Source: Gaiellales bacterium
Lineage (GTDB): Bacteria > Actinomycetota > Thermoleophilia > RBG-16-64-13
Reading direction: 5' to 3'
Assembly: GCA_012719395.1 (NCBI GenBank)
Contig: JAAYAL010000025.1
Coordinates: forward strand, 8,558 to 72,557
Length of the DNA stretch: 64,000 nt
Part shown: positions 1 through 64,000 of the stretch, in pieces
Layout of the letters: each line of letters opens with the position of its first letter
Position numbering within the stretch: position 1 is the stretch's first letter
Position numbers and translations under genes: made by a program
Notes under the pieces: model-generated
The model's database searches: none
The model's input: the letters and a program-made list of their open reading frames with translations, nothing else
Told to the model about the DNA's origin: nothing

Positions 1-210
1 AGCACGGGGGGGACATGGACATCCACGCTGTCAAGCTGGAGGTAGTGCTGCCGGGCTCTCCTATCGCACGCGCGGTGTCCGGTGTCCGGGCGGCCGCGGC
101 CGCGGCACTGTCCCTGGTGGCCGCGGGCCTCTGGCTGCTGTGGCGCCGGCGCCACCGGGCCCGGGGCCGGGCGGCTTGACGCTGCCGGAGGCAAGGCAGA
201 TGCTAGATTG

Positions 211-2118
211 ATGACCCTTCGGCGCAAGATACTCCTCGGTTTCGGCATCGCCCTGTGCCTGGTGCTGATTGTCCTGACCTGGGCCGTCATCAATCTGGTG
301 CGCCTGGGCAGCGCCAGCGATTCCATCCTGCGCGAGAACTACAAGAGCATCATCGCGGCCGAGGTCATGATCAACGCCATGGAGCGTCAGGACAGCGCCT
401 CTCTGCTCCTGACCCTGGGCTTCGCGGAGGAAGCCGACTCCCAGTTCAGCGCCTTCGAGGCCGAGTTCCTCCGGTCGCTGGCCCGCGCCGCCGACAACAT
501 CACCGTGGAGGGCGAAGCCGGGATCATCGCCCGCATCGACTCCGGCTACCAACGCTATCTCCAGGCCTTCGATGAGCTATCGGACCTGACCGGCTCCTCC
601 ACCACGGCCACGGCCGCCGACTACTACCAGGAAACGGTCCTGCCGCTCTTCACGGAGATCCGCAGCTCCTGCGAGGCGCTGCGCGACCTCAATCAGTCCA
701 CCGCCTACACCGCCAGCGCGCACGCTTCCGGCGTGGCCCGGCGGGCCATCTGGTCCACGCTGGTCGTGGGCCTGGCTGCCGTGGCCGCCGGCTTGCTGTT
801 CAGCCTGCTCATGTCCACCAGCCTCACCCGTCCGCTGCAGGCGCTGCTGGGAGCCACCGCCCGGCTGGCCGACCGTGACTACTCCACCCAGCTTCCGGTC
901 ACCTCCGGTGACGAACTGGGGCGGCTGGCCGCGGGCTTCAACCAGATGGCGGCACGGCTTCACGCCTTCGACGAGATGAACCTCAAGGAAGTGCTGCTGC
1001 AGAAACAGCGCATCGAGACGGTCATCGAGAGTATCGAGGACGGGATCCTGGTGGTGGACAGGGACCTGCGCATCGTCAACCTCAACGGGGCGGCGGCCGG
1101 TGTGTTCGGGGTGGAGAGGCCGCTGGCGTTGGGCCGGCACTTCCTGGAGACGGCGCGGGATGGGCACCTGTTCTCGCTTCTGCGCGAGACGGTGGAGTCG
1201 GGTATGGCCCCAGAACTGGACCCGGACACCGCCATGCTCAGCGTGGGGGCGGGGGAGGCGCGCCGCTACTTCGCCTTCGCCGTCTCCGCCGTGGAGGGCA
1301 CAGGCGGCGGCGTGACCGGCGGCGGCGTGACCGGGAGCGGCGACACCGGGGGAGGTGGCCCGGTTCGGTCGGTGACGGGGGCGGTGCTGCTGCTGCGCGA
1401 CGTGACCCGGCTGAAGGAGCTTGATCGGCTGAAGTCCGATTTCGTCATGACCGCCTCCCACGAGCTGCGGACACCGCTGACCGGGCTGGAGATGAGTGTG
1501 GAGCTGCTCAGGGAGAAGGCGCGTGAGCGCCTGACGGACCAGGAGCGGGAGCTCTTGGAAGCGGCTCATACGGATGTTCTGCGCTTGAAGGCGCTGGTGG
1601 CGGATCTGCTGGACCTGTCGCGGATCGAGGCCGGCCGCATCCAGCTGGAGATGAACGAGGTCGATCTGCGGGGTGTGGTGGAGCAGGTGACCGGGATCTT
1701 CCAGCCGCAGTTCGTGGAGAAGCGCGCCCGGTTGCTGGCCGAGCTTCCGGCGGATCTTCCGTCGGCGCGAGCGGATGCGGAGAAGACCGCCTGGGTGCTC
1801 TCCAATCTGATCTCCAACGCTCTTCGCTATATCGACGAGGGGGGTACGGTGACGGTGGGAGCCGAGCGCAGCGGCAGTGTGCTGAGTGTGAGCGTGGCGG
1901 ACGACGGGGCAGGAATTCCCTACCAATACCAGTCGCGCATCTTCGACAAGTTTGTACAGGTGGCGGGCGACAGCCGGCCGGGACGGACCGGCCTGGGCTT
2001 GGCCATAAGCAGGGAGATTGTGCGGGCGCACGGGGGTACCATCTGGGTGGAATCGGTTCCCGGCGAGGGGAGCAGGTTCAGCTTCACGCTGCCGCTCGCA
2101 CGCGGAGAGGAGGCATAG
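211..2118 (+). CDS. sensor histidine kinase (TM/HAMP-PAS-HisKA-HATPase_c)
   Basis: ORF 82..2118. ATG at 211 is preceded by GGAGG. N-terminal TM segment, phospho-acceptor motif 'ASHELRTPL', ATPase motifs 'GLGLAI' and 'GGTIWVES'. Confidence 0.85.
   Translation: MTLRRKILLGFGIALCLVLIVLTWAVINLVRLGSASDSILRENYKSIIAAEVMINAMERQDSASLLLTLGFAEEADSQFSAFEAEFLRSLARAADNITVEGEAGIIARIDSGYQRYLQAFDELSDLTGSSTTATAADYYQETVLPLFTEIRSSCEALRDLNQSTAYTASAHASGVARRAIWSTLVVGLAAVAAGLLFSLLMSTSLTRPLQALLGATARLADRDYSTQLPVTSGDELGRLAAGFNQMAARLHAFDEMNLKEVLLQKQRIETVIESIEDGILVVDRDLRIVNLNGAAAGVFGVERPLALGRHFLETARDGHLFSLLRETVESGMAPELDPDTAMLSVGAGEARRYFAFAVSAVEGTGGGVTGGGVTGSGDTGGGGPVRSVTGAVLLLRDVTRLKELDRLKSDFVMTASHELRTPLTGLEMSVELLREKARERLTDQERELLEAAHTDVLRLKALVADLLDLSRIEAGRIQLEMNEVDLRGVVEQVTGIFQPQFVEKRARLLAELPADLPSARADAEKTAWVLSNLISNALRYIDEGGTVTVGAERSGSVLSVSVADDGAGIPYQYQSRIFDKFVQVAGDSRPGRTGLGLAISREIVRAHGGTIWVESVPGEGSRFSFTLPLARGEEA
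1303..1347 (+). repeat. 15-bp tandem repeat ggcggcggcgtgacc x2, plus a degenerate third copy, inside the HK linker (encodes GGGVT GGGVT GSGDT)
   Basis: Direct reading of the sequence at 1303-1332. The third unit is degenerate. Confidence 0.5.
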
Positions 2119-2122
2119 CCAC

Positions 2123-2839
2123 ATGGACGCATCCGTGCTCGTGGTGGACGATGAGAAGAACATCCGACTGGCCATCGCGCAGGTGCTATTGGATCTGCAG
2201 TTGACCGTCGACATGGCCATGAACGGCAGAGAAGCCATGGACCGGCTGGCGGAGCGGGCCTACGATCTGGTGTTGCTTGCCCTGCGCATGCCCGGCATCG
2301 ATGGCCTGGAGGTGCTCCGCAGCATCCGGAGCAGTCACCTGCGTACCAACGTGGTGATCATCACCGCCTTCGGGACGGTGGATTCGGCGGTGGAGGCCAT
2401 GAAGCTGGGTGCGGTCGACTTTCTGCAGAAACCGTTCTCCCCCCGGGAGCTGCGGAGCCTGGTGGAGTGTATCCTGGCACGGGAGTCCCTGGCCGCGGAG
2501 GAAGCCGACTCCTACGACGAGCATGTGGAAGTGGCCAAGCGCGCCATCAAGATGCGGGAGTTCGCTCCGGCCACCGATCACCTTCGGCAGGCCATTGCCC
2601 GGGAGCCGGGACGGGCCGAGGCCTTCAATCTGCTGGGCGTCCTGCAGGAGATCGACGGCGATAGGACGGGTGCCTTGTCCAACTACCGCGCTGCGCTTGC
2701 CGTCGACCCCACGTACGAACCGGCGCGCGCCAACCTGCACCGCGTTGTGACCACGGGAGGGGGTGAGGTGTCGCTTGGCGACGGGCACGCCCGGTCGGAT
2801 GCGGGAGTGGCGGAAGAACCCGGCGACCAGGGACGATAG
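2123..2839 (+). CDS. response regulator, REC domain + C-terminal TPR repeats, no DNA-binding domain
   Basis: ATG 2123 follows GGAGAGGAGG. 'VLVVDDE...D...LP..DG' receiver motifs, then TPR-like 'AEAFNLLGVLQEIDGDRTGALSNYRAALAVDP'. Confidence 0.8.
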   Translation: MDASVLVVDDEKNIRLAIAQVLLDLQLTVDMAMNGREAMDRLAERAYDLVLLALRMPGIDGLEVLRSIRSSHLRTNVVIITAFGTVDSAVEAMKLGAVDFLQKPFSPRELRSLVECILARESLAAEEADSYDEHVEVAKRAIKMREFAPATDHLRQAIAREPGRAEAFNLLGVLQEIDGDRTGALSNYRAALAVDPTYEPARANLHRVVTTGGGEVSLGDGHARSDAGVAEEPGDQGR

Positions 2840-2855
2840 GGCGAAAGGGGTCCGC

Positions 2856-3251
2856 ATGGAGGGATGTGAAGCTCGCCGCTGGGTGGAGATAGGGTTCACC
2901 GTGCTGGAGCCGGCGCAGCGCACGGCACGCCTGCCGGAGGACACCACTCGGGTGCCGTACGAGGCGCGGGTGCGCGGTTTTGCCGTCGGGGCCTGCCGTC
3001 TAGGCGATGAGGTGGAGGTGAAGACGCTGACCGGCCGCCGCGTGCGGGGCCGGGTGGTGGCGCTGGATCCCTGCTTCGCCCACGACTTCGGCCGCCCAGT
3101 GCTGGAACTGATCGAGGCAGGCCTGGAGGCGCGGGCCCTCCTGCGGTTGCTAGGGGAATCCCCCTCCGCCGCGGCCGCTTGCGCAAGGGGCGGTGCCATC
3201 GATAGTGAAGCCGCTGCCGCCGACAGGGCCGGCGGAGAGGCCCAGGCATGA
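2856..3251 (+). CDS. ortA: 2-amino-4-ketopentanoate thiolase alpha subunit-like (OrtA family)
   Basis: Small protein directly upstream of and ATGA-overlapping the OrtB-like gene. Resembles OrtA ('VRGRVVALDPCFAHDFGRPVLELIE'). Confidence 0.55.
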   Translation: MEGCEARRWVEIGFTVLEPAQRTARLPEDTTRVPYEARVRGFAVGACRLGDEVEVKTLTGRRVRGRVVALDPCFAHDFGRPVLELIEAGLEARALLRLLGESPSAAAACARGGAIDSEAAAADRAGGEAQA

Positions 3252-4675
3252 GCGCGGGCCTGGACACCGGCTACCAGGCGGTGATGGCGCGCTCCACCCA
3301 GATCCTGCGCAACGCCTCCGGCCTGGACTACGATGACTTCCGCCGTGGCCGCCTTTGCTTCGATTACGAGGGCCTGATGGCTGCCACGGGCTACTCCCTG
3401 GAGCAGGTGGCGGACGTACAGCGGCGCTGCAAGGTGGGAGGGACACCGCTGCTGGAGCTCTCCAACCTTACCCGCCTGGCGCGCAGCCTGGCGCCGGCCG
3501 GCATGGGCGCCCGTATCCTGGTCAAGGACGAGGCGGCCAACGCCTCCGGCAGCTTCAAGGCCCGCCGGGCCAGCCTCTCCGTGCAGGAGTCCAAGCGAGC
3601 CGGCTACCCCGGCGTCATCGCTGCCACTTCAGGCAACTACGGGGCGGCGGTGGCGGCCATGTGCGCCATGCAGGGCCAGTGTTGCATCATCGTGCAGGAG
3701 ACCTTCGACTCGCGGGGGGTGGGGCAGCCGGAGATCGTCGAGAAGGGCCGCGCCTGCGAGGCCTACGGGGCCGAGGTATGGCAGATGACGGTGGGCCCGG
3801 AGTTGTTCTACATGCACCTCCGCCTGCTGGAGGAGAGCGGCTACTTCAACGCCTCGCTGTACACGCCCTTCTCCGTGTCCGGCATTGAGACGCTGGGCTG
3901 GGAGGTGGCGCAGGAGGTGCGGGGGCTCACCGGCCGGCCGCCGGCCGCGGTGGTGGTGACCCACGCCGGCGGCGGCAACGTCACCGGCACTGCCCGCGGC
4001 CTGCGCAAGGCGGGCGCGGGGGAGACTCAGGTCATCGCCGCCAGCGTCGACCTCAGCGGCCTGCATATGGCCAGCGACACCCAGTTCAACCGCAAGAGCT
4101 TCACCACCGGCCACACCGGGTTCGGCATGCCCTTCTTCACCAACCCCGACCGGGCGGACGTGCCCCACAACGCCGCCCGTCCCCTGCGCTACGCCCACCG
4201 CTACGTCACCGTCAACCAGGGCGCCGTCTTCTACACTACGCAGCTGCTGGCCGTCCTGGAGGGGCTGGAGCGCGGCCCGGCCGGCAATACCTCGCTCTGC
4301 GCCGCCTTCAAGCTGGCCCAGGAGATGCCGGCGGATGAGGTCATCGTGGTGCAGGAGACGGAGTACACCGGCGCCGGCAAGCACCCCACTGCCCAACTCA
4401 CCTTCGCTCGCGACAACGGCGTGCGCGTAGTACGCGGCCCGGCCACGCTCGACAAGCCCGGGGAGGTCATCGCCATCCCCGAGTCGCCGGAGCAGGTGGC
4501 CTACGCCGAGATCGACCTGCAGCGGGTGCGGGCCTCCTACCTGCGTGGCCGGTTGGCGGCGGCGGAGGTAGGGGACTATCGTCAACTGAGTGCGGCTGAA
4601 CTAGAGTACCTTGCCGAGGAAACCAACCTCACCCGGGAGAGCTGCCTGGCGTTGTTGAAGAGAGCCGCCGAATGA
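3248..4675 (+). CDS. ortB: 2-amino-4-ketopentanoate thiolase beta subunit-like, PLP-dependent (OrtB family, Trp-synthase-beta fold)
   Basis: 475 aa. Lys motif 'GSFKARRA', 'TSGNYGAAVA', Gly-rich 'HAGGGNVTG'. ATG overlaps the ortA stop (ATGA). Confidence 0.65.
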   Translation: MSAGLDTGYQAVMARSTQILRNASGLDYDDFRRGRLCFDYEGLMAATGYSLEQVADVQRRCKVGGTPLLELSNLTRLARSLAPAGMGARILVKDEAANASGSFKARRASLSVQESKRAGYPGVIAATSGNYGAAVAAMCAMQGQCCIIVQETFDSRGVGQPEIVEKGRACEAYGAEVWQMTVGPELFYMHLRLLEESGYFNASLYTPFSVSGIETLGWEVAQEVRGLTGRPPAAVVVTHAGGGNVTGTARGLRKAGAGETQVIAASVDLSGLHMASDTQFNRKSFTTGHTGFGMPFFTNPDRADVPHNAARPLRYAHRYVTVNQGAVFYTTQLLAVLEGLERGPAGNTSLCAAFKLAQEMPADEVIVVQETEYTGAGKHPTAQLTFARDNGVRVVRGPATLDKPGEVIAIPESPEQVAYAEIDLQRVRASYLRGRLAAAEVGDYRQLSAAELEYLAEETNLTRESCLALLKRAAE

Positions 4676-5883
4676 TGCATGTGCCGCCGCGCAGCCTGCT
4701 CACGGTTGACATTGGCGCCGTGCGCCGGAACGTGCGCCGTCTCCGCTCGCTGCTACGGCCGGGGACCCGCTTCATGGCGGCGCTGAAGGCGGACGCCTAC
4801 GGGCATGGCGCCCTGCCGGTGTGTCAGGCGGTGCTGCAGGCGGGGGGAGATGCTCTGGCGTTGGCCACGACTGAGGAAGCCTTGGAACTGCGCGAGAGCG
4901 GAGTGACCGCGCCGCTGCTGGTCATGGGGCCGGTGTTCTCGCCGGCACAGATGATAGAACTGGCCCGCACCGGCGTGCAGGTTGCCGTGGTCTCGCCGGA
5001 GATGGCGGAGATGCTGCGGCACCTGCCTGAGGATTGCCGGCTGCGTGTCCACCTGAAGATCGACACGGGCATGAACCGCCAGGGACTCCTCCCCTCCGAA
5101 CTTCCCAAGCATCTGGATACCCTGCGTCTGCTGCGGCCGCAGGTGAGGGTGGTGGGCATCATGACCCACTTCGCCAGCGCTTCGGACGAGCCCAACTCGG
5201 TGGAGTGGCAGATGGAGCGCTTCCTGCCCTGCGTGGAGACTATCCGCCGGGACTGGCCGCGGGCCATCGCCCACGCCGCCAACAGCGCCGCCACTATGGA
5301 GCATCCCGCCTCGCACCTGGATCTGGTTCGCTGCGGGGTGGCGGTCTACGGCATGTCGCCTTTCCAGGGGGATCCTCGGGAGGAGGGACTGAAGCCGGCT
5401 CTCAGCTGGACCTCCCGTGTGGCCATGACCAAGCGCGTGCCGTCGGGCGAGGGCGTGGGCTACGGGCTCACCTTCCGCCGGGGCGGGGCGGCCACCACCG
5501 TCGCCCTGGTGCCGGTGGGGTACGCGGACGGGCTGTTCCGTGCCTTGGGCAACCGCGGCCGGGTGCTCATTCGGGGGCGGCGCTACTCCATGGTGGGCCG
5601 GGTGTCCATGGACTCCTTCGCCGTGGACCTGGGGGAGAGCACGGACGTACGGACGGGCGATCGGGTGACGCTCATCGGCCACGACGGATCGGAATCCATC
5701 CGGGCAGAAGAGATGGCGGGCTGGGTGGAGACCATCAACTACGAGATCACCTGCGCCACCGCACTGCGTCGGGCGCAGCGCGTGGTGGTGGACACGGAGT
5801 GGGAGGCGACGGTCACAGGACAGGACGCAGAGTTCGGCTCGCGTCGGATGACGGACGCCACGCGGCGGGACGATGGGAGGTAG
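4672..5883 (+). CDS. alanine/ornithine racemase family PLP enzyme
   Basis: 'AALKADAYGHG' PLP-Lys motif, typical alr fold length. ATG overlaps the ortB stop. Confidence 0.8.
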   Translation: MMHVPPRSLLTVDIGAVRRNVRRLRSLLRPGTRFMAALKADAYGHGALPVCQAVLQAGGDALALATTEEALELRESGVTAPLLVMGPVFSPAQMIELARTGVQVAVVSPEMAEMLRHLPEDCRLRVHLKIDTGMNRQGLLPSELPKHLDTLRLLRPQVRVVGIMTHFASASDEPNSVEWQMERFLPCVETIRRDWPRAIAHAANSAATMEHPASHLDLVRCGVAVYGMSPFQGDPREEGLKPALSWTSRVAMTKRVPSGEGVGYGLTFRRGGAATTVALVPVGYADGLFRALGNRGRVLIRGRRYSMVGRVSMDSFAVDLGESTDVRTGDRVTLIGHDGSESIRAEEMAGWVETINYEITCATALRRAQRVVVDTEWEATVTGQDAEFGSRRMTDATRRDDGR

Positions 5884-5886
5884 CAG

Positions 5887-6438
5887 ATGGACGTCATCAA
5901 CGCCATACAGAAGCGGCGCAGCGTGCGCACCTTTGACTATGAGCGGCCGGTGAATGATGCAGACATCATGAAGATCTTGGAGGCGGGCCGTTTGGCGCCC
6001 TCCTGGAAGAACCATCAGCCGTGGCGATTCGTGGTGGTGCGGTCGGCGGAGGGGCGGGCAGCCATCGCCGACTGCCTCTCAGAGGGCAACCCGGCTCGGA
6101 CTGCCATCCGTCACGCGTCGGCCGTGCTGGTGCTGCTGGGAGTGCCGGAAGAAGGCGAGGTACACCAGGAAAAGTCGTTCTACCTGGTGGATTGCGGCAT
6201 CTCCGGGGAGAACATGTACTTGGAGGCGGTGGAACTGGGCCTCTCCGCCGTATGGGTGTCCCTGCTGGACGGCCCCGGTGTTTGCCGCTCCGTGGGTGCG
6301 CCGGAGGGCTGGGAATGCGTGGGCGTCTTTCCCATCGGGTACGCGTTGCCGGAGGAAGAGGCCAAGCCTCGGCGGCCGCGCCGCCCGCTGGGCGAGGTGG
6401 CCTTCCTGGAGAAGGTTGGGCAGGCTTTCCAGTACTAA
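5887..6438 (+). CDS. nitroreductase family protein
   Basis: 'RRSVRTFDYERPV...ILEAGRLAPSWKNHQPWRF' NAD(P)H nitroreductase signature. Confidence 0.75.
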   Translation: MDVINAIQKRRSVRTFDYERPVNDADIMKILEAGRLAPSWKNHQPWRFVVVRSAEGRAAIADCLSEGNPARTAIRHASAVLVLLGVPEEGEVHQEKSFYLVDCGISGENMYLEAVELGLSAVWVSLLDGPGVCRSVGAPEGWECVGVFPIGYALPEEEAKPRRPRRPLGEVAFLEKVGQAFQY

Positions 6439-6496
6439 GCCCGGGGCCGAGTCCGGCCGGCGGGGGCAGACACCCGTCGCAGGTCCCGATAGGGGG

Positions 6497-6502
6497 TATA
6501 AT
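6497..6502 (+). promoter_or_regulatory. TATAAT -10-like hexamer upstream of the tmRNA precursor
   Basis: 'agggggtataatgac' about 45 nt upstream of the mature 5' end. No clear -35. Confidence 0.25.
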
Positions 6503-6547
6503 GACTCTGCCTACTCGGCTTGGTTCACGCCGCTTGGCGCATCTCAT

Positions 6548-6905
6548 GGGGGCGACAAGGTTTCGACGGGGCTCAGGTCTGAGTGAGGGTAGCGGGTCGA
6601 GATCCCGGCCGTTCTCGTTAAACAGGCTGGAAACAAACAACTGGCAAGCAAGAACTTGCTCTGGCCGCTTAGCATATAGGCAGCCTGTCGCGCCTCTAGC
6701 TCTCGCCGGAGAGGGCCGCGGCATCATTTAGGCGGGATCACCTGCGTCGAGTGCCGCCGGCCTCGCAGGGAAACCAAGGTGGCTGGTCAGAGGCACCCGG
6801 CTTCCGCGGGGGCCCGAGGCGAGAAATAAAAGCGGAAGCTACACCCGTACGAAGCCTTCTCCAGACGAGTTTCGGACGCGGGTTCAATTCCCGCCGCCTC
6901 CACCA
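6548..6905 (+). ncRNA. ssrA: tmRNA (ssrA)
   Basis: 5' GGGGGCGACAAGGTTTCGACGGGG and 3' GGACGCGGGTTCAATTCCCGCCGCCTCCACCA tRNA-like ends. Internal tag ORF ...GKQELALAA followed by TAG (6670-6672). Confidence 0.85.
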
Positions 6906-6917
6906 TAAGTCTCATAC

Positions 6918-6947
6918 AAAAGCCCTGCTAATCCGGGGCTTTTCTTC
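6918..6947 (+). terminator. rho-independent terminator of ssrA
   Basis: aaaagccc-N10-gggctttt followed by tcttct. Confidence 0.6.
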
Positions 6948-7342
6948 TGGGAATGAGACAACAGGTTCGTAACACACTTGCGCTTTTGCCTTGTTGCAGC
7001 CAGAAATGCAGGTTTGGGGTGTGCACATTGGGGAGACGGGCGTGTGGAAGGGCGATTCTCATAGGATGAGACGGGAGGTGCCCCCGGGGAATGTTGAGGT
7101 TCCCCGGGGGCGAAGGTGCTATTGGTCAGCGACCACAGGGGTGCGCCTCACGGCAGTGGTCTTCTGTCTCGCAGAGAGCACCCAGGTGGGGGAACAAGAT
7201 TGACGAGAATCCGCTTGAAGAACACCCGGTTGGACTGCTTCTTGATGTGGTCGGGCGCTGTCTTGAGAAGTGGCCGGGTGAAATTGGACAGCCTCGTAGG
7301 TGATACTGCCCCCGGGCAGAACACCAAGGAGGAATACCAGCA

Positions 7343-7534
7343 ATGCCGAGAAGACCGAGGCGCAACCATGCACCGGCGTTCAAGGCCAAGGTGGCGCTGG
7401 AAGCCATCAAGGGCGAAGAGCCGTTCATTCAGATCGCTGAACGCTTCGACGTACATCCCAACCAGATCACCACGTGGAAGCGGCGACTTCTCGACGGCGC
7501 TGAGAGTCCTACCCGGCCGTTGGAACAGCCCTGA
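7343..7534 (+). mobile_element. IS3-family transposase OrfA N-terminal remnant (truncated)
   Basis: 'MPRRPRRNHAPAFKAKVALEAIKGEEPFIQIAERFDVHPNQITTWKRRLLDG' matches IS3/IS911 OrfA HTH. Ends prematurely, with no orfB. Confidence 0.6.
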
Positions 7535-7589
7535 CGGCAGTGGGGATTGGCAGGGGTCACACCCCGAAGAGGCCTCTGATGCGCTGATC

Positions 7590-7952
7590 GTGTATCGCAC
7601 ATTTACCGTGGAGCCGTCTGAGATTCTCAAGGGCAAACCCGAATTTGGCACCCCAGTGCAATTCTTCGTGGAGGGCGGCATCGTGGGCGAGGTCAGTGGC
7701 CCGGTGGACGAAGGCGACAAGGTCCTGGTGTTTGGTCAGTATGATCAGACCCTGTATGGGGGTACGTGGCCAAAGGACGCATACCACAGCACACATGGTG
7801 AGTGGTCCATATTCAAGGAAACCGAAACCGGACTGACTAATCTCTTCGTGCTAGGTGGTTTTGAAAGGCAGATGGCCGACAAGGGTTTTGATCGAGTCAC
7901 ACTGGACGATGTGAGGGCAGAGGTGGCTCAGCCCAGCATTACACAGGAGTAA
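7590..7952 (+). CDS. hypothetical protein (orphan; GTG start uncertain)
   Basis: Protein-like composition in the 3' half of ORF 7116..7952. GC about 55%. No recognizable domain. Confidence 0.3.
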   Translation: MYRTFTVEPSEILKGKPEFGTPVQFFVEGGIVGEVSGPVDEGDKVLVFGQYDQTLYGGTWPKDAYHSTHGEWSIFKETETGLTNLFVLGGFERQMADKGFDRVTLDDVRAEVAQPSITQE

Positions 7953-8303
7953 ATCCTCAGGTGATGGATGGGCCCGAGCACTGCGAGGCCCAGTTGTGGG
8001 TGGAATGGAGGCCAACCGGGATTTGAGAGGAGGATTACGAACTGCGGACAACAGAATGGATTCCGCTGAGTCCGAAACCGTGTGGGGCATCCTTTCTGTC
8101 GCTCGGGGAGCCCGGCGGCTGAAGATCTCCGCACTGTGACGCCGTACTGGGTTCACATCTTGCCGAGTGGTAGCGGCAACGTGCCTGCATATGACGATTG
8201 CAATGCTACGTTTGAATGTTGATCATTGCTAAACCGCACATTACAGCCTGTATCCTAGGCCTCATCATTCCAATTCGGATTTGCCTCAAATGCGTACAAA
8301 CGC

Positions 8304-8339
8304 AAAAGCCCATCAGACAACCAAATCTGATGGGCTTTT
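8304..8339. terminator. perfect 14-bp inverted repeat hairpin (bidirectional terminator candidate)
   Basis: aaaagcccatcaga-caaccaaa-tctgatgggctttt, immediately 3' of the minus-strand phosphoesterase gene. Confidence 0.6.
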
Positions 8340-8394
8340 GCTTTGCGACGGTGTCTAAGGGAACGAATAGAGAATGGTTGGTGGCATCCACCGT

Positions 8395-9705
8395 TCAATT
8401 GCTGACGCCTTGGCCGATATCGATCAGGGCACCATCCTCTGCAAAGCTGTAGAGCGTCGCCGTATCCTTTTCGTCCGCAGTAATGACGGTGAACGTGCGG
8501 GCAGCGTCCGGATAGTTGGTATTGTTATCTATCCAAGTTCCCGTGTTGATGTAGTAGGCTCCGTCGCCGATGTTCCGTAATGCCGGTACATGAGTGTGAC
8601 CAAACACGATGATGTCCACAGTTTCATCCGGATTGTCAATATACTGCGCCTTGGCTTGTGCAAAGAAGTAGTCCCAATTCAGCGTGCCGGATACCGCCTC
8701 GATAAAGGTGTTGTGAACCTTGACGTTATTGAGCTTCTGCCGCGCGTCCCATGTGCGCTGAATATGTTGGAACAACACGGGCGCCGATATTGTTCCGTCC
8801 GCCTGCTCGGCCGGGAAGAAATCGAGGTACGTGTAAGCGTCGTCAAAACCCGCGATATGCATATCGAAAATCTTCTCATCAAGACTTTCGTTGGGCGTCA
8901 CTCGCTCTGAAATGCTCTTGAGAACCGAGTAATAGATGTAAGCGCCGTACTGATCCGTATCCGTGTGATCCGGCACATTTGCAACCGCCGGCAGCTCCTT
9001 TGCCACTTCTGGATGGCCTTGCAGCACCCATGTGGCGGCATATCGGGCATAAAAATACCCGGCCGGAAGAATCGTATCGTCGTTGCCGCACAGTTTCGCG
9101 TTGGAAACCGTATCCGGCGCGGAAAACACATCGTAACGATGACCGTGCTCGATCACAATTTCGTTTCTGTCGCCCGTATAGTAGGCGCCAAGTCCTTTGG
9201 CGTCCGTTGCCTGCTCAATGTTCGGGATAGCTTGCTGCAGGATTTCCTTTTCCAGCGTCATATCGTGGTTGCCAATTACGTAGACAAGTTTGATGCCGCT
9301 GTCTGCAACGCTGTTCATCTCGTCGATAACGACCTGGTTATTCGCGATCACTTGCCTGTAAAACTGTTCCTCATCGGTATAGGACGTATAAGAGACGGGC
9401 AAAAACCATGCGTCCAAGAAATCACCCGCAATTACCAGTTCGCGCACATCCTTCGTATTCTGCAACCTCTTCAAGAACTCAACAAGCAGCGCACGGTTGG
9501 TCACTGTTTCACTATAGCTGTCAGCAATGCCCAAATGGAGGTCGCTTATAACGACGATCCTATTTCTTTCAGCGCCTGCTTCCCACAAGGGCGTCGCCGC
9601 CTCCGGCGTACTGGTTTGCGCCGCACATCCTGTGGCGAGCAGCGCGAGAGAGACTACTATGCTGCATGCCAGCATGAGAGACAGAAGCTTTTGTTTCATG
9701 TTCAC
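8395..9705 (-). CDS. calcineurin-like metallophosphoesterase lipoprotein
   Basis: Signal peptide plus lipobox 'LLATGC'. 'GDFLDAW', 'GNHD', 'GHRYD', 'GHTH' phosphoesterase motifs. GC about 48% versus about 68% for the flanks. Confidence 0.75.
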   Translation of the reverse strand: MNMKQKLLSLMLACSIVVSLALLATGCAAQTSTPEAATPLWEAGAERNRIVVISDLHLGIADSYSETVTNRALLVEFLKRLQNTKDVRELVIAGDFLDAWFLPVSYTSYTDEEQFYRQVIANNQVVIDEMNSVADSGIKLVYVIGNHDMTLEKEILQQAIPNIEQATDAKGLGAYYTGDRNEIVIEHGHRYDVFSAPDTVSNAKLCGNDDTILPAGYFYARYAATWVLQGHPEVAKELPAVANVPDHTDTDQYGAYIYYSVLKSISERVTPNESLDEKIFDMHIAGFDDAYTYLDFFPAEQADGTISAPVLFQHIQRTWDARQKLNNVKVHNTFIEAVSGTLNWDYFFAQAKAQYIDNPDETVDIIVFGHTHVPALRNIGDGAYYINTGTWIDNNTNYPDAARTFTVITADEKDTATLYSFAEDGALIDIGQGVSN

Positions 9706-10872
9706 GTGCTCCTAGTATGCCTTGGATGGTTTAGCTGCGCTTTTCGGCCACTCACATTCGCCCGCATTCCAAGCGCGGGGCTTGTGCAAATGAAGACAAG
9801 CGTACCGCATGCCGGGAGGTGTGTTCCGCGCTGGCGTGCGGGGCAAGGGCGTGTACGTTCCGGGCACGGCGTCCTTTCTAGCATATGGCGTCGATGGACA
9901 ATTGGTTGGCGCCCAAGGATACCCGGATGATTTCTATCCCGGCTTGCTGTTCGCGCAAGCGGGGAATAGCTTGCCGGTCGACACACGGAAGCGGGCAACT
10001 CCACCTCAGGGTGTTGGCCTCAAGCTTGGATCGCCGAAGTAGATCCGGCCGGCGGAAGCGCCAAATAGGTTGCTCTTGTATGAGCCGCACCGCCGGCCAC
10101 GACAGCGGCTCGCGATTGGATGGCGGAGTCTGATTCCGTGAGTCTGCTCTGCCGCGTTCCTTCCCGGCAACGTATCGCTGCCGCGCTCTGCTACGGCGCC
10201 GACTCCTCGGTTGCCGATGTGGCGAGGGCCATGGGCTCTCGGAGGGTTCCGTCAACAGTCATTTGCATCGAGCGCGCCCCGCTCTGCCCGGACTCCTGGA
10301 GGAGACGTGATGGGCACCAGACAAACCGACGAGCGGATAGGGAACGTCTACAGTCAGAACGAGGCTCCCGCCGATGTGGAGGCGTTCCCGTCACAGCTTG
10401 CGCTTCGTGGCTTTGTCGGGCTCGCCGTCCTGTTGGAGATGCAAGCCCGCCGAGCGCACGAGGTGCCGCTGCCCTGGCCCCATTGGCTCCGAGGGCTGGG
10501 GGGCAGCGTTCGAGGGGGGTGTTCCTCGCGAGTGCCTTCGCATGCGCTTTGTTGGGAAATGGGGCCCCGGCATTGGCGGACCTGCTCGGCAACATATCGA
10601 CTGAGTCGGGCCCAGATGGTTACCCTCGTCATTCGCGCGGGCACGCTCCACCACTTACCCGACGTGGGAGCCCCTCCAGATGGTTTCGTGTCAACCTTGG
10701 GCAACTTCGATCCGGCTCACGCGGCAGCCGAGTGGGCGCAAGGCACCCAAAGGCTGTTGTGGACGGAGGAGGCCATCAACTGCCGCCTGCCCCGCACCAT
10801 GTGTGCGACACTTCTGCCTCGTATGTCGCACCGTGGATAGAGGTACTGCATCGTGCAACCGGGAGGAAGGCT

Positions 10873-13132
10873 CATGGCAACGCGCCGGGTGACCAAGACG
10901 CGTCAGACTGGAACGGCGAAAGCTCCGAAGGACAGGCCGGGCCGCGCGATCTTGGAGGCGGCGCTGGTGGCAGGCCAGACCTCGCTGGATGAGGCAGAAG
11001 CCAAGGCCCTGTTCGCCGCCTACGGCATCCCCGTGGTGCGGGGGCGTGTGGTGCAGAGCGCCGAGGAAGCCGTGCAGGCTGCAGGGGAACTGGGCTATCC
11101 CGTGGTGCTGAAGGGTGCCTCGCGCGAGGTGCAGCACAAGAGCGATGCGGGCCTGGTGCTACTGGATATTGCCGATGGCGCGGCCACGCGCGGCGGCTAT
11201 GAGACCCTCACACATCGAGCCACAGTCGCGCTGGAGGGCGTCCTGGTGGAGGAGATGATCCGGGGCGGCCGGGAGTTCGTCATTGGCATGAACCGGGACA
11301 CGCAGTTCGGCCCCGTGGTGATGTTCGGCTTGGGCGGGGTGTTGACCGAGGCGCTGCAGGACGTGGTATTTGGTGTGGCGCCGCTGAGCGAGCGCGAGGC
11401 GGAAGAGCTGTTGGACGAGATCCGTGCCGCCAAGCTGCTGGGGGAGTTCCGCGGCTCCCCGGCCGTGGATCGCCGGGTGTTGGTGGAGACACTGATCGCC
11501 GTGGGCCGCATGGCGCTGGACCATCCCGAGATCCGCGAGATTGACGTCAACCCCATGCTGGTGGAGGGTTCCCGACCGGTGGCGGTGGACGCGCTGGTTT
11601 CGCTGAGTGTGCCCGATCTCGAGCCGGCGCCTCGTTTGCCCATAGACCTCAAGGCCCTCGATGCCGTCTTCTACCCCAACAGCGTGGCCGTCATCGGCTC
11701 CTCCAACGACGTGGCCAAGTGGGGCGGTGTCATCACCATCAACATCATCTCTGGTGGCTTCCCAGGACCTGTCTATCCCATCAACCCTCGCTACACGGAT
11801 GTCTTCGGGCGGGCGGCCTACGCCAGTCTGGCCGACGTGCCCCAAGTGCCGGACCTGGCCATCATCGCCGTGCCCGCGGCGGCCGTGAAGCAGGCGGTGG
11901 AGGATTGCGGCCGGGCCGGCGTCAAGGCCGTGGTGGTGGTGAGCGGGGGCTTCTCTGAGTCGGGGCCGGCGGGCGCCAGGCTGGAGCGCGAGGTGGCGGA
12001 GGTGGTGTCGGGCTACGGCATGGCCATGATCGGGCCCAACTGCGTGGGGGTGATGTCCTCCTGGCGGCGCTTCTACGGGACGGGTGGCGTCATTACGCAG
12101 CCGGGGCCGGGTCCGGCCGGCTTCCTCTCGCACTCGGGGAACATGGGCGTGCAGCTCATGGCCTCGGCCGAGGAGCGAAGCGGGGGCGTGGGCAAGTTTG
12201 CCGGCATAGGCAACGAGGCGCTGTACACCGCCACTGACCTGCTGGAGTACTTCTGCGACGACCCGCAGACCGGCCTCATTCTGGACTACGTGGAGGGCTT
12301 GGACGACGGTCGCCGCTTCATGGAGGCGGCACGGCGGGCGGCGCTGAAGAAACCACTGATAGTGCTGCGTGGCGGCGCCAGCGAGTACGGGGCCAAGGCC
12401 GCCGCCTCGCACACCGGGGCCATGGCCGGCTCGCAGCGGGTGTTCGAGGCGGTGGTGCGGCAGTGCGGCGTCATCGCCACCACCGATCCCGATGAGTTCA
12501 TCGACCTGGCCTTCGCCCTCTCCTACCTGCCGCTGCCCAAGGGCCGCCGCGTGGCCGTGGTGACCATGGGCGGCGGCTGGGGCGTGGTGGCGGCGGATGA
12601 GATCTCCCGCAGCGGGCTGGAGCTGGCCGAGCTTCCGCCCAACGTTATCGCCGACATCGACGCCGTGCTCCCGCCCTACTGGAGCCGCAGCAACCCCGTG
12701 GACCTGGTGGGCAGCATCAAGGAGGGGGCGCCGGAGCGGGCCATCGAGACGGTGGTGCGTTCCGAGGCTGTGGATGCCGTGGTCGTTCTGGGCGTGATCG
12801 GCATGGTGACCTCGCCGCTGCGGGTCATCGACGAGGTCAAGCGCGTGCAGGAGCGTTCCGGCCTCTACGTGGGCGCCAACCTGCCAGACCCTGAGAAGTA
12901 TCGCTTCCGCGAAGGCGACTTCGTCAAGTGGGTGGCCGAGCTCATGCGCGCCTACCGCAAGCCCATCGTCAATGTCTCCGTGCGGCCCATTCAGCGCGCG
13001 GTCTTCGGTGAGGGCGGGCCCTTTGCCACGGTGGTGTTGCCCTCGCCCCTGCGCTCCGTGCGGGTGCTGAGTCACATGGCCACCTACCACGCCTTTCTAG
13101 AACGTCAGGGCGTGGCGCGGCCGGGTGAGTGA
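10873..13132 (+). CDS. acd: acetyl-CoA synthetase (ADP-forming), fused ATP-grasp (N-terminal) + CoA-binding/ligase-CoA domains
   Basis: ATG 10873 after GGGAGGAAGG. N-terminal ATP-grasp_5-like region, then 'VAVIGSS...GPNCVG' CoA-binding and Succ_CoA_lig-like regions. Confidence 0.85.
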
Positions 13133-13140
13133 GGGATGGC

Positions 13141-14463
13141 ATGAGTGAGGAGATCGACGGCCGCGGTTGGCCGCTCCTGGACTGGGCGCCCGCCCCGGCT
13201 CCGGAAGTGGTGGCGCGGGGCATCCGGTCGGCGGGGGGAAGGGTCACCTTCGCCTGCTTCATGGAAATGGCGCTCACTCACCCGGCTGTCGGCTACTACA
13301 CGCAGGCGCGCTCGCCGTTGGGCGCCGCCGGTGACTTCATCACCGTGCCGCAGAGGGTCCCGTTCTTCAATCGAGTCTTGGGCCGCCTCTTGGCCGAGTT
13401 GCTGGGAGGCGCAGCGGCGTTGCCGACGGCAGGCGGTGAGGCGCGTCTCGTGGAGGTGGGAGCGGGAGAGGGGCACATGGCCGCCGGCCTGCTCGACTTC
13501 TTTGAGGACGAGGCCCCTGCCTTGAAAGAGATTCTTCGCTGCCAGCTGGTGGAGCCGGGATCGTATCTGCGTGAGGCGCAGCGTGCGAGGTTGGCGCAGG
13601 CTCAATCCCGGAGCTGGCGGGTGGAATGGCCGCAGGTGGGGCAATCGCCGGCATCGGGCCACGATGCACGGGCGGAGCTTCTGCCCCCAGGAGGCCCCGG
13701 AGTGGTGGTGACCAACGAGTTGCTGGATGCGCTCCCCGTTCACCTGCTTCATGTGGGCGACGAAGTGCCGCTCGAAGCCTGGGTGCAGCTTCAGGAAGGG
13801 GAATCGGGACCGGAAGTGGCCGTGGTATGGCGTGAGCCTTGCGCGGCGGCGTCGGCCGAGCTGCAGGCGGTGCTGGAGCAGACGGGCCGGCCCGACCCTC
13901 GGTCCCTCAGCCGCGACGGGTTCATCGAGCTCCGTCCGGCCGTGGGTGACTTCTTGGAAGGCGCCGCTCGGAGACTGGGCGCGGGCTTCGTCGTCACCAT
14001 CGACTACGGCGCCTGGCGTGGCCACCCGTACTCAGCCGCGTCCACCGAGGCGCGGCCCGCCGACGCCTGGACGGACGGCCGGGAGCCGGCGGATACCCAA
14101 GCCGGCACCTGTCGGCCACAGCTCCACGAGCTCACTCTGCGCGGTTATTTCCGGCACGAGCGCCGCTTCGATCCCCTCTCTCACGCGGGCCGGCAGGACC
14201 TGACCGCGGACGTGGATTTCGCCGCGCTCGACTTCCACGGCCGGCGACTCGGCTTCCAGACACTGCTCTTCCTGGACCTTGCCTCCTTCCTTGCGGCGGG
14301 TGGAGCGGCTACCGAAGCTGACCGGCTGCGAAGCTTGGTGGGTGGGGAGGATGCGCTGGAGGTGGACGCATCGGCATCGTTGTTGGAGGCCCTGCTTGAC
14401 CCTGCAGACGTGGGGGGGTTGTTCAAGGTGATGGTGCAGGTCCGCGAAGAAGCGGATTTGTGA
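13141..14463 (+). CDS. class I SAM-dependent methyltransferase, DUF185/MidA (NDUFAF7-like)
   Basis: 'FACFMEMALTHPAVGYYT...FITVP' and 'LVEVGAGEG' motifs. Start overlaps or abuts the acd stop. Confidence 0.75.
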   Translation: MSEEIDGRGWPLLDWAPAPAPEVVARGIRSAGGRVTFACFMEMALTHPAVGYYTQARSPLGAAGDFITVPQRVPFFNRVLGRLLAELLGGAAALPTAGGEARLVEVGAGEGHMAAGLLDFFEDEAPALKEILRCQLVEPGSYLREAQRARLAQAQSRSWRVEWPQVGQSPASGHDARAELLPPGGPGVVVTNELLDALPVHLLHVGDEVPLEAWVQLQEGESGPEVAVVWREPCAAASAELQAVLEQTGRPDPRSLSRDGFIELRPAVGDFLEGAARRLGAGFVVTIDYGAWRGHPYSAASTEARPADAWTDGREPADTQAGTCRPQLHELTLRGYFRHERRFDPLSHAGRQDLTADVDFAALDFHGRRLGFQTLLFLDLASFLAAGGAATEADRLRSLVGGEDALEVDASASLLEALLDPADVGGLFKVMVQVREEADL

Positions 14464-14687
14464 CGGAGGGTCGTTGCTCCGGTAGAGCAGAGGCTATGAG
14501 GTATACTCGGTGAGCCCGAAGCGTGGTGGACTTTCTGGTTCCTCCGCCATGATCACAGGGCCTCGCGACGCGTAGCATGTGCCGCCGGGTGCAGAGCCTC
14601 GCTCCGCGCGCCGAGCATCCCGCCCGAGTCGCATGGTGGGACTGCCACCGCAATGCCCTCGGCCGCGTGGCCTGCGCCAACGGCCGG

Positions 14688-15080
14688 TCAGTCCGGGGGT
14701 ACGTATCCCAAGTCCGTGCGTTGGTGGGCCAGGCGCGGGCGGAGCACTTGTTCGCGGATCATGGCGGCCAGCTCATGTGGGTCGGCGAGCATGCAGTAGT
14801 AGTCGGATCCGTCCTTGATCCTGAGAACGATGCACCTCTCTTCCAGGTCCACGTCATCGATGGAGGAGAGGGGTACCACATCCGGCATGTCCGTGCCCAT
14901 ACCGATGAGCACGGCCTCGGTCGTCAATTGGATCTCGCCGTTGTCCCACAGCACGCGTTCCTCCGCTGTGCCGCCCTGGAGCCCCGTGTCCTTGAGCTGC
15001 CTGAGGTTGGCCCCGCATTCGTGGCAGAAAATCTCGCTGTCGGCATTCTCGGTACCGCAGTTGTAGCAGGTCTTGCCCAT
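14688..15080 (-). CDS. zinc-ribbon domain protein with C-terminal PH-like (bPH) domain
   Basis: 'CYNCGTENADSEIFCHECG' zinc ribbon. ATG 15080 preceded by GGGGAGGGGG. The upstream part of the 409-aa ORF is compositionally junk. Confidence 0.55.
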   Translation of the reverse strand: MGKTCYNCGTENADSEIFCHECGANLRQLKDTGLQGGTAEERVLWDNGEIQLTTEAVLIGMGTDMPDVVPLSSIDDVDLEERCIVLRIKDGSDYYCMLADPHELAAMIREQVLRPRLAHQRTDLGYVPPD

Positions 15081-15204
15081 AACGCCCCCTCCCCGCAGGC
15101 TGTCGTCGGTCCACTCCGTACCGGCTATATACCCGTTCCGTCGCCGCAGCCAACACCCGGCCGCCTCGCGGCTCAGCAGGGGGCCATCGCCACGGCAGCT
15201 CTCA

Positions 15205-15539
15205 CTACGGCAGGTTGTAGTACATGCCGCGGACCATCTCCGTCCCGTACTTCTTTTCCAAGCGCTTGATGGTGAAATGCCTCTCCGCCATCTCCTGCGG
15301 GTAGAACTGTGCCTCATGGTGAGCATGGGGAGCTCCAGGCCCTTGCGTAGCGCCACCTCAGCCGATGCTGTCACTGCCCTGTGCACGGGCTTGGGCAGCC
15401 GCTTGTAGCCCGCCCCAATCGGCCGGCCCAAGAAGCTCGAGACCCAGGCGGCCGGGCTGGGATACTCCAGTCTGCGTTTGGCCGCCGCCAGTGCCCGGAG
15501 GTCTTCCTCGGCGAAGGATGAAGGGCAAACGACCGGCAT
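15205..15539 (-). pseudogene. small ORF with an apparent -1 frameshift at a G4/C4 homopolymer (15327-15330)
   Basis: ATG 15539 with GAGGTG RBS gives a protein-like N-terminal part. A protein-like C-terminal part 'EAQFYPQEMAERHFTIKRLEKKYGTEMVRGMYYNLP*' sits in the -1 frame. Total length is 3N-1. Confidence 0.3.
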
Positions 15540-15710
15540 GATGTTCACCTCGCGAGCCGTGCTCCCCGCGTACGTCCGTGAGGTGCTTTGCCCGTTCATT
15601 GCATGCGATCTATGCGGGGATGGCCGGGCGCCGCGGGAACGCTTGTGTGCTCCGGCGTCGTCTATGGCCCGTGCTATGCTGAGGGCGTTGGGTGCACACA
15701 GGAGGCATGC

Positions 15711-16298
15711 GTGGATTTCCTGACTGCACTTGGTCTGTCCATTCCTGCAGGGCTCAATGCGTACATCCCGTTGCTGATGGTGGCGGTCGCCCAGCATTTC
15801 GCCTGGTTGGAGCTGCGGGCTCCCTTCGATGCGCTTGGCTCGTGGTGGGTCATTGCCATCATCTCCGTTCTGCTGGTGATCGAAGTGGTCGCGGACAAAG
15901 TGCCCGCGGTTGACCATGTGAACGACATTGTGCAGACGGTCGTGCGGCCCGCGGCCGGCGGGGTGGTGGCTGTGGCCGGCTCTGGAAGCTCATCCGGGGT
16001 GAGTCCCTGGTTGCTCGTGGTGGCCGGCGTGCTGTTGGCAGGCAGCGTGCACGCCGCCAAGGCCACGGTGCGGCCCGTGGTGAACCTGACCACGGCGGGG
16101 GTGGGAGCTCCGGTGGTGAGTACGGCGGAGGATGTCGGCGCAGTTGCTCTTTCCGCCACGGCGGTTGCTGTGCCCATTCTGGTGATCGTTGTGTTGGCCG
16201 GTGTCGCCTATCTGCTGTGGTGGCTGTGGCGCCGGCAGCCCGGGAGTCGGGGAGACCAGACAGACTCCAGACACTCTCACGAGCCGGGCAGCACCTGA
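15711..16298 (+). CDS. DUF4126 membrane protein
   Basis: GTG 15711 six nt after GGAGG. 'GLNAYIPLL...VVADKVPAVDHVNDIVQTVVRPAAGG' family signature. Multiple TM segments. Confidence 0.7.
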   Translation: MDFLTALGLSIPAGLNAYIPLLMVAVAQHFAWLELRAPFDALGSWWVIAIISVLLVIEVVADKVPAVDHVNDIVQTVVRPAAGGVVAVAGSGSSSGVSPWLLVVAGVLLAGSVHAAKATVRPVVNLTTAGVGAPVVSTAEDVGAVALSATAVAVPILVIVVLAGVAYLLWWLWRRQPGSRGDQTDSRHSHEPGST

Positions 16299-16370
16299 GC
16301 GCACCGCAGGCGCGCATCGCAAGCGCACCGTCCGCGTAGGACTGCGGCCGGGGGCTCTCCCCCCAGAGAG

Positions 16371-16988
16371 CTACCGTATCTGTCCGCGAATGGCCCCGTC
16401 CGGGTAAGAGGTGTTGCCCACGCTGCAGTAGGCGCCGCCTGACTGGAGGAGGGTGATGAGATCCGCGATGCTCTTGCCCTCCAGCCGCCCCATGAGGTCG
16501 GCCACGCTGATCTCGCCTTCGGCTACCTTCCCCGTGAAGGCGTTCTCAATGGTGGGCCCGTCGAAGAGCAGCGCCACGGCTTCACCGTTACTCCCGGGTG
16601 CGCCTTCACAGATGTAGGCCGAACTGGTGTTGATGAGGCCGGCCACCTCCAAGACGAAGCTCACGGTGGATTCTGCCGGGTCCACGTCCAGGCTCAGCAG
16701 GCCGGTGGAGGCGGTATCCACCGGAGGGACATTGTCGGCTCCGGTGAGCTCGGCGGTGTGCGTGGCTCTGAGCGTGGTGGTCGGGCCGGCCCCGGGAGAG
16801 GTGCTGGAGGTGGTGGCGTCGCCGGGCGCCTCTCCGCATCCCGGCCGTACCACGAGCAGCACAATGAGGAGGATCACGAGGAGCCCCACGAGCGTGAGGA
16901 ACACCAAGCGGCGCCGGCGCACCTGTTGCGCCCGAAGACGGCGTGCTTGTTCTCGAGCGATGGGGTCGCGTGGCGGCAGGCCGGCCAT
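16371..16988 (-). CDS. CHRD domain protein with N-terminal TM anchor
   Basis: Signal-anchor 'LVFLTLVGLLVILLIVLLVV'. C-terminal 'GEAVALLFDG...GKVAEGEIS...DLITLLQSGGAYCSVGNTSYPDGAIRGQI' CHRD-like. Confidence 0.6.
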   Translation of the reverse strand: MAGLPPRDPIAREQARRLRAQQVRRRRLVFLTLVGLLVILLIVLLVVRPGCGEAPGDATTSSTSPGAGPTTTLRATHTAELTGADNVPPVDTASTGLLSLDVDPAESTVSFVLEVAGLINTSSAYICEGAPGSNGEAVALLFDGPTIENAFTGKVAEGEISVADLMGRLEGKSIADLITLLQSGGAYCSVGNTSYPDGAIRGQIR

Positions 16989-17208
16989 CCGAATAGCCTC
17001 CCAGGTCGATTGGTGAGTTGGTACGCCCTTCGAATACAGTCTACGTATACCCCCTTCTCCGTCGGGTGACGTTCTTCCTGCACACACGCCGGGGCTTTGT
17101 GCCGGACGAGGGGCGGGAGCCCACTGGTATAATGAGCGCAGCCCGGAGGAAGGCGTTCCTGCCGGCGCGCGCGGTCCCATCCCTTGGATTCTGTGGAGGT
17201 TCCCCTTC

Positions 17209-18270
17209 TTGCGTCCGGTACGTCGTGGCAATCGAGGCAGTGAAGTGCTGGACATCCAAACCCGGCTGCAGGCGCTTGGCTACCGTCCGGGCCAGGAAGG
17301 GATTGACGGGGTGTTCGGTCCACAGACGGAGAGGGCTGTGCGTGCCTTCCAGCAGCAGCGGCTGATCCTGGTGGACGGGATCGTGGGTGAGAACACCTGG
17401 ATGGAACTTGTGGAAGCAGGGTATCGCTTGGGGGATCGGCTTCTGTACCTGCGGCAACCTTTCATGCGCGGTGATGATGTCTTGACCATCCAGCAGATCC
17501 TCAATGAGCTGGGCTTCGACTGCGGCCCGGAGGATGGCATCTTCAGGCAGCGGACTGAGGATGGCCTGATGGAATTCCAGCGCAACACGGGGCTCAACAC
17601 GGATGGCATGGTGGGGGAGGCCACCATCGCGCAACTCAAGCGTCTCAAGAAGTCGGCGCCGGAGGGGAAGAAGACCGTTCCCGACCGGCTCAACGGCTAC
17701 GTGGGGCACCATACCTGGGACGGTGTCGGTATCGTCATCGATCCGGACTGGGGAGACGCCGGCGCCGCCCGGGGCATCAACGGGCTGTTGGAGAAGGATG
17801 TCAACCTGGCGGTGGCTTTTGCACTGCAGGACTTGGTGGAGGACGCGGGAGCCAGTTGCCGGCTCCTCAGGCTGGATGATCATCCTACAGGCCTCTATGA
17901 GAAGCTGGAGATGGCTCAGGGGCTCTGCCCTCACCTGTTCGTGAGTATCGGGCACGGACGGGATCCCAACCCGGCCGTGCACGGTGCGGCGGCCTTCTAT
18001 TTCGCCCGGGAGTCCTACTTCTCCGAGTCGGGGCGAAGGCTGGCCGGCTACATGGTTGATTCGCTGGTCAGGGGGTTGGGAAGCCAAGACCTCCACGTCC
18101 ATGGCCGTAGCTACGCCTGCCTGCGGGAGCTGAACTGCGTCTCCGTGCGGGCGGAGCCGGGGTACATCACCAACCCGGAGGAGGGTCTGGCGTTGGCCAC
18201 GCCGGAGCGGGCCGCCGAAGAGGCTTCGTGCCTATTTGCCGGTATCCAAGCCTTCCTGCAGCGCCTCTAG
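17209..18270 (+). CDS. N-acetylmuramoyl-L-alanine amidase (Amidase_3) with two PG_binding_1 domains
   Basis: TTG 17209 ten nt after GGAGG. Two 'L..G......DG.FG..T..AV..FQ' repeats, then the amidase_3 core. Confidence 0.8.
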   Translation: MRPVRRGNRGSEVLDIQTRLQALGYRPGQEGIDGVFGPQTERAVRAFQQQRLILVDGIVGENTWMELVEAGYRLGDRLLYLRQPFMRGDDVLTIQQILNELGFDCGPEDGIFRQRTEDGLMEFQRNTGLNTDGMVGEATIAQLKRLKKSAPEGKKTVPDRLNGYVGHHTWDGVGIVIDPDWGDAGAARGINGLLEKDVNLAVAFALQDLVEDAGASCRLLRLDDHPTGLYEKLEMAQGLCPHLFVSIGHGRDPNPAVHGAAAFYFARESYFSESGRRLAGYMVDSLVRGLGSQDLHVHGRSYACLRELNCVSVRAEPGYITNPEEGLALATPERAAEEASCLFAGIQAFLQRL

Positions 18271-18378
18271 GGCGCAGCGGATGCAGGGTGCCGGTGCGTG
18301 GCGGCGAATCGGGGTTGTGCGGAAGAAGCGGACGCTGGTAGAATAGCTGTTTGAGTGGCTTGATGCTCGTGCTCGGGC

Positions 18379-19581
18379 ATGCACCGTAAAACTAGTCGGG
18401 AGGTACCGACCATCCGCAGCCAAGCCAACACCAGGGGTCCGTTTGTCATTCTCCTCTGTCTCCTCCTCCTCGGTTTCCTCGCCGCTCTCGCATTCACCTC
18501 TAGCCCCGCTGTGGCCGATCAGGAGGCCATTGACCAGGCCAGGAATGAGGCGGCCTCGCTCCGAGAGCGGGTGGAGCAGGCCAACTACGAGTTGGAAGTG
18601 GCCATCGAGAGTCTCCACGGGGCCCACTACCGGCTCCAGCAGACGGAGGAGAACCTAGAGAAGAACACCGCCTTGCTGGCATCAACGGAAGAGGACCTGT
18701 CCCTCATCACGGAGCGGCTCAACACCCGTTTGGAGTCAATCTATCGCAACGGCCAGATGAGCCTCCTGGAGGCCTTGTTCACGGCTACTTCCTTTTCTGA
18801 GTTCGTCAACAGGCTGGATCTGGTGCAGCGTGTCAGCGAGAGTGATGCGGAGATGCTGAGCCAGGTGGTGGGCTACAAAGACAAGGTGCAGGCCACCAGG
18901 GATCAGTTGGCCCAGGACAAGAAGGACCAAGCTGCGTACCTGGCGGAGGCTGAGAGCTATCAGGCCCAGGTGGAAAGCGAGCTGGGCGAGTGGCAGGGTC
19001 TGCTCGCGGGCAAGGAAGCGGAGATAGAACAGCTCATCGCCGAAGAAGAGGCGCGTCAGCGCAGGCTGGCGGAGGAGCGCAGGGCGGCAGAGGCGGCGGC
19101 CGCGGCGGCCGCCGCGGCGACGCAGCAGCAGTCCTCTTCGGCAGGCGGCGGCTCAGGGGGTGGCGGCGGCGGAAGCGGAAGCTCCTCCGGCGGCGGCTCG
19201 GGCTCAGGCAACTATGAAGCTCCGCCCAGTTCCGGCAGTGGGTCGTCGGTGGTCGATGTCGCCTATCAGTATCTGGGTGTGCCGTACGTGTGGGGCGGGG
19301 AATCCCCCGGCGGTTTTGACTGCTCCGGGTTGGTCACATACGTCTTCAGGCAGCTGGGCGTCTCTTTGCCGCACTATGCCGCGGCTCAGTTCAACTGTGG
19401 GCGGCCTGTCTCCCGGGGGGATCTTGAGCCTGGGGACGTGGTCTTTTTCGGTTCCAGCATCCATCATGTAGGAATATACGTTGGCGGCGGGAACATGATT
19501 CATGCGCCTTACACGGGAGCCGTGGTCCGCGTGAACAGCGTGGACCGCAGCGACTACGCCGGGGCGCGGCGCATGATCTAA
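18379..19581 (+). CDS. NlpC/P60 peptidoglycan endopeptidase with N-terminal coiled-coil and Ala/Gly-Ser low-complexity linker (RipA/CwlO-like)
   Basis: Signal peptide, long coiled-coil, 'FDCSGLVTYVF...H.VGIYVG...IHA' C-H-H catalytic core. Confidence 0.8.
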   Translation: MHRKTSREVPTIRSQANTRGPFVILLCLLLLGFLAALAFTSSPAVADQEAIDQARNEAASLRERVEQANYELEVAIESLHGAHYRLQQTEENLEKNTALLASTEEDLSLITERLNTRLESIYRNGQMSLLEALFTATSFSEFVNRLDLVQRVSESDAEMLSQVVGYKDKVQATRDQLAQDKKDQAAYLAEAESYQAQVESELGEWQGLLAGKEAEIEQLIAEEEARQRRLAEERRAAEAAAAAAAAATQQQSSSAGGGSGGGGGGSGSSSGGGSGSGNYEAPPSSGSGSSVVDVAYQYLGVPYVWGGESPGGFDCSGLVTYVFRQLGVSLPHYAAAQFNCGRPVSRGDLEPGDVVFFGSSIHHVGIYVGGGNMIHAPYTGAVVRVNSVDRSDYAGARRMI

Positions 19582-19690
19582 CGGTCGAGCACCGCGGCCC
19601 GGGCCTCGCAGCCCGGAACTACACGCCCGGGTCATAGTTGATGCCCGTGTGAGGCGTGCCGGGCCATGTGATCGAATGGGAGCGTGCTCG

Positions 19691-20779
19691 ATGAAGTCCG
19701 TGGATGAGCTGCTGGCGCAGATGGTTGCTGCCGATGCCTCCGATCTCCATATCAAGGCAGATAGCCCGCCGGTGATGAGGGTGGACGGTGGACTGTCCGT
19801 ACTGGAGGGGGAGCCCCTGACGTCGGAGCACACCAAGGACTACGCGGCCTCGCTCATGAGCGACAGGCAGATCCGGCGTTTCAGCGAGACCAACGAGATT
19901 GATTTCGCCTACAGCGCGCCGGCCATCGGCCGTTTCCGCGTCAACGTCTTCCGCCAGAGAGGGAGCATCTCCATCGCCGTGCGGCAGGTGGTGGGGAAGA
20001 TCCCCACTTTTGAGAAGCTCATGCTGCCGGACGCAGTGCGGAAGCTGGCTCTGGAGCCGCGGGGCATGGTGCTGGTCACCGGGACCACGGGGTCCGGCAA
20101 GACCACCACGCTGGCCACCATGATTGACCACATCAACGCCACGATGCGGCGGCACATCGTCACGGTGGAGGATCCTATCGAGATCCTGCATGCAGACAAG
20201 AACTCCATCATCAACCAGCGCGAGGTGGGGCTCGACACCGAATCCTACTCGTCGGCGCTGAAGTACGTGTTGCGGCAGGACCCGGACGTCATCCTCATCG
20301 GTGAGATGAGAGACCTGGAGACGGTGCGCACAGCCCTGACGGCGGCCCAGACCGGCCATCTGGTATTCAGCACCCTGCATACCATCGATGCCACGGAGAC
20401 CGTGAACCGGATCATCGACTTCTTTCCCCTCTATCAGCAGAAGCAAGTCCGCATCATGCTGGCCGGCTCGCTGCGCGGCATTATCTCGCAGCGGCTTTTG
20501 CCCCGGGCGGACGGGAACGGGCGGGCGCCGGCCGTGGAGGTGATGATCATGACCAACCGCATCCGGGACTCCATCCTTGATGGGGCGCACACCCACGAGA
20601 TCACCGCTGCCATTGGGGAAGGCGGCTTCTACGGCATGCAGACCTTCGATCAGAGCCTGCTCAGCCTGTACGAGCAGGGCGTGGTGACCCTGCAGGAGGC
20701 GGTGCAGGCGGCCACCAGCCCCCACGACTTCAAGCTCTTGGTGCAGTCGCATGGCCTCGAGGTGTCGCTGCGTGAGTAG
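19691..20779 (+). CDS. pilT: type IV pilus retraction ATPase PilT family
   Basis: Walker A 'GTTGSGKTTT', 'VILIGEMRD', PilT-specific 'AHTHEI'-type C-terminal region. Confidence 0.85.
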   Translation: MKSVDELLAQMVAADASDLHIKADSPPVMRVDGGLSVLEGEPLTSEHTKDYAASLMSDRQIRRFSETNEIDFAYSAPAIGRFRVNVFRQRGSISIAVRQVVGKIPTFEKLMLPDAVRKLALEPRGMVLVTGTTGSGKTTTLATMIDHINATMRRHIVTVEDPIEILHADKNSIINQREVGLDTESYSSALKYVLRQDPDVILIGEMRDLETVRTALTAAQTGHLVFSTLHTIDATETVNRIIDFFPLYQQKQVRIMLAGSLRGIISQRLLPRADGNGRAPAVEVMIMTNRIRDSILDGAHTHEITAAIGEGGFYGMQTFDQSLLSLYEQGVVTLQEAVQAATSPHDFKLLVQSHGLEVSLRE

Positions 20780-21377
20780 CATTGCTCCGCGGGCCGGTGG
20801 GCCGGCGCGCGAGGGCGTGGGAAGCGGGTGGAGTTGGAAGCGCCTGCGTCGCCTGCTGACCCCGGTCCGCCTACCCGCTGCTCCACCCATCCCGGGGGCG
20901 CTGGCTCTGCTCGTGCTCCGTTTTCCCCTGTTGGTTCCTGTTCGGCTGCGCTGGCGGACGGCAGCGTCGGGGCTGGGTTTGGCGGTGGCGACGCTGTGCG
21001 AGGGGCCGGTGGAGCAGGGGGCGGGCAGATCCGTAGGTGGGGCTTTGGAGGGCATTGGCGAAGCCCAGGGCCGCGCCTTGCAGGAAGCTCTGGGCTACGG
21101 TGCCACGCTACTGGAGTGTGCCCGGGCCGTGGCTCTTGCCAACCGCCTCTATCATATTCAGGCCCTGGCCGTGCCCGTCTCGCCGCAGGAGGCGCAGGTG
21201 GTCACGCTGGGCTGTCCCTGGTCGAGGCAGTCGTGGTGGGGCAAGCGTCCTTGCGGCGCGTTCTCCCGGTACGAGGCGGGGCTGGTGCGGGGATTGAACA
21301 ACCAAGTGTCGCTCACCTACTCGGCCAAGCGCACGCGGGGAGACGATCGGTGCGTGGGCGTCTACCGGTGGCGATAA
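20751..21377 (+). CDS. V4R (4-vinyl reductase-like) domain protein; start uncertain
   Basis: C-terminal 'VTLGCPWSRQSWWGKRPCGAFSRYEAGLVRGLNNQVSLTYSAKRTRGDDRCVGVYRW' fits the V4R Cys/Gly pattern. Overlaps the pilT 3' end. Confidence 0.4.
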   Translation: MASRCRCVSSIAPRAGGPAREGVGSGWSWKRLRRLLTPVRLPAAPPIPGALALLVLRFPLLVPVRLRWRTAASGLGLAVATLCEGPVEQGAGRSVGGALEGIGEAQGRALQEALGYGATLLECARAVALANRLYHIQALAVPVSPQEAQVVTLGCPWSRQSWWGKRPCGAFSRYEAGLVRGLNNQVSLTYSAKRTRGDDRCVGVYRWR

Positions 21378-21390
21378 GGGGCTGCGCCGC

Positions 21391-21753
21391 TCACGACTTG
21401 CTGCGCCGCTTGTCCCCTCCGATGATGATGTTGACCAGCCAAGTGATGACGGAGATGAGCAGGGCGGCCAGGACGGCCCACCAGAAGCCGTCGATCTGCA
21501 TGTGGTCGCCCAGTATCCAATCCAGGATCTGCAGGATCAAGCCGTTGAGCACCAAGGTGAACAGCCCAAGGGTGAGGATGTTGATGGGGAGGGTGACCAG
21601 CACCAGTATTGGACGCAGGAAGGTATTGAGGATGCCCAGCAGGAGCGCTGCCAGCACTGCGATCCAGATGCTGTCCAGTTGAAAGGCGGGCAGGATCTTG
21701 GTCACGGCCAGAATGGCGAGCGTGTTGACCGCCCATCTCACCAGCAATCTCAT
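21391..21753 (-). CDS. DUF360 / phage_holin_4_2 family membrane protein (YvlD-like)
   Basis: Three to four TM helices, 'LLGILNTFLRPILVLVTLPINILTLGLF' family signature. Confidence 0.6.
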   Translation of the reverse strand: MRLLVRWAVNTLAILAVTKILPAFQLDSIWIAVLAALLLGILNTFLRPILVLVTLPINILTLGLFTLVLNGLILQILDWILGDHMQIDGFWWAVLAALLISVITWLVNIIIGGDKRRSKS

Positions 21754-21807
21754 GCCGCCTCCCTGTGTGGTCAACTGTCGCCCGCGTGCCGACGGAAGGA
21801 ACGTCTC

Positions 21808-22782
21808 TTACGCCTCAGTATACGTCTGCAGAAGCTCTCTGGCGGCCTGTAGCAGGGCGGCCGTTTCTTCGGCCGGCTCCAGGATAACGCTTTGCCCCAG
21901 GTCGGCCAGCACCTCTCCCAACAGCCACTCGCGGTCGAAGTAGGGGAGGTGCACCAGCAACTGCCCGTCCGGCGCCCGGCTGAAGGGCATGCCCTGCTCT
22001 TCGAGGAGAGGGGCCCGCTCCGCTGGCTGTTGGAGGAGGGCCCAGTGAGGCGTGGGACCGAACGCTCTCGAGGCTTCCGTGGAGGGCGAACGGGTCATCT
22101 CCACCCGGGGTGTGAAGGTGGTGGGGCGTAGGGTGGCGACTTTGATTCGATCCACCCGGAAGGTACGGTGGCTTTCGCTCCGCAGGCAGTAAGCCTCCAG
22201 GTACCAGGCTCCCCCGATATTGCGCAGACCGTGGGGTTCCACCTCCCGCCAGGCCAGTTCATTGCGCGAAGGGGAGAAGTACTGGATGCCGGTGACCCTG
22301 CGTCCGGGGACGGCCTGTGCCAGCGTCTCCAGCACGTCGGGCGAGGCGGGCGTCAAGGACTCGGCGGCGGCGAGAGGGACGGCGGAGGGGCTGTCCAGGC
22401 AGGAGGCCAGCTTTGTCCGCAGCGCACCGGCCTCACCCGGTGGCAGCGGCAGTACATCTCCCACCAGGTCCAGTGCCAGGATGACCGAGCGGACCAGCGT
22501 GGGGGAGAGCCGGGCGGGATACGCCATGGCGTCGGCGCCCACGTCGCTTTCCACCACCAGATCGTCACAGTCGCGGTAGGCGTAGAGGAGGTAGGTGCCT
22601 CCTCCGAAGTTGACAAGGTTGAGCAGCGCCACGTCCTCTTCTATTTCGGAGACGGTCAGGCCCAGTGACGCCGTGATGTCTGCCAGCGGAATGCGGGGAG
22701 TGCTCTGGGCAAGCAGGAAGGCCAGAAGGCCCAGGGCCCTGACCACCCTCTCCGGCCCCACTCCCGGCGTTGGCCTGCTCAC
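21808..22782 (-). CDS. HTH-WYL-WCX transcriptional regulator (PafC-like)
   Basis: HTH 'ERVVRALGLLAFLL', WYL 'AWYLEAYCLRSESHRTFRVDRI'. GTG start overlaps the upstream gene's stop (GTGA). Confidence 0.7.
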   Translation of the reverse strand: MSRPTPGVGPERVVRALGLLAFLLAQSTPRIPLADITASLGLTVSEIEEDVALLNLVNFGGGTYLLYAYRDCDDLVVESDVGADAMAYPARLSPTLVRSVILALDLVGDVLPLPPGEAGALRTKLASCLDSPSAVPLAAAESLTPASPDVLETLAQAVPGRRVTGIQYFSPSRNELAWREVEPHGLRNIGGAWYLEAYCLRSESHRTFRVDRIKVATLRPTTFTPRVEMTRSPSTEASRAFGPTPHWALLQQPAERAPLLEEQGMPFSRAPDGQLLVHLPYFDREWLLGEVLADLGQSVILEPAEETAALLQAARELLQTYTEA

Positions 22783-23801
22783 GTCCTGGCTCCGTGAGAA
22801 TGGAGACGGATGATGGCCTGGAGTCCCTGACGGATGGCGGCGCGCAGCTCTTCCGGCTGCTGAAGCACCACCACGGTGTGGTGGCGCAGGACCCACCCGA
22901 CGAGGGGCTCAGCGGCGGCAAAAGGGAAGGTGTAGGTGTACCCGCCGGCGTCGGTGCTCTCCCGTTGCACGAACCGGCCATAGGTGCGGTCCACCCACCA
23001 GGCGAAGCGGCGGTCGATCCAGACGGTTGCCTCTCCCTCCACGGGTCCGAGCAACCAAGGGGGGCGGGCGGCGTAGTCGGCGGGGTCGTAGTCCGTGGGT
23101 GGCTCGAAGTCGGCGGGTTTCTTCGTCAGGAAACCCACCCGCCCGTTGATGCGATCCACCCGGAACATGCGTTGCGCCTGCCGCTGGTGATCCCACCCCG
23201 CGACGTACCAATGGCCGCTGATGAGGAAGAGGCCATAGGGGTTGACGCGGCGGGTGGCAGCCTGGCTCTCGGCCGCGCGGCGATAGGAGAACTCCACCGA
23301 TTTGCGGCGGGTGACGGCACTGTCCAGCTTGGCCAGCCCGGCTCGCACCTGCGGAGGGTAGTGATTGCCCACATGGATACCGGAGACACGGAGGTCCTGT
23401 TTGACGGGGGCGGGCCCGCCTTCGGCCAGTCGCAGCGCGTTCAGCGCCAGGCGCAGGGGCTGCTCGTATGGGAAGCCCCCCTGCAGCGCCAGAAGCGCGG
23501 CCGCCAGAGCCTGCACCTCGCCTGCGCCCAGGTGAAGCTGCGGGAGCGCGTAGTTCTCTTTGGGCAGGAAGTAGGCCTCCGTGTCCTCCCAGCGCGGATC
23601 AGACATCTTCACAATATGGAAGCCCAGCCGGCCCAGGCCTTGGCGATCATCGTAGAAGCGCTTCTTGAAGGCCTCGTCCGTCATGGCCCCGTAGCCCTCC
23701 ACGTTCTCCTGTACCTCCAACGAGGAAACGGGCCTGCCCGAGCCCAGCAGGAAGGAGAGGAGCGACAACTGGCGCAGGCTCTTCTCTTGGTCTTTGGACA
23801 T
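22779..23801 (-). CDS. HTH-WYL-WCX transcriptional regulator (PafB-like)
   Basis: HTH 'LRQLSLLSFLL', WYL 'GHWYVAGWDHQRQAQRMFRVDRI'. Confidence 0.7.
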   Translation of the reverse strand: MSKDQEKSLRQLSLLSFLLGSGRPVSSLEVQENVEGYGAMTDEAFKKRFYDDRQGLGRLGFHIVKMSDPRWEDTEAYFLPKENYALPQLHLGAGEVQALAAALLALQGGFPYEQPLRLALNALRLAEGGPAPVKQDLRVSGIHVGNHYPPQVRAGLAKLDSAVTRRKSVEFSYRRAAESQAATRRVNPYGLFLISGHWYVAGWDHQRQAQRMFRVDRINGRVGFLTKKPADFEPPTDYDPADYAARPPWLLGPVEGEATVWIDRRFAWWVDRTYGRFVQRESTDAGGYTYTFPFAAAEPLVGWVLRHHTVVVLQQPEELRAAIRQGLQAIIRLHSHGART

Positions 23802-23864
23802 GCTCCAAGGTTAGCGCACAAACGAGGCAAGGTTTCCGTCTGCGGCGGTGGATAGAATAGCGAC

Positions 23865-26798
23865 ATGGAATGGGTGAGCGGCGTGGGCGGAGCGGGGCGC
23901 GGTGCGCGTGGGTGTGAGCCGCGGGCGGCTGCCGGCGGGCGCGGGGAGATCCTGCCGGACGGGATCGCGCGCTGGTGGGGAGAGCACCGCGGTCGGGCAC
24001 CCTTCTTTCTGGTTCCTTCCCGGGAGGATGCCACGGAACTCACGCTGGCCCTGGCGTCGCGGGACGGCCCGCTGCTGGGTGCCGCCGTGGCGGGAACCTT
24101 CGATGATCTGGCTTCGCTGTTGCTGGGCGGTCGCGTGCGGCCCCTGGGTGAGGTGGCGCGGGAGGCAGTGGTGCGCTGGGCGGCGGCCCCCACCCTGGCT
24201 GCGCCGGACGGTGTGTTGGGCAGGCTGGGAAGCTTTCCCGCGGGGCTCGCCGGCCTGCTGGAGGAGATGGAGGCATCTGGTCTGGGAGGAGAGCAGATCG
24301 GCCGTGTCCTGGCCGCCTGGGAGGCCCTCGCCCCCGAGTCTGACGTGCGGCGTTTGGCGCAGGAGTTGCGCGTCATCTACCAGAGGTATGCGATGCTTTG
24401 TGCCGACCGCTCGTGGCACGGGACGGCGTCAACCCTGCGGGCGGCGGCCCTTCGTGCCCAGGGTGCGGTGGAGGCCGAGGAGCCCGAGCGGGAGGTAGCC
24501 TCAATCCACGCTGCTGCGCCGCTGATCCACGCTCCCGGCCCGGCCGTCTGGGCCCGTCCCATCCTGTGCGTAGGTTTCCTTACCTTCACACCAGTGCAGC
24601 GCCTGCTCTTGGATGCGCTGAGCCGGCGCACCACGGTCACACTGGAGCCGTCTTGGACGGGGTCTCCGAACGGGGGCCAGGCGCCCGTTCGCTTGCTGCA
24701 GTCCGCGGGCCGGCGCGGGGAGATGGAAACGGTCGCGGCCGAGGTGGTGGAACTGATGCGCGCCGGTATGGAAGCGGCGGACATCGCGCTGGTGGCGCGC
24801 AGCGCGGGGCCTTGGCGCAAGGTGGCCAAGGAGGTGTTCTCCGTCTATGGAATCCCGTTGAGAGTGGATGCCTCCTTCAGGTTCCGGGAGACGGGCCTGG
24901 GTAGTGCCTTGTTGTCGGCCGTGGGGGCCATGTTGAGGGGAGAGACCCGGGCGCTCATTGGGTGGTTCCGTGGCCGCTATTCCCAGGCGCATCCTCAGGC
25001 ACTGAGGGGTCGGGAGCTGGAGCGCTGGCGTGGGATTGTGTCCTGGCCGGCGGATCCTGCCGCGCGCGGGGTATTGGCGGAGCTGTTTCCCCAGGATATG
25101 GCTCTGCTGCAGGGCTGCGTGGAGACTGACGGCGGGGGCGCACCCCGTCTCCGCCCGGCAGGGGTGGTGGATCTGGCTCGGAGCATGGTCGCTGTGTCCG
25201 TGTGTCGGCTCCCCCTGATGCATCCCATGGTGGCGGAAGACGCAAGAGCGTTGCAGGCGTTGGAGTCGGGGCTGGCGGAGGTAGAAGAGACGGACGGTGG
25301 AGGGATGGACTCGGCCGGAGGAGGCGCCGCGTGGACCGGCGCCGCCGCCCTGCTGGACATCCTGGCCGACGCCGCCCTGTGGCCTGCACCCCATGTCGCC
25401 GGTGGGGTCACGCTGCAGAGCGCCGGCAGGCTTCGACTTCGCCCCTACCGCGCCGTCTTCGTGCTGGGCCTGGTGGATCAGGAGTTTCCCGCTGGGGACC
25501 AGAGCTCCGGTTTGCTGCCCACATCGCTTCGTAGGGAGTGCAACCGGTTGGGCGGCGAGGCGTTGTTTGAGGAGCCGGCGGAGGACCTGGACGCCAGGCT
25601 TTTCCAGTTGGCCGTCTCGCACGGCGCCGAGTGCGTCTACCTCTCTCAGCGCGTGAGCGATGACAACGGCAACGCCTTGTCTCCCTCCCCCTTCCTTCTC
25701 TCGGTTGACGCGGAGGGGGGAGGCCTGTCGCCCTGGAGGCAGCGGACTCTGGCGGATGTGGTGCACCCGGTACCTCTGGCGCCGAGCCATCACGAGTTCC
25801 TACGGTCCTGTGCGGCCGGGAACCTCCTTCCCGAAGGTGAGAAGAACATCTCCCGGTTGGTGGCGGCCGCTCGGAGTCTCCATTCTCCCGCCTGTCTGGG
25901 GGACGCACGCGTGATTGAGGTGCTCTCATCTCGTTCCACCTTCGCGGCCGGCGAGATTGAAGCCTATGCGCGCTGCCCTTTCGCATGGTTCCTGCAGAGC
26001 CAGGTGGGACTTCGTGCGGCGGAGGAAGACGCCGGGCCCCAGGATCTGGGGCTGCTGGTGCATGCAGTCATGGCCCGCCTCTACACGGAGCTGGGCAAGC
26101 TGGAGCTGCTGCCCTTGACCCAGGCTTCCAGCGCAGCCGCACTCGATTGCGCGGAGCGGGTCCTCAGCGAGGTCGCTGCCGGCAGGGCCGCCGTTGCTTC
26201 CCCGGCCTCCCGAGGCCTGCTGCTGGCCCAGGCCCGCTATCGCGTACGCGAGCACCTGGAGCGGGAGGCGGCGGCGGGAGGAGCCATGATGACGTGCGCA
26301 GTCGAGCTTTCGCTGCCCGCGCAGGGTGTGGAGTTGGGCGATGGCCTCGCGGTCCGCGGGAGGGTGGATCGGGTGGATGTCTCTCCGTCCGGTGACGGTT
26401 TTGCCGTGATGGACTACAAGACCGGCTCGTACGTGCCTCGCAAGGCATGGGCGGAGGAGGGCATGCTGCAGGTGGCGCTGTACCTGCTGGCGTTGAGCGT
26501 ATTGTGGCCGCAGAGGCGGCCGCTTGGTGGGGGTTACCTGTTCCTGGGGCGGGGTCAAGGCAAGGGTCTGTTTGTGGAAGCGTCGGCTCCGCTGGCGGGA
26601 GAAGGAGCACCGTGGGTCGCGGTACCGGAGGAAGAGCTGAGGCGGCAACTCGAGGATTGCCGTTTGGCGGCCTTGGGAGTCGCGGAGGGGATACGGTCCG
26701 GTCGGGTGGGCGCGGATCTCGCGAGTACCTGCCCACGCTACTGCGTGTTCGGCCCGGTATGCCGCAGCCGGAGGGGCTCCCCTTGGGGGTGGTCATGA
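23865..26798 (+). CDS. AddB/AdnA-like helicase-nuclease subunit (no Walker A; RecB-family nuclease with Fe-S Cys motif)
   Basis: C-terminal 'MDYKTG' nuclease motif, Cys at 'ARCPFAWF' plus 'CPRYCVFGPVC'. No GxxGxGKT. Start ATG 23865 or a nearby GTG. Confidence 0.7.
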   Translation: MEWVSGVGGAGRGARGCEPRAAAGGRGEILPDGIARWWGEHRGRAPFFLVPSREDATELTLALASRDGPLLGAAVAGTFDDLASLLLGGRVRPLGEVAREAVVRWAAAPTLAAPDGVLGRLGSFPAGLAGLLEEMEASGLGGEQIGRVLAAWEALAPESDVRRLAQELRVIYQRYAMLCADRSWHGTASTLRAAALRAQGAVEAEEPEREVASIHAAAPLIHAPGPAVWARPILCVGFLTFTPVQRLLLDALSRRTTVTLEPSWTGSPNGGQAPVRLLQSAGRRGEMETVAAEVVELMRAGMEAADIALVARSAGPWRKVAKEVFSVYGIPLRVDASFRFRETGLGSALLSAVGAMLRGETRALIGWFRGRYSQAHPQALRGRELERWRGIVSWPADPAARGVLAELFPQDMALLQGCVETDGGGAPRLRPAGVVDLARSMVAVSVCRLPLMHPMVAEDARALQALESGLAEVEETDGGGMDSAGGGAAWTGAAALLDILADAALWPAPHVAGGVTLQSAGRLRLRPYRAVFVLGLVDQEFPAGDQSSGLLPTSLRRECNRLGGEALFEEPAEDLDARLFQLAVSHGAECVYLSQRVSDDNGNALSPSPFLLSVDAEGGGLSPWRQRTLADVVHPVPLAPSHHEFLRSCAAGNLLPEGEKNISRLVAAARSLHSPACLGDARVIEVLSSRSTFAAGEIEAYARCPFAWFLQSQVGLRAAEEDAGPQDLGLLVHAVMARLYTELGKLELLPLTQASSAAALDCAERVLSEVAAGRAAVASPASRGLLLAQARYRVREHLEREAAAGGAMMTCAVELSLPAQGVELGDGLAVRGRVDRVDVSPSGDGFAVMDYKTGSYVPRKAWAEEGMLQVALYLLALSVLWPQRRPLGGGYLFLGRGQGKGLFVEASAPLAGEGAPWVAVPEEELRRQLEDCRLAALGVAEGIRSGRVGADLASTCPRYCVFGPVCRSRRGSPWGWS

Positions 26799-29700
26799 GC
26801 CTGACCCCCGACCAGCAGCGGGCTGTGTGTGCGGAAGAGAAGGTACTGTTTGTCTCCGCCGGAGCCGGGAGCGGCAAGACCAAGGTGCTGGTGGAGCGCT
26901 ACGTGCGGTGCGTGGCGGAACTGGGTGTTCCCACGGGGCAGGCGGCGGCAGTGACGTTCACCCGCAAGGCGGCGGGCGAGCTGCGTCACCGGATCCGTAG
27001 CAGATTCGTGGAGATGGGCAGGTCTGACCTCGCGCAGGGCATGGATCGGGCGCCGATCGGCACCATCCACAGCCTCTGCAGTCGCATCCTTCGCAGCGAG
27101 GGCCTCATCATGGGCCTTCACCCCGGCTTTCGCGTGCTGGAGGAAGACGAGGCGGAGATCCTGATACGCGATTCGTTGACGGCGGCCCGGGAAGAGGTTG
27201 CAGCACAGGCCGCCGCGGCAGAGCTCGAGGTGCTGGCCCGTCACCGCACCATGCTGGAAGAGCAGGTGCTGGCGGCCTTCCGGTCAATGCGCGCCGCCGG
27301 CCAACGAGTTCCGCGGCTTGGCGTGCCACCTTGCGGTGACGCCGGCCGGGCCAGGGCCGTCCTTGAGGCTGCCCTGGAGGACGTGTGTACTCTCTCGCCT
27401 GCTGAGCTCCCCAACGCCACGGCAGCCGGCAACTACGCCAAGGCCGGGGAGTGCCTGCAGTGGCTCGCCACCATCCCCTCCGTGCATCCCGCCACCATCT
27501 GCCGGGCGGGGGCCTACGTGCCCGCCATGAGGGGTGACAAGGTCAAGGCCCTCTTCGGTGAGCAGCGGGACGCGCTGGTCGCCTGGTGCCGTGTCATGGG
27601 CGAGGAGTACCTGGCGCGGGTGGCGGTCGTTGCATCTACGCTTCTGGACCGCTTCGTTGGCATCTACGCCGCGCTCAAGGCAGAAAGGGAGGCGCTGGAT
27701 TTCGCGGATCTGGAGATCGAGGCCATCTCGTTGCTCGAGAGCTCGGGACGACGTTCCCGGGAGCCCTTGTACCTGCTGGTAGACGAATTCCAGGACACAA
27801 ACCTGCTGCAGTGCCGGCTGTTCGATTTGCTGGCACCGGTGTCGTTCACATCGGTGGGCGATTACTTCCAGAGCATCTACTCCTTCCGTGGGGCGGACTG
27901 TACCGTCTTCCAGCGGCGGCGGGATCAGTTGCGGGCCGGGGAGGGCGAAGGCTTGGACTTCGGTCGCCACCGGGTGGGCGGCAGCGGCACGTCCGCCTGC
28001 ATCTCGCTGGCCACCAGTTTTCGCACCGCCGAGCCTGTCCTGACTGCGATCAACCGCCTATTTGGTCACGAAGCTTTCTTTGGCGTCTCGTACGTGCCGC
28101 TGGAGCCTTGCAGCACCCGCCACGTGGACCGTGAGCGGGGGCGACTGGATCCGGCCGTGGAGTTGCACGTGGTAGACGTGCCCCGCTCTTCGGACCTGGA
28201 CCGGGGTGAGGGAGGTGAGCTCGCAGAGGGCGCCGAGGGGGCGATGATGGGGCCCATAGGAGGATTCGCCGATGAGGGGGAGGTGGCGCAGGCGCCCTTC
28301 CCGGAGGCCTTGTACGTTGGCGCCCGCGTGAAATGCCTGGTGGAGGAGGAGGGTTGGCGCCCGGGGCAGATTGTGATTCTGCTCCGCAAGACGGTGCGGT
28401 CAGGAGAATACGCGCAGGCGCTCCAACGGCTGGGTATCGGCTCCTACGTGGTGGGCGGCAGGGGTTACTTCTCACAACTGGAAGTGACCGATGTCATGTC
28501 GTTCCTCACTCTTCTCCTCGATCCTCACGATGATCTGGCTCTGGCCACGGCGCTGCGTTCGCCCCTGGCCCGGGTGAGTGACGATGCCCTCTGGCTTCTG
28601 GGTCGTGTGCGCAGAGAGCAAGGCCTCATGTCGTTGTGGGAGGCCGTGCGCGCGCCAGACAGAGAGTTGCTTGCCACCCAGGACGAAAGGCAGCTTGAGT
28701 GCCTGTGCACAGCGGTGAGGGATCTGTGCGGCCGGGTGGGTGGCCCGGGGATGTCCGGCCTGATAGACGAGGCGGTCTCCTCGCTTGACTACGATTTGTC
28801 GCTTCTCTCCGCCCCGGAGGGGCGGCGTCGTTTCGCCAACGTGCGCAAATTGATGGAACTGGCGGACGTGTTCGAGGAAATGGAGGGGCCGGACCTGGCC
28901 GGTTTCTTGGCCCATGTGAGGCGGCGCGGGGGCTTGGGGGACAAAGAGGGTGAAGCCACGGTGTTGGCTGAGGATGAGGATGTCGTTCGGATCATGAGCG
29001 TCCACCAAGCCAAGGGGTTGGAGTTCCCGGTGGTGATCCATGCCGGGCTGGGGGACATGGTGCGAGAGGACAACCGGGGGCTTCTCGTGGGTGCCGAGGG
29101 TGAGGTGGCCTTGAGGATGACCCTTCCCGGCAAGTTCAACGCCCTGAAGAGCCACATCACGCTGGGACCCTACGAGCAACTGCTCCAACAAGAGAGAGAG
29201 CAAGTGCGCATGGAGGAGGCCCGCATATGCTACGTGGCGGCCACCAGGGCGCAGGAACGTCTCATCCTGGTGGGAGCGCGGGCGCCGCTTCTCCGCCAAG
29301 CGGAGAAGCGGCCGCTCACCTGGTTCATGAGCGCGGTGGGTTTGGGCGCGGAGGCCGACGTGCCTGTCGCGTCCCGTCCTTGGGACGACGTGGATCTGGT
29401 GTGCAACCCAAGCGTCCGTTCAGCTTGTTCCACTGCACCGGACGTCACCGGGCGGGAGAAGGCCGCGGGGGTGGTTCTGTCTCCGGTGGCACCGCCGGTG
29501 TTCCCTGCGCTGACGCGGGCGCCCTCGACCTCTGCGGTGAGTTTCTCCGCGCTGAAACTCTTCCACCTCTGTCCGCGGCGCTACTACGTGGAGCGCGTGC
29601 TCGGCTTCAGGGCCGAGACCGCCCTCAATCGGCCGGGCGACTCTCTCCCAGCGGTGGCGAGTGCGGCCAACGGCGCCCAAGAGGGGGAGTGGTATCCTCG

Positions 29701-30349
29701 CGGCCTCCGGGAGCCGGACGAGGAGGGGGAGCCCCAACGGCTGGAAATGGGCATCGTGGTCCACAAGATGCTGGAACTGGCGCCTCTGGGCGCTCACATA
29801 CCCGCTGAAGGCCTCCTGTGCGAACTCTACGGCGCCGCCACCAGCATGCTAGGCGTGTCGTTGCCCCAGCGGGCGGGTGAGGAGTGCCGGGCTCTGTGCG
29901 CCGCCTACTGGAGGTCGCCCCTGGCCCGGCTGGGCGGCGATACTCTCGGCCGAGAGGTCTCCTTTGCTTTTGCAGTCGGCGCCAGATTGGTGAAAGGCGT
30001 GATGGACCGTGTGGAAGTGTCGCGGGAGACCTGGCACATCATAGACTACAAGACCAACCTTCTCTGCGGTCGGTCGGCCCTGCAGGCATCTGCTGCCTAC
30101 CACCTACAGGTTGTCATCTACGGGTTGCTGGGGCTGCGGCGCGGTGCGGACCGAGTATACGTTCATCTGCTGTTTCTGGAGGCTCCGGAGGAGCCGGTCT
30201 CGGTGGCGTACGGGCCGGGGGATATGGCGCAGTTGGAGGAGCGACTGCGTGCCGAGGTGGTGGCTCTGGAGACCAGCCGCTTCGAACGCGCCGCGGCGGA
30301 ATGCCCTGCCTGTCCGCACAACTGGATGTGCGGGGTCACGCGGCATTGA
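26795..30349 (+). CDS. AddA/AdnB-like UvrD-family helicase with C-terminal RecB-family nuclease
   Basis: ATG overlaps the upstream stop (ATGA). Walker A 'AGAGSGKTKVL', UvrD motifs, 'IIDYKTN'. Cys pattern 'HLCP...CPACPHNWMC' (C-x2-C-x5-C). Confidence 0.8.
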   Translation: MSLTPDQQRAVCAEEKVLFVSAGAGSGKTKVLVERYVRCVAELGVPTGQAAAVTFTRKAAGELRHRIRSRFVEMGRSDLAQGMDRAPIGTIHSLCSRILRSEGLIMGLHPGFRVLEEDEAEILIRDSLTAAREEVAAQAAAAELEVLARHRTMLEEQVLAAFRSMRAAGQRVPRLGVPPCGDAGRARAVLEAALEDVCTLSPAELPNATAAGNYAKAGECLQWLATIPSVHPATICRAGAYVPAMRGDKVKALFGEQRDALVAWCRVMGEEYLARVAVVASTLLDRFVGIYAALKAEREALDFADLEIEAISLLESSGRRSREPLYLLVDEFQDTNLLQCRLFDLLAPVSFTSVGDYFQSIYSFRGADCTVFQRRRDQLRAGEGEGLDFGRHRVGGSGTSACISLATSFRTAEPVLTAINRLFGHEAFFGVSYVPLEPCSTRHVDRERGRLDPAVELHVVDVPRSSDLDRGEGGELAEGAEGAMMGPIGGFADEGEVAQAPFPEALYVGARVKCLVEEEGWRPGQIVILLRKTVRSGEYAQALQRLGIGSYVVGGRGYFSQLEVTDVMSFLTLLLDPHDDLALATALRSPLARVSDDALWLLGRVRREQGLMSLWEAVRAPDRELLATQDERQLECLCTAVRDLCGRVGGPGMSGLIDEAVSSLDYDLSLLSAPEGRRRFANVRKLMELADVFEEMEGPDLAGFLAHVRRRGGLGDKEGEATVLAEDEDVVRIMSVHQAKGLEFPVVIHAGLGDMVREDNRGLLVGAEGEVALRMTLPGKFNALKSHITLGPYEQLLQQEREQVRMEEARICYVAATRAQERLILVGARAPLLRQAEKRPLTWFMSAVGLGAEADVPVASRPWDDVDLVCNPSVRSACSTAPDVTGREKAAGVVLSPVAPPVFPALTRAPSTSAVSFSALKLFHLCPRRYYVERVLGFRAETALNRPGDSLPAVASAANGAQEGEWYPRGLREPDEEGEPQRLEMGIVVHKMLELAPLGAHIPAEGLLCELYGAATSMLGVSLPQRAGEECRALCAAYWRSPLARLGGDTLGREVSFAFAVGARLVKGVMDRVEVSRETWHIIDYKTNLLCGRSALQASAAYHLQVVIYGLLGLRRGADRVYVHLLFLEAPEEPVSVAYGPGDMAQLEERLRAEVVALETSRFERAAAECPACPHNWMCGVTRH

Positions 30350-30357
30350 TGAGGTAC

Positions 30358-30690
30358 CTACACGGCGTCGCTTGCTTGCTGCCGGCTCTGGAAGCAGCGA
30401 AAACACCCGTCGCCGGTCAACCCCACCATGGTGAAGATCCGCCGCAGATCGGAGTTGGCTGAGACGATCCCCAGCCATCCCTGGGGGCGCACGCGGGCAA
30501 GCAGCGAAAGCAGCACGGCGACTCCGCCGCTGTCCATATACGGGCAGTGCTCCAGATCCAGGAGAAGGCGAAGTCCCTCGCCCAGCGCTCGGTGGGTAAC
30601 CTCGTGCAGTGAGCGGCCGGACGAGTGGTCAACCTCGCCATGAACCTCCACCAGCGGTATCAGACCCAAGCGCGACTGCTGCAGTTTCAC
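30358..30690 (-). CDS. STAS-domain anti-sigma factor antagonist
   Basis: GTG 30690 after GGAGGAGG. 'LLLDLEHCPYMDSGGVAVLLSL' SpoIIAA-like. Confidence 0.65.
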   Translation of the reverse strand: MKLQQSRLGLIPLVEVHGEVDHSSGRSLHEVTHRALGEGLRLLLDLEHCPYMDSGGVAVLLSLLARVRPQGWLGIVSANSDLRRIFTMVGLTGDGCFRCFQSRQQASDAV

Positions 30691-30932
30691 CGTCTCCCAT
30701 CCTCCTCCGGGGTCAATCGTCTCCTCCGGCTCTGTACCCAAGCATCGGCCCAATCACTCATATCCTCATCGGCCCGGCCCGGCCCGGCCGGCGGCGCTCT
30801 GCTGCTCGTGGGAGCTCTGGAGGGAACGTGGGAGCACCTGCGCCGGTCCTAGCCGGCGGCGTGGCTGGAATGAGCCCGAACAAGGGCAAGGTGGCAGATG
30901 CCGATGGAAGTGCACGCCGAGGAGGAGAGAGG

Positions 30933-31006
30933 TCGGGGCGCCGGGATTTGAACCCGGGACCTCAGCGTCCCGAACGCTGCGCGCTACCAGGCTGCGCTAC
31001 GCCCCG
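30933..31006 (-). tRNA. tRNA-Pro (anticodon CGG)
   Basis: Cloverleaf folded by hand: acceptor CGGGGCG/CGCCCCG, anticodon loop TTCGGGA, T-loop TTCAAAT. Confidence 0.85.
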
Positions 31007-31052
31007 CGGGCGCCTATGTTACACGATCTTGGCGTCACGGTGCGAACGCCCA

Positions 31053-32132
31053 TCACTGTGTGACGAAGAACACCAGGAGCGAAGCCTCACCCTCAGGCCA
31101 GGAATCCGCGTCCACATCCATCTTCAGTGTGTCGTCCACCATCTCCGCCCGGTGATAGGTAGCGTATCCGGCCAGGATGCCGTTGAGGGCGTTCCCCAGG
31201 GTATCGGCGGGCTGGTTGCCCTCAGTGAGCCGGAATCCGAGTTGCTGTAGGTGCTGCATCAGCCCCGCCACGTGCGACGCAGAAACGACCACGGCAAAGG
31301 TGGGCCCTCCCATCCAGAAAGCGGAGGGAATGGGGTCCAGGTCGGTGGCGGTGCCAAAAGCGGAAGCGGTGGTCTCCGGGTCGGCTCCGTCCTGCTTCAG
31401 TTCCACCCAGGTAGGCTCCGGGACGCCCATGTACTTGGCCATGACGTCCAGTGATGCCGTGGTGGGCGGCTCGGTTGTCTCCGAGGTTGCGGCGGTGGTG
31501 GTGCCGGAGGTTGACGGCGTGAGGGTGGTGGAGGTGGGGGCCGACATGGTTTCCACGGAGTCTTCTGCCGTGGTGACCTGCTCATGTTCCACGTGGAGGT
31601 CGGCACCGGCTGCTTGGGTTGACAGGACGGTGGTGGTGGCAGCGAGCGTGTTGCGTGCCGTGGGGCCGGTGGGCCCGGTCTGCAGCAGCTCCGGCTGCAA
31701 GGAAATGGCCAGGGCGCCCACTACCACCAGTACCAGAGCGGCTGCGGCCACAGCTACGGAATGGGGTTGAAGGTAGGCGCGCAGGCGCCGGCGGAACGAG
31801 GGCAGGGCGGGCGCAGGGCGGGGCACGGTGGGCGCGGGGACAGGATCAGGGCGGCCGGCGGCTGTAGCAGCCGGGGGCGTGACGCCCAAGGCGGACAGCA
31901 CGGCCAGTTCCATGTGCCGGGGCGGTCGTGCCGGCTCAACGGCCTTGAGTGCCGCCGCCACCACGCGCTGATCCTCGAGCAGGGCTCGGCAGGCGGGACA
32001 CGTGGCCAGGTGTGCTTCCACCTGCGAGCGCGCGACCGGGGTAAGGCCACCCTCGATATAGTCGAGGGCCAGGGAGCCCCATTGCTCGATGTGGCCCAGT
32101 GGGGGGATGCTGGAAGCTCCGATCTCGCTCAT
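31053..32132 (-). CDS. ZAS-family anti-sigma factor (HxxxCxxC), single TM, Thr/Pro-rich extracytoplasmic domain
   Basis: 'HLATCPAC' zinc motif, TM 'VAVAAAALVLVVVGALAI'. ATGA overlap with the sigma gene. Confidence 0.7.
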   Translation of the reverse strand: MSEIGASSIPPLGHIEQWGSLALDYIEGGLTPVARSQVEAHLATCPACRALLEDQRVVAAALKAVEPARPPRHMELAVLSALGVTPPAATAAGRPDPVPAPTVPRPAPALPSFRRRLRAYLQPHSVAVAAAALVLVVVGALAISLQPELLQTGPTGPTARNTLAATTTVLSTQAAGADLHVEHEQVTTAEDSVETMSAPTSTTLTPSTSGTTTAATSETTEPPTTASLDVMAKYMGVPEPTWVELKQDGADPETTASAFGTATDLDPIPSAFWMGGPTFAVVVSASHVAGLMQHLQQLGFRLTEGNQPADTLGNALNGILAGYATYHRAEMVDDTLKMDVDADSWPEGEASLLVFFVTQ

Positions 32133-32833
32133 GACGGTGGCCGTTCTTCTCCCGTGGATCGACCGTTCGACGGCTGTGCTGCGCGGGGGGTTCCTGGTGT
32201 GTCGACCCCTGCGCCAGACGTGCTGCTTCTCCCGCCCGCGGGGCCATAGCCGGCGGCACGCAGCGCCTGCGCCAACTCGGCCCGGGCGCGGAATATGCGC
32301 GACTTGATGGTGCCTTCCTGCACGCCGAGGATCTCTGCCGCCTCGCTGTACTCGTAGCCCAACAGATCACAGAGGACAACGGCAAGGCGGAACCGCTCGT
32401 CCAGTAGGAGCAGCGCATCAACGAGCGGGGGGGAGAGACCATCTGCCGCTGGGTCCAGCCGGCTCTGACGCCCACCCACTAGCCGCCCGGCTGCTCCGGT
32501 TTCGCCGGGGGCACACGCGCGATCCAGGTCGTCGTTTTCCATGGGATCCAGGCGCCGCTTGCGCAGGTGGTCGCGCACTGCGTTCACCACGATTCGGTGC
32601 AGCCAGGTGCCGAAGCGCGCCTCTCCCCGGAATTGATCAAGGGCGGCGAAGGCCTTGATGAATGCCTCCTGCGTGACATCGGCCGCATCCCACGAGTCAC
32701 CCATCATACGCAGCGCCAGGTTGTAGGCTTTCTGTTCGTGGCGCCGGTAGAGCTCGGCCACCGCTTGTCCCTCACCCGCGCGGGCCCGCTCCACCAGCAA
32801 TTCGTCGCTGGGCGGCTCTGGTGTGTGTGACAT
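32129..32833 (-). CDS. ECF (sigma-70 family) RNA polymerase sigma factor
   Basis: Region 2 'AYNLALRMMGDSWDAADVTQEAFIKAF', region 4 'LGYEYSEAAEILGVQEGTIKSRIFRA'. Confidence 0.85.
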   Translation of the reverse strand: MSHTPEPPSDELLVERARAGEGQAVAELYRRHEQKAYNLALRMMGDSWDAADVTQEAFIKAFAALDQFRGEARFGTWLHRIVVNAVRDHLRKRRLDPMENDDLDRACAPGETGAAGRLVGGRQSRLDPAADGLSPPLVDALLLLDERFRLAVVLCDLLGYEYSEAAEILGVQEGTIKSRIFRARAELAQALRAAGYGPAGGRSSTSGAGVDTPGTPRAAQPSNGRSTGEERPPS

Positions 32834-32931
32834 CAGTCAGCGTCTCCCATAACGCTCAATTCTAGCAACGGGTTTGCTAACCTGCGCATTCAAAGGGGGC
32901 GGTGCAGCGCTTGACGTCAAGGGAGGCTTTC

Positions 32932-33348
32932 ATGGACGAGGGACGGCGGCCGGACGACGAGAAGGGTGAGGCGGAGGAAACCGCCGAGCTGCTACGCGAA
33001 TACGAGCGGCAGATTATGGCGCTTCCCGTGCAGGAGCACGTGGAACGAATGCTCACGACTCTCTCCGGGCTGGCGCTGCAGCGCTTGGGCATCGGGGAAA
33101 AGGAACCGGCGGCCTGCTCGCCACAAGAGGCCAGGCTGGCAATTGACGCCTTCCGGGCGCTGACAGAGGTGCTGGCACAAGACGAACCGGAACGTGGAGG
33201 AGTCTACCGGGCCACGCTTGCCCAGATGCAGTTGGCCTTCGTCTCCGTGGCCGGGGGGCGGGCCGCCGGAAAGGGGGGCGCGGGGGCGACGCCCGAAACC
33301 AACGGCGAAGACGATGGCGAAGCGGGCAAAAACGGCGAAGGCCTGTAG
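32932..33348 (+). CDS. hypothetical protein (DUF1844-like)
   Basis: ATG 32932 five nt after GGGAGG. Pattern resembles DUF1844. Acidic C-terminal tail. Confidence 0.45.
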   Translation: MDEGRRPDDEKGEAEETAELLREYERQIMALPVQEHVERMLTTLSGLALQRLGIGEKEPAACSPQEARLAIDAFRALTEVLAQDEPERGGVYRATLAQMQLAFVSVAGGRAAGKGGAGATPETNGEDDGEAGKNGEGL

Positions 33349-33360
33349 GGAGGGAGCGGC

Positions 33361-34164
33361 ATGGTGCACGCGGAGATCGGTGTGTTCGGGGGATCAGGCT
33401 TCTACTCTCTCTTGGACGACGTGCAGGAAGTGGCGGTCCCGACGCCTTATGGTCCCACCAGTGACGATGTGTTCGTGGGTGAGATAGGGGGGGTGCGGGT
33501 GGCCTTCCTGCCGCGGCACGGCCGGTCCCATACCATTCCGCCACATCGCATCAACTACCGGGCCAACGTGTGGGCCATGAAGGAACTGGGAGTCGGCCGG
33601 TTACTGGCGCCCTGCGCCTGTGGGAGCCTGAAGCCGGAACTGCAACGCGGCGACTTCGTACTCTGCGATCAGTACGTGGATCGCACCAAGGCGCGCCTGG
33701 ACACCTACTACGATGGGCCCACGGTGGCGCATGTAGCCTCGGGTGAGCCGTTCTGTCCGCAGTTGCGGGCCTCCCTGCTGGCCGGTGGCCGGGACCTAGG
33801 ATATAGGATGCACGAGAAGGGCACCGTGGTGGTGATCGAAGGGCCCCGTTTCTCCACCAAGGCGGAGAGCAGATGGTTCGCCGGCATGGGCTGGGATGTG
33901 GTGAACATGACCGCTTATCCCGAGGCGCATCTGGCGCGGGAGATGGAGCTGTGCTACTCGAGTATCGCCGTGGTCACGGACTACGACGCGGGGCTGGTGG
34001 ACGATCCCTCCATCGCCGGCGTCACGGTGGCGGAGGTGCTGGACAACTTCGCCCGCAGCATCAGCCGCCTGCGCACGCTGCTCTTCCACGTCATCCCGCG
34101 GCTGGGCGGGACGCGAGGCTGTGCCTGCGGACAGGCGCTGGAGGGCGCCATCATCGGCGGGTAG
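33361..34164 (+). CDS. mtnP: S-methyl-5'-thioadenosine phosphorylase
   Basis: 'IGVFGGSGFY...FLPRHG..H..PPH.INYRAN' MTAP/PNP family signature. Confidence 0.85.
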   Translation: MVHAEIGVFGGSGFYSLLDDVQEVAVPTPYGPTSDDVFVGEIGGVRVAFLPRHGRSHTIPPHRINYRANVWAMKELGVGRLLAPCACGSLKPELQRGDFVLCDQYVDRTKARLDTYYDGPTVAHVASGEPFCPQLRASLLAGGRDLGYRMHEKGTVVVIEGPRFSTKAESRWFAGMGWDVVNMTAYPEAHLAREMELCYSSIAVVTDYDAGLVDDPSIAGVTVAEVLDNFARSISRLRTLLFHVIPRLGGTRGCACGQALEGAIIGG

Positions 34165-34188
34165 CGGCCGGCCTCCGGCCGCCGCCGG

Positions 34189-34551
34189 TCAGTTGGCCGA
34201 CGGAGCGGCCGCTTCGGGCGCGGGACCGGGCAGAGTGAGTACCGGGTACTCCACCACCAGGTCGTCATCTTCCCGCCTGATCTCAGCGCGCTCAATGTAG
34301 GAGCGGAGCACCTGCTTGCGTTTCTCCTCGGACTCCCCCACCAGCCGGTTGTCAACTTCGAGCACGTTCCCGTACATGCGTTGCACGAGGTTCGCGGCTT
34401 CATTCGGGGTGAGCCCCAGGGGCTTGAGCAGGGCCGCGATGCGGCTGAGGATGCCTTTGAGTGCGGCGACGGATTCGCGTTCGGGCTCGTCCTGCTCGGA
34501 TTCGATTCGGTCACGCTCAGGCGACTGCTCCCGACGGTCTCTTCTGGACAC
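34189..34551 (-). CDS. hypothetical protein
   Basis: GTG 34551 after GAGGAG. Protein-like C-terminal 90 aa. No domain recognised. Confidence 0.35.
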   Translation of the reverse strand: MSRRDRREQSPERDRIESEQDEPERESVAALKGILSRIAALLKPLGLTPNEAANLVQRMYGNVLEVDNRLVGESEEKRKQVLRSYIERAEIRREDDDLVVEYPVLTLPGPAPEAAAPSAN

Positions 34552-34795
34552 GTGGCTCCTCGTCTTCCGGGTTGTACGCTGGAATGGCTGCCTGCGGGGC
34601 GTCGGCACAGAAATGGTGCGGCGGCAGCCGCAGCTATTGTAGAGCATGTGGGCGGCGGGCGGAAGCGGTGAAGGCGCGCGCCCATCACGGCACGAATGCG
34701 CCGCCACCCGCCCGGTTCCCACGGCAGCGGCGCAGCCGGGGATACGGATGAGGCAGGGGGTGCGGCGGAGACGATCAGCGCCGCGCCGGCGTCTC

Positions 34796-35029
34796 TCAGC
34801 TTTCCACGACTATCCGGGTGTCCGTCTCCTTGACACCGGCCATGGTCTGCACCGAGCGGAAGATGAGGTCGGCCAGACCACGTGGGTCCTCCGCGTTGAC
34901 GAGTGCGATGAGGTCCGTGGGCCCGGTGACAGAGTCGGCCCGCTCCACACTGGGGAGCGATCGCAGCTGATCCAGCACTTCACGAGTCTTCCCCGATTCC
35001 ACCTTTACGAGAACGTAGGCGCGCACCAT
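34796..35029 (-). CDS. stand-alone Lrp/AsnC ligand-binding (RAM) domain protein
   Basis: 77 aa. 'AYVLVKVESGKTREVLDQLRSLPSVERADSVTGPTDLIALV' AsnC_trans_reg fold. AGGGGGA RBS. Confidence 0.6.
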   Translation of the reverse strand: MVRAYVLVKVESGKTREVLDQLRSLPSVERADSVTGPTDLIALVNAEDPRGLADLIFRSVQTMAGVKETDTRIVVES

Positions 35030-35175
35030 GTCATCCCCCTGGTCGTGTTGCCCTATGCTCGGCAGAACGCGGCGATTCCATGTCCCTCATACCCATTCTC
35101 CCATACCCCGGTAGGGACAAAGGAAACGTTGACATGGGGTATACTGGGTCCGCCTATGGCGGCGCGGTCGGGCGT

Positions 35176-35249
35176 CGGGACGTGGCGCAGCCTGGTAGCG
35201 CATCTGCTTTGGGAGCAGAGGGTCGGAGGTTCAAATCCTCTCGTCCCGA
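35176..35249 (+). tRNA. tRNA-Pro (anticodon TGG)
   Basis: Acceptor CGGGACG/CGTCCCG, anticodon loop TTTGGGA. Confidence 0.85.
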
Positions 35250-35279
35250 CCTTGAAGCCGGGGCGGGAGTGTGTAGCAG

Positions 35280-35352
35280 GCGGGCGTAGCTCAGTTGGCA
35301 GAGCGTCGGCCTTCCAAGCCGTTTGTCGCGGGTTCGATTCCCGTCGCCCGCT
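35280..35352 (+). tRNA. tRNA-Gly (anticodon TCC)
   Basis: Acceptor GCGGGCG/CGCCCGC, anticodon loop CTTCCAA, T-loop TTCGATT. Confidence 0.8.
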
Positions 35353-35387
35353 CTATCGGCCCGCTCCAGATGGCGCAGGTCGTGCGT

Positions 35388-35461
<74 letters not shown>

Positions 35462-35524
35462 CTATGCTTTAGGCGGTTGGATGCGCCGGAGAAGCCACAG
35501 TCGGCGTGGAGAGGTTCGTTTCGC

Positions 35525-35598
35525 GGTGAAGGTAGCTCAGCTGGCAGAGCACTGGGTTGTGGCCCCAGCGGTCGGGGGTTCAAATCCCCTCCTTCACC
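35525..35598 (+). tRNA. tRNA-His (anticodon GTG), includes G-1
   Basis: G-1:C73, acceptor GTGAAGG/CCTTCAC, anticodon loop TTGTGGC. Confidence 0.85.
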
Positions 35599-35696
35599 CC
35601 TTGTGTGGGGGCGGCCCGAACCCGGGAGGGTCCGGGCCGCCCCCACAGCAGTGCCCCGGCCGTTGACGCGGCCACCATGCAACTCGAGCCAACGTG

Positions 35697-35776
35697 CGGG
35701 TGTGGCGGAATGGCAGACGCGCATGCCTTAGGAGCATGTGTCTTTGACGTGGAGGTTCGAGTCCTCTCACCCGCAC
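35697..35776 (+). tRNA. tRNA-Leu (anticodon TAG), type II with variable arm
   Basis: Acceptor GCGGGTG/CACCCGC, anticodon loop CTTAGGA, extra arm. Confidence 0.8.
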
Positions 35777-35826
35777 TCCTCTCGTCACGCTACCCGCGGA
35801 TGCACCTGATGTAGGAAAGGAATGAT

Positions 35827-37242
35827 GTGAAGACAACGGTCACCGAGCAGGAGGGCAGGAAGGCCCGGGTTGAGGTCGAGGTTTCGACTGAAGAGGTTGG
35901 AAAGGCCTTCGACGCCACGCTGGCCGGGCTGGCCCGAGAAGTCCGCCTCCCCGGTTTCCGCAAGGGTAGGGTTCCCCGTCCTGTGCTCATACAGCGTCTG
36001 GGCATGGAAGGCATCACGCAGCAGGTGCTGGACGACCACATGGATGAGTGGGGTCAGAAGGCCATTGACGAGAGCGGGTTGCAGGCTATCGATGTGGTGG
36101 AGCCACCGCACCACGATGGGGTACCTGAGCAAGGTTCCCCCTTCGTGTTCTCCGTGCTCCTGCAGCTCGTGCCCATCCCGGAGCTCGGTCAGTACAAAGG
36201 CGTGGAGGCACCCCGGGAGGACGCTGAGGTCAAGGATGGTGACGTGGACTTCCAGGTCAACAGGCTGCGCGAGGAATTCGCCAACCTGCGGCCTGTCTCC
36301 GGTCGCCCCGCCGTACAGGGCGACTACGTGACTGTTGATTTCGCGGGCTCTCTGGAGGGAGAGCCGGTAGAAGCCGCCGCGGCGGAGGACTATGTCTTGG
36401 AGTTGGGCAGCGGGCGTGTCCTGGCCGAGCTGGAGCAGGGCATCGAGGGCATGGAGGCGGGTGCGGAGAAGGTTGTTTCCGTGCCGTACGCTGAGGATTG
36501 GCCGGAAGAGAAGCTGGCAGGCAAGACGGCGGAGTTCACGGTGAAGTTGAAGGAGATAAAGGAGAAGATACTGCCGCCGTTGAACGATGAGTTCGCGAAG
36601 GACGTGAGTGAATTCGCGTCGTTGCTGGAGCTGCGGCTTGACATCCGCCGCAAGCTGCAGGGGGCCAAGGAGTCGGCGGCAAAGTCCAGGTTCCGCGCGG
36701 CAGCCGTGCAGAAGGCGGTGGACAACGCCACGGTGGAGATACCGGAGGTCATGGTCGTCCGGCAGTCTGAGAGCATGATGCAGGACTACCTGCGTTCCCT
36801 GGAGGCGCGCGGGATAGACCTGAAGGCGTTCATGGAGGCCAGCAAGGAGCACCTGGGGAGCATGATGCTCCAGATGAGGCCGGAAGCGGAGAACATGGTA
36901 AAAACCGGTCTGGTGCTCGATGCCATTGTGGAGAAGGAGCAGCTGGAGGTCTCCGAGCAGGAGGTCGACGAGATTGTGAAGCCGCTGGCCGAAGCGGGCA
37001 AGTCGGATCCGGCTGACCTGCGGGAACGCTTGGAGCAGTCTGGTAGAATTGAATCGATCAGGCAGAACCTGCTGCGCGACAAGGCGGCCGGTTTGATCGA
37101 GAGCAACGCCTTGGCCGTTGACCGCTCTGAGGCTTCAACTGAGACAGCGGATGCGGAGACGCCGGGCGAAATGGGAGAAGAGACGGCGGAGTCTGCCACC
37201 GCCGCCGAAGGGACGGCAGCGCCGGAGTCGGGGGAAGCGTAG
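35827..37242 (+). CDS. tig: trigger factor
   Basis: GTG start after AGGAAAGGAA. '[14 protein letters not shown]' PPIase/TF signature. Confidence 0.9.
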
Positions 37243-37277
37243 GGGATTCCCACGCACAGCGCACTGGAGGAGGCATC

Positions 37278-37862
37278 TTGAGTCCACTGATCCCCATGGT
37301 CGTCGAGCAAACCAGCCGCGGGGAACGGGCGTTCGACATCTACTCGCGTCTGTTGAGCGAGCGCATCATATTCCTGGGCACTCCTGTGAATGATCAGGTA
37401 GCCAACCTCACTATTGCTCAGTTGTTGCACCTTGAGTCGGAGGACCCGGACAAGGACATCAACATCTACATCAACAGCCCCGGGGGCAGCGTTTACTCCG
37501 GTCTTGCTATCTACGACACCATCCAGTTCATCAAGCCACAGGTGTCCACCATCTGCCTGGGGGTGGCCATGTCCATGGGGGCCCTGCTGCTTGCGGCCGG
37601 CAGCGCCGGCAAGCGCTACTGCCTACCCAACTCCAAGGTGCTGATCCATCAGCTGTCAGGTGGCTTCCAGGGCCCGGCCAGCGATATCGAGATCCATGCC
37701 CGCGAGGCGCTCAGCCTACGTCATCGCCTGGACGAGATCCTGGCCAAGCACACAAACCAGCCGTTGGAGAAGGTGGAGAAGGACACGGAGCGCGACTACT
37801 TCCTCTCCGCGGAGGAAGCGCTGGAGTATGGGATCATCGACAAGATTCTCGAGCACCGCTGA
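37278..37862 (+). CDS. clpP: ATP-dependent Clp protease proteolytic subunit
   Basis: TTG after GGAGGAGG. '[14 protein letters not shown]...LPNS..LIHQ' Ser-His-Asp triad region. Confidence 0.9.
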
Positions 37863-37900
37863 TGGCGGCACGGCGGAGAGACTGAGGCGGGGAGGCGGCG

Positions 37901-39175
37901 GTGCCCAAGACAACGGGTGGCTCAGAGCAGCTTCTGTGCAGCTTCTGCGGGAAGAGCCAGCGTCAGGTCAAGAAGCTGATCGCAGGTCCCGGCGTCTACA
38001 TTTGTGACGAGTGCATCGACCTTTGTAACGAGATCATTGACGAGGAGATGGTCTCGCCCGCTCCGCTGGAGCTCGATTCCCTGCCCAAGCCTCGTGAGAT
38101 CTACCAGGTGCTGGAGGACTACGTGGTAGGTCAGGAGGAGGCCAAACGTACCCTGGCCGTGGCTGTCTACAATCACTACAAGCGCGTGCAGATGGCCGCC
38201 TCGGCGGATCCGGAAGTGGAGTTGCAGAAGTCGAATATCCTGCTCATCGGCCCCACCGGCTGCGGCAAGACCCTGCTGGCGCAGACTCTGGCCCGCTGTC
38301 TCAACGTCCCCTTCGCCATCGCGGACGCCACGGCGCTCACCGAGGCCGGGTACGTGGGCGAGGACGTGGAGAACATCCTGCTCAAGCTCATCCAGGCCGC
38401 GGACTATGACGTCAAGAAGGCGGAGACGGGCATCATCTATGTGGACGAGGTGGACAAGATCGCCCGCAAGAGCGACAACCCCTCCATCACGCGTGATGTC
38501 TCGGGCGAGGGCGTGCAGCAGGCGCTGCTCAAGATTCTGGAGGGGACCACAGCCAGCGTGCCGCCACAGGGGGGTCGCAAGCACCCGCACCAGGAGTTCC
38601 TCACCATTGACACCACCAACATCCTCTTCATCTGTGGTGGCGCGTTCGCCGGCTTGGAGAAGATCGTCGAGCGCAGGATAGGCAAGAAGGGTGTGGGCTT
38701 CGGCGCGGACATCGAAAGCCGTGAGGAGCGTGACCTTGGCGAGCTCTTCGCCCAGGTTCTGCCGGAGGATCTGCTGGAGTTCGGGCTGATCCCCGAGTTC
38801 ATAGGCCGGCTTCCCGTCATCTCCCACGTCCACCAACTGACGCGGCCGGATTTCATGACCATCCTGACGGAGCCCAAGAACTCGTTGGTCCGCCAGTATC
38901 ACAAGTTCTTCTCCTTTGACGGCGTGGAGCTCGTCTTCCAACGGGAGGCCTTGGAGGCCATCGCGGAGAGGACGCTCAAGCTGGGAACGGGAGCCCGTGG
39001 TCTTCGCTCCATCATTGAGGGAGCCTTGCTCTCCACCATGTTCGACCTGCCCAGTCGGCGTGATGTCATGAAGTGTGTGGTGACGCGCGAAGTCATCGAG
39101 CGTGGCCTCGAGCCCACCTTGGTGACGGCCAGCACCGACGGGGAAGAGCTGGACCTGGCTCAAGAATCCGCCTAG
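37901..39175 (+). CDS. clpX: Clp protease ATP-binding subunit ClpX
   Basis: Zn-binding 'CSFCGK...CDECI', Walker A 'GPTGCGKT'. Confidence 0.9.
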
Positions 39176-39187
39176 CCGGGAGAAGAC

Positions 39188-41701
39188 GTGGCTGTTGCGC
39201 AGCGCCCGCTGCCCCTGGTAACCACTCGCGATCTGGTCCTCTTCCCCAAGATGGTGGCTCCTCTCTTCGCCGGGAGGGAGACGTCGATACGCTCCTTGGA
39301 GCAGGCCTACCAGCTGGGGGGGCTGGCGGTGGTGGGGTTGCACAAGCCGGGTGCGGCAGAGGAACCGGGGGCGGATGATGTGCTGCGTGTTGCTACGTTG
39401 GCCAAAGTGGTGCAGTTCCTGCGAATGCCGGATGGCTCCGTCAAGGCCCTGGTGGAAGGCCTCAGCCGTGTGGCAATCGAAAGCTTTGACCAACAGCATC
39501 CCTATCCTGCTGTGGTCTTCCGCGTGCTTCGTCCCAAGCGGCCTCGCCATCGCACGCACCTACGCGCCTTGATGGACGCGGTGGGGCGGGAGTTTGCGGT
39601 CTACGTGATGAACTCCCCCGAGCTCCCGGAGGAAGCGGAGACGGCTATCGACGCCGTGACCGACCCGGATGACCTGGCCAACACCGTAGCGGCGCATATG
39701 GCCATCAGCGTGGACCGGAAGCAGGACTTGCTGGAAGGAGAGGACACCCAGGCCCGTCTCCTGCGGGTGCTGGAGTGCCTCATGCAGGAAAACGAGTTCC
39801 TGGACATCGAACAGGACATATCCTCCCGGGTGCACGAGAACCTCCATCGTCATCAGCGCCAGGCCTTCCTGCGGGAGCGCATGCGCGTCTTGCGCGAGGA
39901 ACTGGAAGATGAGGAGGATGAGCCGGGGGAGCAGTCCTCCTACCTCAAGTCGCTCAAGGAGAAGAGCATCCCGGGGTCGGCGTCTGGGTTCCTGGAGAAG
40001 GAGATCCGGCGCTTGGGGGATCTGCAGCCCTACTCGGCGGAGCTGGCGGCGGCCAAGAGCTATCTGGATCACGCGCTGGGGCTGCCGTGGGGGACGCTGA
40101 GCGGTGCCGGCGAGCCGGACGTGGCCGTGGTGGCCCGGGTGCTGGAGGAGACGCACTACGGCCTCAAGGACGTGAAGGACAGGGTGGTGGAGTATCTGGC
40201 CGTGACTCGGTTGCGGGGTGGCGCCCCTCCCAACACTACACTGTGTTTCGTCGGGCCGCCCGGGGTGGGCAAGACCTCGGTGGCCTTGGCCATTGCCAAG
40301 GGCTTGGGTCGGCCTCTGCAGCGCATCAGCCTGGGCGGCGTGAGGGACGAGGCCGAGATCCGCGGCCACCGGCGAACCTACGTGGGCTCCATGCCCGGGC
40401 GCATCATCGATGCTATCAAGCGGGCCGGGGTGGACGATCCGGTGATCGTCTTGGACGAGATTGACAAGATGACCGCAGACTGGCGTGGTGACCCGGCGGC
40501 GGCGCTGATGGAAGTGCTGGATCCGGTGCAGAACCAGTCCTTCCGCGATACCTATCTGGAACTGGACTACGACATCTCCAAGGTCCTCTTTCTGGCCACG
40601 GCCAACTACGAGGAGGATATTCCGGAAACGCTCTATGATCGCTTGGAGGTACTGCGTCTTCCCGGGTACACGGAGCGGGAGAAGGAGGAGATCGCCCGCC
40701 GGTACCTCATTCCCAAGATCGTCGGCGAGGCAGGGTTGGCGGAAGTGGGTGATGTGTTGACGCCGGCGTCGCTCGCCGCCATTATCCGCTGCTACACGCG
40801 TGAGGCCGGCGTGCGGGAGCTCTCCCGCTTGGTGGAGAAGGTCTACCGCAAGCTGGCACGGCAGCAGGTGGAGGGCAAGCCTCTGCCTCGTAGGCTGACG
40901 CCTCGGGCCTTGGAGCAGTACCTGGGCGCTCCCATTTTCACCAAGGCTCGGTTGGAGCAGGTGCCATGGGTGGGAGTGGTCATCGGGCTGGCCTACACCG
41001 GGGCCGGAGGTGACGTGCTGCGTATCGAGTCAGTGGTGGGGCCGGGCAAGGGCGACTTCCACGTGACCGGGCAACTGGGCGAGATCATGCAGGAGAGCGT
41101 GACCGCCGCCTGGGGGTACTTGAAGACCGCTATCGTGCGCGATGAGTTGCTCTCTGCGCTGTGGGCCATGTCTCCGGGTCGGGCCTACCTGGCGGACAAC
41201 ACTGCCCTGATGGATAGTGATAGCAGCGGGCGGGGGGGAACCGGGGTAACCGCATCCGTTGCCGGTGTGCCGGAGGAGGCAGAGGCGGAGGAGTGCGCGG
41301 AGCACGGTCCCAGCGACTACGAGATACTCTCCAGCCTTGAGATCCGTGTCCACATCCCGGAGGGCGCCGTGCCCAAGGAGGGCCCTTCGGCCGGCATTGC
41401 CGTGGCGGTGGCGCTGCTCTCGGCGCTCACCTACCATGCCGTGGCTCCCCGCGTAGCCCTTTCCGGCGAGATCACGCTCACCGGCCAGGTCTTGCCGGTT
41501 GGCGGTCTGAAGGAGAAACTGTTGGCGGCGCTACGTGAGGGCGTTGAGAAGGTCATTCTGCCTGTGGATGTGCGCCCCCAGGTTCAGGAGCTTCCCGCGG
41601 AGCTGAAGAGGGGCCTGGAATTTGTCTACGTCAGCAACTTCCGTGAGGTCCTGCCTCATGTGCTGCTGCTGGAAGAGAAGGAGGAAGAGCAGTGGCGGTA
41701 G
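39188..41701 (+). CDS. lon: Lon protease
   Basis: LON N-domain, Walker A 'GPPGVGKTS', proteolytic Ser 'PKEGPSAG'. Confidence 0.9.
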   Translation: MAVAQRPLPLVTTRDLVLFPKMVAPLFAGRETSIRSLEQAYQLGGLAVVGLHKPGAAEEPGADDVLRVATLAKVVQFLRMPDGSVKALVEGLSRVAIESFDQQHPYPAVVFRVLRPKRPRHRTHLRALMDAVGREFAVYVMNSPELPEEAETAIDAVTDPDDLANTVAAHMAISVDRKQDLLEGEDTQARLLRVLECLMQENEFLDIEQDISSRVHENLHRHQRQAFLRERMRVLREELEDEEDEPGEQSSYLKSLKEKSIPGSASGFLEKEIRRLGDLQPYSAELAAAKSYLDHALGLPWGTLSGAGEPDVAVVARVLEETHYGLKDVKDRVVEYLAVTRLRGGAPPNTTLCFVGPPGVGKTSVALAIAKGLGRPLQRISLGGVRDEAEIRGHRRTYVGSMPGRIIDAIKRAGVDDPVIVLDEIDKMTADWRGDPAAALMEVLDPVQNQSFRDTYLELDYDISKVLFLATANYEEDIPETLYDRLEVLRLPGYTEREKEEIARRYLIPKIVGEAGLAEVGDVLTPASLAAIIRCYTREAGVRELSRLVEKVYRKLARQQVEGKPLPRRLTPRALEQYLGAPIFTKARLEQVPWVGVVIGLAYTGAGGDVLRIESVVGPGKGDFHVTGQLGEIMQESVTAAWGYLKTAIVRDELLSALWAMSPGRAYLADNTALMDSDSSGRGGTGVTASVAGVPEEAEAEECAEHGPSDYEILSSLEIRVHIPEGAVPKEGPSAGIAVAVALLSALTYHAVAPRVALSGEITLTGQVLPVGGLKEKLLAALREGVEKVILPVDVRPQVQELPAELKRGLEFVYVSNFREVLPHVLLLEEKEEEQWR

Positions 41702-41706
41702 TAAGC

Positions 41707-44409
41707 ATGGCCGCTCGCTACTTGCCGGCAGAGGTGGAGCAGCGGCTGATGACGCAATGGTTGGAGGCTTCCGCCTTCCGCGCGCGGATTGACGCTCCGG
41801 GTGAGCCCTATTCCATAGTCATCCCGCCGCCCAACGTAACCGGCTCATTGCACATGGGGCACGCGCTCAACTCCACCATCCAGGACATCCTCACACGGTA
41901 TAACCACAAGCTGGGGCGCAATACGCTGTGGTTGGTGGGGACAGACCATGCCGGCATTGCCACCCAGAACAAGGTGGAGGTGGCGCTGGCGGCCGAGGTG
42001 GGGAAGCGCAAGGAAGACATCGGTCGGGCGGCTTTTGAGGAGCGCGTGTGGGAGTGGCGTCGCGCCTACGGTTCCACCATCATCCACCAGCTGAAGCGCC
42101 TTGGCTGCAGCTGTGACTATGAGCGCGAGCGCTTCACCATGGACGAGGCGTACCAGAAGGCAGTGGCTCGGGTCTTCGTGGATCTGTACAACAAAGGGGA
42201 CATCTACCGCGATGTCTACCTGGTCAACTGGTGCACACGCTGCGGCTCCGCCATCTCTGACCTGGAGGTGGAGCATTTCGAGCGTCAGGACAAGCTCTAC
42301 TACGTGCGTTACCCGGTGGAGGGGGAGGACGACTTCCTCACCGTGGCCACCACCCGCCCGGAGACCATCCTGGGGGACACGGCGGTGGCCGTCAACCCCC
42401 GCGACCCTCGCTACGGCAAGTACGTGGGCAAGAGGGCACGCGTGCCGCTCACTGATCGCTGGGTGCCCATCATCGCCGATGAGCATGTGGACATTGAGTT
42501 CGGGACCGGCGCGCTCAAGATCACGCCGGCGCACGACCCCGACGATTTCGAGATAGGCCTGCGCCACAAACTGGAGTCCATCTCCGTCATCACGCCCGAC
42601 GGCCGCATGATCGCCGAGGCGGGGGAGTTGGCTGGCATGGATATGGGCCAAGCCCGCGACGTCTCCATCTCCTTGCTGGAGAAGGAAGGGCTCTTCGTCA
42701 AGGACGAGGACTACACGCACAAGGTGGGGCATTGCTATCGCTGCGGCACGGTCATCGAGCCGCTGCTCTCCCTGCAGTGGTTCATGAACATGGAGCGGCT
42801 GGTCAAGCCGGCCATTGCGGCGGTGGAAGACGGCCGTGTTCGGTTTGCCCCGGAGCGCTGGGGCGGTGTCTACCTGGATTGGATGAGAGGAATCCGTCCG
42901 TGGTGCATCAGCCGCCAGCTGTGGTGGGGTCACCGCCTGCCGGTGTGGTACTGCGATGCCTGCGGTGAGATGGTGGTGTCCACGGTGGAGCCGCAGGGCT
43001 GCCCCGGCTGTGGCGGGGAACTGCGTCGCGAGGAAGACGTGCTGGACACCTGGTTCAGCTCCGCCCTCTGGCCTTTCGCCACCTTGGGTTGGCCGGAGCA
43101 GACACCGGAGCTGTCGAAGTACTACCCTACCTCGGTGCTGTCCACGGCGCGGGACATCATCTATCTGTGGGTGGCCCGCATGATCATGACCGGCCTGGAG
43201 TTCCCGGGCGACGTTCCCTTCAAGGACGTCATCATCCATCCCACCATCATGGCCGCGGACGGCCGGCGCATGAGCAAGAGTCTGGGTACGGGGGTGGACC
43301 CGCTGGAGCTGATCGACGAGTACGGGGCGGATGCCACGCGGTTCGGCCTGGTGTACATGAGCTCGGTGCAGGACGTGCGTTTCAGCAATGAGCGCATTGA
43401 GATGGGCCGCAACTTCGCCAACAAGATCTGGAACGCCAGCCGCTTCGTGCTGCAGGGCGTGCCGGAGGGGGCCCGGGCGGCGGCCGACCCGGAGACGGCG
43501 GCAGACCGCTGGATTCTCAGCCGCCTTTCCGCCGTCACCGCCGACCTGATCCGTCTCTACGAGTCATACGATTTCGCGGAGGCGGCTCGGGTCATCTATC
43601 GCTTCGTTTGGAACGAGTTCTGTGACTGGTACGTGGAGATGGCCAAGGCCCGCCTCTACGGCCAGGACGCCACGGCACGGGATCGTGTGGCGGGCAACCT
43701 GCTGTTCGTCTTGGAGCATCTGCTGGGGCTGCTGCATCCACTGATGCCCTTCGTCACGGAGGAGATCTACCGCCATCTACCGGGCATGCAAGTGGAGGCG
43801 GATGGTCGGGCCGCACAGGAGGCGGCTTCGCCGGCCATGCGTCCCGCCATGCTCTTTGAGGCGCCCTTCCCGCGGCCGGAGCCGGCCTGGTCAGACTCCG
43901 CGGCGGAGAAGGCCATGGACGTGTTCGCTACCGTGGTGACAGGCTTGCGCTCCACGCGCGAGGAACTGGAGATCCCTCGGGCCACGGTGGGCCGGGTATG
44001 GCTGGTGGCGCCGCGGCCGGAGGCGGCGGCGGCCATTGCTCAGCAATCGGAATCCTTCCGGCAACTCTGCGGCTGTGAGTGTGTTGATGTGGTGGGGGAT
44101 GAAGCGGACGTACCGGCGGGGCGGCACGCCTCCATCGAGGTCCCGGGAGCCGGGGTGACGGCGCTGCTTGATCTCACCGACTTGGTGGACGTGGAGAAGG
44201 AGAAGAGCCGGTTGCTGAGCCGGGCGGCCAAGGCGCGCCAGGAATGGGCGCGGTCGCAGGCCAAGCTCGGCAAGGAGTCCTTTGTGGCTCGGGCTCCGGC
44301 CGAAGTGGTGGAGGAAGAGCGCAACAGGCTGGCTCAAGCGGAGGCGGCCCTGGCTGACATCTCCCGCCGCTACCGCGAGCGGGTGGGCGAAGAGCTGCCG
44401 CCCGCGTAG
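41707..44409 (+). CDS. valS: valine--tRNA ligase
   Basis: 'PPNVTGSLHMGH' HIGH motif, 'KMSKS', coiled-coil C-terminus. Confidence 0.9.
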   Translation: MAARYLPAEVEQRLMTQWLEASAFRARIDAPGEPYSIVIPPPNVTGSLHMGHALNSTIQDILTRYNHKLGRNTLWLVGTDHAGIATQNKVEVALAAEVGKRKEDIGRAAFEERVWEWRRAYGSTIIHQLKRLGCSCDYERERFTMDEAYQKAVARVFVDLYNKGDIYRDVYLVNWCTRCGSAISDLEVEHFERQDKLYYVRYPVEGEDDFLTVATTRPETILGDTAVAVNPRDPRYGKYVGKRARVPLTDRWVPIIADEHVDIEFGTGALKITPAHDPDDFEIGLRHKLESISVITPDGRMIAEAGELAGMDMGQARDVSISLLEKEGLFVKDEDYTHKVGHCYRCGTVIEPLLSLQWFMNMERLVKPAIAAVEDGRVRFAPERWGGVYLDWMRGIRPWCISRQLWWGHRLPVWYCDACGEMVVSTVEPQGCPGCGGELRREEDVLDTWFSSALWPFATLGWPEQTPELSKYYPTSVLSTARDIIYLWVARMIMTGLEFPGDVPFKDVIIHPTIMAADGRRMSKSLGTGVDPLELIDEYGADATRFGLVYMSSVQDVRFSNERIEMGRNFANKIWNASRFVLQGVPEGARAAADPETAADRWILSRLSAVTADLIRLYESYDFAEAARVIYRFVWNEFCDWYVEMAKARLYGQDATARDRVAGNLLFVLEHLLGLLHPLMPFVTEEIYRHLPGMQVEADGRAAQEAASPAMRPAMLFEAPFPRPEPAWSDSAAEKAMDVFATVVTGLRSTREELEIPRATVGRVWLVAPRPEAAAAIAQQSESFRQLCGCECVDVVGDEADVPAGRHASIEVPGAGVTALLDLTDLVDVEKEKSRLLSRAAKARQEWARSQAKLGKESFVARAPAEVVEEERNRLAQAEAALADISRRYRERVGEELPPA

Positions 44410-44451
44410 CGCGGCGGCCGCAGGGCAGGCGAGAAAGCCGGAGGTTCAGGT

Positions 44452-45753
44452 TTGGGCGACGAGGCGGCGAGGGAGTACCTGGACGGCCTGGACCGGCTGG
44501 GCATGAGGTTCGGGCTGGAACGGATGCAGGCGCTGATGGAGGTGCTGGGTTCGCCCCAGCTGGCGTACCGGACCGTGCACGTGGTGGGGACAAACGGCAA
44601 GACTTCCACCACTCGTTTTATCGCGGGTATCCTGAGGGCGCACGGCCTGCGCGTGGGAGCATACATCTCGCCGCACCTGGTGTCCCCGGCGGAGCGGCAG
44701 ATGGTGGACGGCCTGGCCATCCTGGAGCCGGATTTCTGGACGCTGGTGGAGGAACTGCGACCGGCCGTGGAGGAAGCGGAGAAGCGGTTGCCGGAGGGTC
44801 ATCGTGTCACCCAGTTCGAGTTCCTCACCGCGCTGGCCTTTGAGTGGTTCCGCCGGCAGGGATGCGATGCCGCCGTCATCGAGGCAGGGCTGGGGGGCAG
44901 GTTGGACGCCACCAGCGTCATCCAATCCGACGTGCAGGTGCTCACCTCGGTGGGTCTTGATCACACCGACTATCTTGGGCAGTCGCTGGATGCCATTCTG
45001 GCGGAGAAGGCGGCGGTGGTGCGCCCGGGTGGCAAGGTGATGGCGGGTCCCCTCGCTCCCCAGCTCAAGGCACAGTTGCGGGATATCTGCCGTGACCTGC
45101 AGGCGGAGATCCGCTTCCAGGACGAGGACGTTTCTCTCCTGGCGGACAGCCATCAAAGCCCCTTTGACGTCTTCTCTTTCAAGGGCTCCTACAGTGATCT
45201 CTCGCTGGGGGTCTTGGGACTGTATCAACGGGAGAACGCGGGTGTGGCCATTGGTGCGGCGGAGCTGTTCATGAACGGGCCCCTGGAGGCGGACCGGTTG
45301 CGCCGGGCGCTGGCGGAAGTCAGGGTCCCGGGCCGGATGGAAGTCATGAGCCAGAAACCGCTCTGCATCCTGGACGGGGCGCACAACCCGCAGGGCATGG
45401 GTGAACTGCTACGGGCCTTGGACGTCTTGCTGCCGCGGCGCCGCTTCATCTCGGTGGTTTCTATTCTGCGGGACAAAGATGCCGAGGCCATGCTGGCCCA
45501 GATAGGCCCCCACTGCGATATTCTGTTCTTCACCGAAAACAGCAATGACCGGTCGTGCTCGGCGGAGGAGTTGACGCAGCTGTCAGATGGGGTCTTGGCA
45601 CCCAACGGTGAGAGGGGGCCGGAGGTCTTTGTGGACAGGGACCCCTGTTCGGCGCTACGCAGCGCCTACAAATTGGCTTCGTCGAACCAGGTGGTATTGG
45701 TCACCGGTTCGCTGTATCTCATAGCGGACGTCAAACGCAACCTGTCTCGGTGA
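44452..45753 (+). CDS. folC: folylpolyglutamate synthase / dihydrofolate synthase
   Basis: 'VVGTNGKTST' Mur-ligase P-loop. TTG start eight nt after GGAGG. Confidence 0.8.
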   Translation: MGDEAAREYLDGLDRLGMRFGLERMQALMEVLGSPQLAYRTVHVVGTNGKTSTTRFIAGILRAHGLRVGAYISPHLVSPAERQMVDGLAILEPDFWTLVEELRPAVEEAEKRLPEGHRVTQFEFLTALAFEWFRRQGCDAAVIEAGLGGRLDATSVIQSDVQVLTSVGLDHTDYLGQSLDAILAEKAAVVRPGGKVMAGPLAPQLKAQLRDICRDLQAEIRFQDEDVSLLADSHQSPFDVFSFKGSYSDLSLGVLGLYQRENAGVAIGAAELFMNGPLEADRLRRALAEVRVPGRMEVMSQKPLCILDGAHNPQGMGELLRALDVLLPRRRFISVVSILRDKDAEAMLAQIGPHCDILFFTENSNDRSCSAEELTQLSDGVLAPNGERGPEVFVDRDPCSALRSAYKLASSNQVVLVTGSLYLIADVKRNLSR

Positions 45754-45855
45754 GAAACACGATCGCGTCTGGGGGTCGAGTGGTATCCTTCGGCGTCGGT
45801 TCGGGCGCAGATGCGTTCCTCGCCGGCCGGTTCACGCGTGAGAGAGGGATTGGGC

Positions 45856-46356
45856 GTGGAGAACACGTTTGAGACCGTACGGCAGATCCTCGGGTCGCCG
45901 CTGTGGGGGGTGGCGGGTCGGGTGGTCCTGGTTGCCTTGGGGATCCTGTGGCTGGCCCTTGTCTTCTGGACCTTCAAGGACGCGCGCCAACGAATCGAAG
46001 ACAAGCTGGTGGTAGTGGTGGCGGTTCTGACGTCGCTGGTCTTCCCGTTCATCGGCTCGTTGGTCTACCTCATTCTGCGACCGGCAGAGTACCTGATGGA
46101 TGCCAAGGAGCGGGAGCTGGAGATACTGGCCATGGAGCAGGAATTGCGCTCGGTGCGCATCTGCCCCAACTGCCGCGAGCCGGTGAGGGAGGAATTCGTG
46201 GCCTGCCCCAAGTGCCGCCGGCCGCTGCGGGACACGTGTGCGAGCTGTGGACGCCCCCTCGAGTACTGGTGGAAGCTCTGCCCGTATTGCGGCCGCGACG
46301 TGATCGCGTCCCACCGGGGGGTGGAGGAAACCGCCGAGTTGCTGGAAGTCAACTGA
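45856..46356 (+). CDS. membrane protein with C-terminal double zinc ribbon
   Basis: Two TM helices, then 'CPNCREP...CPKCRRP...CASCGRP...CPYCGRD'. Confidence 0.5.
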   Translation: MENTFETVRQILGSPLWGVAGRVVLVALGILWLALVFWTFKDARQRIEDKLVVVVAVLTSLVFPFIGSLVYLILRPAEYLMDAKERELEILAMEQELRSVRICPNCREPVREEFVACPKCRRPLRDTCASCGRPLEYWWKLCPYCGRDVIASHRGVEETAELLEVN

Positions 46357-46368
46357 GGAGGAAGAGTC

Positions 46369-46791
46369 GTGGCTCTGGAACGTACGCTGGTGCTGGTCAA
46401 ACCCAACGGTGTGGCTCGTGGCTTGGTCGGAGAGATCATCGCCCGTTACGAGCACCGTGGGCTGACCATCCGCGGGCTCAAGCTGCTGCAGGTCGGCCGG
46501 GAGCTGGCGGAAGCGCACTACGCGGAGCACGTGGGCAAGGCCTTCTTCGCGGAGTTGGTTTCTTTCATCACTTCGGCTCCCATCGTGGCCATGGTGGTGG
46601 AGGGGCCGTCGGCCGTGCAGGTGGTGCGGGACATGAACGGCGCCACCAATCCGCTGAACGCCGCCCCCGGCACCATCCGCGGAGACTACGCGCTGGACAT
46701 GGGTGAGAACATCGTGCACGGGTCTGACGCCGTGGAGAGCGCCGAGCGTGAGATCGGGCTCTACTTCCAGCCCCACGAACTGGTCGGCTAG
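46369..46791 (+). CDS. ndk: nucleoside diphosphate kinase
   Basis: '[12 protein letters not shown]', 'NIVHGSD' catalytic His. Confidence 0.9.
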
Positions 46792-46794
46792 AGG

Positions 46795-47451
46795 CTGACG
46801 AGCTTCCCTGCAGATTTCCGGCTCTGGCTGGCGTCGCAGTCGCCGCGCCGCCGCGAGCTCTTGGCCGGCGCCGGTATCCCCTTCCAGGTGGTTCCCTCCA
46901 CGGGCCAGGAGTCTCTGGACTACCAAGAGCCCTTGCTGGCGGCGGAGGGCAACGCGCGGGTCAAGGCGGAAGGCGCGGCCGTGCCCTCCGCCGCCCCCCG
47001 ACCGCACTTCATATTGGGAGCGGATACCATCGTGGTGGTGGACGGAGGTGTGTTGGGCAAGCCGGGAGATAGGGCGGAGGCGCGCCGCATGCTGGCTCTT
47101 CTCTCCGGTCGCTCACACCTGGTGATCACCGGGGTGGCCCTGATGCGGGAAGACGTGAGCGGGGAGCGCAGGTGCGTAGTGGGCAGCGCGGAGACCGAGG
47201 TGTGGTTTCGCGCGCTTCGCCCCGTCCAGTTGGATGCCTACCTGGACGGCGGGGAGTGGGCGGACAAGGCCGGAGCATACGGCATACAGGGCGCGGCCGG
47301 GCTCTTCGTGGAACGCATCGAGGGGGAATATGCCAACGTGGTGGGGTTGCCCTTGTCGCTGATGGTGATGCTGTGCGCCCGGTTGGGTTTCGACCTTCTG
47401 GGACGGCGTTGGATCCCCTCCGTGGGCACCTCTCGTGCACACCCGGTATAA
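46795..47451 (+). CDS. maf: Maf-like nucleoside triphosphate pyrophosphatase; no canonical start codon (CTG at 46795 or read-through)
   Basis: 'LWLASQSPRRRELL' N-terminal Maf motif lies upstream of the first ATG/GTG/TTG. In frame with ndk, separated only by TAG plus a 23-codon linker. Confidence 0.65.
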   Translation: MTSFPADFRLWLASQSPRRRELLAGAGIPFQVVPSTGQESLDYQEPLLAAEGNARVKAEGAAVPSAAPRPHFILGADTIVVVDGGVLGKPGDRAEARRMLALLSGRSHLVITGVALMREDVSGERRCVVGSAETEVWFRALRPVQLDAYLDGGEWADKAGAYGIQGAAGLFVERIEGEYANVVGLPLSLMVMLCARLGFDLLGRRWIPSVGTSRAHPV

Positions 47452-47550
47452 TCGCCGCAGTGTTGGACCCGGACGGCCGGGTGAAAGCGGACATCGGGGA
47501 GAATCGTCATCGCGTTTCTAGGCTGGCTCACCGGTTTCGGGGGACGGGAT

Positions 47551-48558
47551 ATGGCCGTGGATCTCGGTACGGCCAATACCCTTGTCTACGTTCGTGGCAG
47601 GGGCATCGTTCTCTCTGAACCGTCGGTGGTCGCCATCGACGCCCGCAGTGGAGACGTGCATGCGGTGGGTGCGGAGGCCAAGCTCATGCTTGGTCGCACA
47701 CCCGGCCACATCACCGCCATCCGTCCCCTGAAGGACGGAGTTATCGCAGACTTTGACGTCACGGAGCAGATGCTCCGTCACTTCATACAGAAAGTGCACC
47801 AGAATCGCTGGGCTCACCCGCGCGTGGTCATTTGTGTACCTTCGGGGGTGACGGGCGTGGAGCGCCGCGCGGTGGAAGAGGCCACCATTTCCGCCGGAGC
47901 GCGTGCGGCTTACCTCATCGAAGAGCCCATGGCTGCCGCCATTGGGGCGGGGCTTCCCGTGAGCGAGCCCACCGGCAGCATGATCGTGGACATAGGCGGT
48001 GGGACCAGCGAGGTGGCGGTGATCGCCCTGGGCGGGATCGTGACGGCGCAATCCGTCCGCATTGGCGGAGATGAGTTGGATGATTCCATCATCGCCTACG
48101 TCAAGAAAGAGTACAAACTCATGATCGGCCAGCAGACGGCGGAAGAACTGAAGCTGGAGATCGGCTCGGCCTTCCCCCTGGCGGAAGAAGAACAGGCGGA
48201 GATTCGCGGCCGGGACCTGGTGACCGGGCTACCCAAGACCGTGGTGATCTCGTCTGAGGAAGTACGCGAAGCTATTGCCGAGCCGGTGGCGTCCATTGTG
48301 GACGCCATCAAGGCCACACTTGACAAGACGCCGCCGGAGTTGGCCTCGGACATCATGGACCGTGGCATCATGATGGCGGGAGGAGGCGCGCTCTTGCAGG
48401 GGTTCCCGGAGAGAATTCGCCAAGAGACTCAGATGCCCGTACACCTCGCTGAGTCACCGCTGACGTGTGTCGCGGTGGGCTCGGGGCGTTCGCTCGAGGA
48501 GTTCGATACCCTTCATCGTAGCTCGCAGAAGACCAGGAGGCGCCGCTACTACCAGTAG
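47551..48558 (+). CDS. mreB: rod shape-determining protein MreB
   Basis: 'AVDLGTANTLVYV', actin-fold ATPase. Confidence 0.9.
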   Translation: MAVDLGTANTLVYVRGRGIVLSEPSVVAIDARSGDVHAVGAEAKLMLGRTPGHITAIRPLKDGVIADFDVTEQMLRHFIQKVHQNRWAHPRVVICVPSGVTGVERRAVEEATISAGARAAYLIEEPMAAAIGAGLPVSEPTGSMIVDIGGGTSEVAVIALGGIVTAQSVRIGGDELDDSIIAYVKKEYKLMIGQQTAEELKLEIGSAFPLAEEEQAEIRGRDLVTGLPKTVVISSEEVREAIAEPVASIVDAIKATLDKTPPELASDIMDRGIMMAGGGALLQGFPERIRQETQMPVHLAESPLTCVAVGSGRSLEEFDTLHRSSQKTRRRRYYQ

Positions 48559-48573
48559 CGGAGGGCTGTTCTT

Positions 48574-49509
48574 ATGTCGGGACAGAAGGGAGCAGGCCGT
48601 AGACGGCTTGTCTTCACCGTACTGGTGATGGCGTCCCTGCTGCTCGTCACGCTCTTCTTGCGTGAATCGGCGGGTGGCTTCCTGCATTCCATGCAAACGG
48701 ATGGCTTGGGCGCTATGTCGCCCCTTCAATCCCTCGCCACACGCGCCGTGGAGCCGTTCCAGGATGGATGGCGCTACGTCACCGGTTTGTGGTCCGCCTA
48801 CGAGGAGAACGAGAAGCTGACGGCCGAGGTCGAAGAACTCCGGGGGCGGGTGATCGAGCTGGAGGAGGGCGCTGAGCAGAACCGTGACCTCAAGGAGCTC
48901 CTTGACTTCCGGGAATCCGGCATCTTCCCGGAAGGCTCCACCTTTGTGGTGGCCAGAGTGATCGGCCGCTCTCCCACGCAGTGGGAGGAATGGCTACAGA
49001 TAGACCGCGGCACGGCCGACGGCTTGGCCGTCAACCAGCCGGTGGTGGGTGCCATGGGACCGGTGGGCAATTCCCCTGCCGGGAAGGGGTTGGTGGGAAA
49101 GGTGGTGGCGGTCACCGCGCATTCGGCGCAGGTGCAGCTGATACTGGACTCCCAGTCCAGCGTGGCGGCCAAGGTTCAGGGAGGGACGGCAGAGGGCATT
49201 CTGCAGGGGAGTCTCAGCCGGACTCTCATCATGGACTACGTGGAGCGGGACCAGTTGGTGGAGGAGGGGGTTGTCGTTGTCACCTCCGGTATGGGCGGCA
49301 TCTATCCGCGGGGTATCCCGGTGGGCGTGGTGACGGGGATCGGTGAAGAAGACGTCAATATCTACAAACAGATAGAGGTGCAGCCGCAGTTGAATCTCTA
49401 TGGGCTGACGGAAGTCATGGTCATCACCAATCCGCCGGCGGAAACCGGTCTGGGGGAAGGCTTCTTGCCCACCGGTATCCAATCGGGGAGCGGAAGCGGA
49501 CGTGACTGA
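48574..49509 (+). CDS. mreC: rod shape-determining protein MreC
   Basis: TM plus coiled-coil plus beta domains. Follows mreB. Confidence 0.85.
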   Translation: MSGQKGAGRRRLVFTVLVMASLLLVTLFLRESAGGFLHSMQTDGLGAMSPLQSLATRAVEPFQDGWRYVTGLWSAYEENEKLTAEVEELRGRVIELEEGAEQNRDLKELLDFRESGIFPEGSTFVVARVIGRSPTQWEEWLQIDRGTADGLAVNQPVVGAMGPVGNSPAGKGLVGKVVAVTAHSAQVQLILDSQSSVAAKVQGGTAEGILQGSLSRTLIMDYVERDQLVEEGVVVVTSGMGGIYPRGIPVGVVTGIGEEDVNIYKQIEVQPQLNLYGLTEVMVITNPPAETGLGEGFLPTGIQSGSGSGRD

Positions 49510-50032
49510 CGGGCGCAGGATAGCGGCGGGCATCGCCCGTCTGGTGGGGCTTCTGGTGCTGGCCGTTGCGCTGCAGGCCATCCTCACCTCGCGATTCACC
49601 TTGCTGGGCGTCACGGCGGACCTATTCGTCATTCTCACCGTGCTGGTGGGTTTGACGCGCGGCTCGCTGATTGGTGGTGTTCTCGGTTTTGTGGCGGGGT
49701 TGCTGGCGGACATGGTCTTTCTCGATCCTATCGGGCTGCACGCCCTTATCTACCTCGTCACGGGGTATGCCATAGGTCGTTATGCGGAATGGCTTCCGCC
49801 CCTCAGCGCGTGGGCGGTAGTGGCGGCGGCGGCTGCGGCTACGCTGGGGTCGCAGTTCGCCTATGCCGTCTTCCAGCTGCTCACGGGCGGCGGTGCCTCC
49901 TTCTTCGGCATGCTGTGGGTGCAGGTGCTCCCCTCGGCGCTGGTCAACGGCCTGGTGGCGGCGCCGCTCTATCTGGGGCTGGTGCGCCTGCGGCTCATCC
50001 GGCGGCTGGATGCCGTGCACGCAGTGCGTTGA
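49502..50032 (+). CDS. mreD: rod shape-determining protein MreD
   Basis: Polytopic membrane protein. GTG overlaps the mreC stop. Confidence 0.7.
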   Translation: MTDGRRIAAGIARLVGLLVLAVALQAILTSRFTLLGVTADLFVILTVLVGLTRGSLIGGVLGFVAGLLADMVFLDPIGLHALIYLVTGYAIGRYAEWLPPLSAWAVVAAAAAATLGSQFAYAVFQLLTGGGASFFGMLWVQVLPSALVNGLVAAPLYLGLVRLRLIRRLDAVHAVR

Positions 50033-50038
50033 CGCGCC

Positions 50039-51934
50039 ATGTACCTGGAACCGGCCAAGAAGCTGCGCGCCCCCAGTGACGACCCCTCCACGGGGCTTCG
50101 CTTGGGCATGATTCTGCTTGGCGTCCTTCTCATGTTCAGTGTCCTGGTCTTCCGCCTGTGGTTCCTTCAGGTGCTGTCCGGAGACCAGTACGTCTCGCTG
50201 GCGGACGACAACCGTACGCGTACCGTGGAACTGGAGGCACCTCGCGGTCTCATCTATGACTGCAACGGCAAGGTGCTGGTGGGTAACCGCGCCGGCCTCA
50301 GCGTTGGTGTGCTGCCCATGGAGCTTCGCAACGAGGCGAACGTGATCCCTCGGCTGGCCTCTCTCCTGGGGATGCCGGCGGAAGACCTGGCCAAGAAGAT
50401 TGGCGAAGCCAAGAGGGATCCCTATCGTGTCACCGTTCTGGCGGAAGACGTGCCGGAGACACCCACGGTCGCCTACCTGGAGGAGCACAGCCTGGAATTC
50501 CCCGGAATCCGGGTGGAGAAGAGCTATCTGCGCAACTATGGCCGGCCTGCCTTTGCGGCGCACATACTGGGCTACGTGGGCGAGATATCGGAAGAGGGCA
50601 TGAACCAAGAGCGCTTCCGCTCGCTGCCGGCCGGTTCCATCGTGGGCAAGGAAGGGCTCGAATACACGTACGATTCCTACCTGCGCGGAATCAACGGGAG
50701 CCGCACGGTCGAGGTGGACTACCAGGGGCGCGCCAAGCGCTTGCTGGATACCGTGAGGCCAACGGCCGGGCACAATGTGGTTCTCACCATAGACAGCACC
50801 ATCCAGGAGGTGGCGGAGCGGGCCATCAAGGAGGAGGGCATCGACCGTGCCCACGCGGCGGGTTTCAAGGAGGCGGCGGGCGGCGCCGTGATCGCCCTTG
50901 ATCCGCGCTCGGGTGAGATTTTGGCCTTGACCTCGTACCCGGATTACGATCCCACCATCTTCGTCAATGGCCTGTCCGCCAAAGAGAACACCGCTCTCAG
51001 CGCGGAGGACGCGCACCAACCGCTCACCAACCGCGCCACCATGGGTCTGTACCCGCCGGCCTCCACGTTCAAGGCCTTCATCACCACTGCGGCCCTGCAG
51101 CTTGGCCTGGTGGATCGCGACACGGTCTTCAACTGCCCGGGCACCTTCAGCTTCAGTGGACAGGTGCTGCGTTGCTGGAATCCCGATGGCCATGGTGACG
51201 TGAACCTGGTGGAGGCCATCATGGAGTCGTGCGACATCTACTTCTACAATCTGGGGCTGCTCTTCAACGAGCAGACCACCGGCATGCAGATCCAGGCCAC
51301 CGCCCGCCGTTTCGGGTTTGGTCAGGCCACGGGCATTGATCTTCCGGGCGAGAGTCTGGGGCTGGTCCCTGATGATGTCTGGAAAGCGGCCCGCGGGGCC
51401 ACGGAGGAGGACAAGCTGTGGATGCCGGGAGATGACGTCAATCTCTCCATCGGGCAGGGGAACCTGCTGGTCACGCCTCTGCAGCTGGCAGTGGCCTACT
51501 CGGCTATCGCCAACGGCGGCAAGGTGATGACACCCCGCTTGGCCAAGTCGGTGACGGATGGGGAGGGCACGGTCATACACGAGTTCACCAGCGAGGTGGT
51601 GCGGGATCTGGAGCTGGATGACCCCACCTATGACCCGCTCTACGAGGGCTTGCGGCTGGTCACCGGGGAAACACTGGGCACGGCATACAGCGCTTTCGCG
51701 GGGTTTCCCATCCAGGTGGCCGGCAAGACGGGGACGGCGGAAAAGCTGCCTGAAGCCGACTATGCCTGGTTTGTGGGTTACGCGCCCGCGGATGCCCCCG
51801 AGATCGTGGTGGTGGCGCTGGTGGAACAGGGTGGGCACGGCTCCTCCGTGGCGGCGCCGGTGGTGCGCCGGGTCATGGAAGTGTATTTCCAGACGGAGTC
51901 CACCGGTGTGGGCGCCATCGAGGCCACCGACTGA
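50039..51934 (+). CDS. mrdA: penicillin-binding protein 2 (elongasome transpeptidase)
   Basis: PBP dimer domain plus transpeptidase 'STFK', 'SCD'(SxN), 'KTGT'. Confidence 0.85.
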   Translation: MYLEPAKKLRAPSDDPSTGLRLGMILLGVLLMFSVLVFRLWFLQVLSGDQYVSLADDNRTRTVELEAPRGLIYDCNGKVLVGNRAGLSVGVLPMELRNEANVIPRLASLLGMPAEDLAKKIGEAKRDPYRVTVLAEDVPETPTVAYLEEHSLEFPGIRVEKSYLRNYGRPAFAAHILGYVGEISEEGMNQERFRSLPAGSIVGKEGLEYTYDSYLRGINGSRTVEVDYQGRAKRLLDTVRPTAGHNVVLTIDSTIQEVAERAIKEEGIDRAHAAGFKEAAGGAVIALDPRSGEILALTSYPDYDPTIFVNGLSAKENTALSAEDAHQPLTNRATMGLYPPASTFKAFITTAALQLGLVDRDTVFNCPGTFSFSGQVLRCWNPDGHGDVNLVEAIMESCDIYFYNLGLLFNEQTTGMQIQATARRFGFGQATGIDLPGESLGLVPDDVWKAARGATEEDKLWMPGDDVNLSIGQGNLLVTPLQLAVAYSAIANGGKVMTPRLAKSVTDGEGTVIHEFTSEVVRDLELDDPTYDPLYEGLRLVTGETLGTAYSAFAGFPIQVAGKTGTAEKLPEADYAWFVGYAPADAPEIVVVALVEQGGHGSSVAAPVVRRVMEVYFQTESTGVGAIEATD

Positions 51935-53127
51935 TGGTGCTGGAGCGCGCCACAGCCTTCCGTCGGACCAGCCTGAGCCCCGGGGTGTTCTTCCGCTCCT
52001 TCGATTGGCTGCTGTTCCTCACGGCGCTCGTCCTCACCGGCTACGGGATGGCCATGATCTATTCCGCCACGCACGGGGACTCCAGTGCCGGAGATGCGCT
52101 GGTGTACGTGCGCAACCAGCTTGTGGGCCTGGGATTGGGGCTGGTGGCGGGGATCGGTCTCAGCCTCCTGGATTTTGAGAGACTGCTGGGGTGGCAGAAG
52201 TACATCTACGGTTTCATGGTCCTGCTGCTGGTGGTGACGCTGTTCATCGGCTCGGGCCGTAACGATGCGCACCGCTGGATCGCACTCCCCTTCTTCGACC
52301 TGCAATCGGCCGAGCTGGCGAAACTGCTGCTCATCGTCACCCTCAGCGCTTTCCTGGCAGAGGGCTTGGAGCTGCGCGGTCGTTTCCGTTACGTGTTGCT
52401 GGCCGTGGGGTACGTGGCCGTCCCCACCCTCTTGGTGTACCTGGAGCCGGACTTGGGGACATCGCTGGTGTTGGTCGCCATCCTCGTGGCCACGCTTCTG
52501 GCGTGGGGGATCCGCTGGGGACACCTGGCGGCGCTGGCCGGCGCGGGGGTGGCGATGATGGTTCTCGTGCTCAGGGGCCTGCCGGCGCTGGGCATCAACC
52601 TGCTCAAGGAATACCAGGTCCAGCGGCTCCTGGTCTTCCTGAACCCGGAACGCGATCTGACCGGCGAAGGCTACCAGCTCATGCAGAGCCGTATCGCCGT
52701 GGCCAGTGGCATGTATACGGGCAAGGGTTACATGCAGGGAACCCAGACTCACCTGAACTTCCTGCCGGAGCACCACACGGACTTCATCTTCGCTGTGATA
52801 GGGGAGGAACTGGGCTTTGTGGGCGCCATCCTACTCTTGGCGCTGTACCTCCTGCTCATCTGGCGCGTGCTGCGGATCGCCGGTCGCTCCAAGAGCATGT
52901 ACGGGACGCTCATTGGGGCCGGGGTGGCCGGGGCTATCGTGTTCCAGGTCTTTGTCAACGTGGGTATGACCATCGGCATCATGCCTGTAACCGGCATTCC
53001 GCTGCCGCTTCTGAGCTATGGTAGCGCCTCGCTGGTGGTATTCTGGATGGCTATCGGGCTGCTGGAGAGCATCCAGGTCCGTTCTCTGGCCGCCCAGTTC
53101 AACAAGCGCATTCCACCGGGTGTATAG
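51934..53127 (+). CDS. rodA: peptidoglycan glycosyltransferase RodA (SEDS family)
   Basis: FtsW/RodA/SpoVE signature, 10 TM. ATG overlaps the mrdA stop. Confidence 0.85.
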   Translation: MVLERATAFRRTSLSPGVFFRSFDWLLFLTALVLTGYGMAMIYSATHGDSSAGDALVYVRNQLVGLGLGLVAGIGLSLLDFERLLGWQKYIYGFMVLLLVVTLFIGSGRNDAHRWIALPFFDLQSAELAKLLLIVTLSAFLAEGLELRGRFRYVLLAVGYVAVPTLLVYLEPDLGTSLVLVAILVATLLAWGIRWGHLAALAGAGVAMMVLVLRGLPALGINLLKEYQVQRLLVFLNPERDLTGEGYQLMQSRIAVASGMYTGKGYMQGTQTHLNFLPEHHTDFIFAVIGEELGFVGAILLLALYLLLIWRVLRIAGRSKSMYGTLIGAGVAGAIVFQVFVNVGMTIGIMPVTGIPLPLLSYGSASLVVFWMAIGLLESIQVRSLAAQFNKRIPPGV

Positions 53128-53154
53128 ACAGACGTTGCCGGCGGTAAGGGGAGC

Positions 53155-54012
53155 ATGGTGAAGCTACCGGTTGATCCGCAGAGGGTGCTTGAGACATTGA
53201 AGGCTTCCACCACGGCAGCCGCCGTGCCGGCCGATCTGCTGATCGCCGGCGCGGCGCGGTGGCTGGACACTCTGGCGGCGTTGGTGGCGGAGGGCCACGA
53301 GTGGCCGGCGCGCAGCCCGGCCACGGCTGAGGAGGTTGCGCTTCTGCGGCCGGCCGCGGACCAGCTGGTGCTGGCCGTGCTCCCGGGGGAGGAAGAGGCC
53401 GATTTCAAACGGAACCTTGGCACTCTGCAGTGGCCCGCCGGTGGGGTGGTGGCCGTGGTGGTGGGCGCATGGCCGGAGAAGGGCATCACCTGGTATCGGG
53501 ACAACGTGGCACGCGTGGCCTGGGACGGCAGCGCCGCGGCTCCCGGCGTGGAGAAGCTGCTGGAGGCCGTGGCGTGGGCCGCGGCCAAGCGGGCCGCTCC
53601 ACTCGCGCGTCGCTTCCCCGGACTACGCCCGGCGGTCTCGCGCCGTCTCATCCGCCAGAGCGCGCGGCGGACTGCGGGCCTGGGGGCGCTGTCCAACGTG
53701 CCCGGGCTTGACCTGGCTACCGTTGGCCTTGAGCAGATGCGTCTGGTTCTGTCGCTGGCCGCGGTTCACGATCAGGAGATAGGGAAGGATCGCGCGCTGG
53801 AGCTGGTGTCTGTGCTGGGCGTGGGCTTCGGGTTGCGCGCGCTGAGCCGCCGGGCAGTGGGCTGGCTGCCGGGTGTCGGCTGGGCCGTGAGGGGAAGCGT
53901 GGCCTATGGCAGCACGCTGGGCCTGGGAGAGGCGGCGGTTCGCTACTTCCAGGCAGGGGCTCCTCTCGCTACCTCGCGTGTGGCTGATCTGGCACAGCGA
54001 TTCAGAAGGTGA
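53155..54012 (+). CDS. hypothetical protein with DUF697-like C-terminal region
   Basis: 'LPGVGWAVRGSVAYGSTLGLGEAAVRYF' resembles the DUF697 Gly-rich segment. AAGGGGAG RBS. Confidence 0.4.
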   Translation: MVKLPVDPQRVLETLKASTTAAAVPADLLIAGAARWLDTLAALVAEGHEWPARSPATAEEVALLRPAADQLVLAVLPGEEEADFKRNLGTLQWPAGGVVAVVVGAWPEKGITWYRDNVARVAWDGSAAAPGVEKLLEAVAWAAAKRAAPLARRFPGLRPAVSRRLIRQSARRTAGLGALSNVPGLDLATVGLEQMRLVLSLAAVHDQEIGKDRALELVSVLGVGFGLRALSRRAVGWLPGVGWAVRGSVAYGSTLGLGEAAVRYFQAGAPLATSRVADLAQRFRR

Positions 54013-56564
54013 GCGGTGACGCGACCGCGCGATTCGAGCGGGTTCTCAGTCGGGTTCAGAATGCCGCCCGGCTGATCGGCGGAGAGGTCGGCTCTGGTCC
54101 CGGTTTTAGTGGGGGGGCCGGCGAGTTGCGCGTTGTCCTAGCCTTTCCCGAATCGTATGAGATCGGTATCTCCAATCAGGCCATCCAGATCCTCTACCAC
54201 GTTGCCCGTGCTATGCCCGAGGTCGGTGTGGAGCGCGCATATCTGCCCTGGGTGGAGGCCATCGCCGAAATGCGGCGTTCGCAGGTTCCACTGCTGACTC
54301 TGGAGACCTGGTCGCCCGTGTCATCGGCCCATGTGCTGGGCATCTCTCTGCAGCATGAGCTGAACTTCACCAACGTCTTGGAGCTGCTGGACCTGTCGGG
54401 CATTCCTCTTCGCGCCCGCGAGCGGACAGGGCTGCCGCTGGTGATTGCCGGTGGCCCGGCCACGGCCAACTTTCTGCCCATGGCACCCTTCCTGGATGCG
54501 GTGCTGGTGGGGGAGGGGGAGGAGGCGTTCCCCCAGATGCTGACGCAGGTCTCCGCGGAGTGGCGCGAGGGACGGTCTCGAGAGGAACTGAAGGCGGCGC
54601 TGGCGCGCATCGATGGCGTGTACGTGCCGGGCGTCAGCAGTCGAGTGCAGCGGCGGGTGCTTCCCCGGCTGGAGGGTGCGCCTTATCCGGCTGCCGGTCT
54701 GGTTCCCCTGACGGCTGGGGTGCATGACCGGGCCTGGGTGGAGGTCATGCGCGGCTGCACGCGCGGCTGCCGCTTCTGCCAGGCAGGCATGTGGTACCGG
54801 CCGGTCCGCGAGCGCTCGGCAGAATGTGTGGTAGACCTGGCGGCGGCCGAACTGATGGCTACCGGGCACCAGGAGGTGGCGCTCGCCTCCCTCTCCACCA
54901 CCGATTACACGCAGTTGGACCGGGTCTTGGCTGACCTGAGTGCGCGCTGCCCTGAGGCGCATGTGTCTCTGCCTTCGCTCCGGGTTGACTCCGCTGCCGT
55001 TCGCTTGGGGCGGGTACTGTCGCCTCGAGGTACGTCGCTCACCTTGGCACCGGAGGCCGGAAGTCAGCGCCTGCGGGACGTCATCAACAAGAACGTCACC
55101 CAGGAAGATATCGAGGGTGCGGCCACGGAGGCCTTCGCGCTTGGCTACACCACGCTCAAGCTCTACTTCATGATCGGGTTGCCTACGGAGACGGACGAGG
55201 ACGTGGAGGCCATCGTGCACCTGTGCCAGCGGCTGCGCCGGATCGGGAGGGAAGCGCTGGGCTCTCGCAGCAACCGACTTTCGTTACGGGTGAGTGCCAC
55301 CAATTTCATACCCAAGCCTTTCACGCCCTTCCAGTGGGAACCCATGGCCTCACGGGAGGACCTGGAGCGCCGGCAGGAGATCCTTCGTCGCGGCCTGGCC
55401 CGGTTGCGCATCAGGCCGGCGTTGCACAGCGTCGACGGCAGCTATCTGGAAGCGACCCTGGCCCGCGGTGGGAGCGAAACGGCGGAGGTGATCGAGAGGG
55501 CGTGGCGGCAGGGGGCCCGTTTTGACAACTGGACAGACCAGTATCGCCCGGAGGCCTGGGATCAGGCTTTCCGAGCCGCGGGGCTCACGGCTGAGGTAGG
55601 GGCCACCACCTCATACGCGCCGGACACGGAGCTACCCTGGGATGTTATTGAGGGGGGTGTGCCCACCAAGGGCTTCCTGTGGCAGGAAAGGGTGGCCGCC
55701 CTGGCGGGTACCGTCACCGAAGACTGCCGGGAAGGGCTGTGTGGGGACTGCGGCGTCTGTGAGGCGGGAACGGCCACTGATCTGGCCGCGGCGGCGCCGG
55801 CGAAGGCCGCGGCGGTGACGCCGGCAGGAGATGCGACGGTTGCGCCGGCCGTGCCAACCTCGTCGCTCATGCCTGCAGTGAAGGCGGTTCCGGCTTCCTT
55901 CCTGCTGGCCTTTGCCGTGGAGGGACGCGCACGCTTCTTCGCTCATCTTGACACCATGGAGCTCCTGCGCCGTGCAGTACGGCGGGCCGGAGGGCGGCTG
56001 GCGCTCTCGGCGGGGATGAGACCCAAGCCGTTGCTGACCGTGCTCCTGCCTCGGCCGGTGGGTGTGGAGGGGCGGGAGGAGCTGTGTCAGTTCACGCTGG
56101 CAGAGCCGGCTCCGGCTGAATGCACCGCGCGACTGCAGGAGGCATTGCCGGCAGGCTTTCGGGTCTTGTGGTTGCGACCCTGGCGGCGGCGGGAGGCGGC
56201 GGCCGGTCAGGTGGCGGCTGTTGACTACGAAGTGCAGGTCGCTGTGGCGGAGGCTGCGTCGGATGGTGCACGGCTGCGCGAACTGGAAGACGCATCGCGG
56301 CGATATACTGAGCTGAGCTCTGTCGAGGTAGAGCGGCGTCGCCCGGGTCGCGTGCAGCCGGTTGACGTGCGGCAGTATGTCGACACTGTGAAGATTTCCG
56401 CCCGCGAGGGCGCTGTTGTCATGGAGTTTCGATCTCGGGTCTCGCCGGCCGGGACCGCGCGCCCTGAAGAGGTGGTGAGGGCTCTGGCCCGGTTGTCCGG
56501 CATTGACCTGGAGGTGGCTCGTGCCGTGCGCGTGCGGATCCTGCTGAGCGGGCACAAGGTTTAG
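54009..56564 (+). CDS. B12-binding radical SAM protein fused to DUF2344 (TIGR03960/TIGR03936-type)
   Basis: 'CTRGCRFCQAG' CxxxCxxC in a B12-binding-type context. C-terminal DUF2344-like half. Classic rne/rng neighbour. Confidence 0.8.
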   Translation: MSGDATARFERVLSRVQNAARLIGGEVGSGPGFSGGAGELRVVLAFPESYEIGISNQAIQILYHVARAMPEVGVERAYLPWVEAIAEMRRSQVPLLTLETWSPVSSAHVLGISLQHELNFTNVLELLDLSGIPLRARERTGLPLVIAGGPATANFLPMAPFLDAVLVGEGEEAFPQMLTQVSAEWREGRSREELKAALARIDGVYVPGVSSRVQRRVLPRLEGAPYPAAGLVPLTAGVHDRAWVEVMRGCTRGCRFCQAGMWYRPVRERSAECVVDLAAAELMATGHQEVALASLSTTDYTQLDRVLADLSARCPEAHVSLPSLRVDSAAVRLGRVLSPRGTSLTLAPEAGSQRLRDVINKNVTQEDIEGAATEAFALGYTTLKLYFMIGLPTETDEDVEAIVHLCQRLRRIGREALGSRSNRLSLRVSATNFIPKPFTPFQWEPMASREDLERRQEILRRGLARLRIRPALHSVDGSYLEATLARGGSETAEVIERAWRQGARFDNWTDQYRPEAWDQAFRAAGLTAEVGATTSYAPDTELPWDVIEGGVPTKGFLWQERVAALAGTVTEDCREGLCGDCGVCEAGTATDLAAAAPAKAAAVTPAGDATVAPAVPTSSLMPAVKAVPASFLLAFAVEGRARFFAHLDTMELLRRAVRRAGGRLALSAGMRPKPLLTVLLPRPVGVEGREELCQFTLAEPAPAECTARLQEALPAGFRVLWLRPWRRREAAAGQVAAVDYEVQVAVAEAASDGARLRELEDASRRYTELSSVEVERRRPGRVQPVDVRQYVDTVKISAREGAVVMEFRSRVSPAGTARPEEVVRALARLSGIDLEVARAVRVRILLSGHKV

Positions 56565-56579
56565 CGAAAGGTTCTCCCT

Positions 56580-58238
56580 ATGAAACAATTGCTCATCACC
56601 GCCGACGCCGGCGAGGCGCGCGCCGCCATCCTGGAGCAAGGCAAGCTGACCGAACTGTACGTGGAGCGTAGCGACCGGCGATCGTTGGTGGGCAACATCT
56701 ACAAAGGTCGCGTGGTCAACGTCCTGCCGGGGATGGACGCGGCCTTTGTGGACATTGGCCTGGAGAAGAACGGCTTTCTCTACGTGGATGAGGTCGTTCG
56801 TCCGGACGATCCGGAGGCGAAGGGGAAGAAGATCACGCAGCTCCTGAAGACCGGCCAGGAGATTGTGGTGCAAGTGGTCAAGGATGCCATGGGCGTCAAA
56901 GGCGCCAGACTGACCACCGAGCTTAGCATCGCCGGACGCTATCTGGTATTCGTCCCCGGGGCCACCATGTACGGAGTGTCGCGCAAGCTGCCCGACGAGG
57001 AACGGCAGCGTCTGCGCAAGATCTGCCAGGAAGTGAAGCCGGAGAAGGGTGGTGTGATCATCCGTACCGCTGCTGAGGGCGTGTCGGAGAAGGCGGTCAC
57101 TCGGGACCTGCGTTTCCTGGAGAAACTGTGGGCCACTGTGCAGAAACGCCTGGAGCTCAACGTGTCCAATATCCTCTACTCCGAGGCCGACTTGGCCATC
57201 AAGGTCGTCCGCGACGAGTTCACGGAAGAGATCGGCCAGGTGCTGGTGGACGACGAGGGATTGCAGAAGCGTATCGTCAACTTCCTACAGACCACAACGC
57301 CGGAGATGATCGAGCGCGTGCAGCTCTACCAGGGGAGCCGGCCCTTGTTCGAGACCTATGGGATCGAGGCGGAGATCAAGCGCTCGTTGGGTCGTCGTGC
57401 TGACCTGCCTTCCGGCGGCTACCTCATCATCGATCACACCGAGGCCTTGACGGTCATCGACGTCAACAGCGGGCGCTACGTGGGCCGGCGTCATCTGGAG
57501 GACACCATCGTCCAGACCAACCTGGAGGCCTGCCGCGAGGTGGTGCGCCAACTGCGCATCCGGGATATCGGCGGGATCATCGTCATCGACTTCATAGACA
57601 TGAATCGCCGGGAGAACCGCGAGCAGGTTGTCAACACGCTGGAGAGCGAGCTGGCCAGGGACCGCACCAAGACCTACGTGGTGGAACTGTCACCGCTGGG
57701 GCTGGTGGAGATGACCCGACAGAACGTGACGGACGGCATCCGCGGCATCATGACCCGGGTGTGCCCTGGTTGCGGGGGGGAGGGCAGGCTCCTGTCGGCG
57801 GAGAGCATTGCCATAGAGGTGGAGCGGAAGCTGCGTCTGATGGCCGCTGAGAACCAGACCGAGGCATTCTTGGTGGAGGTACATCCGGAGGTGGCCGGGC
57901 TGTTCGTGGCGGACGGCGGGCGTAGGGCGCAGCGGCTGGGAGAGGAGACGCAGAGGCTCTTCGTGTTTGAGGGGGTTGACTACCTGGGGCGGGAGGAGCT
58001 CAGCATCGCGGCGGAGGGCAGCCGGGAGGTCATCACTCGCGCTGCTCTGCCTGTGACGCAGGGACAGCAGCTGGATGTCACCATCTCTGAACGCAACACC
58101 TACGAGAGCCGGGACGGCGTGGCGAGGTTGGGCGGCTACGCGATAGTTGTGTTTGGCGCGGGTGAGCTGGTGGGGAGGAAGGTCTCCGTGGTGATCGATC
58201 GAGTGTCACGCAATTGCGCGTACGCCCGGCGTGCGTGA
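56580..58238 (+). CDS. rng: ribonuclease E/G family (RNase G-sized)
   Basis: S1 domain 'GNIYKGRVVNVLPGMDAAFVDIG', DNase I-like core 'IIDHTEALTVIDVNSG'. Confidence 0.85.
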   Translation: MKQLLITADAGEARAAILEQGKLTELYVERSDRRSLVGNIYKGRVVNVLPGMDAAFVDIGLEKNGFLYVDEVVRPDDPEAKGKKITQLLKTGQEIVVQVVKDAMGVKGARLTTELSIAGRYLVFVPGATMYGVSRKLPDEERQRLRKICQEVKPEKGGVIIRTAAEGVSEKAVTRDLRFLEKLWATVQKRLELNVSNILYSEADLAIKVVRDEFTEEIGQVLVDDEGLQKRIVNFLQTTTPEMIERVQLYQGSRPLFETYGIEAEIKRSLGRRADLPSGGYLIIDHTEALTVIDVNSGRYVGRRHLEDTIVQTNLEACREVVRQLRIRDIGGIIVIDFIDMNRRENREQVVNTLESELARDRTKTYVVELSPLGLVEMTRQNVTDGIRGIMTRVCPGCGGEGRLLSAESIAIEVERKLRLMAAENQTEAFLVEVHPEVAGLFVADGGRRAQRLGEETQRLFVFEGVDYLGREELSIAAEGSREVITRAALPVTQGQQLDVTISERNTYESRDGVARLGGYAIVVFGAGELVGRKVSVVIDRVSRNCAYARRA

Positions 58239-58597
58239 GACGGCACCGGCCTACGATGTGGGATGCGCCTTGTCGAGCGAGAGGTGGGAGGCCGTGAGCC
58301 GCTGAGGATTCCCTCAGACCCTCGATCTAGAGCAGTCTCGCCATGCCCCTCTCCCGTGTCTCGTGATCGGTCTCCTGCAAATATGCGGAGTGGGTGGATG
58401 GAAAGCGAGAGAAAGCTCCGAGGGGAACCGAGTACCTGCTCAGCTGAGGCAACGAATCGATTGCAGGTGCTTTTTGGGTGAGGCAACGCGCTTGGTGGCG
58501 GACTGACGTGAGGGTTGCTATACTTCCTCGTCCGCGGCACACGTCAGAATGCGCGGAGCAATGCCGCGTGTATGGCCATAAGCGAGGAGATTCGGGA

Positions 58598-58894
58598 ATG
58601 TTTGCCATCGTCGACATCGGCGGGAAGCAGTATCGCGCTGAGGAGGGTTGTCAGCTGGTGGTTGACCGCTTTGATGCCGCCGAGGGCTCCACGGTAGAGC
58701 TCAAACCGGTGCTGGTCAAAGCAGATGACGGTCTTCGGCTGGAGGCGGGAGACACCAAGGTGACGGCCACGGTCGTTGAACACCTGCGGGGACCCCGGCT
58801 CGTCGTGTTCAAGTACAAGCCCAAGCGGGGCTATCGGCGTAAGAACGGGTTCCGTAGCGCGCTCACCCGCCTTGCGGTTGAAAAGATAGGCTAG
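58598..58894 (+). CDS. rplU: 50S ribosomal protein L21
   Basis: '[13 protein letters not shown]...KRGYRRKNG'. Confidence 0.9.
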
Positions 58895-58907
58895 AGGGAG
58901 AGCGGCT

Positions 58908-59159
58908 ATGGCACACAAGAAAGGTGGCGGGAGCTCACGGAACGGGCGGGATTCCAACGCGCAGCGCCTGGGATGCAAGGCGTTCGGTGGGCAGGTTGTG
59001 ACCGCCGGCTCCATCTTGGTGCGGCAGCGCGGCACCCGGTTCCGTCCCGGTCTGAACGTGGGCATCGGCTCGGATGACACGCTGTTTGCGAAGATCGATG
59101 GGCTCGTGGTGTACTCTACGGGCAGAAAAGGGCGCCGCATCAGTATCGTCGCGGAGTAG
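58908..59159 (+). CDS. rpmA: 50S ribosomal protein L27
   Basis: '[22 protein letters not shown]'. Confidence 0.9.
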
Positions 59160-59230
59160 CCGGCAGGTCTTGGGGCCCCGCCGCCGGATGGGCTCCGGTT
59201 GCGGGGCTTTACCATGTCTGTAGGTCGCTG

Positions 59231-60646
59231 ATGTTCTACGATCGCGCCAAGATCAATGTCACCGCCGGGCGGGGAGGGAATGGGTGCGTCTCCTTCCGGC
59301 GGGAGAAGCACGTGCCCAGGGGTGGCCCGGACGGCGGCAGCGGCGGGGATGGTGGCAGCATCTGGATGGTGGCGGATCCTGGATTGCGAGATCTGCATCG
59401 GTTCACCGCCCAGATCCACTACCGCGCCGGTAACGGCCGGCATGGGGAAGGCGCCAATCGCCAGGGCGCCCGAGGGGAGGACGTGCTCATCTCCGTGCCC
59501 TTAGGTACCCAGGTGCTCAGCTTGGAGGAACAGGTACTCGCGGATATGACTGAGCCGGGGCAGCGGATGCTGGTGGCCAGGGGCGGCCGTGGCGGCAACG
59601 GCAATTCCACCTTCGTCTCGGCCACGCGCCAGGTTCCCCGCTTTGCCGAGTACGGGGAGGAGGGGGAGAGCCAGTGGCTGGTGCTCAACCTGCGGCTCAT
59701 GGCCGACGTGGGTCTGGCCGGCCTACCCAACGCGGGCAAGTCCATGCTGCTGCGGCGCATCTCCAACGCCAAGCCCAAAGTGGCCGACTACCCCTTCACC
59801 ACGCTGGAGCCCATGCTGGGTGTGGTGGAGCGTCCCGAAGAGGGACTGCTCTACACGGTGGCAGACATCCCCGGTCTCCTGGAGGGCGCCAGCGAAGGCG
59901 TGGGCTTGGGGCACCAGTTCTTGGCCCACCTGGAACGGTGCAGCCTGCTGCTTCACGTGGTGGACGTGACCGGCTACTACGGGGACGCGGCGCTCGACAA
60001 CTTCCGCGTCATCCTGGGTGAATTGGATGCGCACACGCCGGAGTTTGGTCGCAAGCCGCAACTGGTGGCGCTCAACAAATGCGATGCCGTGACGGAAGAG
60101 GTGGCAGACGAGCGGCGGGCGGAGTTGCTTGAGGAATTGGGGCGTCTGCGCCGGGCCGGGCACCCGGCCTTCAGTTGGGAACTGAGGGAGGAGCAGCCGC
60201 CGCTGGCAGACCTGGTAATGACCGTCTCGGCGGCTACCGGCAGGGGTGTCGCCTCGCTGGTACGCCGTATGGGCGAAGTGCTGTCTGCACTGCCCCAGCC
60301 TCCCGCGGGGGCGACCGGCCAGGCCGGCGTTGACGCTGTGGGCGTGGAGGAGCACGCGGGCGGGCGTGATCCTCAAGTGGAGCTTTCGGCCGGTGGCCGC
60401 CACGTGGTCTATCGGCCGCGCGGGCGGCACGCCCCTTTCTCAGTCCGTCTGGAGGAAGGGGTGTTCGTCGTGGAGGGCGAGGCGGTGGCGAGCCTGGTCC
60501 GGCGCACAGATCTGGCCAACGAGGAGGCCGTGCGCTACCTTGATATGCGGCTCACCCGGCTGGGGATTGACGAAGCGCTGAGGCAGGCGGGAGCGGTCCC
60601 CGGGGATGAGGTGCGGATCGCGGGATACAGCTTTGATTTCGAGTGA
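59231..60646 (+). CDS. obg: GTPase Obg/CgtA with C-terminal Obg_CT domain
   Basis: Gly-rich Obg fold 'GGNGCVSFRREK', G1 'GLPNAGKS', C-terminal DUF1967-like region. Confidence 0.9.
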   Translation: MFYDRAKINVTAGRGGNGCVSFRREKHVPRGGPDGGSGGDGGSIWMVADPGLRDLHRFTAQIHYRAGNGRHGEGANRQGARGEDVLISVPLGTQVLSLEEQVLADMTEPGQRMLVARGGRGGNGNSTFVSATRQVPRFAEYGEEGESQWLVLNLRLMADVGLAGLPNAGKSMLLRRISNAKPKVADYPFTTLEPMLGVVERPEEGLLYTVADIPGLLEGASEGVGLGHQFLAHLERCSLLLHVVDVTGYYGDAALDNFRVILGELDAHTPEFGRKPQLVALNKCDAVTEEVADERRAELLEELGRLRRAGHPAFSWELREEQPPLADLVMTVSAATGRGVASLVRRMGEVLSALPQPPAGATGQAGVDAVGVEEHAGGRDPQVELSAGGRHVVYRPRGRHAPFSVRLEEGVFVVEGEAVASLVRRTDLANEEAVRYLDMRLTRLGIDEALRQAGAVPGDEVRIAGYSFDFE

Positions 60647-60662
60647 CGTAGGAGAAGCGGCG

Positions 60663-61772
60663 GTGGCGGGCAGGCAGTCGAGGTTCACGGTTGTGGTCAA
60701 GATGGGATCCAGCACGCTCACGGACGAGCGCGGCAAGTTCCGGCTTGGCCCCATGGCGGGCAGGGTGGCGGAGATCTGCGATCTGCATCGCCGCGGCCAT
60801 CACGTGGTGCTGGTATCGAGCGGGGCCGTGTCTTCGGGCATTGGACCGCTTGGGCTCAGCACTCGGCCTGCTGAGATAGATGAGCTGCAGGCAGCGGCCG
60901 CCGTGGGTCAGGGACGCCTGTTCCACGCTTACAGCGAGCTGTTCGGGCACGAGGAAGTGGTCACGGCCCAAGTCCTGCTGACCGCACCGGACTTCGCCTC
61001 GCGTCACAGCTACCTCAACGCCCGCAACACGCTTAACAAGCTGTTGGAGTGGCGGGTGGTACCCATCGTGAACGAGAATGACACCACTTCCACCGATGAG
61101 CTGTGTTTCGGTGACAACGACATGCTTGCCGCACAGGTTGCTCTTCTCATCAAAGCCGATCTCCTTGTCCTGCTCACCGACACCGAGGGCCTTTATACGG
61201 CCAACCCCGCCGAGGATCCCAAGGCTCGGCTCATCAAGGAGGTCAGGGACTTCGCGGAGCTCGAGGACATCTCCACCGACTCCCGCAACGTGCTGGGTCG
61301 GGGAGGGATGGCCAGCAAGGTGCGGGCGGCCAAGGTGGCCACCAGCGGGGGCGTCAAGGCGACCATCGCCCGGGGGTCACGCCCGGGGGTGATCACCGCC
61401 TGCGTGGGTGGCGAAGACGTGGGGACGCGGTTCCTGCCCCGCGACCTCAACCTGGGCGCCTTCAAGCTCTGGCTTCTGTATGGCAAGCCGGTGAGTGGCA
61501 GGATACAGGTGGATGCCGGTGCCGCTCGCGCCATCCTCTGCGACAGTTCTTTGTTGCCGGTGGGGGTGGTGGCGGTGGACGGGGATTTCCAGGCCGGGGA
61601 TGCCGTAAGCGTGGTTGACGAGAGCGGGAAGGAACTGGCGCGCGGGTTGTGCGACTACTCCTCCAGTGAACTGAACCAAGTGAAGGGCTTGCGCAGCACG
61701 GATGTGGCCGCGGTGCTGCCGCAGGCGGCTCCCGACGCCATTCACAGGGACTGCCTGGTTCTGGTGGAGTAG
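60663..61772 (+). CDS. proB: glutamate 5-kinase with PUA domain
   Basis: GTG eight nt after AGGAG. 'VVKMGSSTLT' AAK fold. C-terminal PUA. Confidence 0.85.
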   Translation: MAGRQSRFTVVVKMGSSTLTDERGKFRLGPMAGRVAEICDLHRRGHHVVLVSSGAVSSGIGPLGLSTRPAEIDELQAAAAVGQGRLFHAYSELFGHEEVVTAQVLLTAPDFASRHSYLNARNTLNKLLEWRVVPIVNENDTTSTDELCFGDNDMLAAQVALLIKADLLVLLTDTEGLYTANPAEDPKARLIKEVRDFAELEDISTDSRNVLGRGGMASKVRAAKVATSGGVKATIARGSRPGVITACVGGEDVGTRFLPRDLNLGAFKLWLLYGKPVSGRIQVDAGAARAILCDSSLLPVGVVAVDGDFQAGDAVSVVDESGKELARGLCDYSSSELNQVKGLRSTDVAAVLPQAAPDAIHRDCLVLVE

Positions 61773-61806
61773 TATTGTTCCCGGGCCATCCGGGAGGGAG
61801 GGGCGC

Positions 61807-63057
61807 GTGGACGTACGCAAACTCGCGGTGGACGCGAAGCTGGCCTCTCGGCGGCTGGCGGCGGCCACGTCGACGGAGAAGAACCAGGCTCTGCTCTTGA
61901 TGGCAGACGCGCTGGAGCGCCGTATGGTGGAGGTGCTGCAGGAGAACGTGCAGGACGTGGCAGCGGGTCGAAAGAAGCCATTGTCCGCCGTGCAGATAGA
62001 CACCCTCCTCCTGGATGAGCATCGGCTGGAAGTTGTGACCCGGGAACTGCGCACACTGGCCTCCATGCCGGACCCGGTGGGCGAAGTCGTCCGGGGCTGG
62101 ATCACCACGGACGGCCTGCGCATTGAGAAGCGGCGAGTGCCGTTCGGCGTGATCACTGTGGCCTATGAAGCCCGCCCCTCCGTCACCGTGGACGCGGCCG
62201 CCCTGTGTGTCAAGACGGGGAACGCGGTGATCCTGTGTGGTGGGGTGGACTCCTTTGCCAGCAACCGCATCCTCACGGAGGTTCTGACCGGCGCTGTGCT
62301 GGAAGCGGGGCTGCCGCGCGCCTCGGTCCAGTTTCTGGCCTCCAAGGACCGGGCGGATCTGGCCGAGCTCCTCACGCAGGAGGATGCCGTGGATCTGGTT
62401 GTGCCGCGGGGCGGCGAGCTGGCTCGCTTCGTGGTGGAGAACACGCATATCCCGGTCATCACCGCCGCCGGCGGCAACTGCCACGTCTACGTGGACCGCG
62501 CGGCAGAGCTCAATCAGGCGCTGGCCATCGCCATCAACTCCAAGGTGGCGCGCCCGGGGGTCCCCAACGCCGCTGAGACGCTGCTGGTTCACGAAGCGGT
62601 GGCGGAGGCCTTCCTGCCGCGCATCATCAAGGAGTTGCAGGATCGCAAGGTCAAGGTATACGCCTGTGAGTTGACGCGGACCATTCTGGGAGAACTGGGC
62701 CACCAACTGGAGGAAGCCACGGATGGTCATTGGGCCTCGGAATTCCAGGCTATGGAGATGGCCGTGAAAGTCGTGAAGAGCTTGGCGGAGGCGGTGGAGC
62801 ACATCGGCCGGTACGGCACGGGCCACTCGGAGGCCATCGTTACCCGGGACTTGGAGGCCAGCACGCGTTTCGTGGATGAGGTGGACGCGGCTACCGTCTA
62901 CGTGAACGCCTCCACGCGCTTCACCGAGGGTGCGGCACTGGGGTTGGGCGGCGAGATCGGCGTGTCCACGCAGAAGCTGCACGCCCGGGGCCCGCTCTCG
63001 CTCCGTGAGCTGACCACGGTGAAATACGTGATCACGGGAAGTGGGCACACGCGCTAG
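61807..63057 (+). CDS. proA: gamma-glutamyl phosphate reductase
   Basis: ALDH fold, 'NASTRFTEG' catalytic Cys region equivalent. Confidence 0.85.
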   Translation: MDVRKLAVDAKLASRRLAAATSTEKNQALLLMADALERRMVEVLQENVQDVAAGRKKPLSAVQIDTLLLDEHRLEVVTRELRTLASMPDPVGEVVRGWITTDGLRIEKRRVPFGVITVAYEARPSVTVDAAALCVKTGNAVILCGGVDSFASNRILTEVLTGAVLEAGLPRASVQFLASKDRADLAELLTQEDAVDLVVPRGGELARFVVENTHIPVITAAGGNCHVYVDRAAELNQALAIAINSKVARPGVPNAAETLLVHEAVAEAFLPRIIKELQDRKVKVYACELTRTILGELGHQLEEATDGHWASEFQAMEMAVKVVKSLAEAVEHIGRYGTGHSEAIVTRDLEASTRFVDEVDAATVYVNASTRFTEGAALGLGGEIGVSTQKLHARGPLSLRELTTVKYVITGSGHTR

Positions 63058-63106
63058 AAGCGCGGTCGCCATGGATGCGCTCGACCTCCTGGGGGGCAGG
63101 CCACAG

Positions 63107-63751
63107 ATGCGGTTGGGCGTCATGGGCGGGACGTTCGACCCGGTGCATGTGGGGCACATGGTGGCTGCCGAGGAGTCACTGCATCAGTTGGCTCTGGACG
63201 AGATCGTCTTCATGCCCACGGGTACGCCGCCGCACAAGCAACGCCGTCTTACCCCACCGGAGCTGCGCTACCTCATGCTGCACGCGGCCACCGCGGGGCA
63301 TCCGCACTTCTGGGTCTCCCGCTACGAGATGGACAATGTGCGCATGGATTACACCGTCGACACGATGACCGACCTGCGCGCCCTGCTGCCCGGGACGGAG
63401 CTGTTCTTCATCACCGGGGCGGACGCGGTCTTGGAGATACTCACCTGGAAGGAACCCGAACGGCTGCTGGGCCTCTGTACTGTCGTCGCCGTCACCAGGC
63501 CCGGGTACGATCTGGGACAACTGTCTCAGGTTCTGGCCGGTCTGAGTGGGCGAGACAGCGTGATGACCATAGAGATACCGGCGTTGGCAGTGTCCTCCAC
63601 CATGATCCGCAAGAAGGTGGCGGCGGGAGGCAGCATCCGCTTCCTGGTCCCGGACGGAGTGGCGGAGTTGATCGATAAGTTTTGCCTGTACAGGAAAACC
63701 TCTTCCGCGGAAGGGCACTGCAGTGGCGGCGGCGTCGGGGCGGGGGCGTGA
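63107..63751 (+). CDS. nadD: nicotinate-nucleotide adenylyltransferase
   Basis: 'GVMGGTFDPVHVGH' (H/T)xGH motif. Alternative ATG at 63071. Confidence 0.8.
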   Translation: MRLGVMGGTFDPVHVGHMVAAEESLHQLALDEIVFMPTGTPPHKQRRLTPPELRYLMLHAATAGHPHFWVSRYEMDNVRMDYTVDTMTDLRALLPGTELFFITGADAVLEILTWKEPERLLGLCTVVAVTRPGYDLGQLSQVLAGLSGRDSVMTIEIPALAVSSTMIRKKVAAGGSIRFLVPDGVAELIDKFCLYRKTSSAEGHCSGGGVGAGA

Positions 63752-64000
63752 GCCGGACTCCTGCCGGAGCCCGGGGACGCAGTGGTTCCCGTACGGCACG
63801 TGCCGCTGTGTTGCGCGCACGGCGCCGTCGGCGGGTGCGCAACGTCGCTGCCGTGATGGTGGCGGTCGCCGTGATGGTGGCGGGGGCCGTGCTCTTGGTG
63901 CAGGCTCTGAGTCGCCACCGTGATTCTGCGCCTTCTGCCGGGAGCACGTCTACCGCGGCGGTCGGCGGCGCGCCCTCGTCGGAGATCGGCACGCTGATAG
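63748..64000 (+). CDS. partial CDS (5' end only): Arg-rich N-terminus plus TM helix, possibly LCP/LytR-family or other membrane-anchored protein
   Basis: GTG overlaps the nadD stop. 'VMVAVAVMVAGAVLLV' TM. Open to the window end. Confidence 0.3.
   Translation, partial: MSRTPAGARGRSGSRTARAAVLRARRRRRVRNVAAVMVAVAVMVAGAVLLVQALSRHRDSAPSAGSTSTAAVGGAPSSEIGTLI

Follow-up and report, generated by a model that had tools for sequence, protein, structure and literature searches.

Does a two-component system control a thiolase of amino acid fermentation in a Gaiellales bacterium, and what would this thiolase do outside its usual pathway? OrtAB, the 2-amino-4-oxopentanoate (AKP) thiolase, is not known outside clostridial ornithine fermentation, in which it catalyses the final step. 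This canonical pathway ends in acetyl-CoA and alanine (PMC8803604). At the locus described here, ortA and ortB lie between a histidine kinase-response regulator pair (HK-RR) and a racemase gene. The original prediction read this arrangement as an OrtAB-racemase module under direct two-component control, acting on a different substrate or in a biosynthetic direction. We rather propose, with a probability of about 0.6, that two unrelated modules abut at this locus: an HK-RR pair linked to trk genes, and a compact catabolic unit composed of ortA, ortB, alr and possibly a nitroreductase-family gene.

Gene content and limits of the locus

Coordinates given below refer to the window, i.e., the whole 64-kb stretch of DNA that was analysed. 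All five genes of the original prediction are present on the + strand, exactly where it had placed them. The gene of the sensor histidine kinase (HK; 211-2118, 635 aa, ATG at 211 and stop codon at 2116-2118) is separated by 4 nt from the gene of the response regulator (RR; 2123-2839, 238 aa, ATG at 2123 and stop codon at 2837-2839). A 16-nt gap follows, with a GAAAGGGG ribosome-binding site ahead of ortA (2856-3251, ATG at 2856), which encodes the 131-aa small subunit of the thiolase. ATGA overlaps join ortA to ortB at 3248-3251, and ortB to alr at 4672-4675; ortB (3248-4675) codes for the 475-aa catalytic subunit, which is PLP-dependent and of fold type II, and alr (4672-5883, stop codon at 5881-5883) for an alanine racemase of 403 aa. 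Separate assemblies of at least four samples (L001-L004) yielded this gene order, which rules out that the junction between RR and ortA arose by misassembly.

The last member of the string is a sixth gene, missing from the original prediction, which begins 3 nt past alr and encodes a nitroreductase-family flavoprotein of 183 aa (5887-6438, + strand; PF00881, 1.5e-28). This protein scores under every NCBIfam cut-off, and its PDB relatives come from structural genomics only. A gene of the same family, whose product is 58% identical, also directly follows alr in the related locus L007. The catabolic unit proposed here does not account for this conserved gene, which was counted against that picture.

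The tmRNA gene ssrA (6548-6905, + strand; Rfam RF00023, 173 bits, and ARAGORN; tag peptide GKQELALAA) is the downstream limit of the conserved block. It is followed by an island of lower GC content (6906-10500; 0.51-0.60 versus about 0.68 in the flanks) that is not part of the module. The island contains a metallophosphoesterase ORF (8395-9705, - strand, Metallophos match) and, from a reading of the translation only, a putative transposase-like fragment (about 7343-7534). A search for direct repeats acting as att sites on either side of this island found none, and L007 carries a different gene at the same position. Further downstream, acd (10874-13132, + strand) encodes an Acd-type ADP-forming acyl-CoA synthetase with ATP-grasp_5, CoA_binding and Succ_CoA_lig domains. 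Its start, first given as 10873, is corrected to the ATG at 10874, which is accompanied by a ribosome-binding site. Its product stays under the NCBIfam equivalog cut-offs, and is 75% identical to the L007 copy found in the same relative position. The next gene is of the Methyltransf_28 family (13129-14463), in an arrangement syntenic with L007, and the rest of the window consists of housekeeping genes.

The promoter scan, which is uninformative for a high-GC organism, returned no sigma-70-like site. Likewise, terminator-like sites were no commoner than in shuffled sequences, and none was predicted between RR and ortA by a scan that is uninformative at high GC. Rfam searches of the window and of four related loci revealed no riboswitch or leader near ortA, the matches being limited to tmRNA and tRNAs.

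Identity of the thiolase and of the racemase

The profile searches suggested in the original prediction uphold the assignment of both thiolase subunits, which pass curated NCBIfam cut-offs. OrtA matches NF040739 with 97 bits (cut-off 70) and PF22010 at 4.5e-28, over a domain spanning residues 7-95 that is followed by a species-specific tail rich in Ala and Gly. OrtB matches NF040741 with 744 bits (cut-off 550) and PALP at 7e-43. Threonine synthase, the next-best family and one that the original prediction named as a refuting best hit for the 475-aa protein, reaches 59 bits. K104 (within SGSFKARR), T127-S128-G129-N130 and H239-A240-G241-G242-G243-N244 of OrtB are invariant across 26 aligned homologues. 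We take K104 and the TSGN and HAGGGN motifs to be PLP- or substrate-binding, as in fold-type II enzymes in general. No solved structure of OrtA or OrtB was found; among solved structures, OrtB comes closest to enzymes of fold type II, for instance cystathionine beta-synthase (1e-8). The window OrtB retains 217 of the 230 columns conserved in canonical OrtB (94%). The clade carries 13 specific substitutions at otherwise conserved positions, including W299N within an OrtB-specific insertion, that could alter the acyl pocket. The activity predicted for OrtAB is a CoA-dependent reaction that splits (2R)-2-amino-4-oxopentanoate into acetyl-CoA and D-alanine.

The racemase, first read as an enzyme of the alanine/ornithine racemase family, belongs to the alanine racemase family, and more specifically to Alr (TIGR00492, 321 bits, cut-off 168). 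The ornithine racemase Orr was also considered and rejected: NF040742 is not among the matches of the protein, while the same model gives 540 bits to the Romboutsia enzyme. The best solved relative is Alr of Mycobacterium tuberculosis (1.4e-65), with which the motifs of the catalytic Lys and Tyr align, and the protein is nearer to genuine Alr than to broad-spectrum or lysine racemases.

The two-component pair and the trk genes

HK is composed of 4HB_MCP, HAMP, PAS, HisKA and HATPase_c domains (Pfam). RR carries a Response_reg domain (1.2e-30) and sub-threshold TPR matches; precomputed TPR Pfam matches are found in its more than 4600 homologues, which are about 230 aa long and come from many phyla. 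No DNA-binding output domain was detected across the 238 aa of RR, which contain only Response_reg and TPR-like matches. Given this combination of a receiver with a TPR-like protein-interaction domain, the most likely targets of RR are proteins, not a promoter.

The 10 kb upstream of the window, read in L001, place the pair at the end of a contiguous series ordered TrkA_N-TrkA-TrkH-U197-HK-RR. U197, the last gene before HK in this co-oriented string, encodes a protein of 197 aa, which carries a signal peptide, ends in a hydrophobic tail and has no Pfam or NCBIfam match. Its 3' end occupies positions 3-179 of the window (+ strand, TGA at 177-179), and the L001 product matches positions 3-176 at 100% by tblastn. 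Moreover, HK and RR are orthologous to the pair of HK-RR-TrkA_N-TrkA-TrkH operons found in other, distant phyla, with identities of 44-49% and 53-64%, respectively; for HK, this identity extends over the full length of the kinases of HK-RR-TrkA-TrkA-TrkH operons L120 and L121. All three contexts of RR homologues that were read (L120, L121 and L122) adjoin trkA/trkH, and the trk linkage outside this organism rests on these three. A full-text search retrieved no literature on a trk-linked REC-TPR regulator. On comparative grounds, the HK-RR pair is assigned to the Trk potassium-uptake genes located just upstream, and not to a dedicated regulation of the thiolase. It would act as the signalling pair (211-2839) of these genes, and would form a module unrelated to ortAB-alr that happens to abut it.

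The original model, in which HK-RR senses an amino acid-related signal and specifically controls ortAB-alr, is thereby largely refuted and now appears very unlikely. It draws on the gaps of 4 and 16 nt, the common orientation of all genes and the lack of a predicted terminator, as well as on some canonical clusters (L103, L104 and L116) that have unrelated RR-HK pairs at 4-5 kb on their upstream side. Against it stand the orthology of the pair with trk-linked pairs together with the trk genes that directly precede it here, the lack of a DNA-binding domain in RR, and the neighbourhood comparison, in which HK-RR lies upstream of ortAB-alr in none of the relatives, not even in L124, whose OrtB is 93% identical. 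Because of the 16-nt gap and the lack of a predicted terminator, read-through from HK-RR into ortAB may nonetheless produce a common transcript; if it occurs, it would be a chance outcome of the gene order in this lineage. Tight gene packing alone is no proof of regulatory coupling, and the pair goes here with the neighbouring potassium-uptake genes.

Conservation of ortAB-alr and stand-alone ortAB operons

The conserved unit is ortA-ortB-alr(-nitroreductase). OrtA-OrtB-Alr is found in relatives whose OrtB is 93% (L124), 78% (L007) or 72-76% (L009, L038, L039, L040 and L034) identical to that of the window, and, L119 excepted, every clade relative whose flank is long enough has alr downstream of ortB, within about 2 kb. 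Upstream neighbours vary: a divergent glyoxalase gene in L124, and an M28 peptidase gene in L009, in L119 and in L118, which shares its contig with L038. L039 and L040 also contain matches to this peptidase. In L007, the order is Acd-Ald-OrtA-OrtB-Alr-nitroreductase-ssrA, where Ald is identified as a genuine alanine dehydrogenase by its TIGR00518 score (535 bits versus a cut-off of 392). Ald was not found in the window. It also accompanies canonical ornithine clusters in some cases (L057, L058, L063 and L095), which agrees with alanine being a product for disposal.

More widely, ortAB recurs in an operon that encodes an HTH-cupin protein, OrtA, OrtB, Amidohydro_3, an M28 peptidase, unk278, SnoaL and unk201 together with an ABC importer, and whose hosts include Actinomycetota, Desulfobacterales, Christensenella and other MAGs. 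Additional stand-alone ortAB pairs are followed by a class-III aminotransferase gene (L071 and L054), or by genes for Alr and the TRAP transporter component DctQ (L072). In a neighbor-joining tree, the OrtB sequences that Actinomycetota encode in this operon are the sister group of the window OrtB, and many of the stand-alone loci with which its clade groups have the operon. The operon partner genes are found neither in the window nor in L007, and the partner proteins have no enzymatic assignment and no Pfam or NCBIfam family. The predicted structure of unk278 (pLDDT 94) resembles only the ligand-binding V4R, Bet3 and H-NOX folds, with E values of 0.003 or above.

Proposed function and competing explanations

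In the catabolic unit that we favour (2856-6438), OrtAB, as a PLP- and CoA-dependent thiolase, would cleave (2R)-2-amino-4-oxopentanoate, or some closely similar 2-amino-4-oxo acid, to acetyl-CoA and D-alanine. The alanine racemase, probably translationally coupled to ortB through their start-stop overlap, would convert D-alanine to L-alanine, which would then be deaminated to pyruvate, and an Acd-type synthetase would turn acetyl-CoA into acetate and ATP. The proximity of an ADP-forming acyl-CoA synthetase gene is consistent with the ATP gain first suggested, and L007 carries a paralogue of this gene directly upstream of ald-ortAB; the joint presence of Acd and Ald at that position fits catabolism from AKP through acetyl-CoA and D-alanine to L-alanine and pyruvate. 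In this scheme, the direction of flux and the identity and source of the substrate are inferred. Since no enzyme making 2-amino-4-oxopentanoate was seen within 74 kb, the pathway as drawn is without visible input. Other points against the proposal are the lack of Ald in the window, the 13 clade-specific substitutions in OrtB, and the close spacing of HK, RR and ortA, which permits their co-expression.

This input could come from a split canonical pathway, i.e., classical ornithine fermentation with orr, oraSE, or-4 and ord elsewhere in the genome and ortAB-alr as its last part. OrtB scores as an equivalog of the enzyme from the ornithine pathway and retains 94% of the canonical columns, which speaks for this explanation, as do known partial clusters, either ord-ortAB without oraSE (L069) or ortAB-oraSE without ord (L016-L031). 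Yet 60 of the 84 loci whose flanks are long enough have ord and oraSE immediately next to ortAB, whereas tblastn searches with Romboutsia reference proteins (L075) found no ord, oraS, oraE, or-4 or orr in the window or in L001, which amounts to 74 kb (the window and 10 kb upstream) of a 141-kb contig. No oraSE or ord lies immediately upstream, a finding that would have refuted the original prediction; the 10 kb there hold trkA/trkH, the gene of the 197-aa protein and other unrelated genes. The same genes are missing from the flanks of L124 (about 1 kb searched) and of L007, L009, L038, L039, L040 and L119 (at most 10 kb), and in the neighbor-joining tree the window clade clusters with further stand-alone ortAB pairs and falls outside the large group of canonical sequences. 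We consider a split pathway unlikely. A full-text search found no literature on ortAB without oraSE/ord.

Tentatively, stand-alone OrtAB may instead mark an ornithine-independent route with the same chemistry, in which the 2-amino-4-oxo acid derives from an imported, peptide-like or N-acylated substrate of the Amidohydro_3/M28/SnoaL/unk278/unk201 operon, or is imported as such, and in which it may be the substrate (from L- to D-keto-amino acid), and not the product, that the racemase converts. The Gaiellales locus could then be a reduced form of this system, in which thiolase and alanine racemase alone yield acetyl-CoA and alanine. Such a possibility is suggested by the recurrence of the operon with its ABC importer in several lineages, by the association of other stand-alone ortAB with an aminotransferase or with Alr and DctQ, and by the sister position of the window OrtB. 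It is weakened by the missing partner genes in the window and L007, by partner proteins devoid of enzymatic assignment, among which unk278 only weakly matches ligand-binding folds, and by the resemblance of the racemase to ordinary Alr. Finally, a biosynthetic direction, in which Alr would supply D-alanine for condensation with acetyl-CoA by OrtAB into 2-amino-4-oxopentanoate destined for a further product, is highly improbable. Although the racemase start overlaps the ortB stop and no AKP-producing enzyme was seen nearby, no pulling reaction is encoded beside the genes, and the L007 neighbours (alanine dehydrogenase and ADP-forming acyl-CoA synthetase) are catabolic in character. Moreover, thiolase-type equilibria favour thiolytic cleavage of the beta-dicarbonyl-like system.

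The conserved ortAB-alr unit and the wider ortAB operons lacking aminomutase and dehydrogenase genes occur in Actinomycetota, Desulfobacterota, Synergistota and others. Consequently, an automatic annotation that infers ornithine fermentation solely from ortAB will be wrong in these lineages. There is also probably another source of 2-amino-4-oxo acids, or another use of this rare PLP/CoA thiolase chemistry.

Comparison with known systems

The cluster for oxidative degradation of L-ornithine in Clostridium sticklandii and Clostridioides difficile (orr, oraS, oraE, or-4, ord, ortA and ortB) shares with the window adjacent and overlapping ortA and ortB genes, and the window OrtA and OrtB pass equivalog models built on that pathway. 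Acetyl-CoA and alanine are the expected products in both cases (PMC8803604). In contrast, ord, oraS, oraE, or-4 and orr are all missing within 74 kb here, ortB is followed by an alanine racemase gene instead of orr, and the organism is labelled in GenBank as Gaiellales (Actinomycetota), not Clostridia. The stand-alone operon, exemplified by a Desulfobacterales MAG (CP070746.1, L123), resembles the window in having ortAB without ornithine genes; its Actinomycetota versions encode the OrtB closest to that of the window and also have alr downstream. Unlike the L123 type, the window lacks all six partner families and retains only ortAB, alr and the nitroreductase-family gene.

Kbl, the 2-amino-3-ketobutyrate CoA ligase, is comparable to OrtAB as a PLP- and CoA-dependent enzyme that cleaves a C-C bond of a keto-amino acid to release acetyl-CoA and a smaller amino acid. 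Kbl is a single-subunit enzyme of PLP fold type I that acts on a 3-keto substrate and yields glycine, whereas OrtAB acts on a 4-keto substrate and yields D-alanine; to our knowledge, Kbl is not homologous to OrtB. As for the signalling module, KdpD/KdpE likewise associates a histidine kinase and a response regulator with the genes of a potassium transporter. Here, the transporter is Trk rather than Kdp, the kinase has a 4HB/HAMP/PAS architecture, and a TPR-like domain takes the place of the DNA-binding output domain of the response regulator.

Organization of the Locus and Family Assignment of Its Products

The gene string is a sound observation. On the forward strand of the window (GC ~68%), genes for a histidine kinase (HK, 211-2118), a response regulator (RR, 2123-2839, 238 aa), both subunits of the 2-amino-4-oxopentanoate thiolase (ortA, 2856-3251; ortB, 3248-4675), an alanine racemase (alr, 4672-5883) and a nitroreductase-family protein (5887-6438) follow one another with intergenic gaps of 4, 16, -4, -4, and 3 nt. 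The identical order was assembled from several anaerobic-digester-type metagenomes; digester samples with this organism include JGI 3300026252 and 3300009770. The products of 211-6438 correspond to NLT35000-NLT35004 of a 141-kb contig in a MAG that GenBank lists as 'Gaiellales bacterium.' In that MAG record ortA is apparently unannotated, as RR (NLT35001) and OrtB (NLT35002) are consecutive and the OrtA product bears no accession, while OrtB is merely named 'PLP-dependent lyase/thiolase.'

The nitroreductase gene is directly followed by the tmRNA gene (ssrA, 6548-6905, tag GKQELALAA), as in the related locus L007, then by a lower-GC island (~6906-10500) carrying a transposase-like fragment and a metallophosphoesterase ORF on the minus strand (8395-9705). 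An element that integrated at ssrA could account for this island; a flanking repeat was looked for around it and none was found. An Acd-type (ADP-forming) acyl-CoA synthetase gene starts at 10874. The remaining genes of the window are housekeeping genes, encoding cell-wall hydrolases, an AddA-like helicase-nuclease, a PBP2-type transpeptidase and an RNase E/G-family protein, together with tig, clpX, lon, valS, mreB, rodA, obg and a proA-like gene. A single tRNA gene lies on the minus strand (30933-31006) and a five-tRNA cluster on the plus strand (35176-35775), upstream of the trigger factor gene.

Against NCBIfam models, OrtA scored 97 bits (cut-off 70) and OrtB 744 bits (cut-off 550); threonine synthase, the alternative identity for OrtB, reached 59 bits and is discarded. 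The racemase exceeds the alr equivalog cut-off (321 bits vs. 168), is nearest to Alr of M. tuberculosis and conserves the catalytic Lys and Tyr motifs. The ornithine racemase (Orr) model, to which a genuine Orr scored 540 bits, is absent among its matches. No solved structure was found for OrtA or OrtB. Canonical OrtB has 230 columns conserved at 90% or more, and OrtB proteins of the window clade retain 217 of them, which makes the same chemistry very probable; 13 consistent changes, among them W299N, Q138M, and E332Q, distinguish the clade, whose acyl pocket could be shifted. In Halanaerobiales-type canonical clusters (L050, L062, L063, L095), an Alr-family racemase 33-38% identical to that of the window holds the post-oraE position instead of Orr, and may be a non-orthologous ornithine racemase.

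A Conserved ortAB-alr Unit Locally Devoid of Ornithine-Pathway Genes

Queries for the other canonical ornithine-fermentation proteins (Ord, OraS, OraE, Or-4, and Orr), taken from a canonical Romboutsia locus and each verified with NCBIfam, found no match across the 64 kb of the window, nor in the 10 kb that precede it on a longer contig. Instead of oraSE or ord, these 10 kb carry trkA-type genes, trkH and a gene for an unknown 197-aa protein. Given these results and the low threonine synthase score, neither a misassigned OrtB nor an adjoining canonical locus accounts for the gene set, and the prediction of an orphan ortAB plus racemase holds locally, across the window and its 10-kb upstream extension, and is conserved in relatives.

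Neighborhoods of OrtB homologues were compared at 117 loci, to which metagenomes contributed 28 and GTDB genomes 80; layouts were counted for the 84 loci that had a near-full OrtB and enough flank. The canonical Ord-OrtA-OrtB-OraS-OraE-Or-4(-Orr) layout occurs in 60 of the 84, OraSE without Ord in eight and Ord alone in one; neither is present in 15, stand-alone loci being probably over-represented in this count because sampling was biased toward query-like sequences. Low-GC metagenome contigs (L016-L031, ~27% GC) form a separate OrtB clade with a further non-canonical layout, ortA-ortB-oraS-oraE lacking ord for at least 10 kb around.

In a neighbor-joining tree, the OrtB clade of the window joins other stand-alone ortAB and falls outside the large canonical group. 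The clade includes, at 71% identity or more, L124, L007, L009, L038, L039, L040, and L034; each of them encodes Alr at most ~2 kb downstream of OrtB, and no ornithine gene was seen within flanks of at most 10 kb. L119 (OrtB 74% identical) lacks Alr near OrtB. Upstream of ortAB lie a divergent glyoxalase gene in L124 (OrtB 93% identical), acd and the alanine dehydrogenase gene (ald) in L007, and an M28 peptidase gene in L009, L118 (same contig as L038), and L119, with matches to this peptidase upstream of ortA also in L039 and L040. Since the 5' neighbor of ortA varies by lineage and alr-nitroreductase-ssrA downstream is stable, ortA is the first gene of the conserved unit. Full-text literature searches found no description of a stand-alone ortAB-alr in the papers they covered.

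The Two-Component Pair is a Predicted Partner of Trk

The original prediction placed ortAB under direct two-component control, which is not supported. RR consists of a receiver and a TPR-like domain, with no DNA-binding domain, and HK-RR lies upstream of ortAB-alr in no relative, not even L124. The RR family has more than 4600 matches at 50-64% identity in Planctomycetota, Hydrogenedentes, Cloacimonadota, and others. All three contexts read (L120, L121, L122) show the layout HK-RR-TrkA_N-TrkA-TrkH, their HKs being 44-49% identical to that of the window over the full length. In this organism, TrkA_N-99aa-TrkA-44aa-TrkH-U197-HK-RR (U197 being the 197-aa protein) are contiguous in a different order, spaced by -4 to 31 nt. 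On the strength of these orthologous trk-linked pairs and of the contiguous trk genes, HK-RR is the predicted partner of the Trk genes. The 16-nt gap between RR and ortA contains no predicted terminator, and read-through into ortAB is possible in this organism, although such coupling would reflect only the chance arrangement of genes in this one species.

The five-gene module of HK (HAMP-PAS), RR, TrkA_N, TrkA, and TrkH (window 211-2839 with L001 3403-9592 on the longer contig; L120, L121, L122) recurs, conserved, in Hydrogenedentes and other distant phyla, which suggests that potassium uptake by Trk is controlled post-translationally, in dependence on phosphorylation. The literature searches made on it turned up no paper.

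Possible Inputs and a Putative Catabolic Route

At other stand-alone loci, the genes beside ortAB suggest several candidate inputs. One recurrent operon (L123 4639-12069, Desulfobacterales MAG CP070746.1; also L009, L038, L039, L040, L119, L113, L013, L017, L024) encodes a PuuR-like HTH-cupin regulator, OrtA, OrtB, Amidohydro_3, an M28 peptidase, unk278, a SnoaL-like protein, and unk201, together with an Opp- or Liv-type ABC importer, and no ornithine-pathway gene. The unk278 and unk201 proteins are related, share conserved Cys/His/Glu and match no Pfam family; the only resemblance of the confident unk278 model (pLDDT 94) is a weak one to the ligand-binding domains V4R, Bet3, and H-NOX. In Neobacillus niacini (L071 11423-12763) and a Sedimentibacter MAG (L054 8429-12776), a class-III aminotransferase gene lies directly 3' of ortB, and a transaminase might supply the 4-oxo group in place of Ord; L054 also has a fumarylacetoacetate-hydrolase-family gene 5' of ortAB and an AgcS-type carrier gene 3'. 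In a Thermovirgaceae MAG with stand-alone ortAB, the gene after alr encodes DctQ, a component of a TRAP transporter. None of the recurrent-operon partners, the class-III aminotransferase or DctQ is encoded in the window or L007.

The main value of stand-alone ortAB-alr is twofold: it corrects pathway inference drawn from ortAB alone, and it points to an uncharacterized use of the OrtAB thiolase. The best clue to its mechanism is L007, ordered Acd, Ald (TIGR00518, 535 bits vs. 392), OrtA, OrtB, Alr, nitroreductase, ssrA, and an Acd-Methyltransf_28 pair syntenic with 10874-14463 of the window. This gene set most likely reads as a catabolic route, whose input is missing. A keto-amino acid and CoA would yield acetyl-CoA, converted by Acd to acetate and ATP, and D-alanine, which Alr would convert to L-alanine and Ald to pyruvate and ammonia. 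The canonical pathway is likewise described to end in alanine and acetyl-CoA (PMC8803604), and some canonical clusters are also adjoined by Ald.

Follow-up and report, generated by a model that had tools for sequence, protein, structure and literature searches.

The closest described relatives of the regulators treated here are PafB and PafC of mycobacteria, and PafBC has so far been studied only in its proteasome-linked form. Linkage of PafBC to the pafA/Pup-proteasome locus is typical, though not mechanistically required. One mycobacterial target, adnA/adnAB, depends on PafBC and not on RecA. The WYL residues R181, Y196, R204, R208, R211 and R214 of Mycobacterium smegmatis PafB, and R201 and R204 of PafC, are needed for ssDNA binding. 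The published PafBC promoter motif is tGTCgg(N10)tA(N3)T, in which the GTC is read by the HTH of PafB and a -35 element is absent (PMC8635444).

In the window (the whole 64-kb stretch of DNA that was analysed), a tandem pair of WYL regulator genes lies divergent to a helicase-nuclease operon. Our preferred reading, to which we assign a probability of roughly 70 %, is that the pair is a PafB/PafC-type heterodimeric activator that belongs to a sister clade of the proteasome-linked PafBC and controls the divergent addB-addA operon. The ORFs, Pfam searches, alignment and predicted fold all agree with the first-pass annotation of two consecutive HTH-WYL-WCX ORFs, namely the pafB-like gene (22779-23801, minus strand, 340 aa, ATG start) and the pafC-like gene (21808-22782, minus strand, 324 aa, GTG start, domain order HTH_PafC-WYL-WCX). 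The GTGA stop/start overlap reported for them is likewise real and can be read directly from the sequence: positions 22779-22782 are tcac, i.e. GTGA on the minus strand, and the resulting 4-nt overlap is taken as putative translational coupling. Independent gene calls from other assemblies give the same two products with the same 4-nt overlap. A Shine-Dalgarno-like GGAG (22790-22793, minus strand) is found 7 nt before the GTG of the pafC-like gene, where the minus strand reads TCTCACGGAGCCAGGACGTG. Pfam matches to WYL and WCX were obtained for both the PafB-like protein (1.6e-20 and 1.3e-08) and the PafC-like protein (7.9e-20 and 6.1e-05), with a weak HTH_PafC match under the cut-off (1.3e-05) in the latter, and the HTH of the PafB-like protein is visible via full-length alignment to the solved PafB and in the predicted fold. 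The ATG of the pafB-like gene is fixed by the N-terminus MxKDDEKxLRQLSL, which is kept in 20 homologues, and the gap from this start to the ATG of the AddB-like gene on the other strand (23865) is exactly 63 bp (23802-23864), as originally given.

The best solved relative of the PafB-like protein is M. smegmatis PafB (7p5x_AY/9fnd_X, 1.8e-20, residues 10-322), whereas it matches PafC at 5e-09, and PafB is also the top match to its predicted fold (9fnd_X, 1.4e-17). The PafC-like protein is closest, among solved structures, to M. smegmatis PafC (7p5x_AX, 1.9e-21, residues 12-322), whereas PafB is matched at 3e-05. A neighbour-joining tree of 121 sequences (a distance tree without bootstrap) places all PafB-type sequences in one clade and all PafC-type sequences in another, with the window proteins in the matching branches, and within each clade the addAB-linked and the canonical sequences form separate monophyletic groups. 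Judged by these comparisons, the first protein is specifically of the PafB lineage and the second of the PafC lineage. The resemblance to the mycobacterial pafBC pair that had been suggested is hence stronger than first thought, being carried by matches to solved structures, predicted fold and tree position. The residues that bind ssDNA are also retained, as all six positions of the PafB-like protein (R184, Y199, R207, R211, R214 and R217) are present and show little or no variation across the clade, and R209 and R212 of the PafC-like protein are the counterparts of PafC R201 and R204. The aromatic residues W250, Y254 and Y255 of the PafC WCX domain are not conserved in the alignment with the PafC-like protein.

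Among the best 80 of 411 loci, the pair recurs at 40-48 % identity in 24 further genomes that bear the labels Thermoleophilia, Gaiellales or Actinomycetota. The arrangement addA<-addB / pafB->pafC is present in all 24 of these related loci, which together with the window make up the 25 loci referred to below, as well as in two closer metagenomic relatives. That pafA and the proteasome genes are not adjacent had been noted before, and this extends to the whole of the 64-kb window, in which tblastn detected no PafA, PrcA or PrcB; the 24 linked loci likewise have none of the three in the 10 kb to each side. Canonical pafBC loci differ, as 51 of them (again among the best 80 of 411) have prcB-prcA-pafA upstream. 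When PafA from one locus (L031) was used as query there were 8000 matches, and all of the 120 matches listed were close relatives of the query, none of them named Thermoleophilia or Gaiellales; a literature search for Thermoleophilia and pupylation found nothing. The addAB-linked arrangement is common to a clade of deep-branching Actinomycetota, with no linkage to Pup-proteasome genes nearby. More distant homologues (P0023 and P0026, 36-37 % identity) adjoin genes for Y-family polymerases, not AddAB, and no GTC box was seen beside these polymerase genes. The L087 contig resembles a palindromic assembly chimera.

The divergent operon begins with the gene for an AddB-like nuclease subunit (23865-26798, plus strand, 977 aa; PD-(D/E)XK nuclease, 8.1e-35), which is overlapped by 40 nt by the gene for an AddA-like UvrD-type helicase-nuclease (26759-30349, plus strand, 1196 aa as called). 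The AddA-like protein matches UvrD-helicase (1.5e-51), UvrD_C and PDDEXK_1, includes the Walker A motif SAGAGSGKT and a C-terminal CxxCx5C, and has the features that define an AddA, an SF1A UvrD-type motor and a C-terminal RecB-type nuclease. Its best solved relative is Bacillus subtilis AddA (3u44_A, 1.5e-54), with mycobacterial AdnB at 1e-22, and the only solved relative of the AddB-like protein is B. subtilis AddB, to which the match is weak (3u44_B, 5.9e-08). The order addB then addA and the combination of a UvrD-type motor with a RecB-type nuclease in AddA are shared with B. subtilis AddAB (PDB 3U44/4CEH). An AddB is characterised by a PD-(D/E)XK nuclease with a four-Cys Fe-S 'iron staple' and by an inactive helicase-like domain at the N-terminus with an ATP-binding P-loop; of these, the AddB-like protein has the nuclease domain and four cysteines in an iron-staple-like pattern (C704, C956, C960 and C966, spaced C...C-x3-C-x5-C). 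The N-terminal P-loop GPANSGK, which is kept in the AddB of relatives, is degenerate or lost in the window protein. Unlike the reference AddAB, both proteins fall far under the NCBIfam equivalog cut-offs, the AddB-like protein giving a weak match to addB_Gpos and the AddA-like protein scoring 264.8 bits against addA_Gpos, where the cut-off of 707.65 is not reached. Compared with mycobacterial AdnAB (6PPJ), which is PafBC-controlled, the window operon is closer to AddAB.

The promoter of the addB-like gene contains a -26-type PafBC box, CGTCTG (23837-23842, plus strand; GTC core 23838-23840), exactly N10 upstream of the -10 hexamer TAGAAT (23853-23858, plus strand). Though the first-pass annotation placed TAGAAT at 23844-23849, about 15 nt before the ATG, only 6 nt in fact separate the hexamer from the addB ATG at 23865, and because of this short distance the prediction of a short or leaderless addB transcript, made in the same annotation, becomes stronger. 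The element upstream had been described as loosely like the known box; the likeness stands and the looseness does not, since the element is conserved as a GTC box of the -26 type and keeps the spacing published for PafBC. Common to the addB promoters is yGTCCG-N10-TAcAAT, which has the layout of tGTCgg(N10)tA(N3)T, and the box is found at the fixed N10 in 20-22 of the 25 addB loci, against 0.02-0.2 expected, with G, T and C each contributing about 2 bits of information. The distance from the end of TAcAAT to the addB start is 4-11 nt in relatives. The window has a T (CGTCTG) where the clade has a C, close relatives having CGTCCG and TGTCCG. Taken alone, the window includes one match to YGTCYG-N10-TAnnnT where 0.52 are expected, and at least one also turns up in 43 of 100 shuffled sequences, so that this single match is not significant; the evidence for the box is its conservation at the same position across related loci. 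No -35 consensus is present in the addB promoters of the 25 loci, no canonical sigma-70 promoter or terminator was found in 21300-24300, and the 25 intergenic regions all lack a LexA/Cheo box (GAAC-N4-GTTC, one mismatch allowed).

Across 514 kb, a matrix scan at a threshold of at least 13 bits picked out 23 of the 25 addB promoters and a single site elsewhere. Beyond addB, matrix and regular-expression scans that covered the window with about 0.5 Mb of flanks gave a match in L014 that is likely due to chance, a pafB-side box in L008, and a site that precedes an ORF for a peptidoglycan-binding protein in L021. No second box-carrying promoter was found in the flanks of about 0.5 Mb, a sample too small to tell a local from a global regulon, and one such promoter, that of addB, was found per locus; a large regulon is therefore unproven.

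The promoter on the pafB side is of a different kind. A -10 hexamer TAACCT (23808-23813, minus strand) lies 6 nt before the ATG, and the transcript, with a predicted start at 23801, looks leaderless; there is no room for a Shine-Dalgarno sequence between this hexamer and the ATG. The pattern TAnnCT occurs 6-7 nt ahead of the pafB start codon in all 25 loci, for which the pafB-side consensus is tgTGCGcTAgTCTT, and the hexamer is invariant in relatives that are 86 % and 61 % identical. Directly upstream is a conserved GTGCGC element (23814-23819, minus strand). The only exact match to TGCGCTANNCT in the window is the pafB-side site. When the window is compared with the 86 % and 61 % relatives, invariant sequence in the intergenic region is confined to the two promoter blocks. 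L008 is the only one of the 25 loci whose pafB side carries a GTC box with the spacing used by PafBC, and hence autoregulation is not supported.

Neither of the GTC-reading arginines, R46 and R50, is found in helix 3 of the window PafB-like protein: R46 of M. smegmatis PafB is replaced by K47 (R in most of the clade) and R50 by D51 (D or G across the clade). The addAB-linked clade has gained an invariant R48, and K52 has become R53. The recognition helix is AFx[RK]RF[YF][DG]DR in this clade, whereas it is AFxRMFERDK in mycobacterial PafB. The box is yGTCCG in the addAB-linked clade, whereas it is tGTCgg for mycobacterial PafBC, and at the level of sequence the change from GTCgg to GTCCG parallels the clade-specific recognition helix. 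Since the GTC is conserved in the DNA though R46 and R50 have changed, the readout must be arranged differently. In the PafC wing, PGDLID, of which D/E62 contacts domain 4 of SigA, is replaced in the linked clade by LVNxGGGTY--LxY with a 2-residue deletion, and the alignment has no acidic residue at the position of PafC D62 in this clade. The published PafC-SigA contacts are mostly main chain.

The most likely role of the pair would be that of an ssDNA-sensing activator of addBA, parallel to the control of adnAB by mycobacterial PafBC. A relation of regulator and target with the divergent helicase-nuclease operon, which had been raised as plausible, is supported by the synteny in 24 of 24 loci and by the conserved GTC box. 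For the window pair we infer heterodimer formation, response to ssDNA, activation rather than repression, and contact with a sigma factor. The regulator genes would be driven by their own leaderless, -35-less promoter (GTGCGC-TAACCT) and would probably be expressed constitutively. DNA damage would give rise to single-stranded DNA that is bound by the WYL domains, and with its PafB-like HTH the activated dimer would occupy the GTC box that lies near -26 in the addB promoter (CGTCTG-N10-TAGAAT). The dimer, acting jointly with the housekeeping sigma factor bound at the -10, would replace the missing -35 contact ('sigma adaptation'), and a leaderless addBA transcript would be switched on. Counting against this reading are the loss of R50 along with Lys for R46 in the window protein, the altered PafC wing, the loss of the WCX aromatics, the T in the window box, the lack of a second box-carrying promoter in the flanks of about 0.5 Mb and the boxless homologues linked to Y-family polymerases.

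Several WYL regulators repress the genes beside them, the predicted-fold matches include CapW and BrxR, and the divergent promoters of the window are only 64 bp apart, so that a bound protein could occlude either. The pair might on these grounds be a BrxR/CapW-like repressor that occupies the 63-bp region and silences addBA, perhaps along with its own genes, until it is released by ssDNA. We regard this as quite improbable, as a non-palindromic box at -26 with a fixed N10 and no -35 is how an activator-dependent promoter is laid out, the regulator consists of two paralogues rather than being a homodimer, and its nearest relatives are PafB and PafC, ahead of CapW and BrxR. Mutual occlusion is also not conserved, because the promoters are anywhere from 27 to about 96 nt apart, depending on the locus. 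The pair could also be a bystander, if the synteny reflects co-inheritance or co-expression only, a pafA-linked PafBC elsewhere serves the GTC box, and the adjacent pair is a paralogue with another target or ligand. WYL proteins number about 5 per genome in actinobacteria (PMC6789036), and a recognition helix and PafC wing unlike those of canonical PafBC would fit such a paralogue. It is nonetheless unlikely, as the 56 canonical loci within the best 80 of 411 include none of the 24 linked-pair MAG isolates, the difference between GTCCG and the mycobacterial GTCgg is systematic and parallels the clade-specific helix, and adjacency is strict across 40 % protein-identity divergence.

The four genes had also been considered in the light of phage defence, with the nuclease-helicase as effector of a WYL-regulated module and the pair as its regulator. 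WYL regulators do co-localise with defence islands (PMC9122601), and the AddA-like protein matches the PADLOC models for GajB, which is UvrD-type. These matches reflect generic UvrD-helicase similarity, however, as the WYL matches in PADLOC reflect generic models, and the AddB-like protein has no PADLOC match. The closest solved relatives of the AddA-like and AddB-like proteins are B. subtilis AddA and AddB, 24 genomes have kept the arrangement by vertical descent, and the genes around it serve core housekeeping (an ECF sigma/anti-sigma pair, cell-wall enzymes, tRNAs and tig-clpP-clpX-lon) with an unremarkable GC content at the regulator/addBA locus. The rationale is not borne out, and a defence module is very improbable.

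A more far-reaching version of the PafBC-type reading is tentative and, taken as a whole, rather doubtful. It combines a self-contained, proteasome-independent PafBC-AddAB break circuit with positive feedback, an ancestral state of PafBC and reading of GTC by R48/R53. Resection by AddAB would generate ssDNA, the ssDNA would activate the PafBC-type pair, and the pair would switch addBA on, all through a 63-bp control region that is bidirectional and doubly leaderless. The local pairing would be ancestral, older than the move of PafBC to the pafA locus and the expansion of its regulon to about 150 genes, and in this clade R48/R53 would take the place of R46/R50.

The repressors BrxR and CapW, which control BREX and CBASS, share with the window pair the overall fold and a position beside regulated genes, but they are homodimeric, bind palindromic operators and belong to a defence context, none of which is seen at the window locus. 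DriD of Caulobacter crescentus, an SOS-independent WYL activator, has the same HTH-WYL-WCX fold (fold matches of 1e-12 to 1e-13) and is activated by ssDNA, as is proposed for the window pair, but is a homodimer with a different operator from a different phylum, 18-19 % identical in structural alignment. The authors of the DriD study named AddAB resection as a likely source of the activating ssDNA, and a regulator encoded beside an enzyme that makes ssDNA bears on this question of origin. SiwR of M. smegmatis (PMC10693628) is also an ssDNA-binding WYL activator, as is predicted here, and adjoins the damage-response genes (DinB superfamily) that it activates. It is a single-gene homodimer that uses a 19-bp imperfect palindrome between -35 and -10, whereas the window system has two paralogues and a non-palindromic -26 box.

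Mycobacterial PafBC (PDB 7P5X and 9FND; the fused PafBC of Arthrobacter aurescens is 6SJ9) shares with the window pair the tandem HTH-WYL-WCX paralogues in the order B then C, the WYL arginines and tyrosine for ssDNA binding, the layout of the target promoter (a GTC box N10 from a TAnnnT -10, with no -35) and an end-resection helicase-nuclease as target (adnAB there, addBA presumed here). The two differ in that the window pair is about 28-30 % identical to mycobacterial PafBC, falls in a separate sister clade and, unlike canonical PafBC, is divergent beside its presumed target and without pafA/prcBA neighbours. The clade keeps both the regulator and a promoter recognisable as PafBC-type with no pafA linked nearby, and offers a minimal system of two regulator genes and a 63-bp control region with one clear target, in which sigma adaptation could be followed outside the mycobacteria. 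As a natural recognition variant, with one arginine lost, another gained and GTCgg changed to GTCCG, it could reveal how the HTH reads the -26 element. A known system is thereby extended to an addAB-linked form, and current understanding of it is not overturned.

The two regulator genes lie on the minus strand in GC-rich chromosomal DNA (~66 % for the window), with NLT35018-35020 as exact protein matches; several anaerobic-digester assemblies contain the same locus. The first-pass annotation had described consecutive WYL-WCX regulators of 340 and 324 aa, joined by a GTGA overlap and starting 63 bp from an AddB-like gene on the opposite strand, and all of this is confirmed. Because 20 homologues keep the N-terminal sequence MxKDDEKxLRQLSL, the ATG of the first, pafB-like gene (22779-23801, 340 aa) is secure, and, because tcac at 22779-22782 is GTGA on the minus strand, its stop shares 4 nt with the GTG start of the second, pafC-like gene (21808-22782, 324 aa), which has a GGAG (22790-22793, minus strand) 7 nt ahead of it. 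Directly 3' of the pafC-like gene, a gene for a small membrane protein of the Phage_holin_4_2 family (21391-21774, minus strand, ~120 aa) is present in the window's genome and in the 86 % and 61 % identical relatives (L001, L089 and L090).

On the plus strand, the addB-like gene (23865-26798, ATG at 23865) encodes a 977 aa PD-(D/E)XK nuclease and is followed by the addA-like gene (26759-30349), encoding a UvrD-type helicase-nuclease of 1196 aa. Their closest solved relatives are AddB and AddA of B. subtilis, and both score far under the NCBIfam equivalog cut-offs. The AddB-like protein carries an iron-staple-like pattern (C704, C956, C960 and C966), and CPACPHNWMC at residues 1182-1191, the C-terminus of the AddA-like protein, may point to another Fe-S site, located in the AddA nuclease domain. 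The AddB of relatives includes a Walker-A-like GP(A/P)N(S/A)GK(L/M)G 10-30 residues from the start, which GVGGAGRGARG...AAAGGRGE replaces in the window (23865-23990), and in this genome the P-loop therefore looks degenerate.

Pfam WYL and WCX domains were found in both regulators, and the likeness to PafB and PafC noted earlier holds for each subunit separately. The pafB-like protein matches M. smegmatis PafB (1.8e-20, residues 10-322) better than PafC (5e-09), and the pafC-like protein matches PafC (1.9e-21, residues 12-322) better than PafB (3e-05). The top solved fold for an AlphaFold model of the pafB-like protein (mean pLDDT 77) was PafB (9fnd_X, 1.4e-17), followed by fused PafBC, PafC, DriD, CapW and BrxR. 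Neighbour-joining analysis of 121 sequences of PafB or PafC type from the fetched loci placed all B-type sequences in one clade and all C-type sequences in another, and in both clades the window-related and the canonical proteins form separate monophyletic groups. Binding of ssDNA in M. smegmatis has been shown experimentally to need R181, Y196, R204, R208, R211 and R214 of PafB and R201 and R204 of PafC (PMC11804915); the counterparts are all present, the pafB-like protein having R184, Y199, R207, R211, R214 and R217, and the pafC-like protein R209 and R212. An exhaustive search of representative proteins returned 108 clusters at E<=1e-30, rising to 1541 with the limit at E<=1e-10, with fused forms of ~690 aa common among the best matches.

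Related loci were collected with a PafB-like protein alignment, scanned against a single genome for each species, and neighbouring genes were typed by tblastn with the four window proteins. The best 80 of 411 loci split cleanly into addAB-linked and proteasome-linked groups. In all 24 loci with a PafB-like identity of 38-48 %, from MAGs labelled Thermoleophilia, Gaiellales or Actinomycetota, addA and addB diverge across a short gap from pafB and pafC, as they do in two nearer relatives from metagenomes (86 % and 61 % identity). The other 56 loci are of lower identity (26-35 %); in 51 of them prcB-prcA-pafA lies a few kb upstream, and for four of the other five only a little upstream sequence is available. 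Placement of prcB-prcA-pafA ahead of pafBC is the textbook arrangement. No PafA or proteasome genes were found at the 24 loci, in the two closer relatives or anywhere in the 64 kb window, which extends the earlier remark that none was adjacent. More distant PafB-like homologues (36-37 %), some fused or extended, are transcribed divergently from Y-family (IMS/DinB-type) polymerase genes rather than AddAB (L088, 6490-10644; L087, 6186-10038, of which 8311-8897 resembles a palindromic assembly chimera); no GTC-N12-TAnnnT box was seen beside these polymerase genes, and the linkage is in keeping with a broader tendency for PafBC-like regulators to be encoded next to damage-response genes.

A role in phage defence, also raised in the first-pass annotation, found no support. 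PADLOC gave only generic matches on the locus and the wider neighbourhood is housekeeping, namely an ECF sigma/anti-sigma pair, cell-wall hydrolases, a tRNA cluster, tig-clpP-clpX-lon-valS-folC, mreBCD-PBP2-rodA, RNase E/G, obg and proB, and is not a defence island. Elsewhere in the window, a tmRNA gene (6548-6905, tag GKQELALAA) is directly followed by ~3 kb of low GC (6900-9800; 0.50-0.59 against ~0.66 elsewhere) with a metallophosphoesterase ORF (8395-9705, minus strand); no integrase was seen in this stretch, which may be an island remnant. ARAGORN also called a tRNA-Trp (cca) at 58980-59060, unlisted by the Rfam gathering-threshold scan, near a small ORF (58908-59159) in the stretch that separates the RNase E/G gene from obg.

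Alignment of 25 intergenic regions, from the window and the 24 related loci, revealed only two conserved blocks. Block A, on the addB side, has the consensus tC[CT]GTCCG-N10-TAcAAT with fixed spacing and nearly 2 bits of information at each of G, T and C; no -35 is conserved. In the window it is CGTCTG-N10-TAGAAT (23837-23858, plus strand), and the box is CGTCCG in the 86 % relative and TGTCCG in the 61 % relative. The -10 ends 4-11 nt from the addB start codon across loci, so the addB transcript is predicted to be leaderless or nearly so. A short or leaderless transcript had been proposed from a TAGAAT at 23844-23849, about 15 nt before the ATG; the hexamer is in fact at 23853-23858 and ends 6 nt before it, and the proposal stands. 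The in vivo PafBC motif is tGTCgg(N10)tA(N3)T, and at such promoters the PafB HTH reads GTC at about -26 and SigA reads the -10 with no -35, a mechanism named 'sigma adaptation' (PMC8635444). Only a loose likeness to the RecA-NDp box had been claimed; the layout matches the published motif in 20-22 of the 25 loci, though the single pattern match in the window is not significant by itself. Within 130 nt upstream of addB, GTC-N12-TAnnnT occurs in 22 of 25 loci against 0.2 expected from the background frequency in those loci, and GTC[CT]G-N10-TAnnnT in 20 of 25 against 0.02. A site matrix (>=13 bits) recovered 23 of the 25 addB promoters and only one other site in 514 kb, and two matches in 919 kb of canonical loci, a scan that is partly circular because the matrix derives from the scanned sites. 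A LexA/Cheo box is absent from all 25 intergenic regions, and no further promoter-placed boxes were found in ~0.5 Mb of flanks, a sample too small to judge regulon size.

Block B, on the pafB side, has the consensus (t)GTGCGC-TAnnCT, and its -10 ends 6-7 nt from the pafB ATG in 25/25 loci; thus the pafB transcript also looks leaderless. The GTGCGC directly 5' of this -10 (23814-23819, minus strand, about -18 to -13) occurs once in the window, is strongly conserved at the same place in L007-L030, L073, L089 and L090, and fits neither an extended -10 (TGn) nor a PafBC box. A GTC box at PafBC spacing is found on the pafB side in none of the 25 loci except L008, where GTCCG-N11-TACCCT (9973-9994), 6 nt ahead of the pafB-like ATG, could reflect autoregulation or chance. 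In the 61 % relative, a 32 bp insertion (L089, ~3930-3965) with a near-repeat, CACTGTTCGC...CACTGTTCGC, separates the blocks, which remain invariant, indicating that the spacer is free to vary.

In mycobacteria, PafBC is constitutively present, is activated by ssDNA and turns on ~150 genes, including those for the end-resection machines AdnAB and RecBCD (PMC8223512). There, adnA serves as a reporter that is exclusively PafBC-dependent and RecA-independent. Family membership, conserved residues, gene order and promoter layout are directly supported, and on the simplest reading, which we consider probable (about 0.7), the locus represents this logic in compact form, with the pair activating addBA. 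We infer that a constitutively expressed PafB/PafC-type heterodimer would sense ssDNA via the conserved WYL residues, bind the -26 GTC box and, through sigma contact, recruit the housekeeping holoenzyme to the -35-less promoter, inducing a leaderless addBA mRNA. The regulator-target link to the helicase-nuclease operon, earlier thought plausible, appears better founded than was supposed, given the conserved synteny and the promoter box.

Several features set the pair apart from canonical PafBC. In canonical PafB the recognition helix reads AFxRMFERDK; in the window clade it is AFx[RK]RF[YF][DG]DR, where the base-reading R50 (second arginine) is Asp or Gly, an invariant R48 is new and K52 is replaced by R53, and the window protein has Lys in place of R46. 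GTCCG replaces GTCgg in the box, which would be compatible with a joint shift of helix and box. The canonical PafC wing with D62, which contacts SigA, is replaced in this clade by LVNxGGGTY with a two-residue deletion, and the aromatic WCX residues are not kept in the pafC-like protein. The putative target is of the AddAB type rather than the AdnAB of mycobacterial PafBC, and canonical PafBC is linked to pafA whereas the window-type genes are, at least locally, unlinked. On the basis of helix, box, wing, WCX, target and linkage, we class the pair as a variant of PafBC from a sister clade and not as a straightforward orthologue. It represents a lineage of the regulator that is not linked to the proteasome genes, and its locus offers a small natural system in which to study sigma adaptation of the PafBC type.

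Follow-up and report, generated by a model that had tools for sequence, protein, structure and literature searches.

AddAB of Bacillus subtilis (PDB 3U44, 4CEH-4CEJ) is encoded by an adjacent gene pair, in which the A subunit combines one active UvrD-like motor with a RecB-family nuclease and the B subunit joins an inactive helicase-like body to a RecB-family nuclease stapled by four cysteines. Enzymes of this type are heterodimers that use ATP to resect double-stranded DNA ends and respond to a Chi sequence. In Firmicutes, addAB is controlled by the SOS system. B. subtilis AddA ends about 25 residues past the QxxxY motif and carries no cysteine cluster. The cluster ligands of AddB have been numbered C801, C1121, C1124 and C1130 (PMC3321194). 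Mycobacterial AdnAB (PDB 6PPJ, 6PPR, 6PPU, 9NP6), an actinobacterial end-resection heterodimer, has UvrD-like ATPase domains in both subunits and an Fe-S subdomain in the nuclease of AdnA only. In mycobacteria, adnA depends strictly on PafBC (PMC8682763). Four-cysteine PDDEXK_1 nucleases are also found fused to UvrD-type SF1 helicases in the UvrD-Cas4-like proteins of pfam12705, which were described as stand-alone or near type III restriction-modification or Dcm/Vsr genes, sometimes with WYL genes nearby and without mention of an AddB-like partner (PMC5704561). The literature searched reports an Fe-S cluster for AddB and AdnA only and never for AddA, AdnB or RecB, in agreement with a first-pass annotation of the present locus, which had stated that canonical AddA and AdnB are not known for one. 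No studied relative has the four-cysteine staple in both of its nuclease domains, as the gene pair described here does.

The window, a stretch of 64 kb (64,000 nucleotides) of DNA from a Gaiellales bacterium, an actinobacterium, contains an addB-like gene followed in the same orientation by an addA-like gene, both of them chromosomal (Table 1). The protein from the ORF at 23865-26798 (+) is identical to NCBI NLT35020.1, and the two genes overlap by ATGA at 26795-26798, as had been noted when they were called coupled. For the second subunit, a length of 1300 aa had been given; the gene is real, but the figure comes from a mechanical ORF opening at an upstream in-frame ATG at 26447, and NCBI NLT35021.1 (1184 aa) agrees with a start at the ATGA overlap. 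The gene order and the overlap recur in relatives, in which the two genes overlap or nearly abut, and natural B-A fusion proteins exist, such as P0202, whose 2345 aa include the nuclease motifs and the cysteine clusters of both subunits. RecBCD, which has three subunits including RecC and the SF1B motor RecD, was rejected as an assignment, as no recD-like or recC-like gene adjoins the pair and the recB model, with a cutoff of 696 bits, scored 134.

Table 1. Features of the addB-addA locus and of the divergent regulator genes (positions in the window).
Feature	Position	Strand	Remarks
pafC-like gene (HTH-WYL-WCX)	21808..22896	-	Pfam WYL, HTH_PafC, WCX
pafB-like gene (HTH-WYL-WCX)	22779..23801	-	Pfam WYL, WCX; divergent from addB-like gene
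PafBC-type promoter CGTCTGCGGCGGTGGATAGAAT	23837..23858	+	-26 GTC 23838-23840; -10 TAGAAT 23853-23858
addB-like gene (gene 1, B subunit)	23865..26798	+	977 aa
Iron-staple nuclease domain, B subunit	25974..26762	+	four Cys, catalytic D850 and K852
B-subunit Cys codons	C704 25974-25976; C956 26730-26732; C960 26742-26744; C966 26760-26762	+	
B-subunit catalytic D850 and K852	26412-26420	+	motif FAVMDYKTG
addA-like gene (gene 2, A subunit)	26795..30349	+	1184 aa; start overlaps addB-like stop (ATGA)
A-subunit Walker A (AGAGSGKT, residues 22-29)	26858-26881	+	
A-subunit nuclease domain with predicted second four-Cys staple	29507..30346	+	
A-subunit Cys codons	C926 29570-29572; C1170 30302-30304; C1173 30311-30313; C1179 30329-30331	+	
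A-subunit catalytic D1084 and K1086	30044-30052	+	motif IIDYKTN

The A subunit carries a complete UvrD-type SF1A motor and a C-terminal RecB-family nuclease (Pfam UvrD-helicase, UvrD_C, PDDEXK_1). Its helicase motifs AGAGSGKT, DEFQD and motif VI were found, as was the nuclease motif IIDYKTN, in line with its first description as a UvrD helicase with a C-terminal nuclease. D1071, D1084 and K1086 are invariant among homologues, and the catalytic residues of the nuclease are invariant in the B subunit as well. In the B subunit, an inactive helicase-like body with a degenerate P-loop is joined to a RecB-family nuclease at the C-terminus (PDDEXK_1 at residues 693-967). The ORF confirmed its length of 977 aa, and a sequence scan for G-x4-GK[ST] gave no match in it. 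The reported lack of a Walker A motif therefore holds, with the addition that a P-loop remnant is kept (GVGGAGRG here, GPANAGKA in relatives). Pfam ADDB_N is present in relatives of this subunit. Both subunits match B. subtilis AddAB best, in sequence as well as in fold. Among solved structures, AddA (3u44_A) comes closest to the A subunit, and AddB (3u44_B) alone is related in sequence to the B subunit; AddB is also the best fold match of the B-subunit AF2 model (E 6e-30), followed by AdnA and RecC. The B subunit falls about 190 aa short of B. subtilis AddB and has a degenerate P-loop where the latter has GxxGxGKT. At the level of the AddAB equivalog models (TIGR02785, TIGR02773 or the alphaproteobacterial NCBIfam models), the A subunit matched addA_Gpos best, with 265.5 bits against a cutoff of 707.65 (TIGR02785), and the B subunit matched addB_Gpos weakly, with 62.2 bits against 903.7 (TIGR02773). 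Both proteins lie far under these cutoffs and are therefore not strict orthologues of the studied AddA and AddB.

In the B subunit, C704 lies within AYARCPF upstream of the nuclease, and C956, C960 and C966 lie within the C-terminal CPRYCVFGPVC, so that the cysteines reported around its MDYKTG motif were all found in the translation. The C-terminal spacing is C-x3-C-x5-C and not C-x2-C-x5-C; between Cys 2 and Cys 3 it varies from 3 to 5 residues across the 20 homologues and is 2 residues in the pairs of Deinococcus, Desulfarculia and Roseiflexaceae. C704 aligns exactly with C801 of B. subtilis AddB, C960 and C966 align exactly with C1124 and C1130, and Cys 2 falls one residue off the ligand C1121. 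In the A subunit, C926 (HLCP) precedes the nuclease core and C1170-x2-C1173-x5-C1179 (CPACPHNWMC) follows it, which is the flanking arrangement that the first-pass annotation had pointed out. These four cysteines are invariant in all 114 full-length homologues, down to 33% identity, whereas the remaining 23 of its 27 cysteines vary; likewise, only the four staple cysteines among the 16 of the B subunit are invariant (20/20 homologues). Because conservation singles out the staple four in each subunit, the staple cysteines of both are, judged by their sequences, not chance. Among 138 further representatives of the domain family, 129 keep the C-terminal three-cysteine cluster.

In an hhalign profile-profile alignment, all four A-subunit cysteines fall column for column on those of the B subunit. 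Their equivalence to the AddB ligands, which had been proposed as a check, was obtained through the B family, from A to B and from B to B. subtilis AddB, rather than directly, and is exact for Cys 1, 3 and 4 and one residue off for Cys 2. With the iron-staple nucleases (AddB, AdnA, Dna2, Cas4, ACE1), the A-subunit domain has the cysteine arrangement around the core, the C-x2-C-x5-C spacing and the fold in common. Its catalytic-core sequence, in contrast, is nearer to the cluster-less nucleases of RecB, AdnB and AddA (E 8e-6 to 6e-5) than to AdnA (4e-3) or Cas4 (0.08), and the domain reads as an AddA/RecB-type nuclease bearing the staple. The conserved arrangement and its ligand-position equivalence point to a second iron staple in the A subunit, which is predicted to bind an Fe-S cluster. 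Since the A-subunit cysteines match the AddB positions and the cluster is found in the literature searched only in AddB and AdnA, the pair qualifies as a distinct form of end-resection enzyme, as had initially been suggested.

The two WYL genes that lie divergently upstream had been taken for dedicated regulators of the pair. Matches to solved structures instead identify them as PafB and PafC homologues; in actinobacteria, these two make up the general activator of the DNA-damage response. The pafC-like product has M. smegmatis PafC as best solved relative (7p5x_AX, E 2.4e-21), and the pafB-like product matches the PafB half of PafBC (6sj9_A residues 7-318, E 1.2e-20) as well as 7p5x_AY, a chain of the M. 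smegmatis PafBC-RNA polymerase entry that we take to be PafB. The first start of the pafC-like ORF overlaps pafB, and the true start is probably near 22770, since PafC aligns only from residue 50 of the ORF onwards. In relatives, the two paralogues are fused into one protein, and the divergent order, with pafC behind pafB on one side and addB before addA on the other, is kept in related loci, about 19 of them. Immediately before the addB-like gene lies the sole match on either strand of the window to nGTCnG-N10-TAnnnT, in a sequence that agrees with the published consensus tGTCgg(N10)tA(N3)T (PMC8635444) of PafBC promoters, a promoter type without a -35 element. The motif occurs at the equivalent intergenic position in 16 of 20 loci, compared with 1.1% of background 300-nt windows. 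Its -10 hexamer ends 6 nt before the addB-like ATG, and a leaderless mRNA is therefore implied. Predicted PafBC control sets the pair apart from B. subtilis AddAB with its Firmicute SOS system. The neighbours of the pair encode trigger factor, ClpX, Lon, ValRS and FolC, in an order conserved across Thermoleophilia, and genes of the Pup-proteasome locus, to which pafBC is linked, were not seen among the neighbours examined. The neighbourhood is thus a housekeeping one and not a defence island.

Other readings of the pair have to be considered. An enzyme of the AdnAB type, in which both subunits have a UvrD-like motor and which is usual for actinobacteria, would suit the source organism, and AdnAB is PafBC-controlled in mycobacteria (PMC8682763); AdnA is also the top structural match of the modelled A-subunit nuclease domain. 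This identity is nevertheless highly improbable, as the first subunit has a degenerate P-loop in place of a Walker A motif, which leaves a motor in one subunit only, and as the cysteine set is present in both subunits and not in one. By sequence, the B subunit matches AddB alone among solved structures, and by fold AddB comes ahead of AdnA, while the A subunit is related to AddA with an E value of 2.8e-54 and to AdnB with 1.7e-22. The earlier grouping with AddAB-like enzymes was thus upheld by Pfam, NCBIfam, solved-structure and fold matches, and narrowed to AddAB rather than AdnAB. A further reading retains an AddAB-type enzyme but places zinc or some other structural ligand at the cysteines of the A subunit, so that the complex would hold one cluster only; it is unlikely. 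A [2Fe-2S] cluster, as in one Cas4, is another option for four such cysteines. Four-cysteine sites of such spacing can bind zinc, the Fe-S assignment of the A subunit comes from sequence and model, and the confidence of the AF2 model is lowest, and only moderate, around the C-terminal cysteine loop (pLDDT about 61-75). On the other hand, the A-subunit cysteines lead through the B family to established [4Fe-4S] ligands, and the modelled domain overlays best and longest on the Fe-S-bearing AdnA, Dna2 and Cas4-family ACE1; its overlap with these and with AddB is longer than that with AddA or RecB. In a survey of Cas4, the four conserved cysteines belonged to the Fe-S-binding module of all family members (PMC5704561).

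A defence-type module, in which a UvrD helicase-Cas4-like nuclease and a partner nuclease would degrade invading DNA under WYL sensors, had been raised as an alternative at the outset. The A subunit indeed fuses a UvrD helicase to a four-cysteine pfam12705 nuclease, the combination that forms the largest branch of that family according to Hudaiberdiev et al. 2017 and that often lies near type III restriction-modification or Dcm/Vsr genes and WYL regulators, for which a role in defence was proposed (PMC5704561). Moreover, a double-cysteine pair on a plasmid of Deinococcus psychrotolerans adjoins WYL, DUF499 and toxin-antitoxin genes. For the present locus, however, such a role is quite unlikely. 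PADLOC matched the helicase core to generic UvrD (GajB-type) entries only and gave nothing for the B subunit, restriction, methylase or other defence genes were not found near the pair, and the locus lies among core housekeeping genes whose order is kept throughout a class. The identity of the WYL genes as PafB and PafC and the PafBC damage-response promoter motif also speak against defence. In contrast to the described UvrD-Cas4-like fusions, an AddB-like partner is a constant feature here, translationally coupled and in some cases fused.

It is likely that the pair encodes a double-staple AddAB-type helicase-nuclease, which is damage-inducible and resects double-strand breaks so that RecA can be loaded. 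The double staple is not confined to the source genome but is the rule in the whole clade (class Thermoleophilia) and is also present in other phyla. Double-cysteine pairs occur in Clostridium, Deinococcus, Desulfarculia and Roseiflexaceae, and those of Clostridium, Desulfarculia and Roseiflexaceae likewise score under the NCBIfam AddA/AddB equivalog cutoffs. A plasmid pair of Halobacterium salinarum (locus L033) resembles the present pair in its overlapping B-then-A genes and is generically annotated; however, its four cysteines are found in the B subunit only, and none flank the nuclease of its A subunit. Not all non-canonical pairs therefore share the double staple, which is a trait of a subfamily. 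Because of the genes that adjoin the Deinococcus plasmid copy, some members of the family may serve other roles.

For the Gaiellales enzyme, transcription would probably be turned on by DNA damage, with PafB/PafC binding single-stranded DNA and directing RNA polymerase to the -26/-10 hybrid promoter, from which a leaderless, translationally coupled addB-addA message would be made. By analogy with B. subtilis AddAB, the lone active UvrD-like motor of the A subunit would pull the predicted heterodimer 3'-to-5' along the 3'-ended strand and feed this strand to its own C-terminal nuclease. The dead helicase-like body of the B subunit would scan or hold the strand, and the B-subunit nuclease would cut the 5'-ended strand. 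With both nuclease domains of the iron-staple type, one cysteine before the core and three after it, the complex probably contains two Fe-S clusters, or about 8 Fe, rather than a single cluster. The additional one most likely ties the N-terminal end of the A-subunit nuclease to its C-terminal end and thereby shapes the exit channel for the 3' strand.

In the window, which derives from a metagenome-assembled Gaiellales bacterium (class Thermoleophilia, Actinomycetota), an addB-like and an addA-like gene are joined by an ATGA overlap, the start codon of the second overlapping the TGA of the first. The first-pass annotation had assigned 1300 amino acids to the second subunit, which proved to be a mechanical open reading frame from an in-frame ATG at 26447 within the first gene; the real start lies at 26795. 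The motifs it had quoted were all found in the two proteins, and the cluster of the first subunit was corrected to a C-x3-C-x5-C spacing, not C-x2-C-x5-C. At present, such proteins are named in databases only as 'UvrD-helicase domain-containing protein', 'hypothetical' or 'PD-(D/E)XK nuclease family protein'.

Table. Genes of the addB-addA region and other features located in the window
Feature	Position	Strand	Remarks
tmRNA gene	6548-6905	+	Rfam RF00023, 173 bits
Metallophosphoesterase gene	8395-9705	-	in low-G+C stretch
T2SSE-type secretion ATPase	19649-20779	+	just upstream of pafC region
ORF without family match	20751-21377	+	
'Mycobacterial 4TMS phage holin' family membrane protein	21391-21774	-	
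addB-like gene	23865-26798	+	977 aa; identical to NLT35020.1 ('hypothetical protein GXX83_03880')
addA-like gene	start ATG 26795	+	1184 aa; identical to NLT35021.1 ('UvrD-helicase domain-containing protein')
Anti-sigma-factor antagonist (STAS)	30358-30753	-	directly downstream of addA-like gene, convergent
zf-HC2 anti-sigma factor	31053-32132	-	
ECF-type sigma factor	32129-32833	-	

The A subunit contains the Pfam domains UvrD-helicase, UvrD_C and PDDEXK_1, and its top NCBIfam match was addA_Gpos with 265 bits, well under the cutoff of 708 bits. Among solved structures, Bacillus subtilis AddA was its best match (E 2.8e-54, compared with 1.7e-22 for mycobacterial AdnB). For the B subunit, Pfam recognised only PDDEXK_1, the match to addB_Gpos was weak, and AddB was the sole solved sequence relative; an AlphaFold model of the whole subunit (pLDDT 73) likewise had AddB as its top match (E 6e-30), with AdnA and RecC next. 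Homologues of the B subunit are highly divergent (26-33% identity), many of them with Pfam ADDB_N. Walker A was absent from all 18 closest homologues, which show GPANAGKA-like remnants instead, and the P-loop remnant in the window's B subunit reads GVGGAGRG. From these family and structure matches, the missing Walker A in B and the AddB-like model, it follows that the pair is of the AddAB type with one motor and not of the AdnAB type.

Both subunits carry four conserved cysteines flanking the nuclease domain, one before the core and three after. In the A subunit, C926, C1170, C1173 and C1179 were invariant in 114 of 114 full-length homologues (33-59% identity), as were the catalytic residues D1084 and K1086, while the remaining 23 cysteine positions were variable. 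In the B subunit, C704, C956, C960 and C966 were invariant in all 20 homologues. Chance cysteines were ruled out by this conservation on both sides. When 1.8 billion representative proteins were searched with a profile of the A nuclease, 392 clusters were obtained at E<=1e-30, and a C-terminal C-x2-C-x5/6-C cluster was present in 129 of the 138 new top matches; the nine lacking it were mostly fragments or apparently truncated. The more remote half of this A-nuclease family (for example, the relatives P0187, P0194 and P0204) has C-x2-C-x6-C, typically CxxCPGRxxLCSWP, in place of C-x2-C-x5-C. Within the B family, 2 to 5 residues separate the second cysteine from the third among the pairs examined.

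Neither nuclease domain yielded a useful match when solved structures were searched with its single sequence, and profiles were required. In a profile-profile alignment of the A-nuclease family with the B family (probability 98.6%, E 6e-16, 242 columns), the four cysteines of the A family paired one to one with the four of the B family. The latter align with C801 and the C1121/C1124/C1130 cluster of B. subtilis AddB, exactly for C1124 and C1130 and with a one-residue spacing difference at C1121. In the 2012 structure paper, from which the numbering was taken, these four residues are the crystallographic [4Fe-4S] ligands (PMC3321194). The first-pass annotation had made its claim depend on positional equivalence to the AddB ligands, and the alignments favour it. 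By sequence profiles, the catalytic core of the A domain most closely resembled nucleases that lack a cluster, RecB (8e-6), AdnB (4e-5) and AddA (6e-5), compared with 4e-3 for the cluster-bearing AdnA and 0.08 for Cas4. Given these nearest matches, the A domain looks like an AddA/RecB-type nuclease equipped with an N-terminal Cys helix and a C-terminal Cys module. We infer metal binding by the two Cys sets, heterodimer formation and the assignment of strands.

A two-gene unit with both Cys sets was also found in Clostridium carboxidivorans P7, a Desulfarculia MAG, a Roseiflexaceae MAG and on a plasmid of Deinococcus psychrotolerans. The scan of the genome collection relied on a single narrow peptide pattern, and the 27 loci that it yielded give no frequencies. 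Natural B-A fusions exist among the relatives from the profile search. An archaeal plasmid, pHcu_235 of Halobacterium salinarum (locus L033, 1931-8615), encodes an overlapping AddB-like/AddA-like pair with the four cysteines in B only. The occurrence of double-Cys pairs in several other phyla, together with the fusions and this B-only pair, indicates that the double Cys set is a subfamily trait of wide occurrence rather than something specific to this genome.

The apparent single-polypeptide AddB-AddA fusions include P0202 (2345 aa), P0239 (2221 aa) and P0251 (1918 aa); P0202 has two DYKT nuclease motifs, one mid-protein Walker A and two three-Cys clusters. A nuclease-only 'mini-AddB' of 287 aa, called in the related locus L002, was rejected because the remainder is encoded by a 953-aa ORF in a different frame. 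At 5085-8004 of this locus, two frames share the AddB-like gene (953-aa ORF, 5085-7946; 287-aa ORF, 7141-8004), probably through a frameshift or assembly error. After the D. psychrotolerans pair (locus L032, 3395-10656 of plasmid NZ_CP034187.1) come a small hypothetical gene, a gene with a WYL domain, genes for DUF499 and DUF3780 proteins and a toxin-antitoxin pair; these surroundings resemble a mobile or defence region more than the context in the window does.

Work on bacterial end resection has been built on three models, RecBCD, AddAB and AdnAB. To our knowledge, the Fe-S cluster in these models is confined to the subunit responsible for 5'-strand cutting and is positioned at the fork. Within the searchable literature, a cluster was assigned to AddB and AdnA only, and no description of an AddAB enzyme with two clusters was found. 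The nearest precedent, from comparative genomics, is a large family of UvrD helicases fused to four-Cys pfam12705 nucleases, for which a role in defence was proposed, with restriction-modification or Dcm/Vsr genes alongside (PMC5704561). An AddB-like partner is unmentioned there, whereas the pair described here has one.

A defence-system identity gained no support for the pair: PADLOC gave generic UvrD matches only and no specific defence match. Its neighbours are housekeeping genes, namely those for a cell-wall hydrolase, the T2SSE-type ATPase, the holin-like membrane protein, an ECF sigma/anti-sigma pair, trigger factor, ClpX, Lon, ValRS and FolC, and the order T2SSE - holin-like - pafC - pafB / addB - addA is conserved in about 19 Thermoleophilia loci. 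The two WYL proteins, which had been regarded as regulators dedicated to the pair, are homologues of PafB and PafC; in relatives the two form a single fused protein, like Arthrobacter PafBC. Mycobacterial adnA depends strictly on PafBC (PMC8682763). Together with the promoter motif described below, the gene context, the PafB/PafC identity, the adnA precedent and the lack of a specific PADLOC match make a PafBC-controlled, presumably damage-inducible end-resection enzyme the best reading. The ATPase and holin-like genes hold the same place beside pafC in most related loci, and the sigma/anti-sigma pair downstream of the addA-like gene is also kept in relatives.

A motif which we take to be that of RecA-NDp (TGTCRGTG-N8-TANNNT) showed no enrichment, with 9 matches versus 12 expected, and the published PafBC consensus was used instead. 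This consensus, tGTCgg(N10)tA(N3)T (PMC8635444), is matched only once in the whole 64 kb window, on the addB strand at 23837-23858. In 16 of 20 loci, the motif was found at the equivalent place, compared with 1.1% of background windows. Its -10 element TAGAAT ends 6 nt ahead of the addB-like ATG, which implies a leaderless transcript. Adjoining the pafB start codon, a conserved block (23802-23835 of the window) reads TAAGACTAGCGCAC on the + strand, with GGTTAGCGCAC as the window version, and lies at the same position in the related loci L001, L003, L009, L010, L012, L020, L021 and L029. Read on the pafB strand, it contains a -10 box of the form TAnnnT some 6 nt ahead of the start codon, which makes pafB, too, look leaderless.

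After the tmRNA gene, G+C falls to 0.53 at 7000-10800 of the window, versus about 0.66. No integrase was found in this low-G+C stretch, in which the metallophosphoesterase was the only product recognised and the other ORFs had no family match; an island inserted at ssrA is therefore only possible.

Since the presumed 3'-strand nuclease appears to be stapled by four cysteines in a large and phylogenetically broad subfamily, the role of the cluster would not be that of a fork wedge alone. It is rather improbable that the double staple is ancestral for AddA/RecB-type nucleases, with loss in the studied lineages, and that the clusters do more than hold the fold. With one on each strand-exit path of a single translocating complex, the two clusters might render resection responsive to oxygen, iron or redox state, or might allow both nucleases to communicate through DNA. 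The subfamily offers a natural system to ask how a RecB-type nuclease makes use of the cluster, with C. carboxidivorans P7 and D. psychrotolerans as cultured carriers, and bears on the relationships among the nuclease domains of AddA, RecB, AddB and Cas4. The conserved pafBC-addBA arrangement with its recognisable promoter widens the reach of the PafBC damage response to Thermoleophilia, a deep class of actinobacteria, and provides a simple anchor for delimiting the PafBC regulon there.
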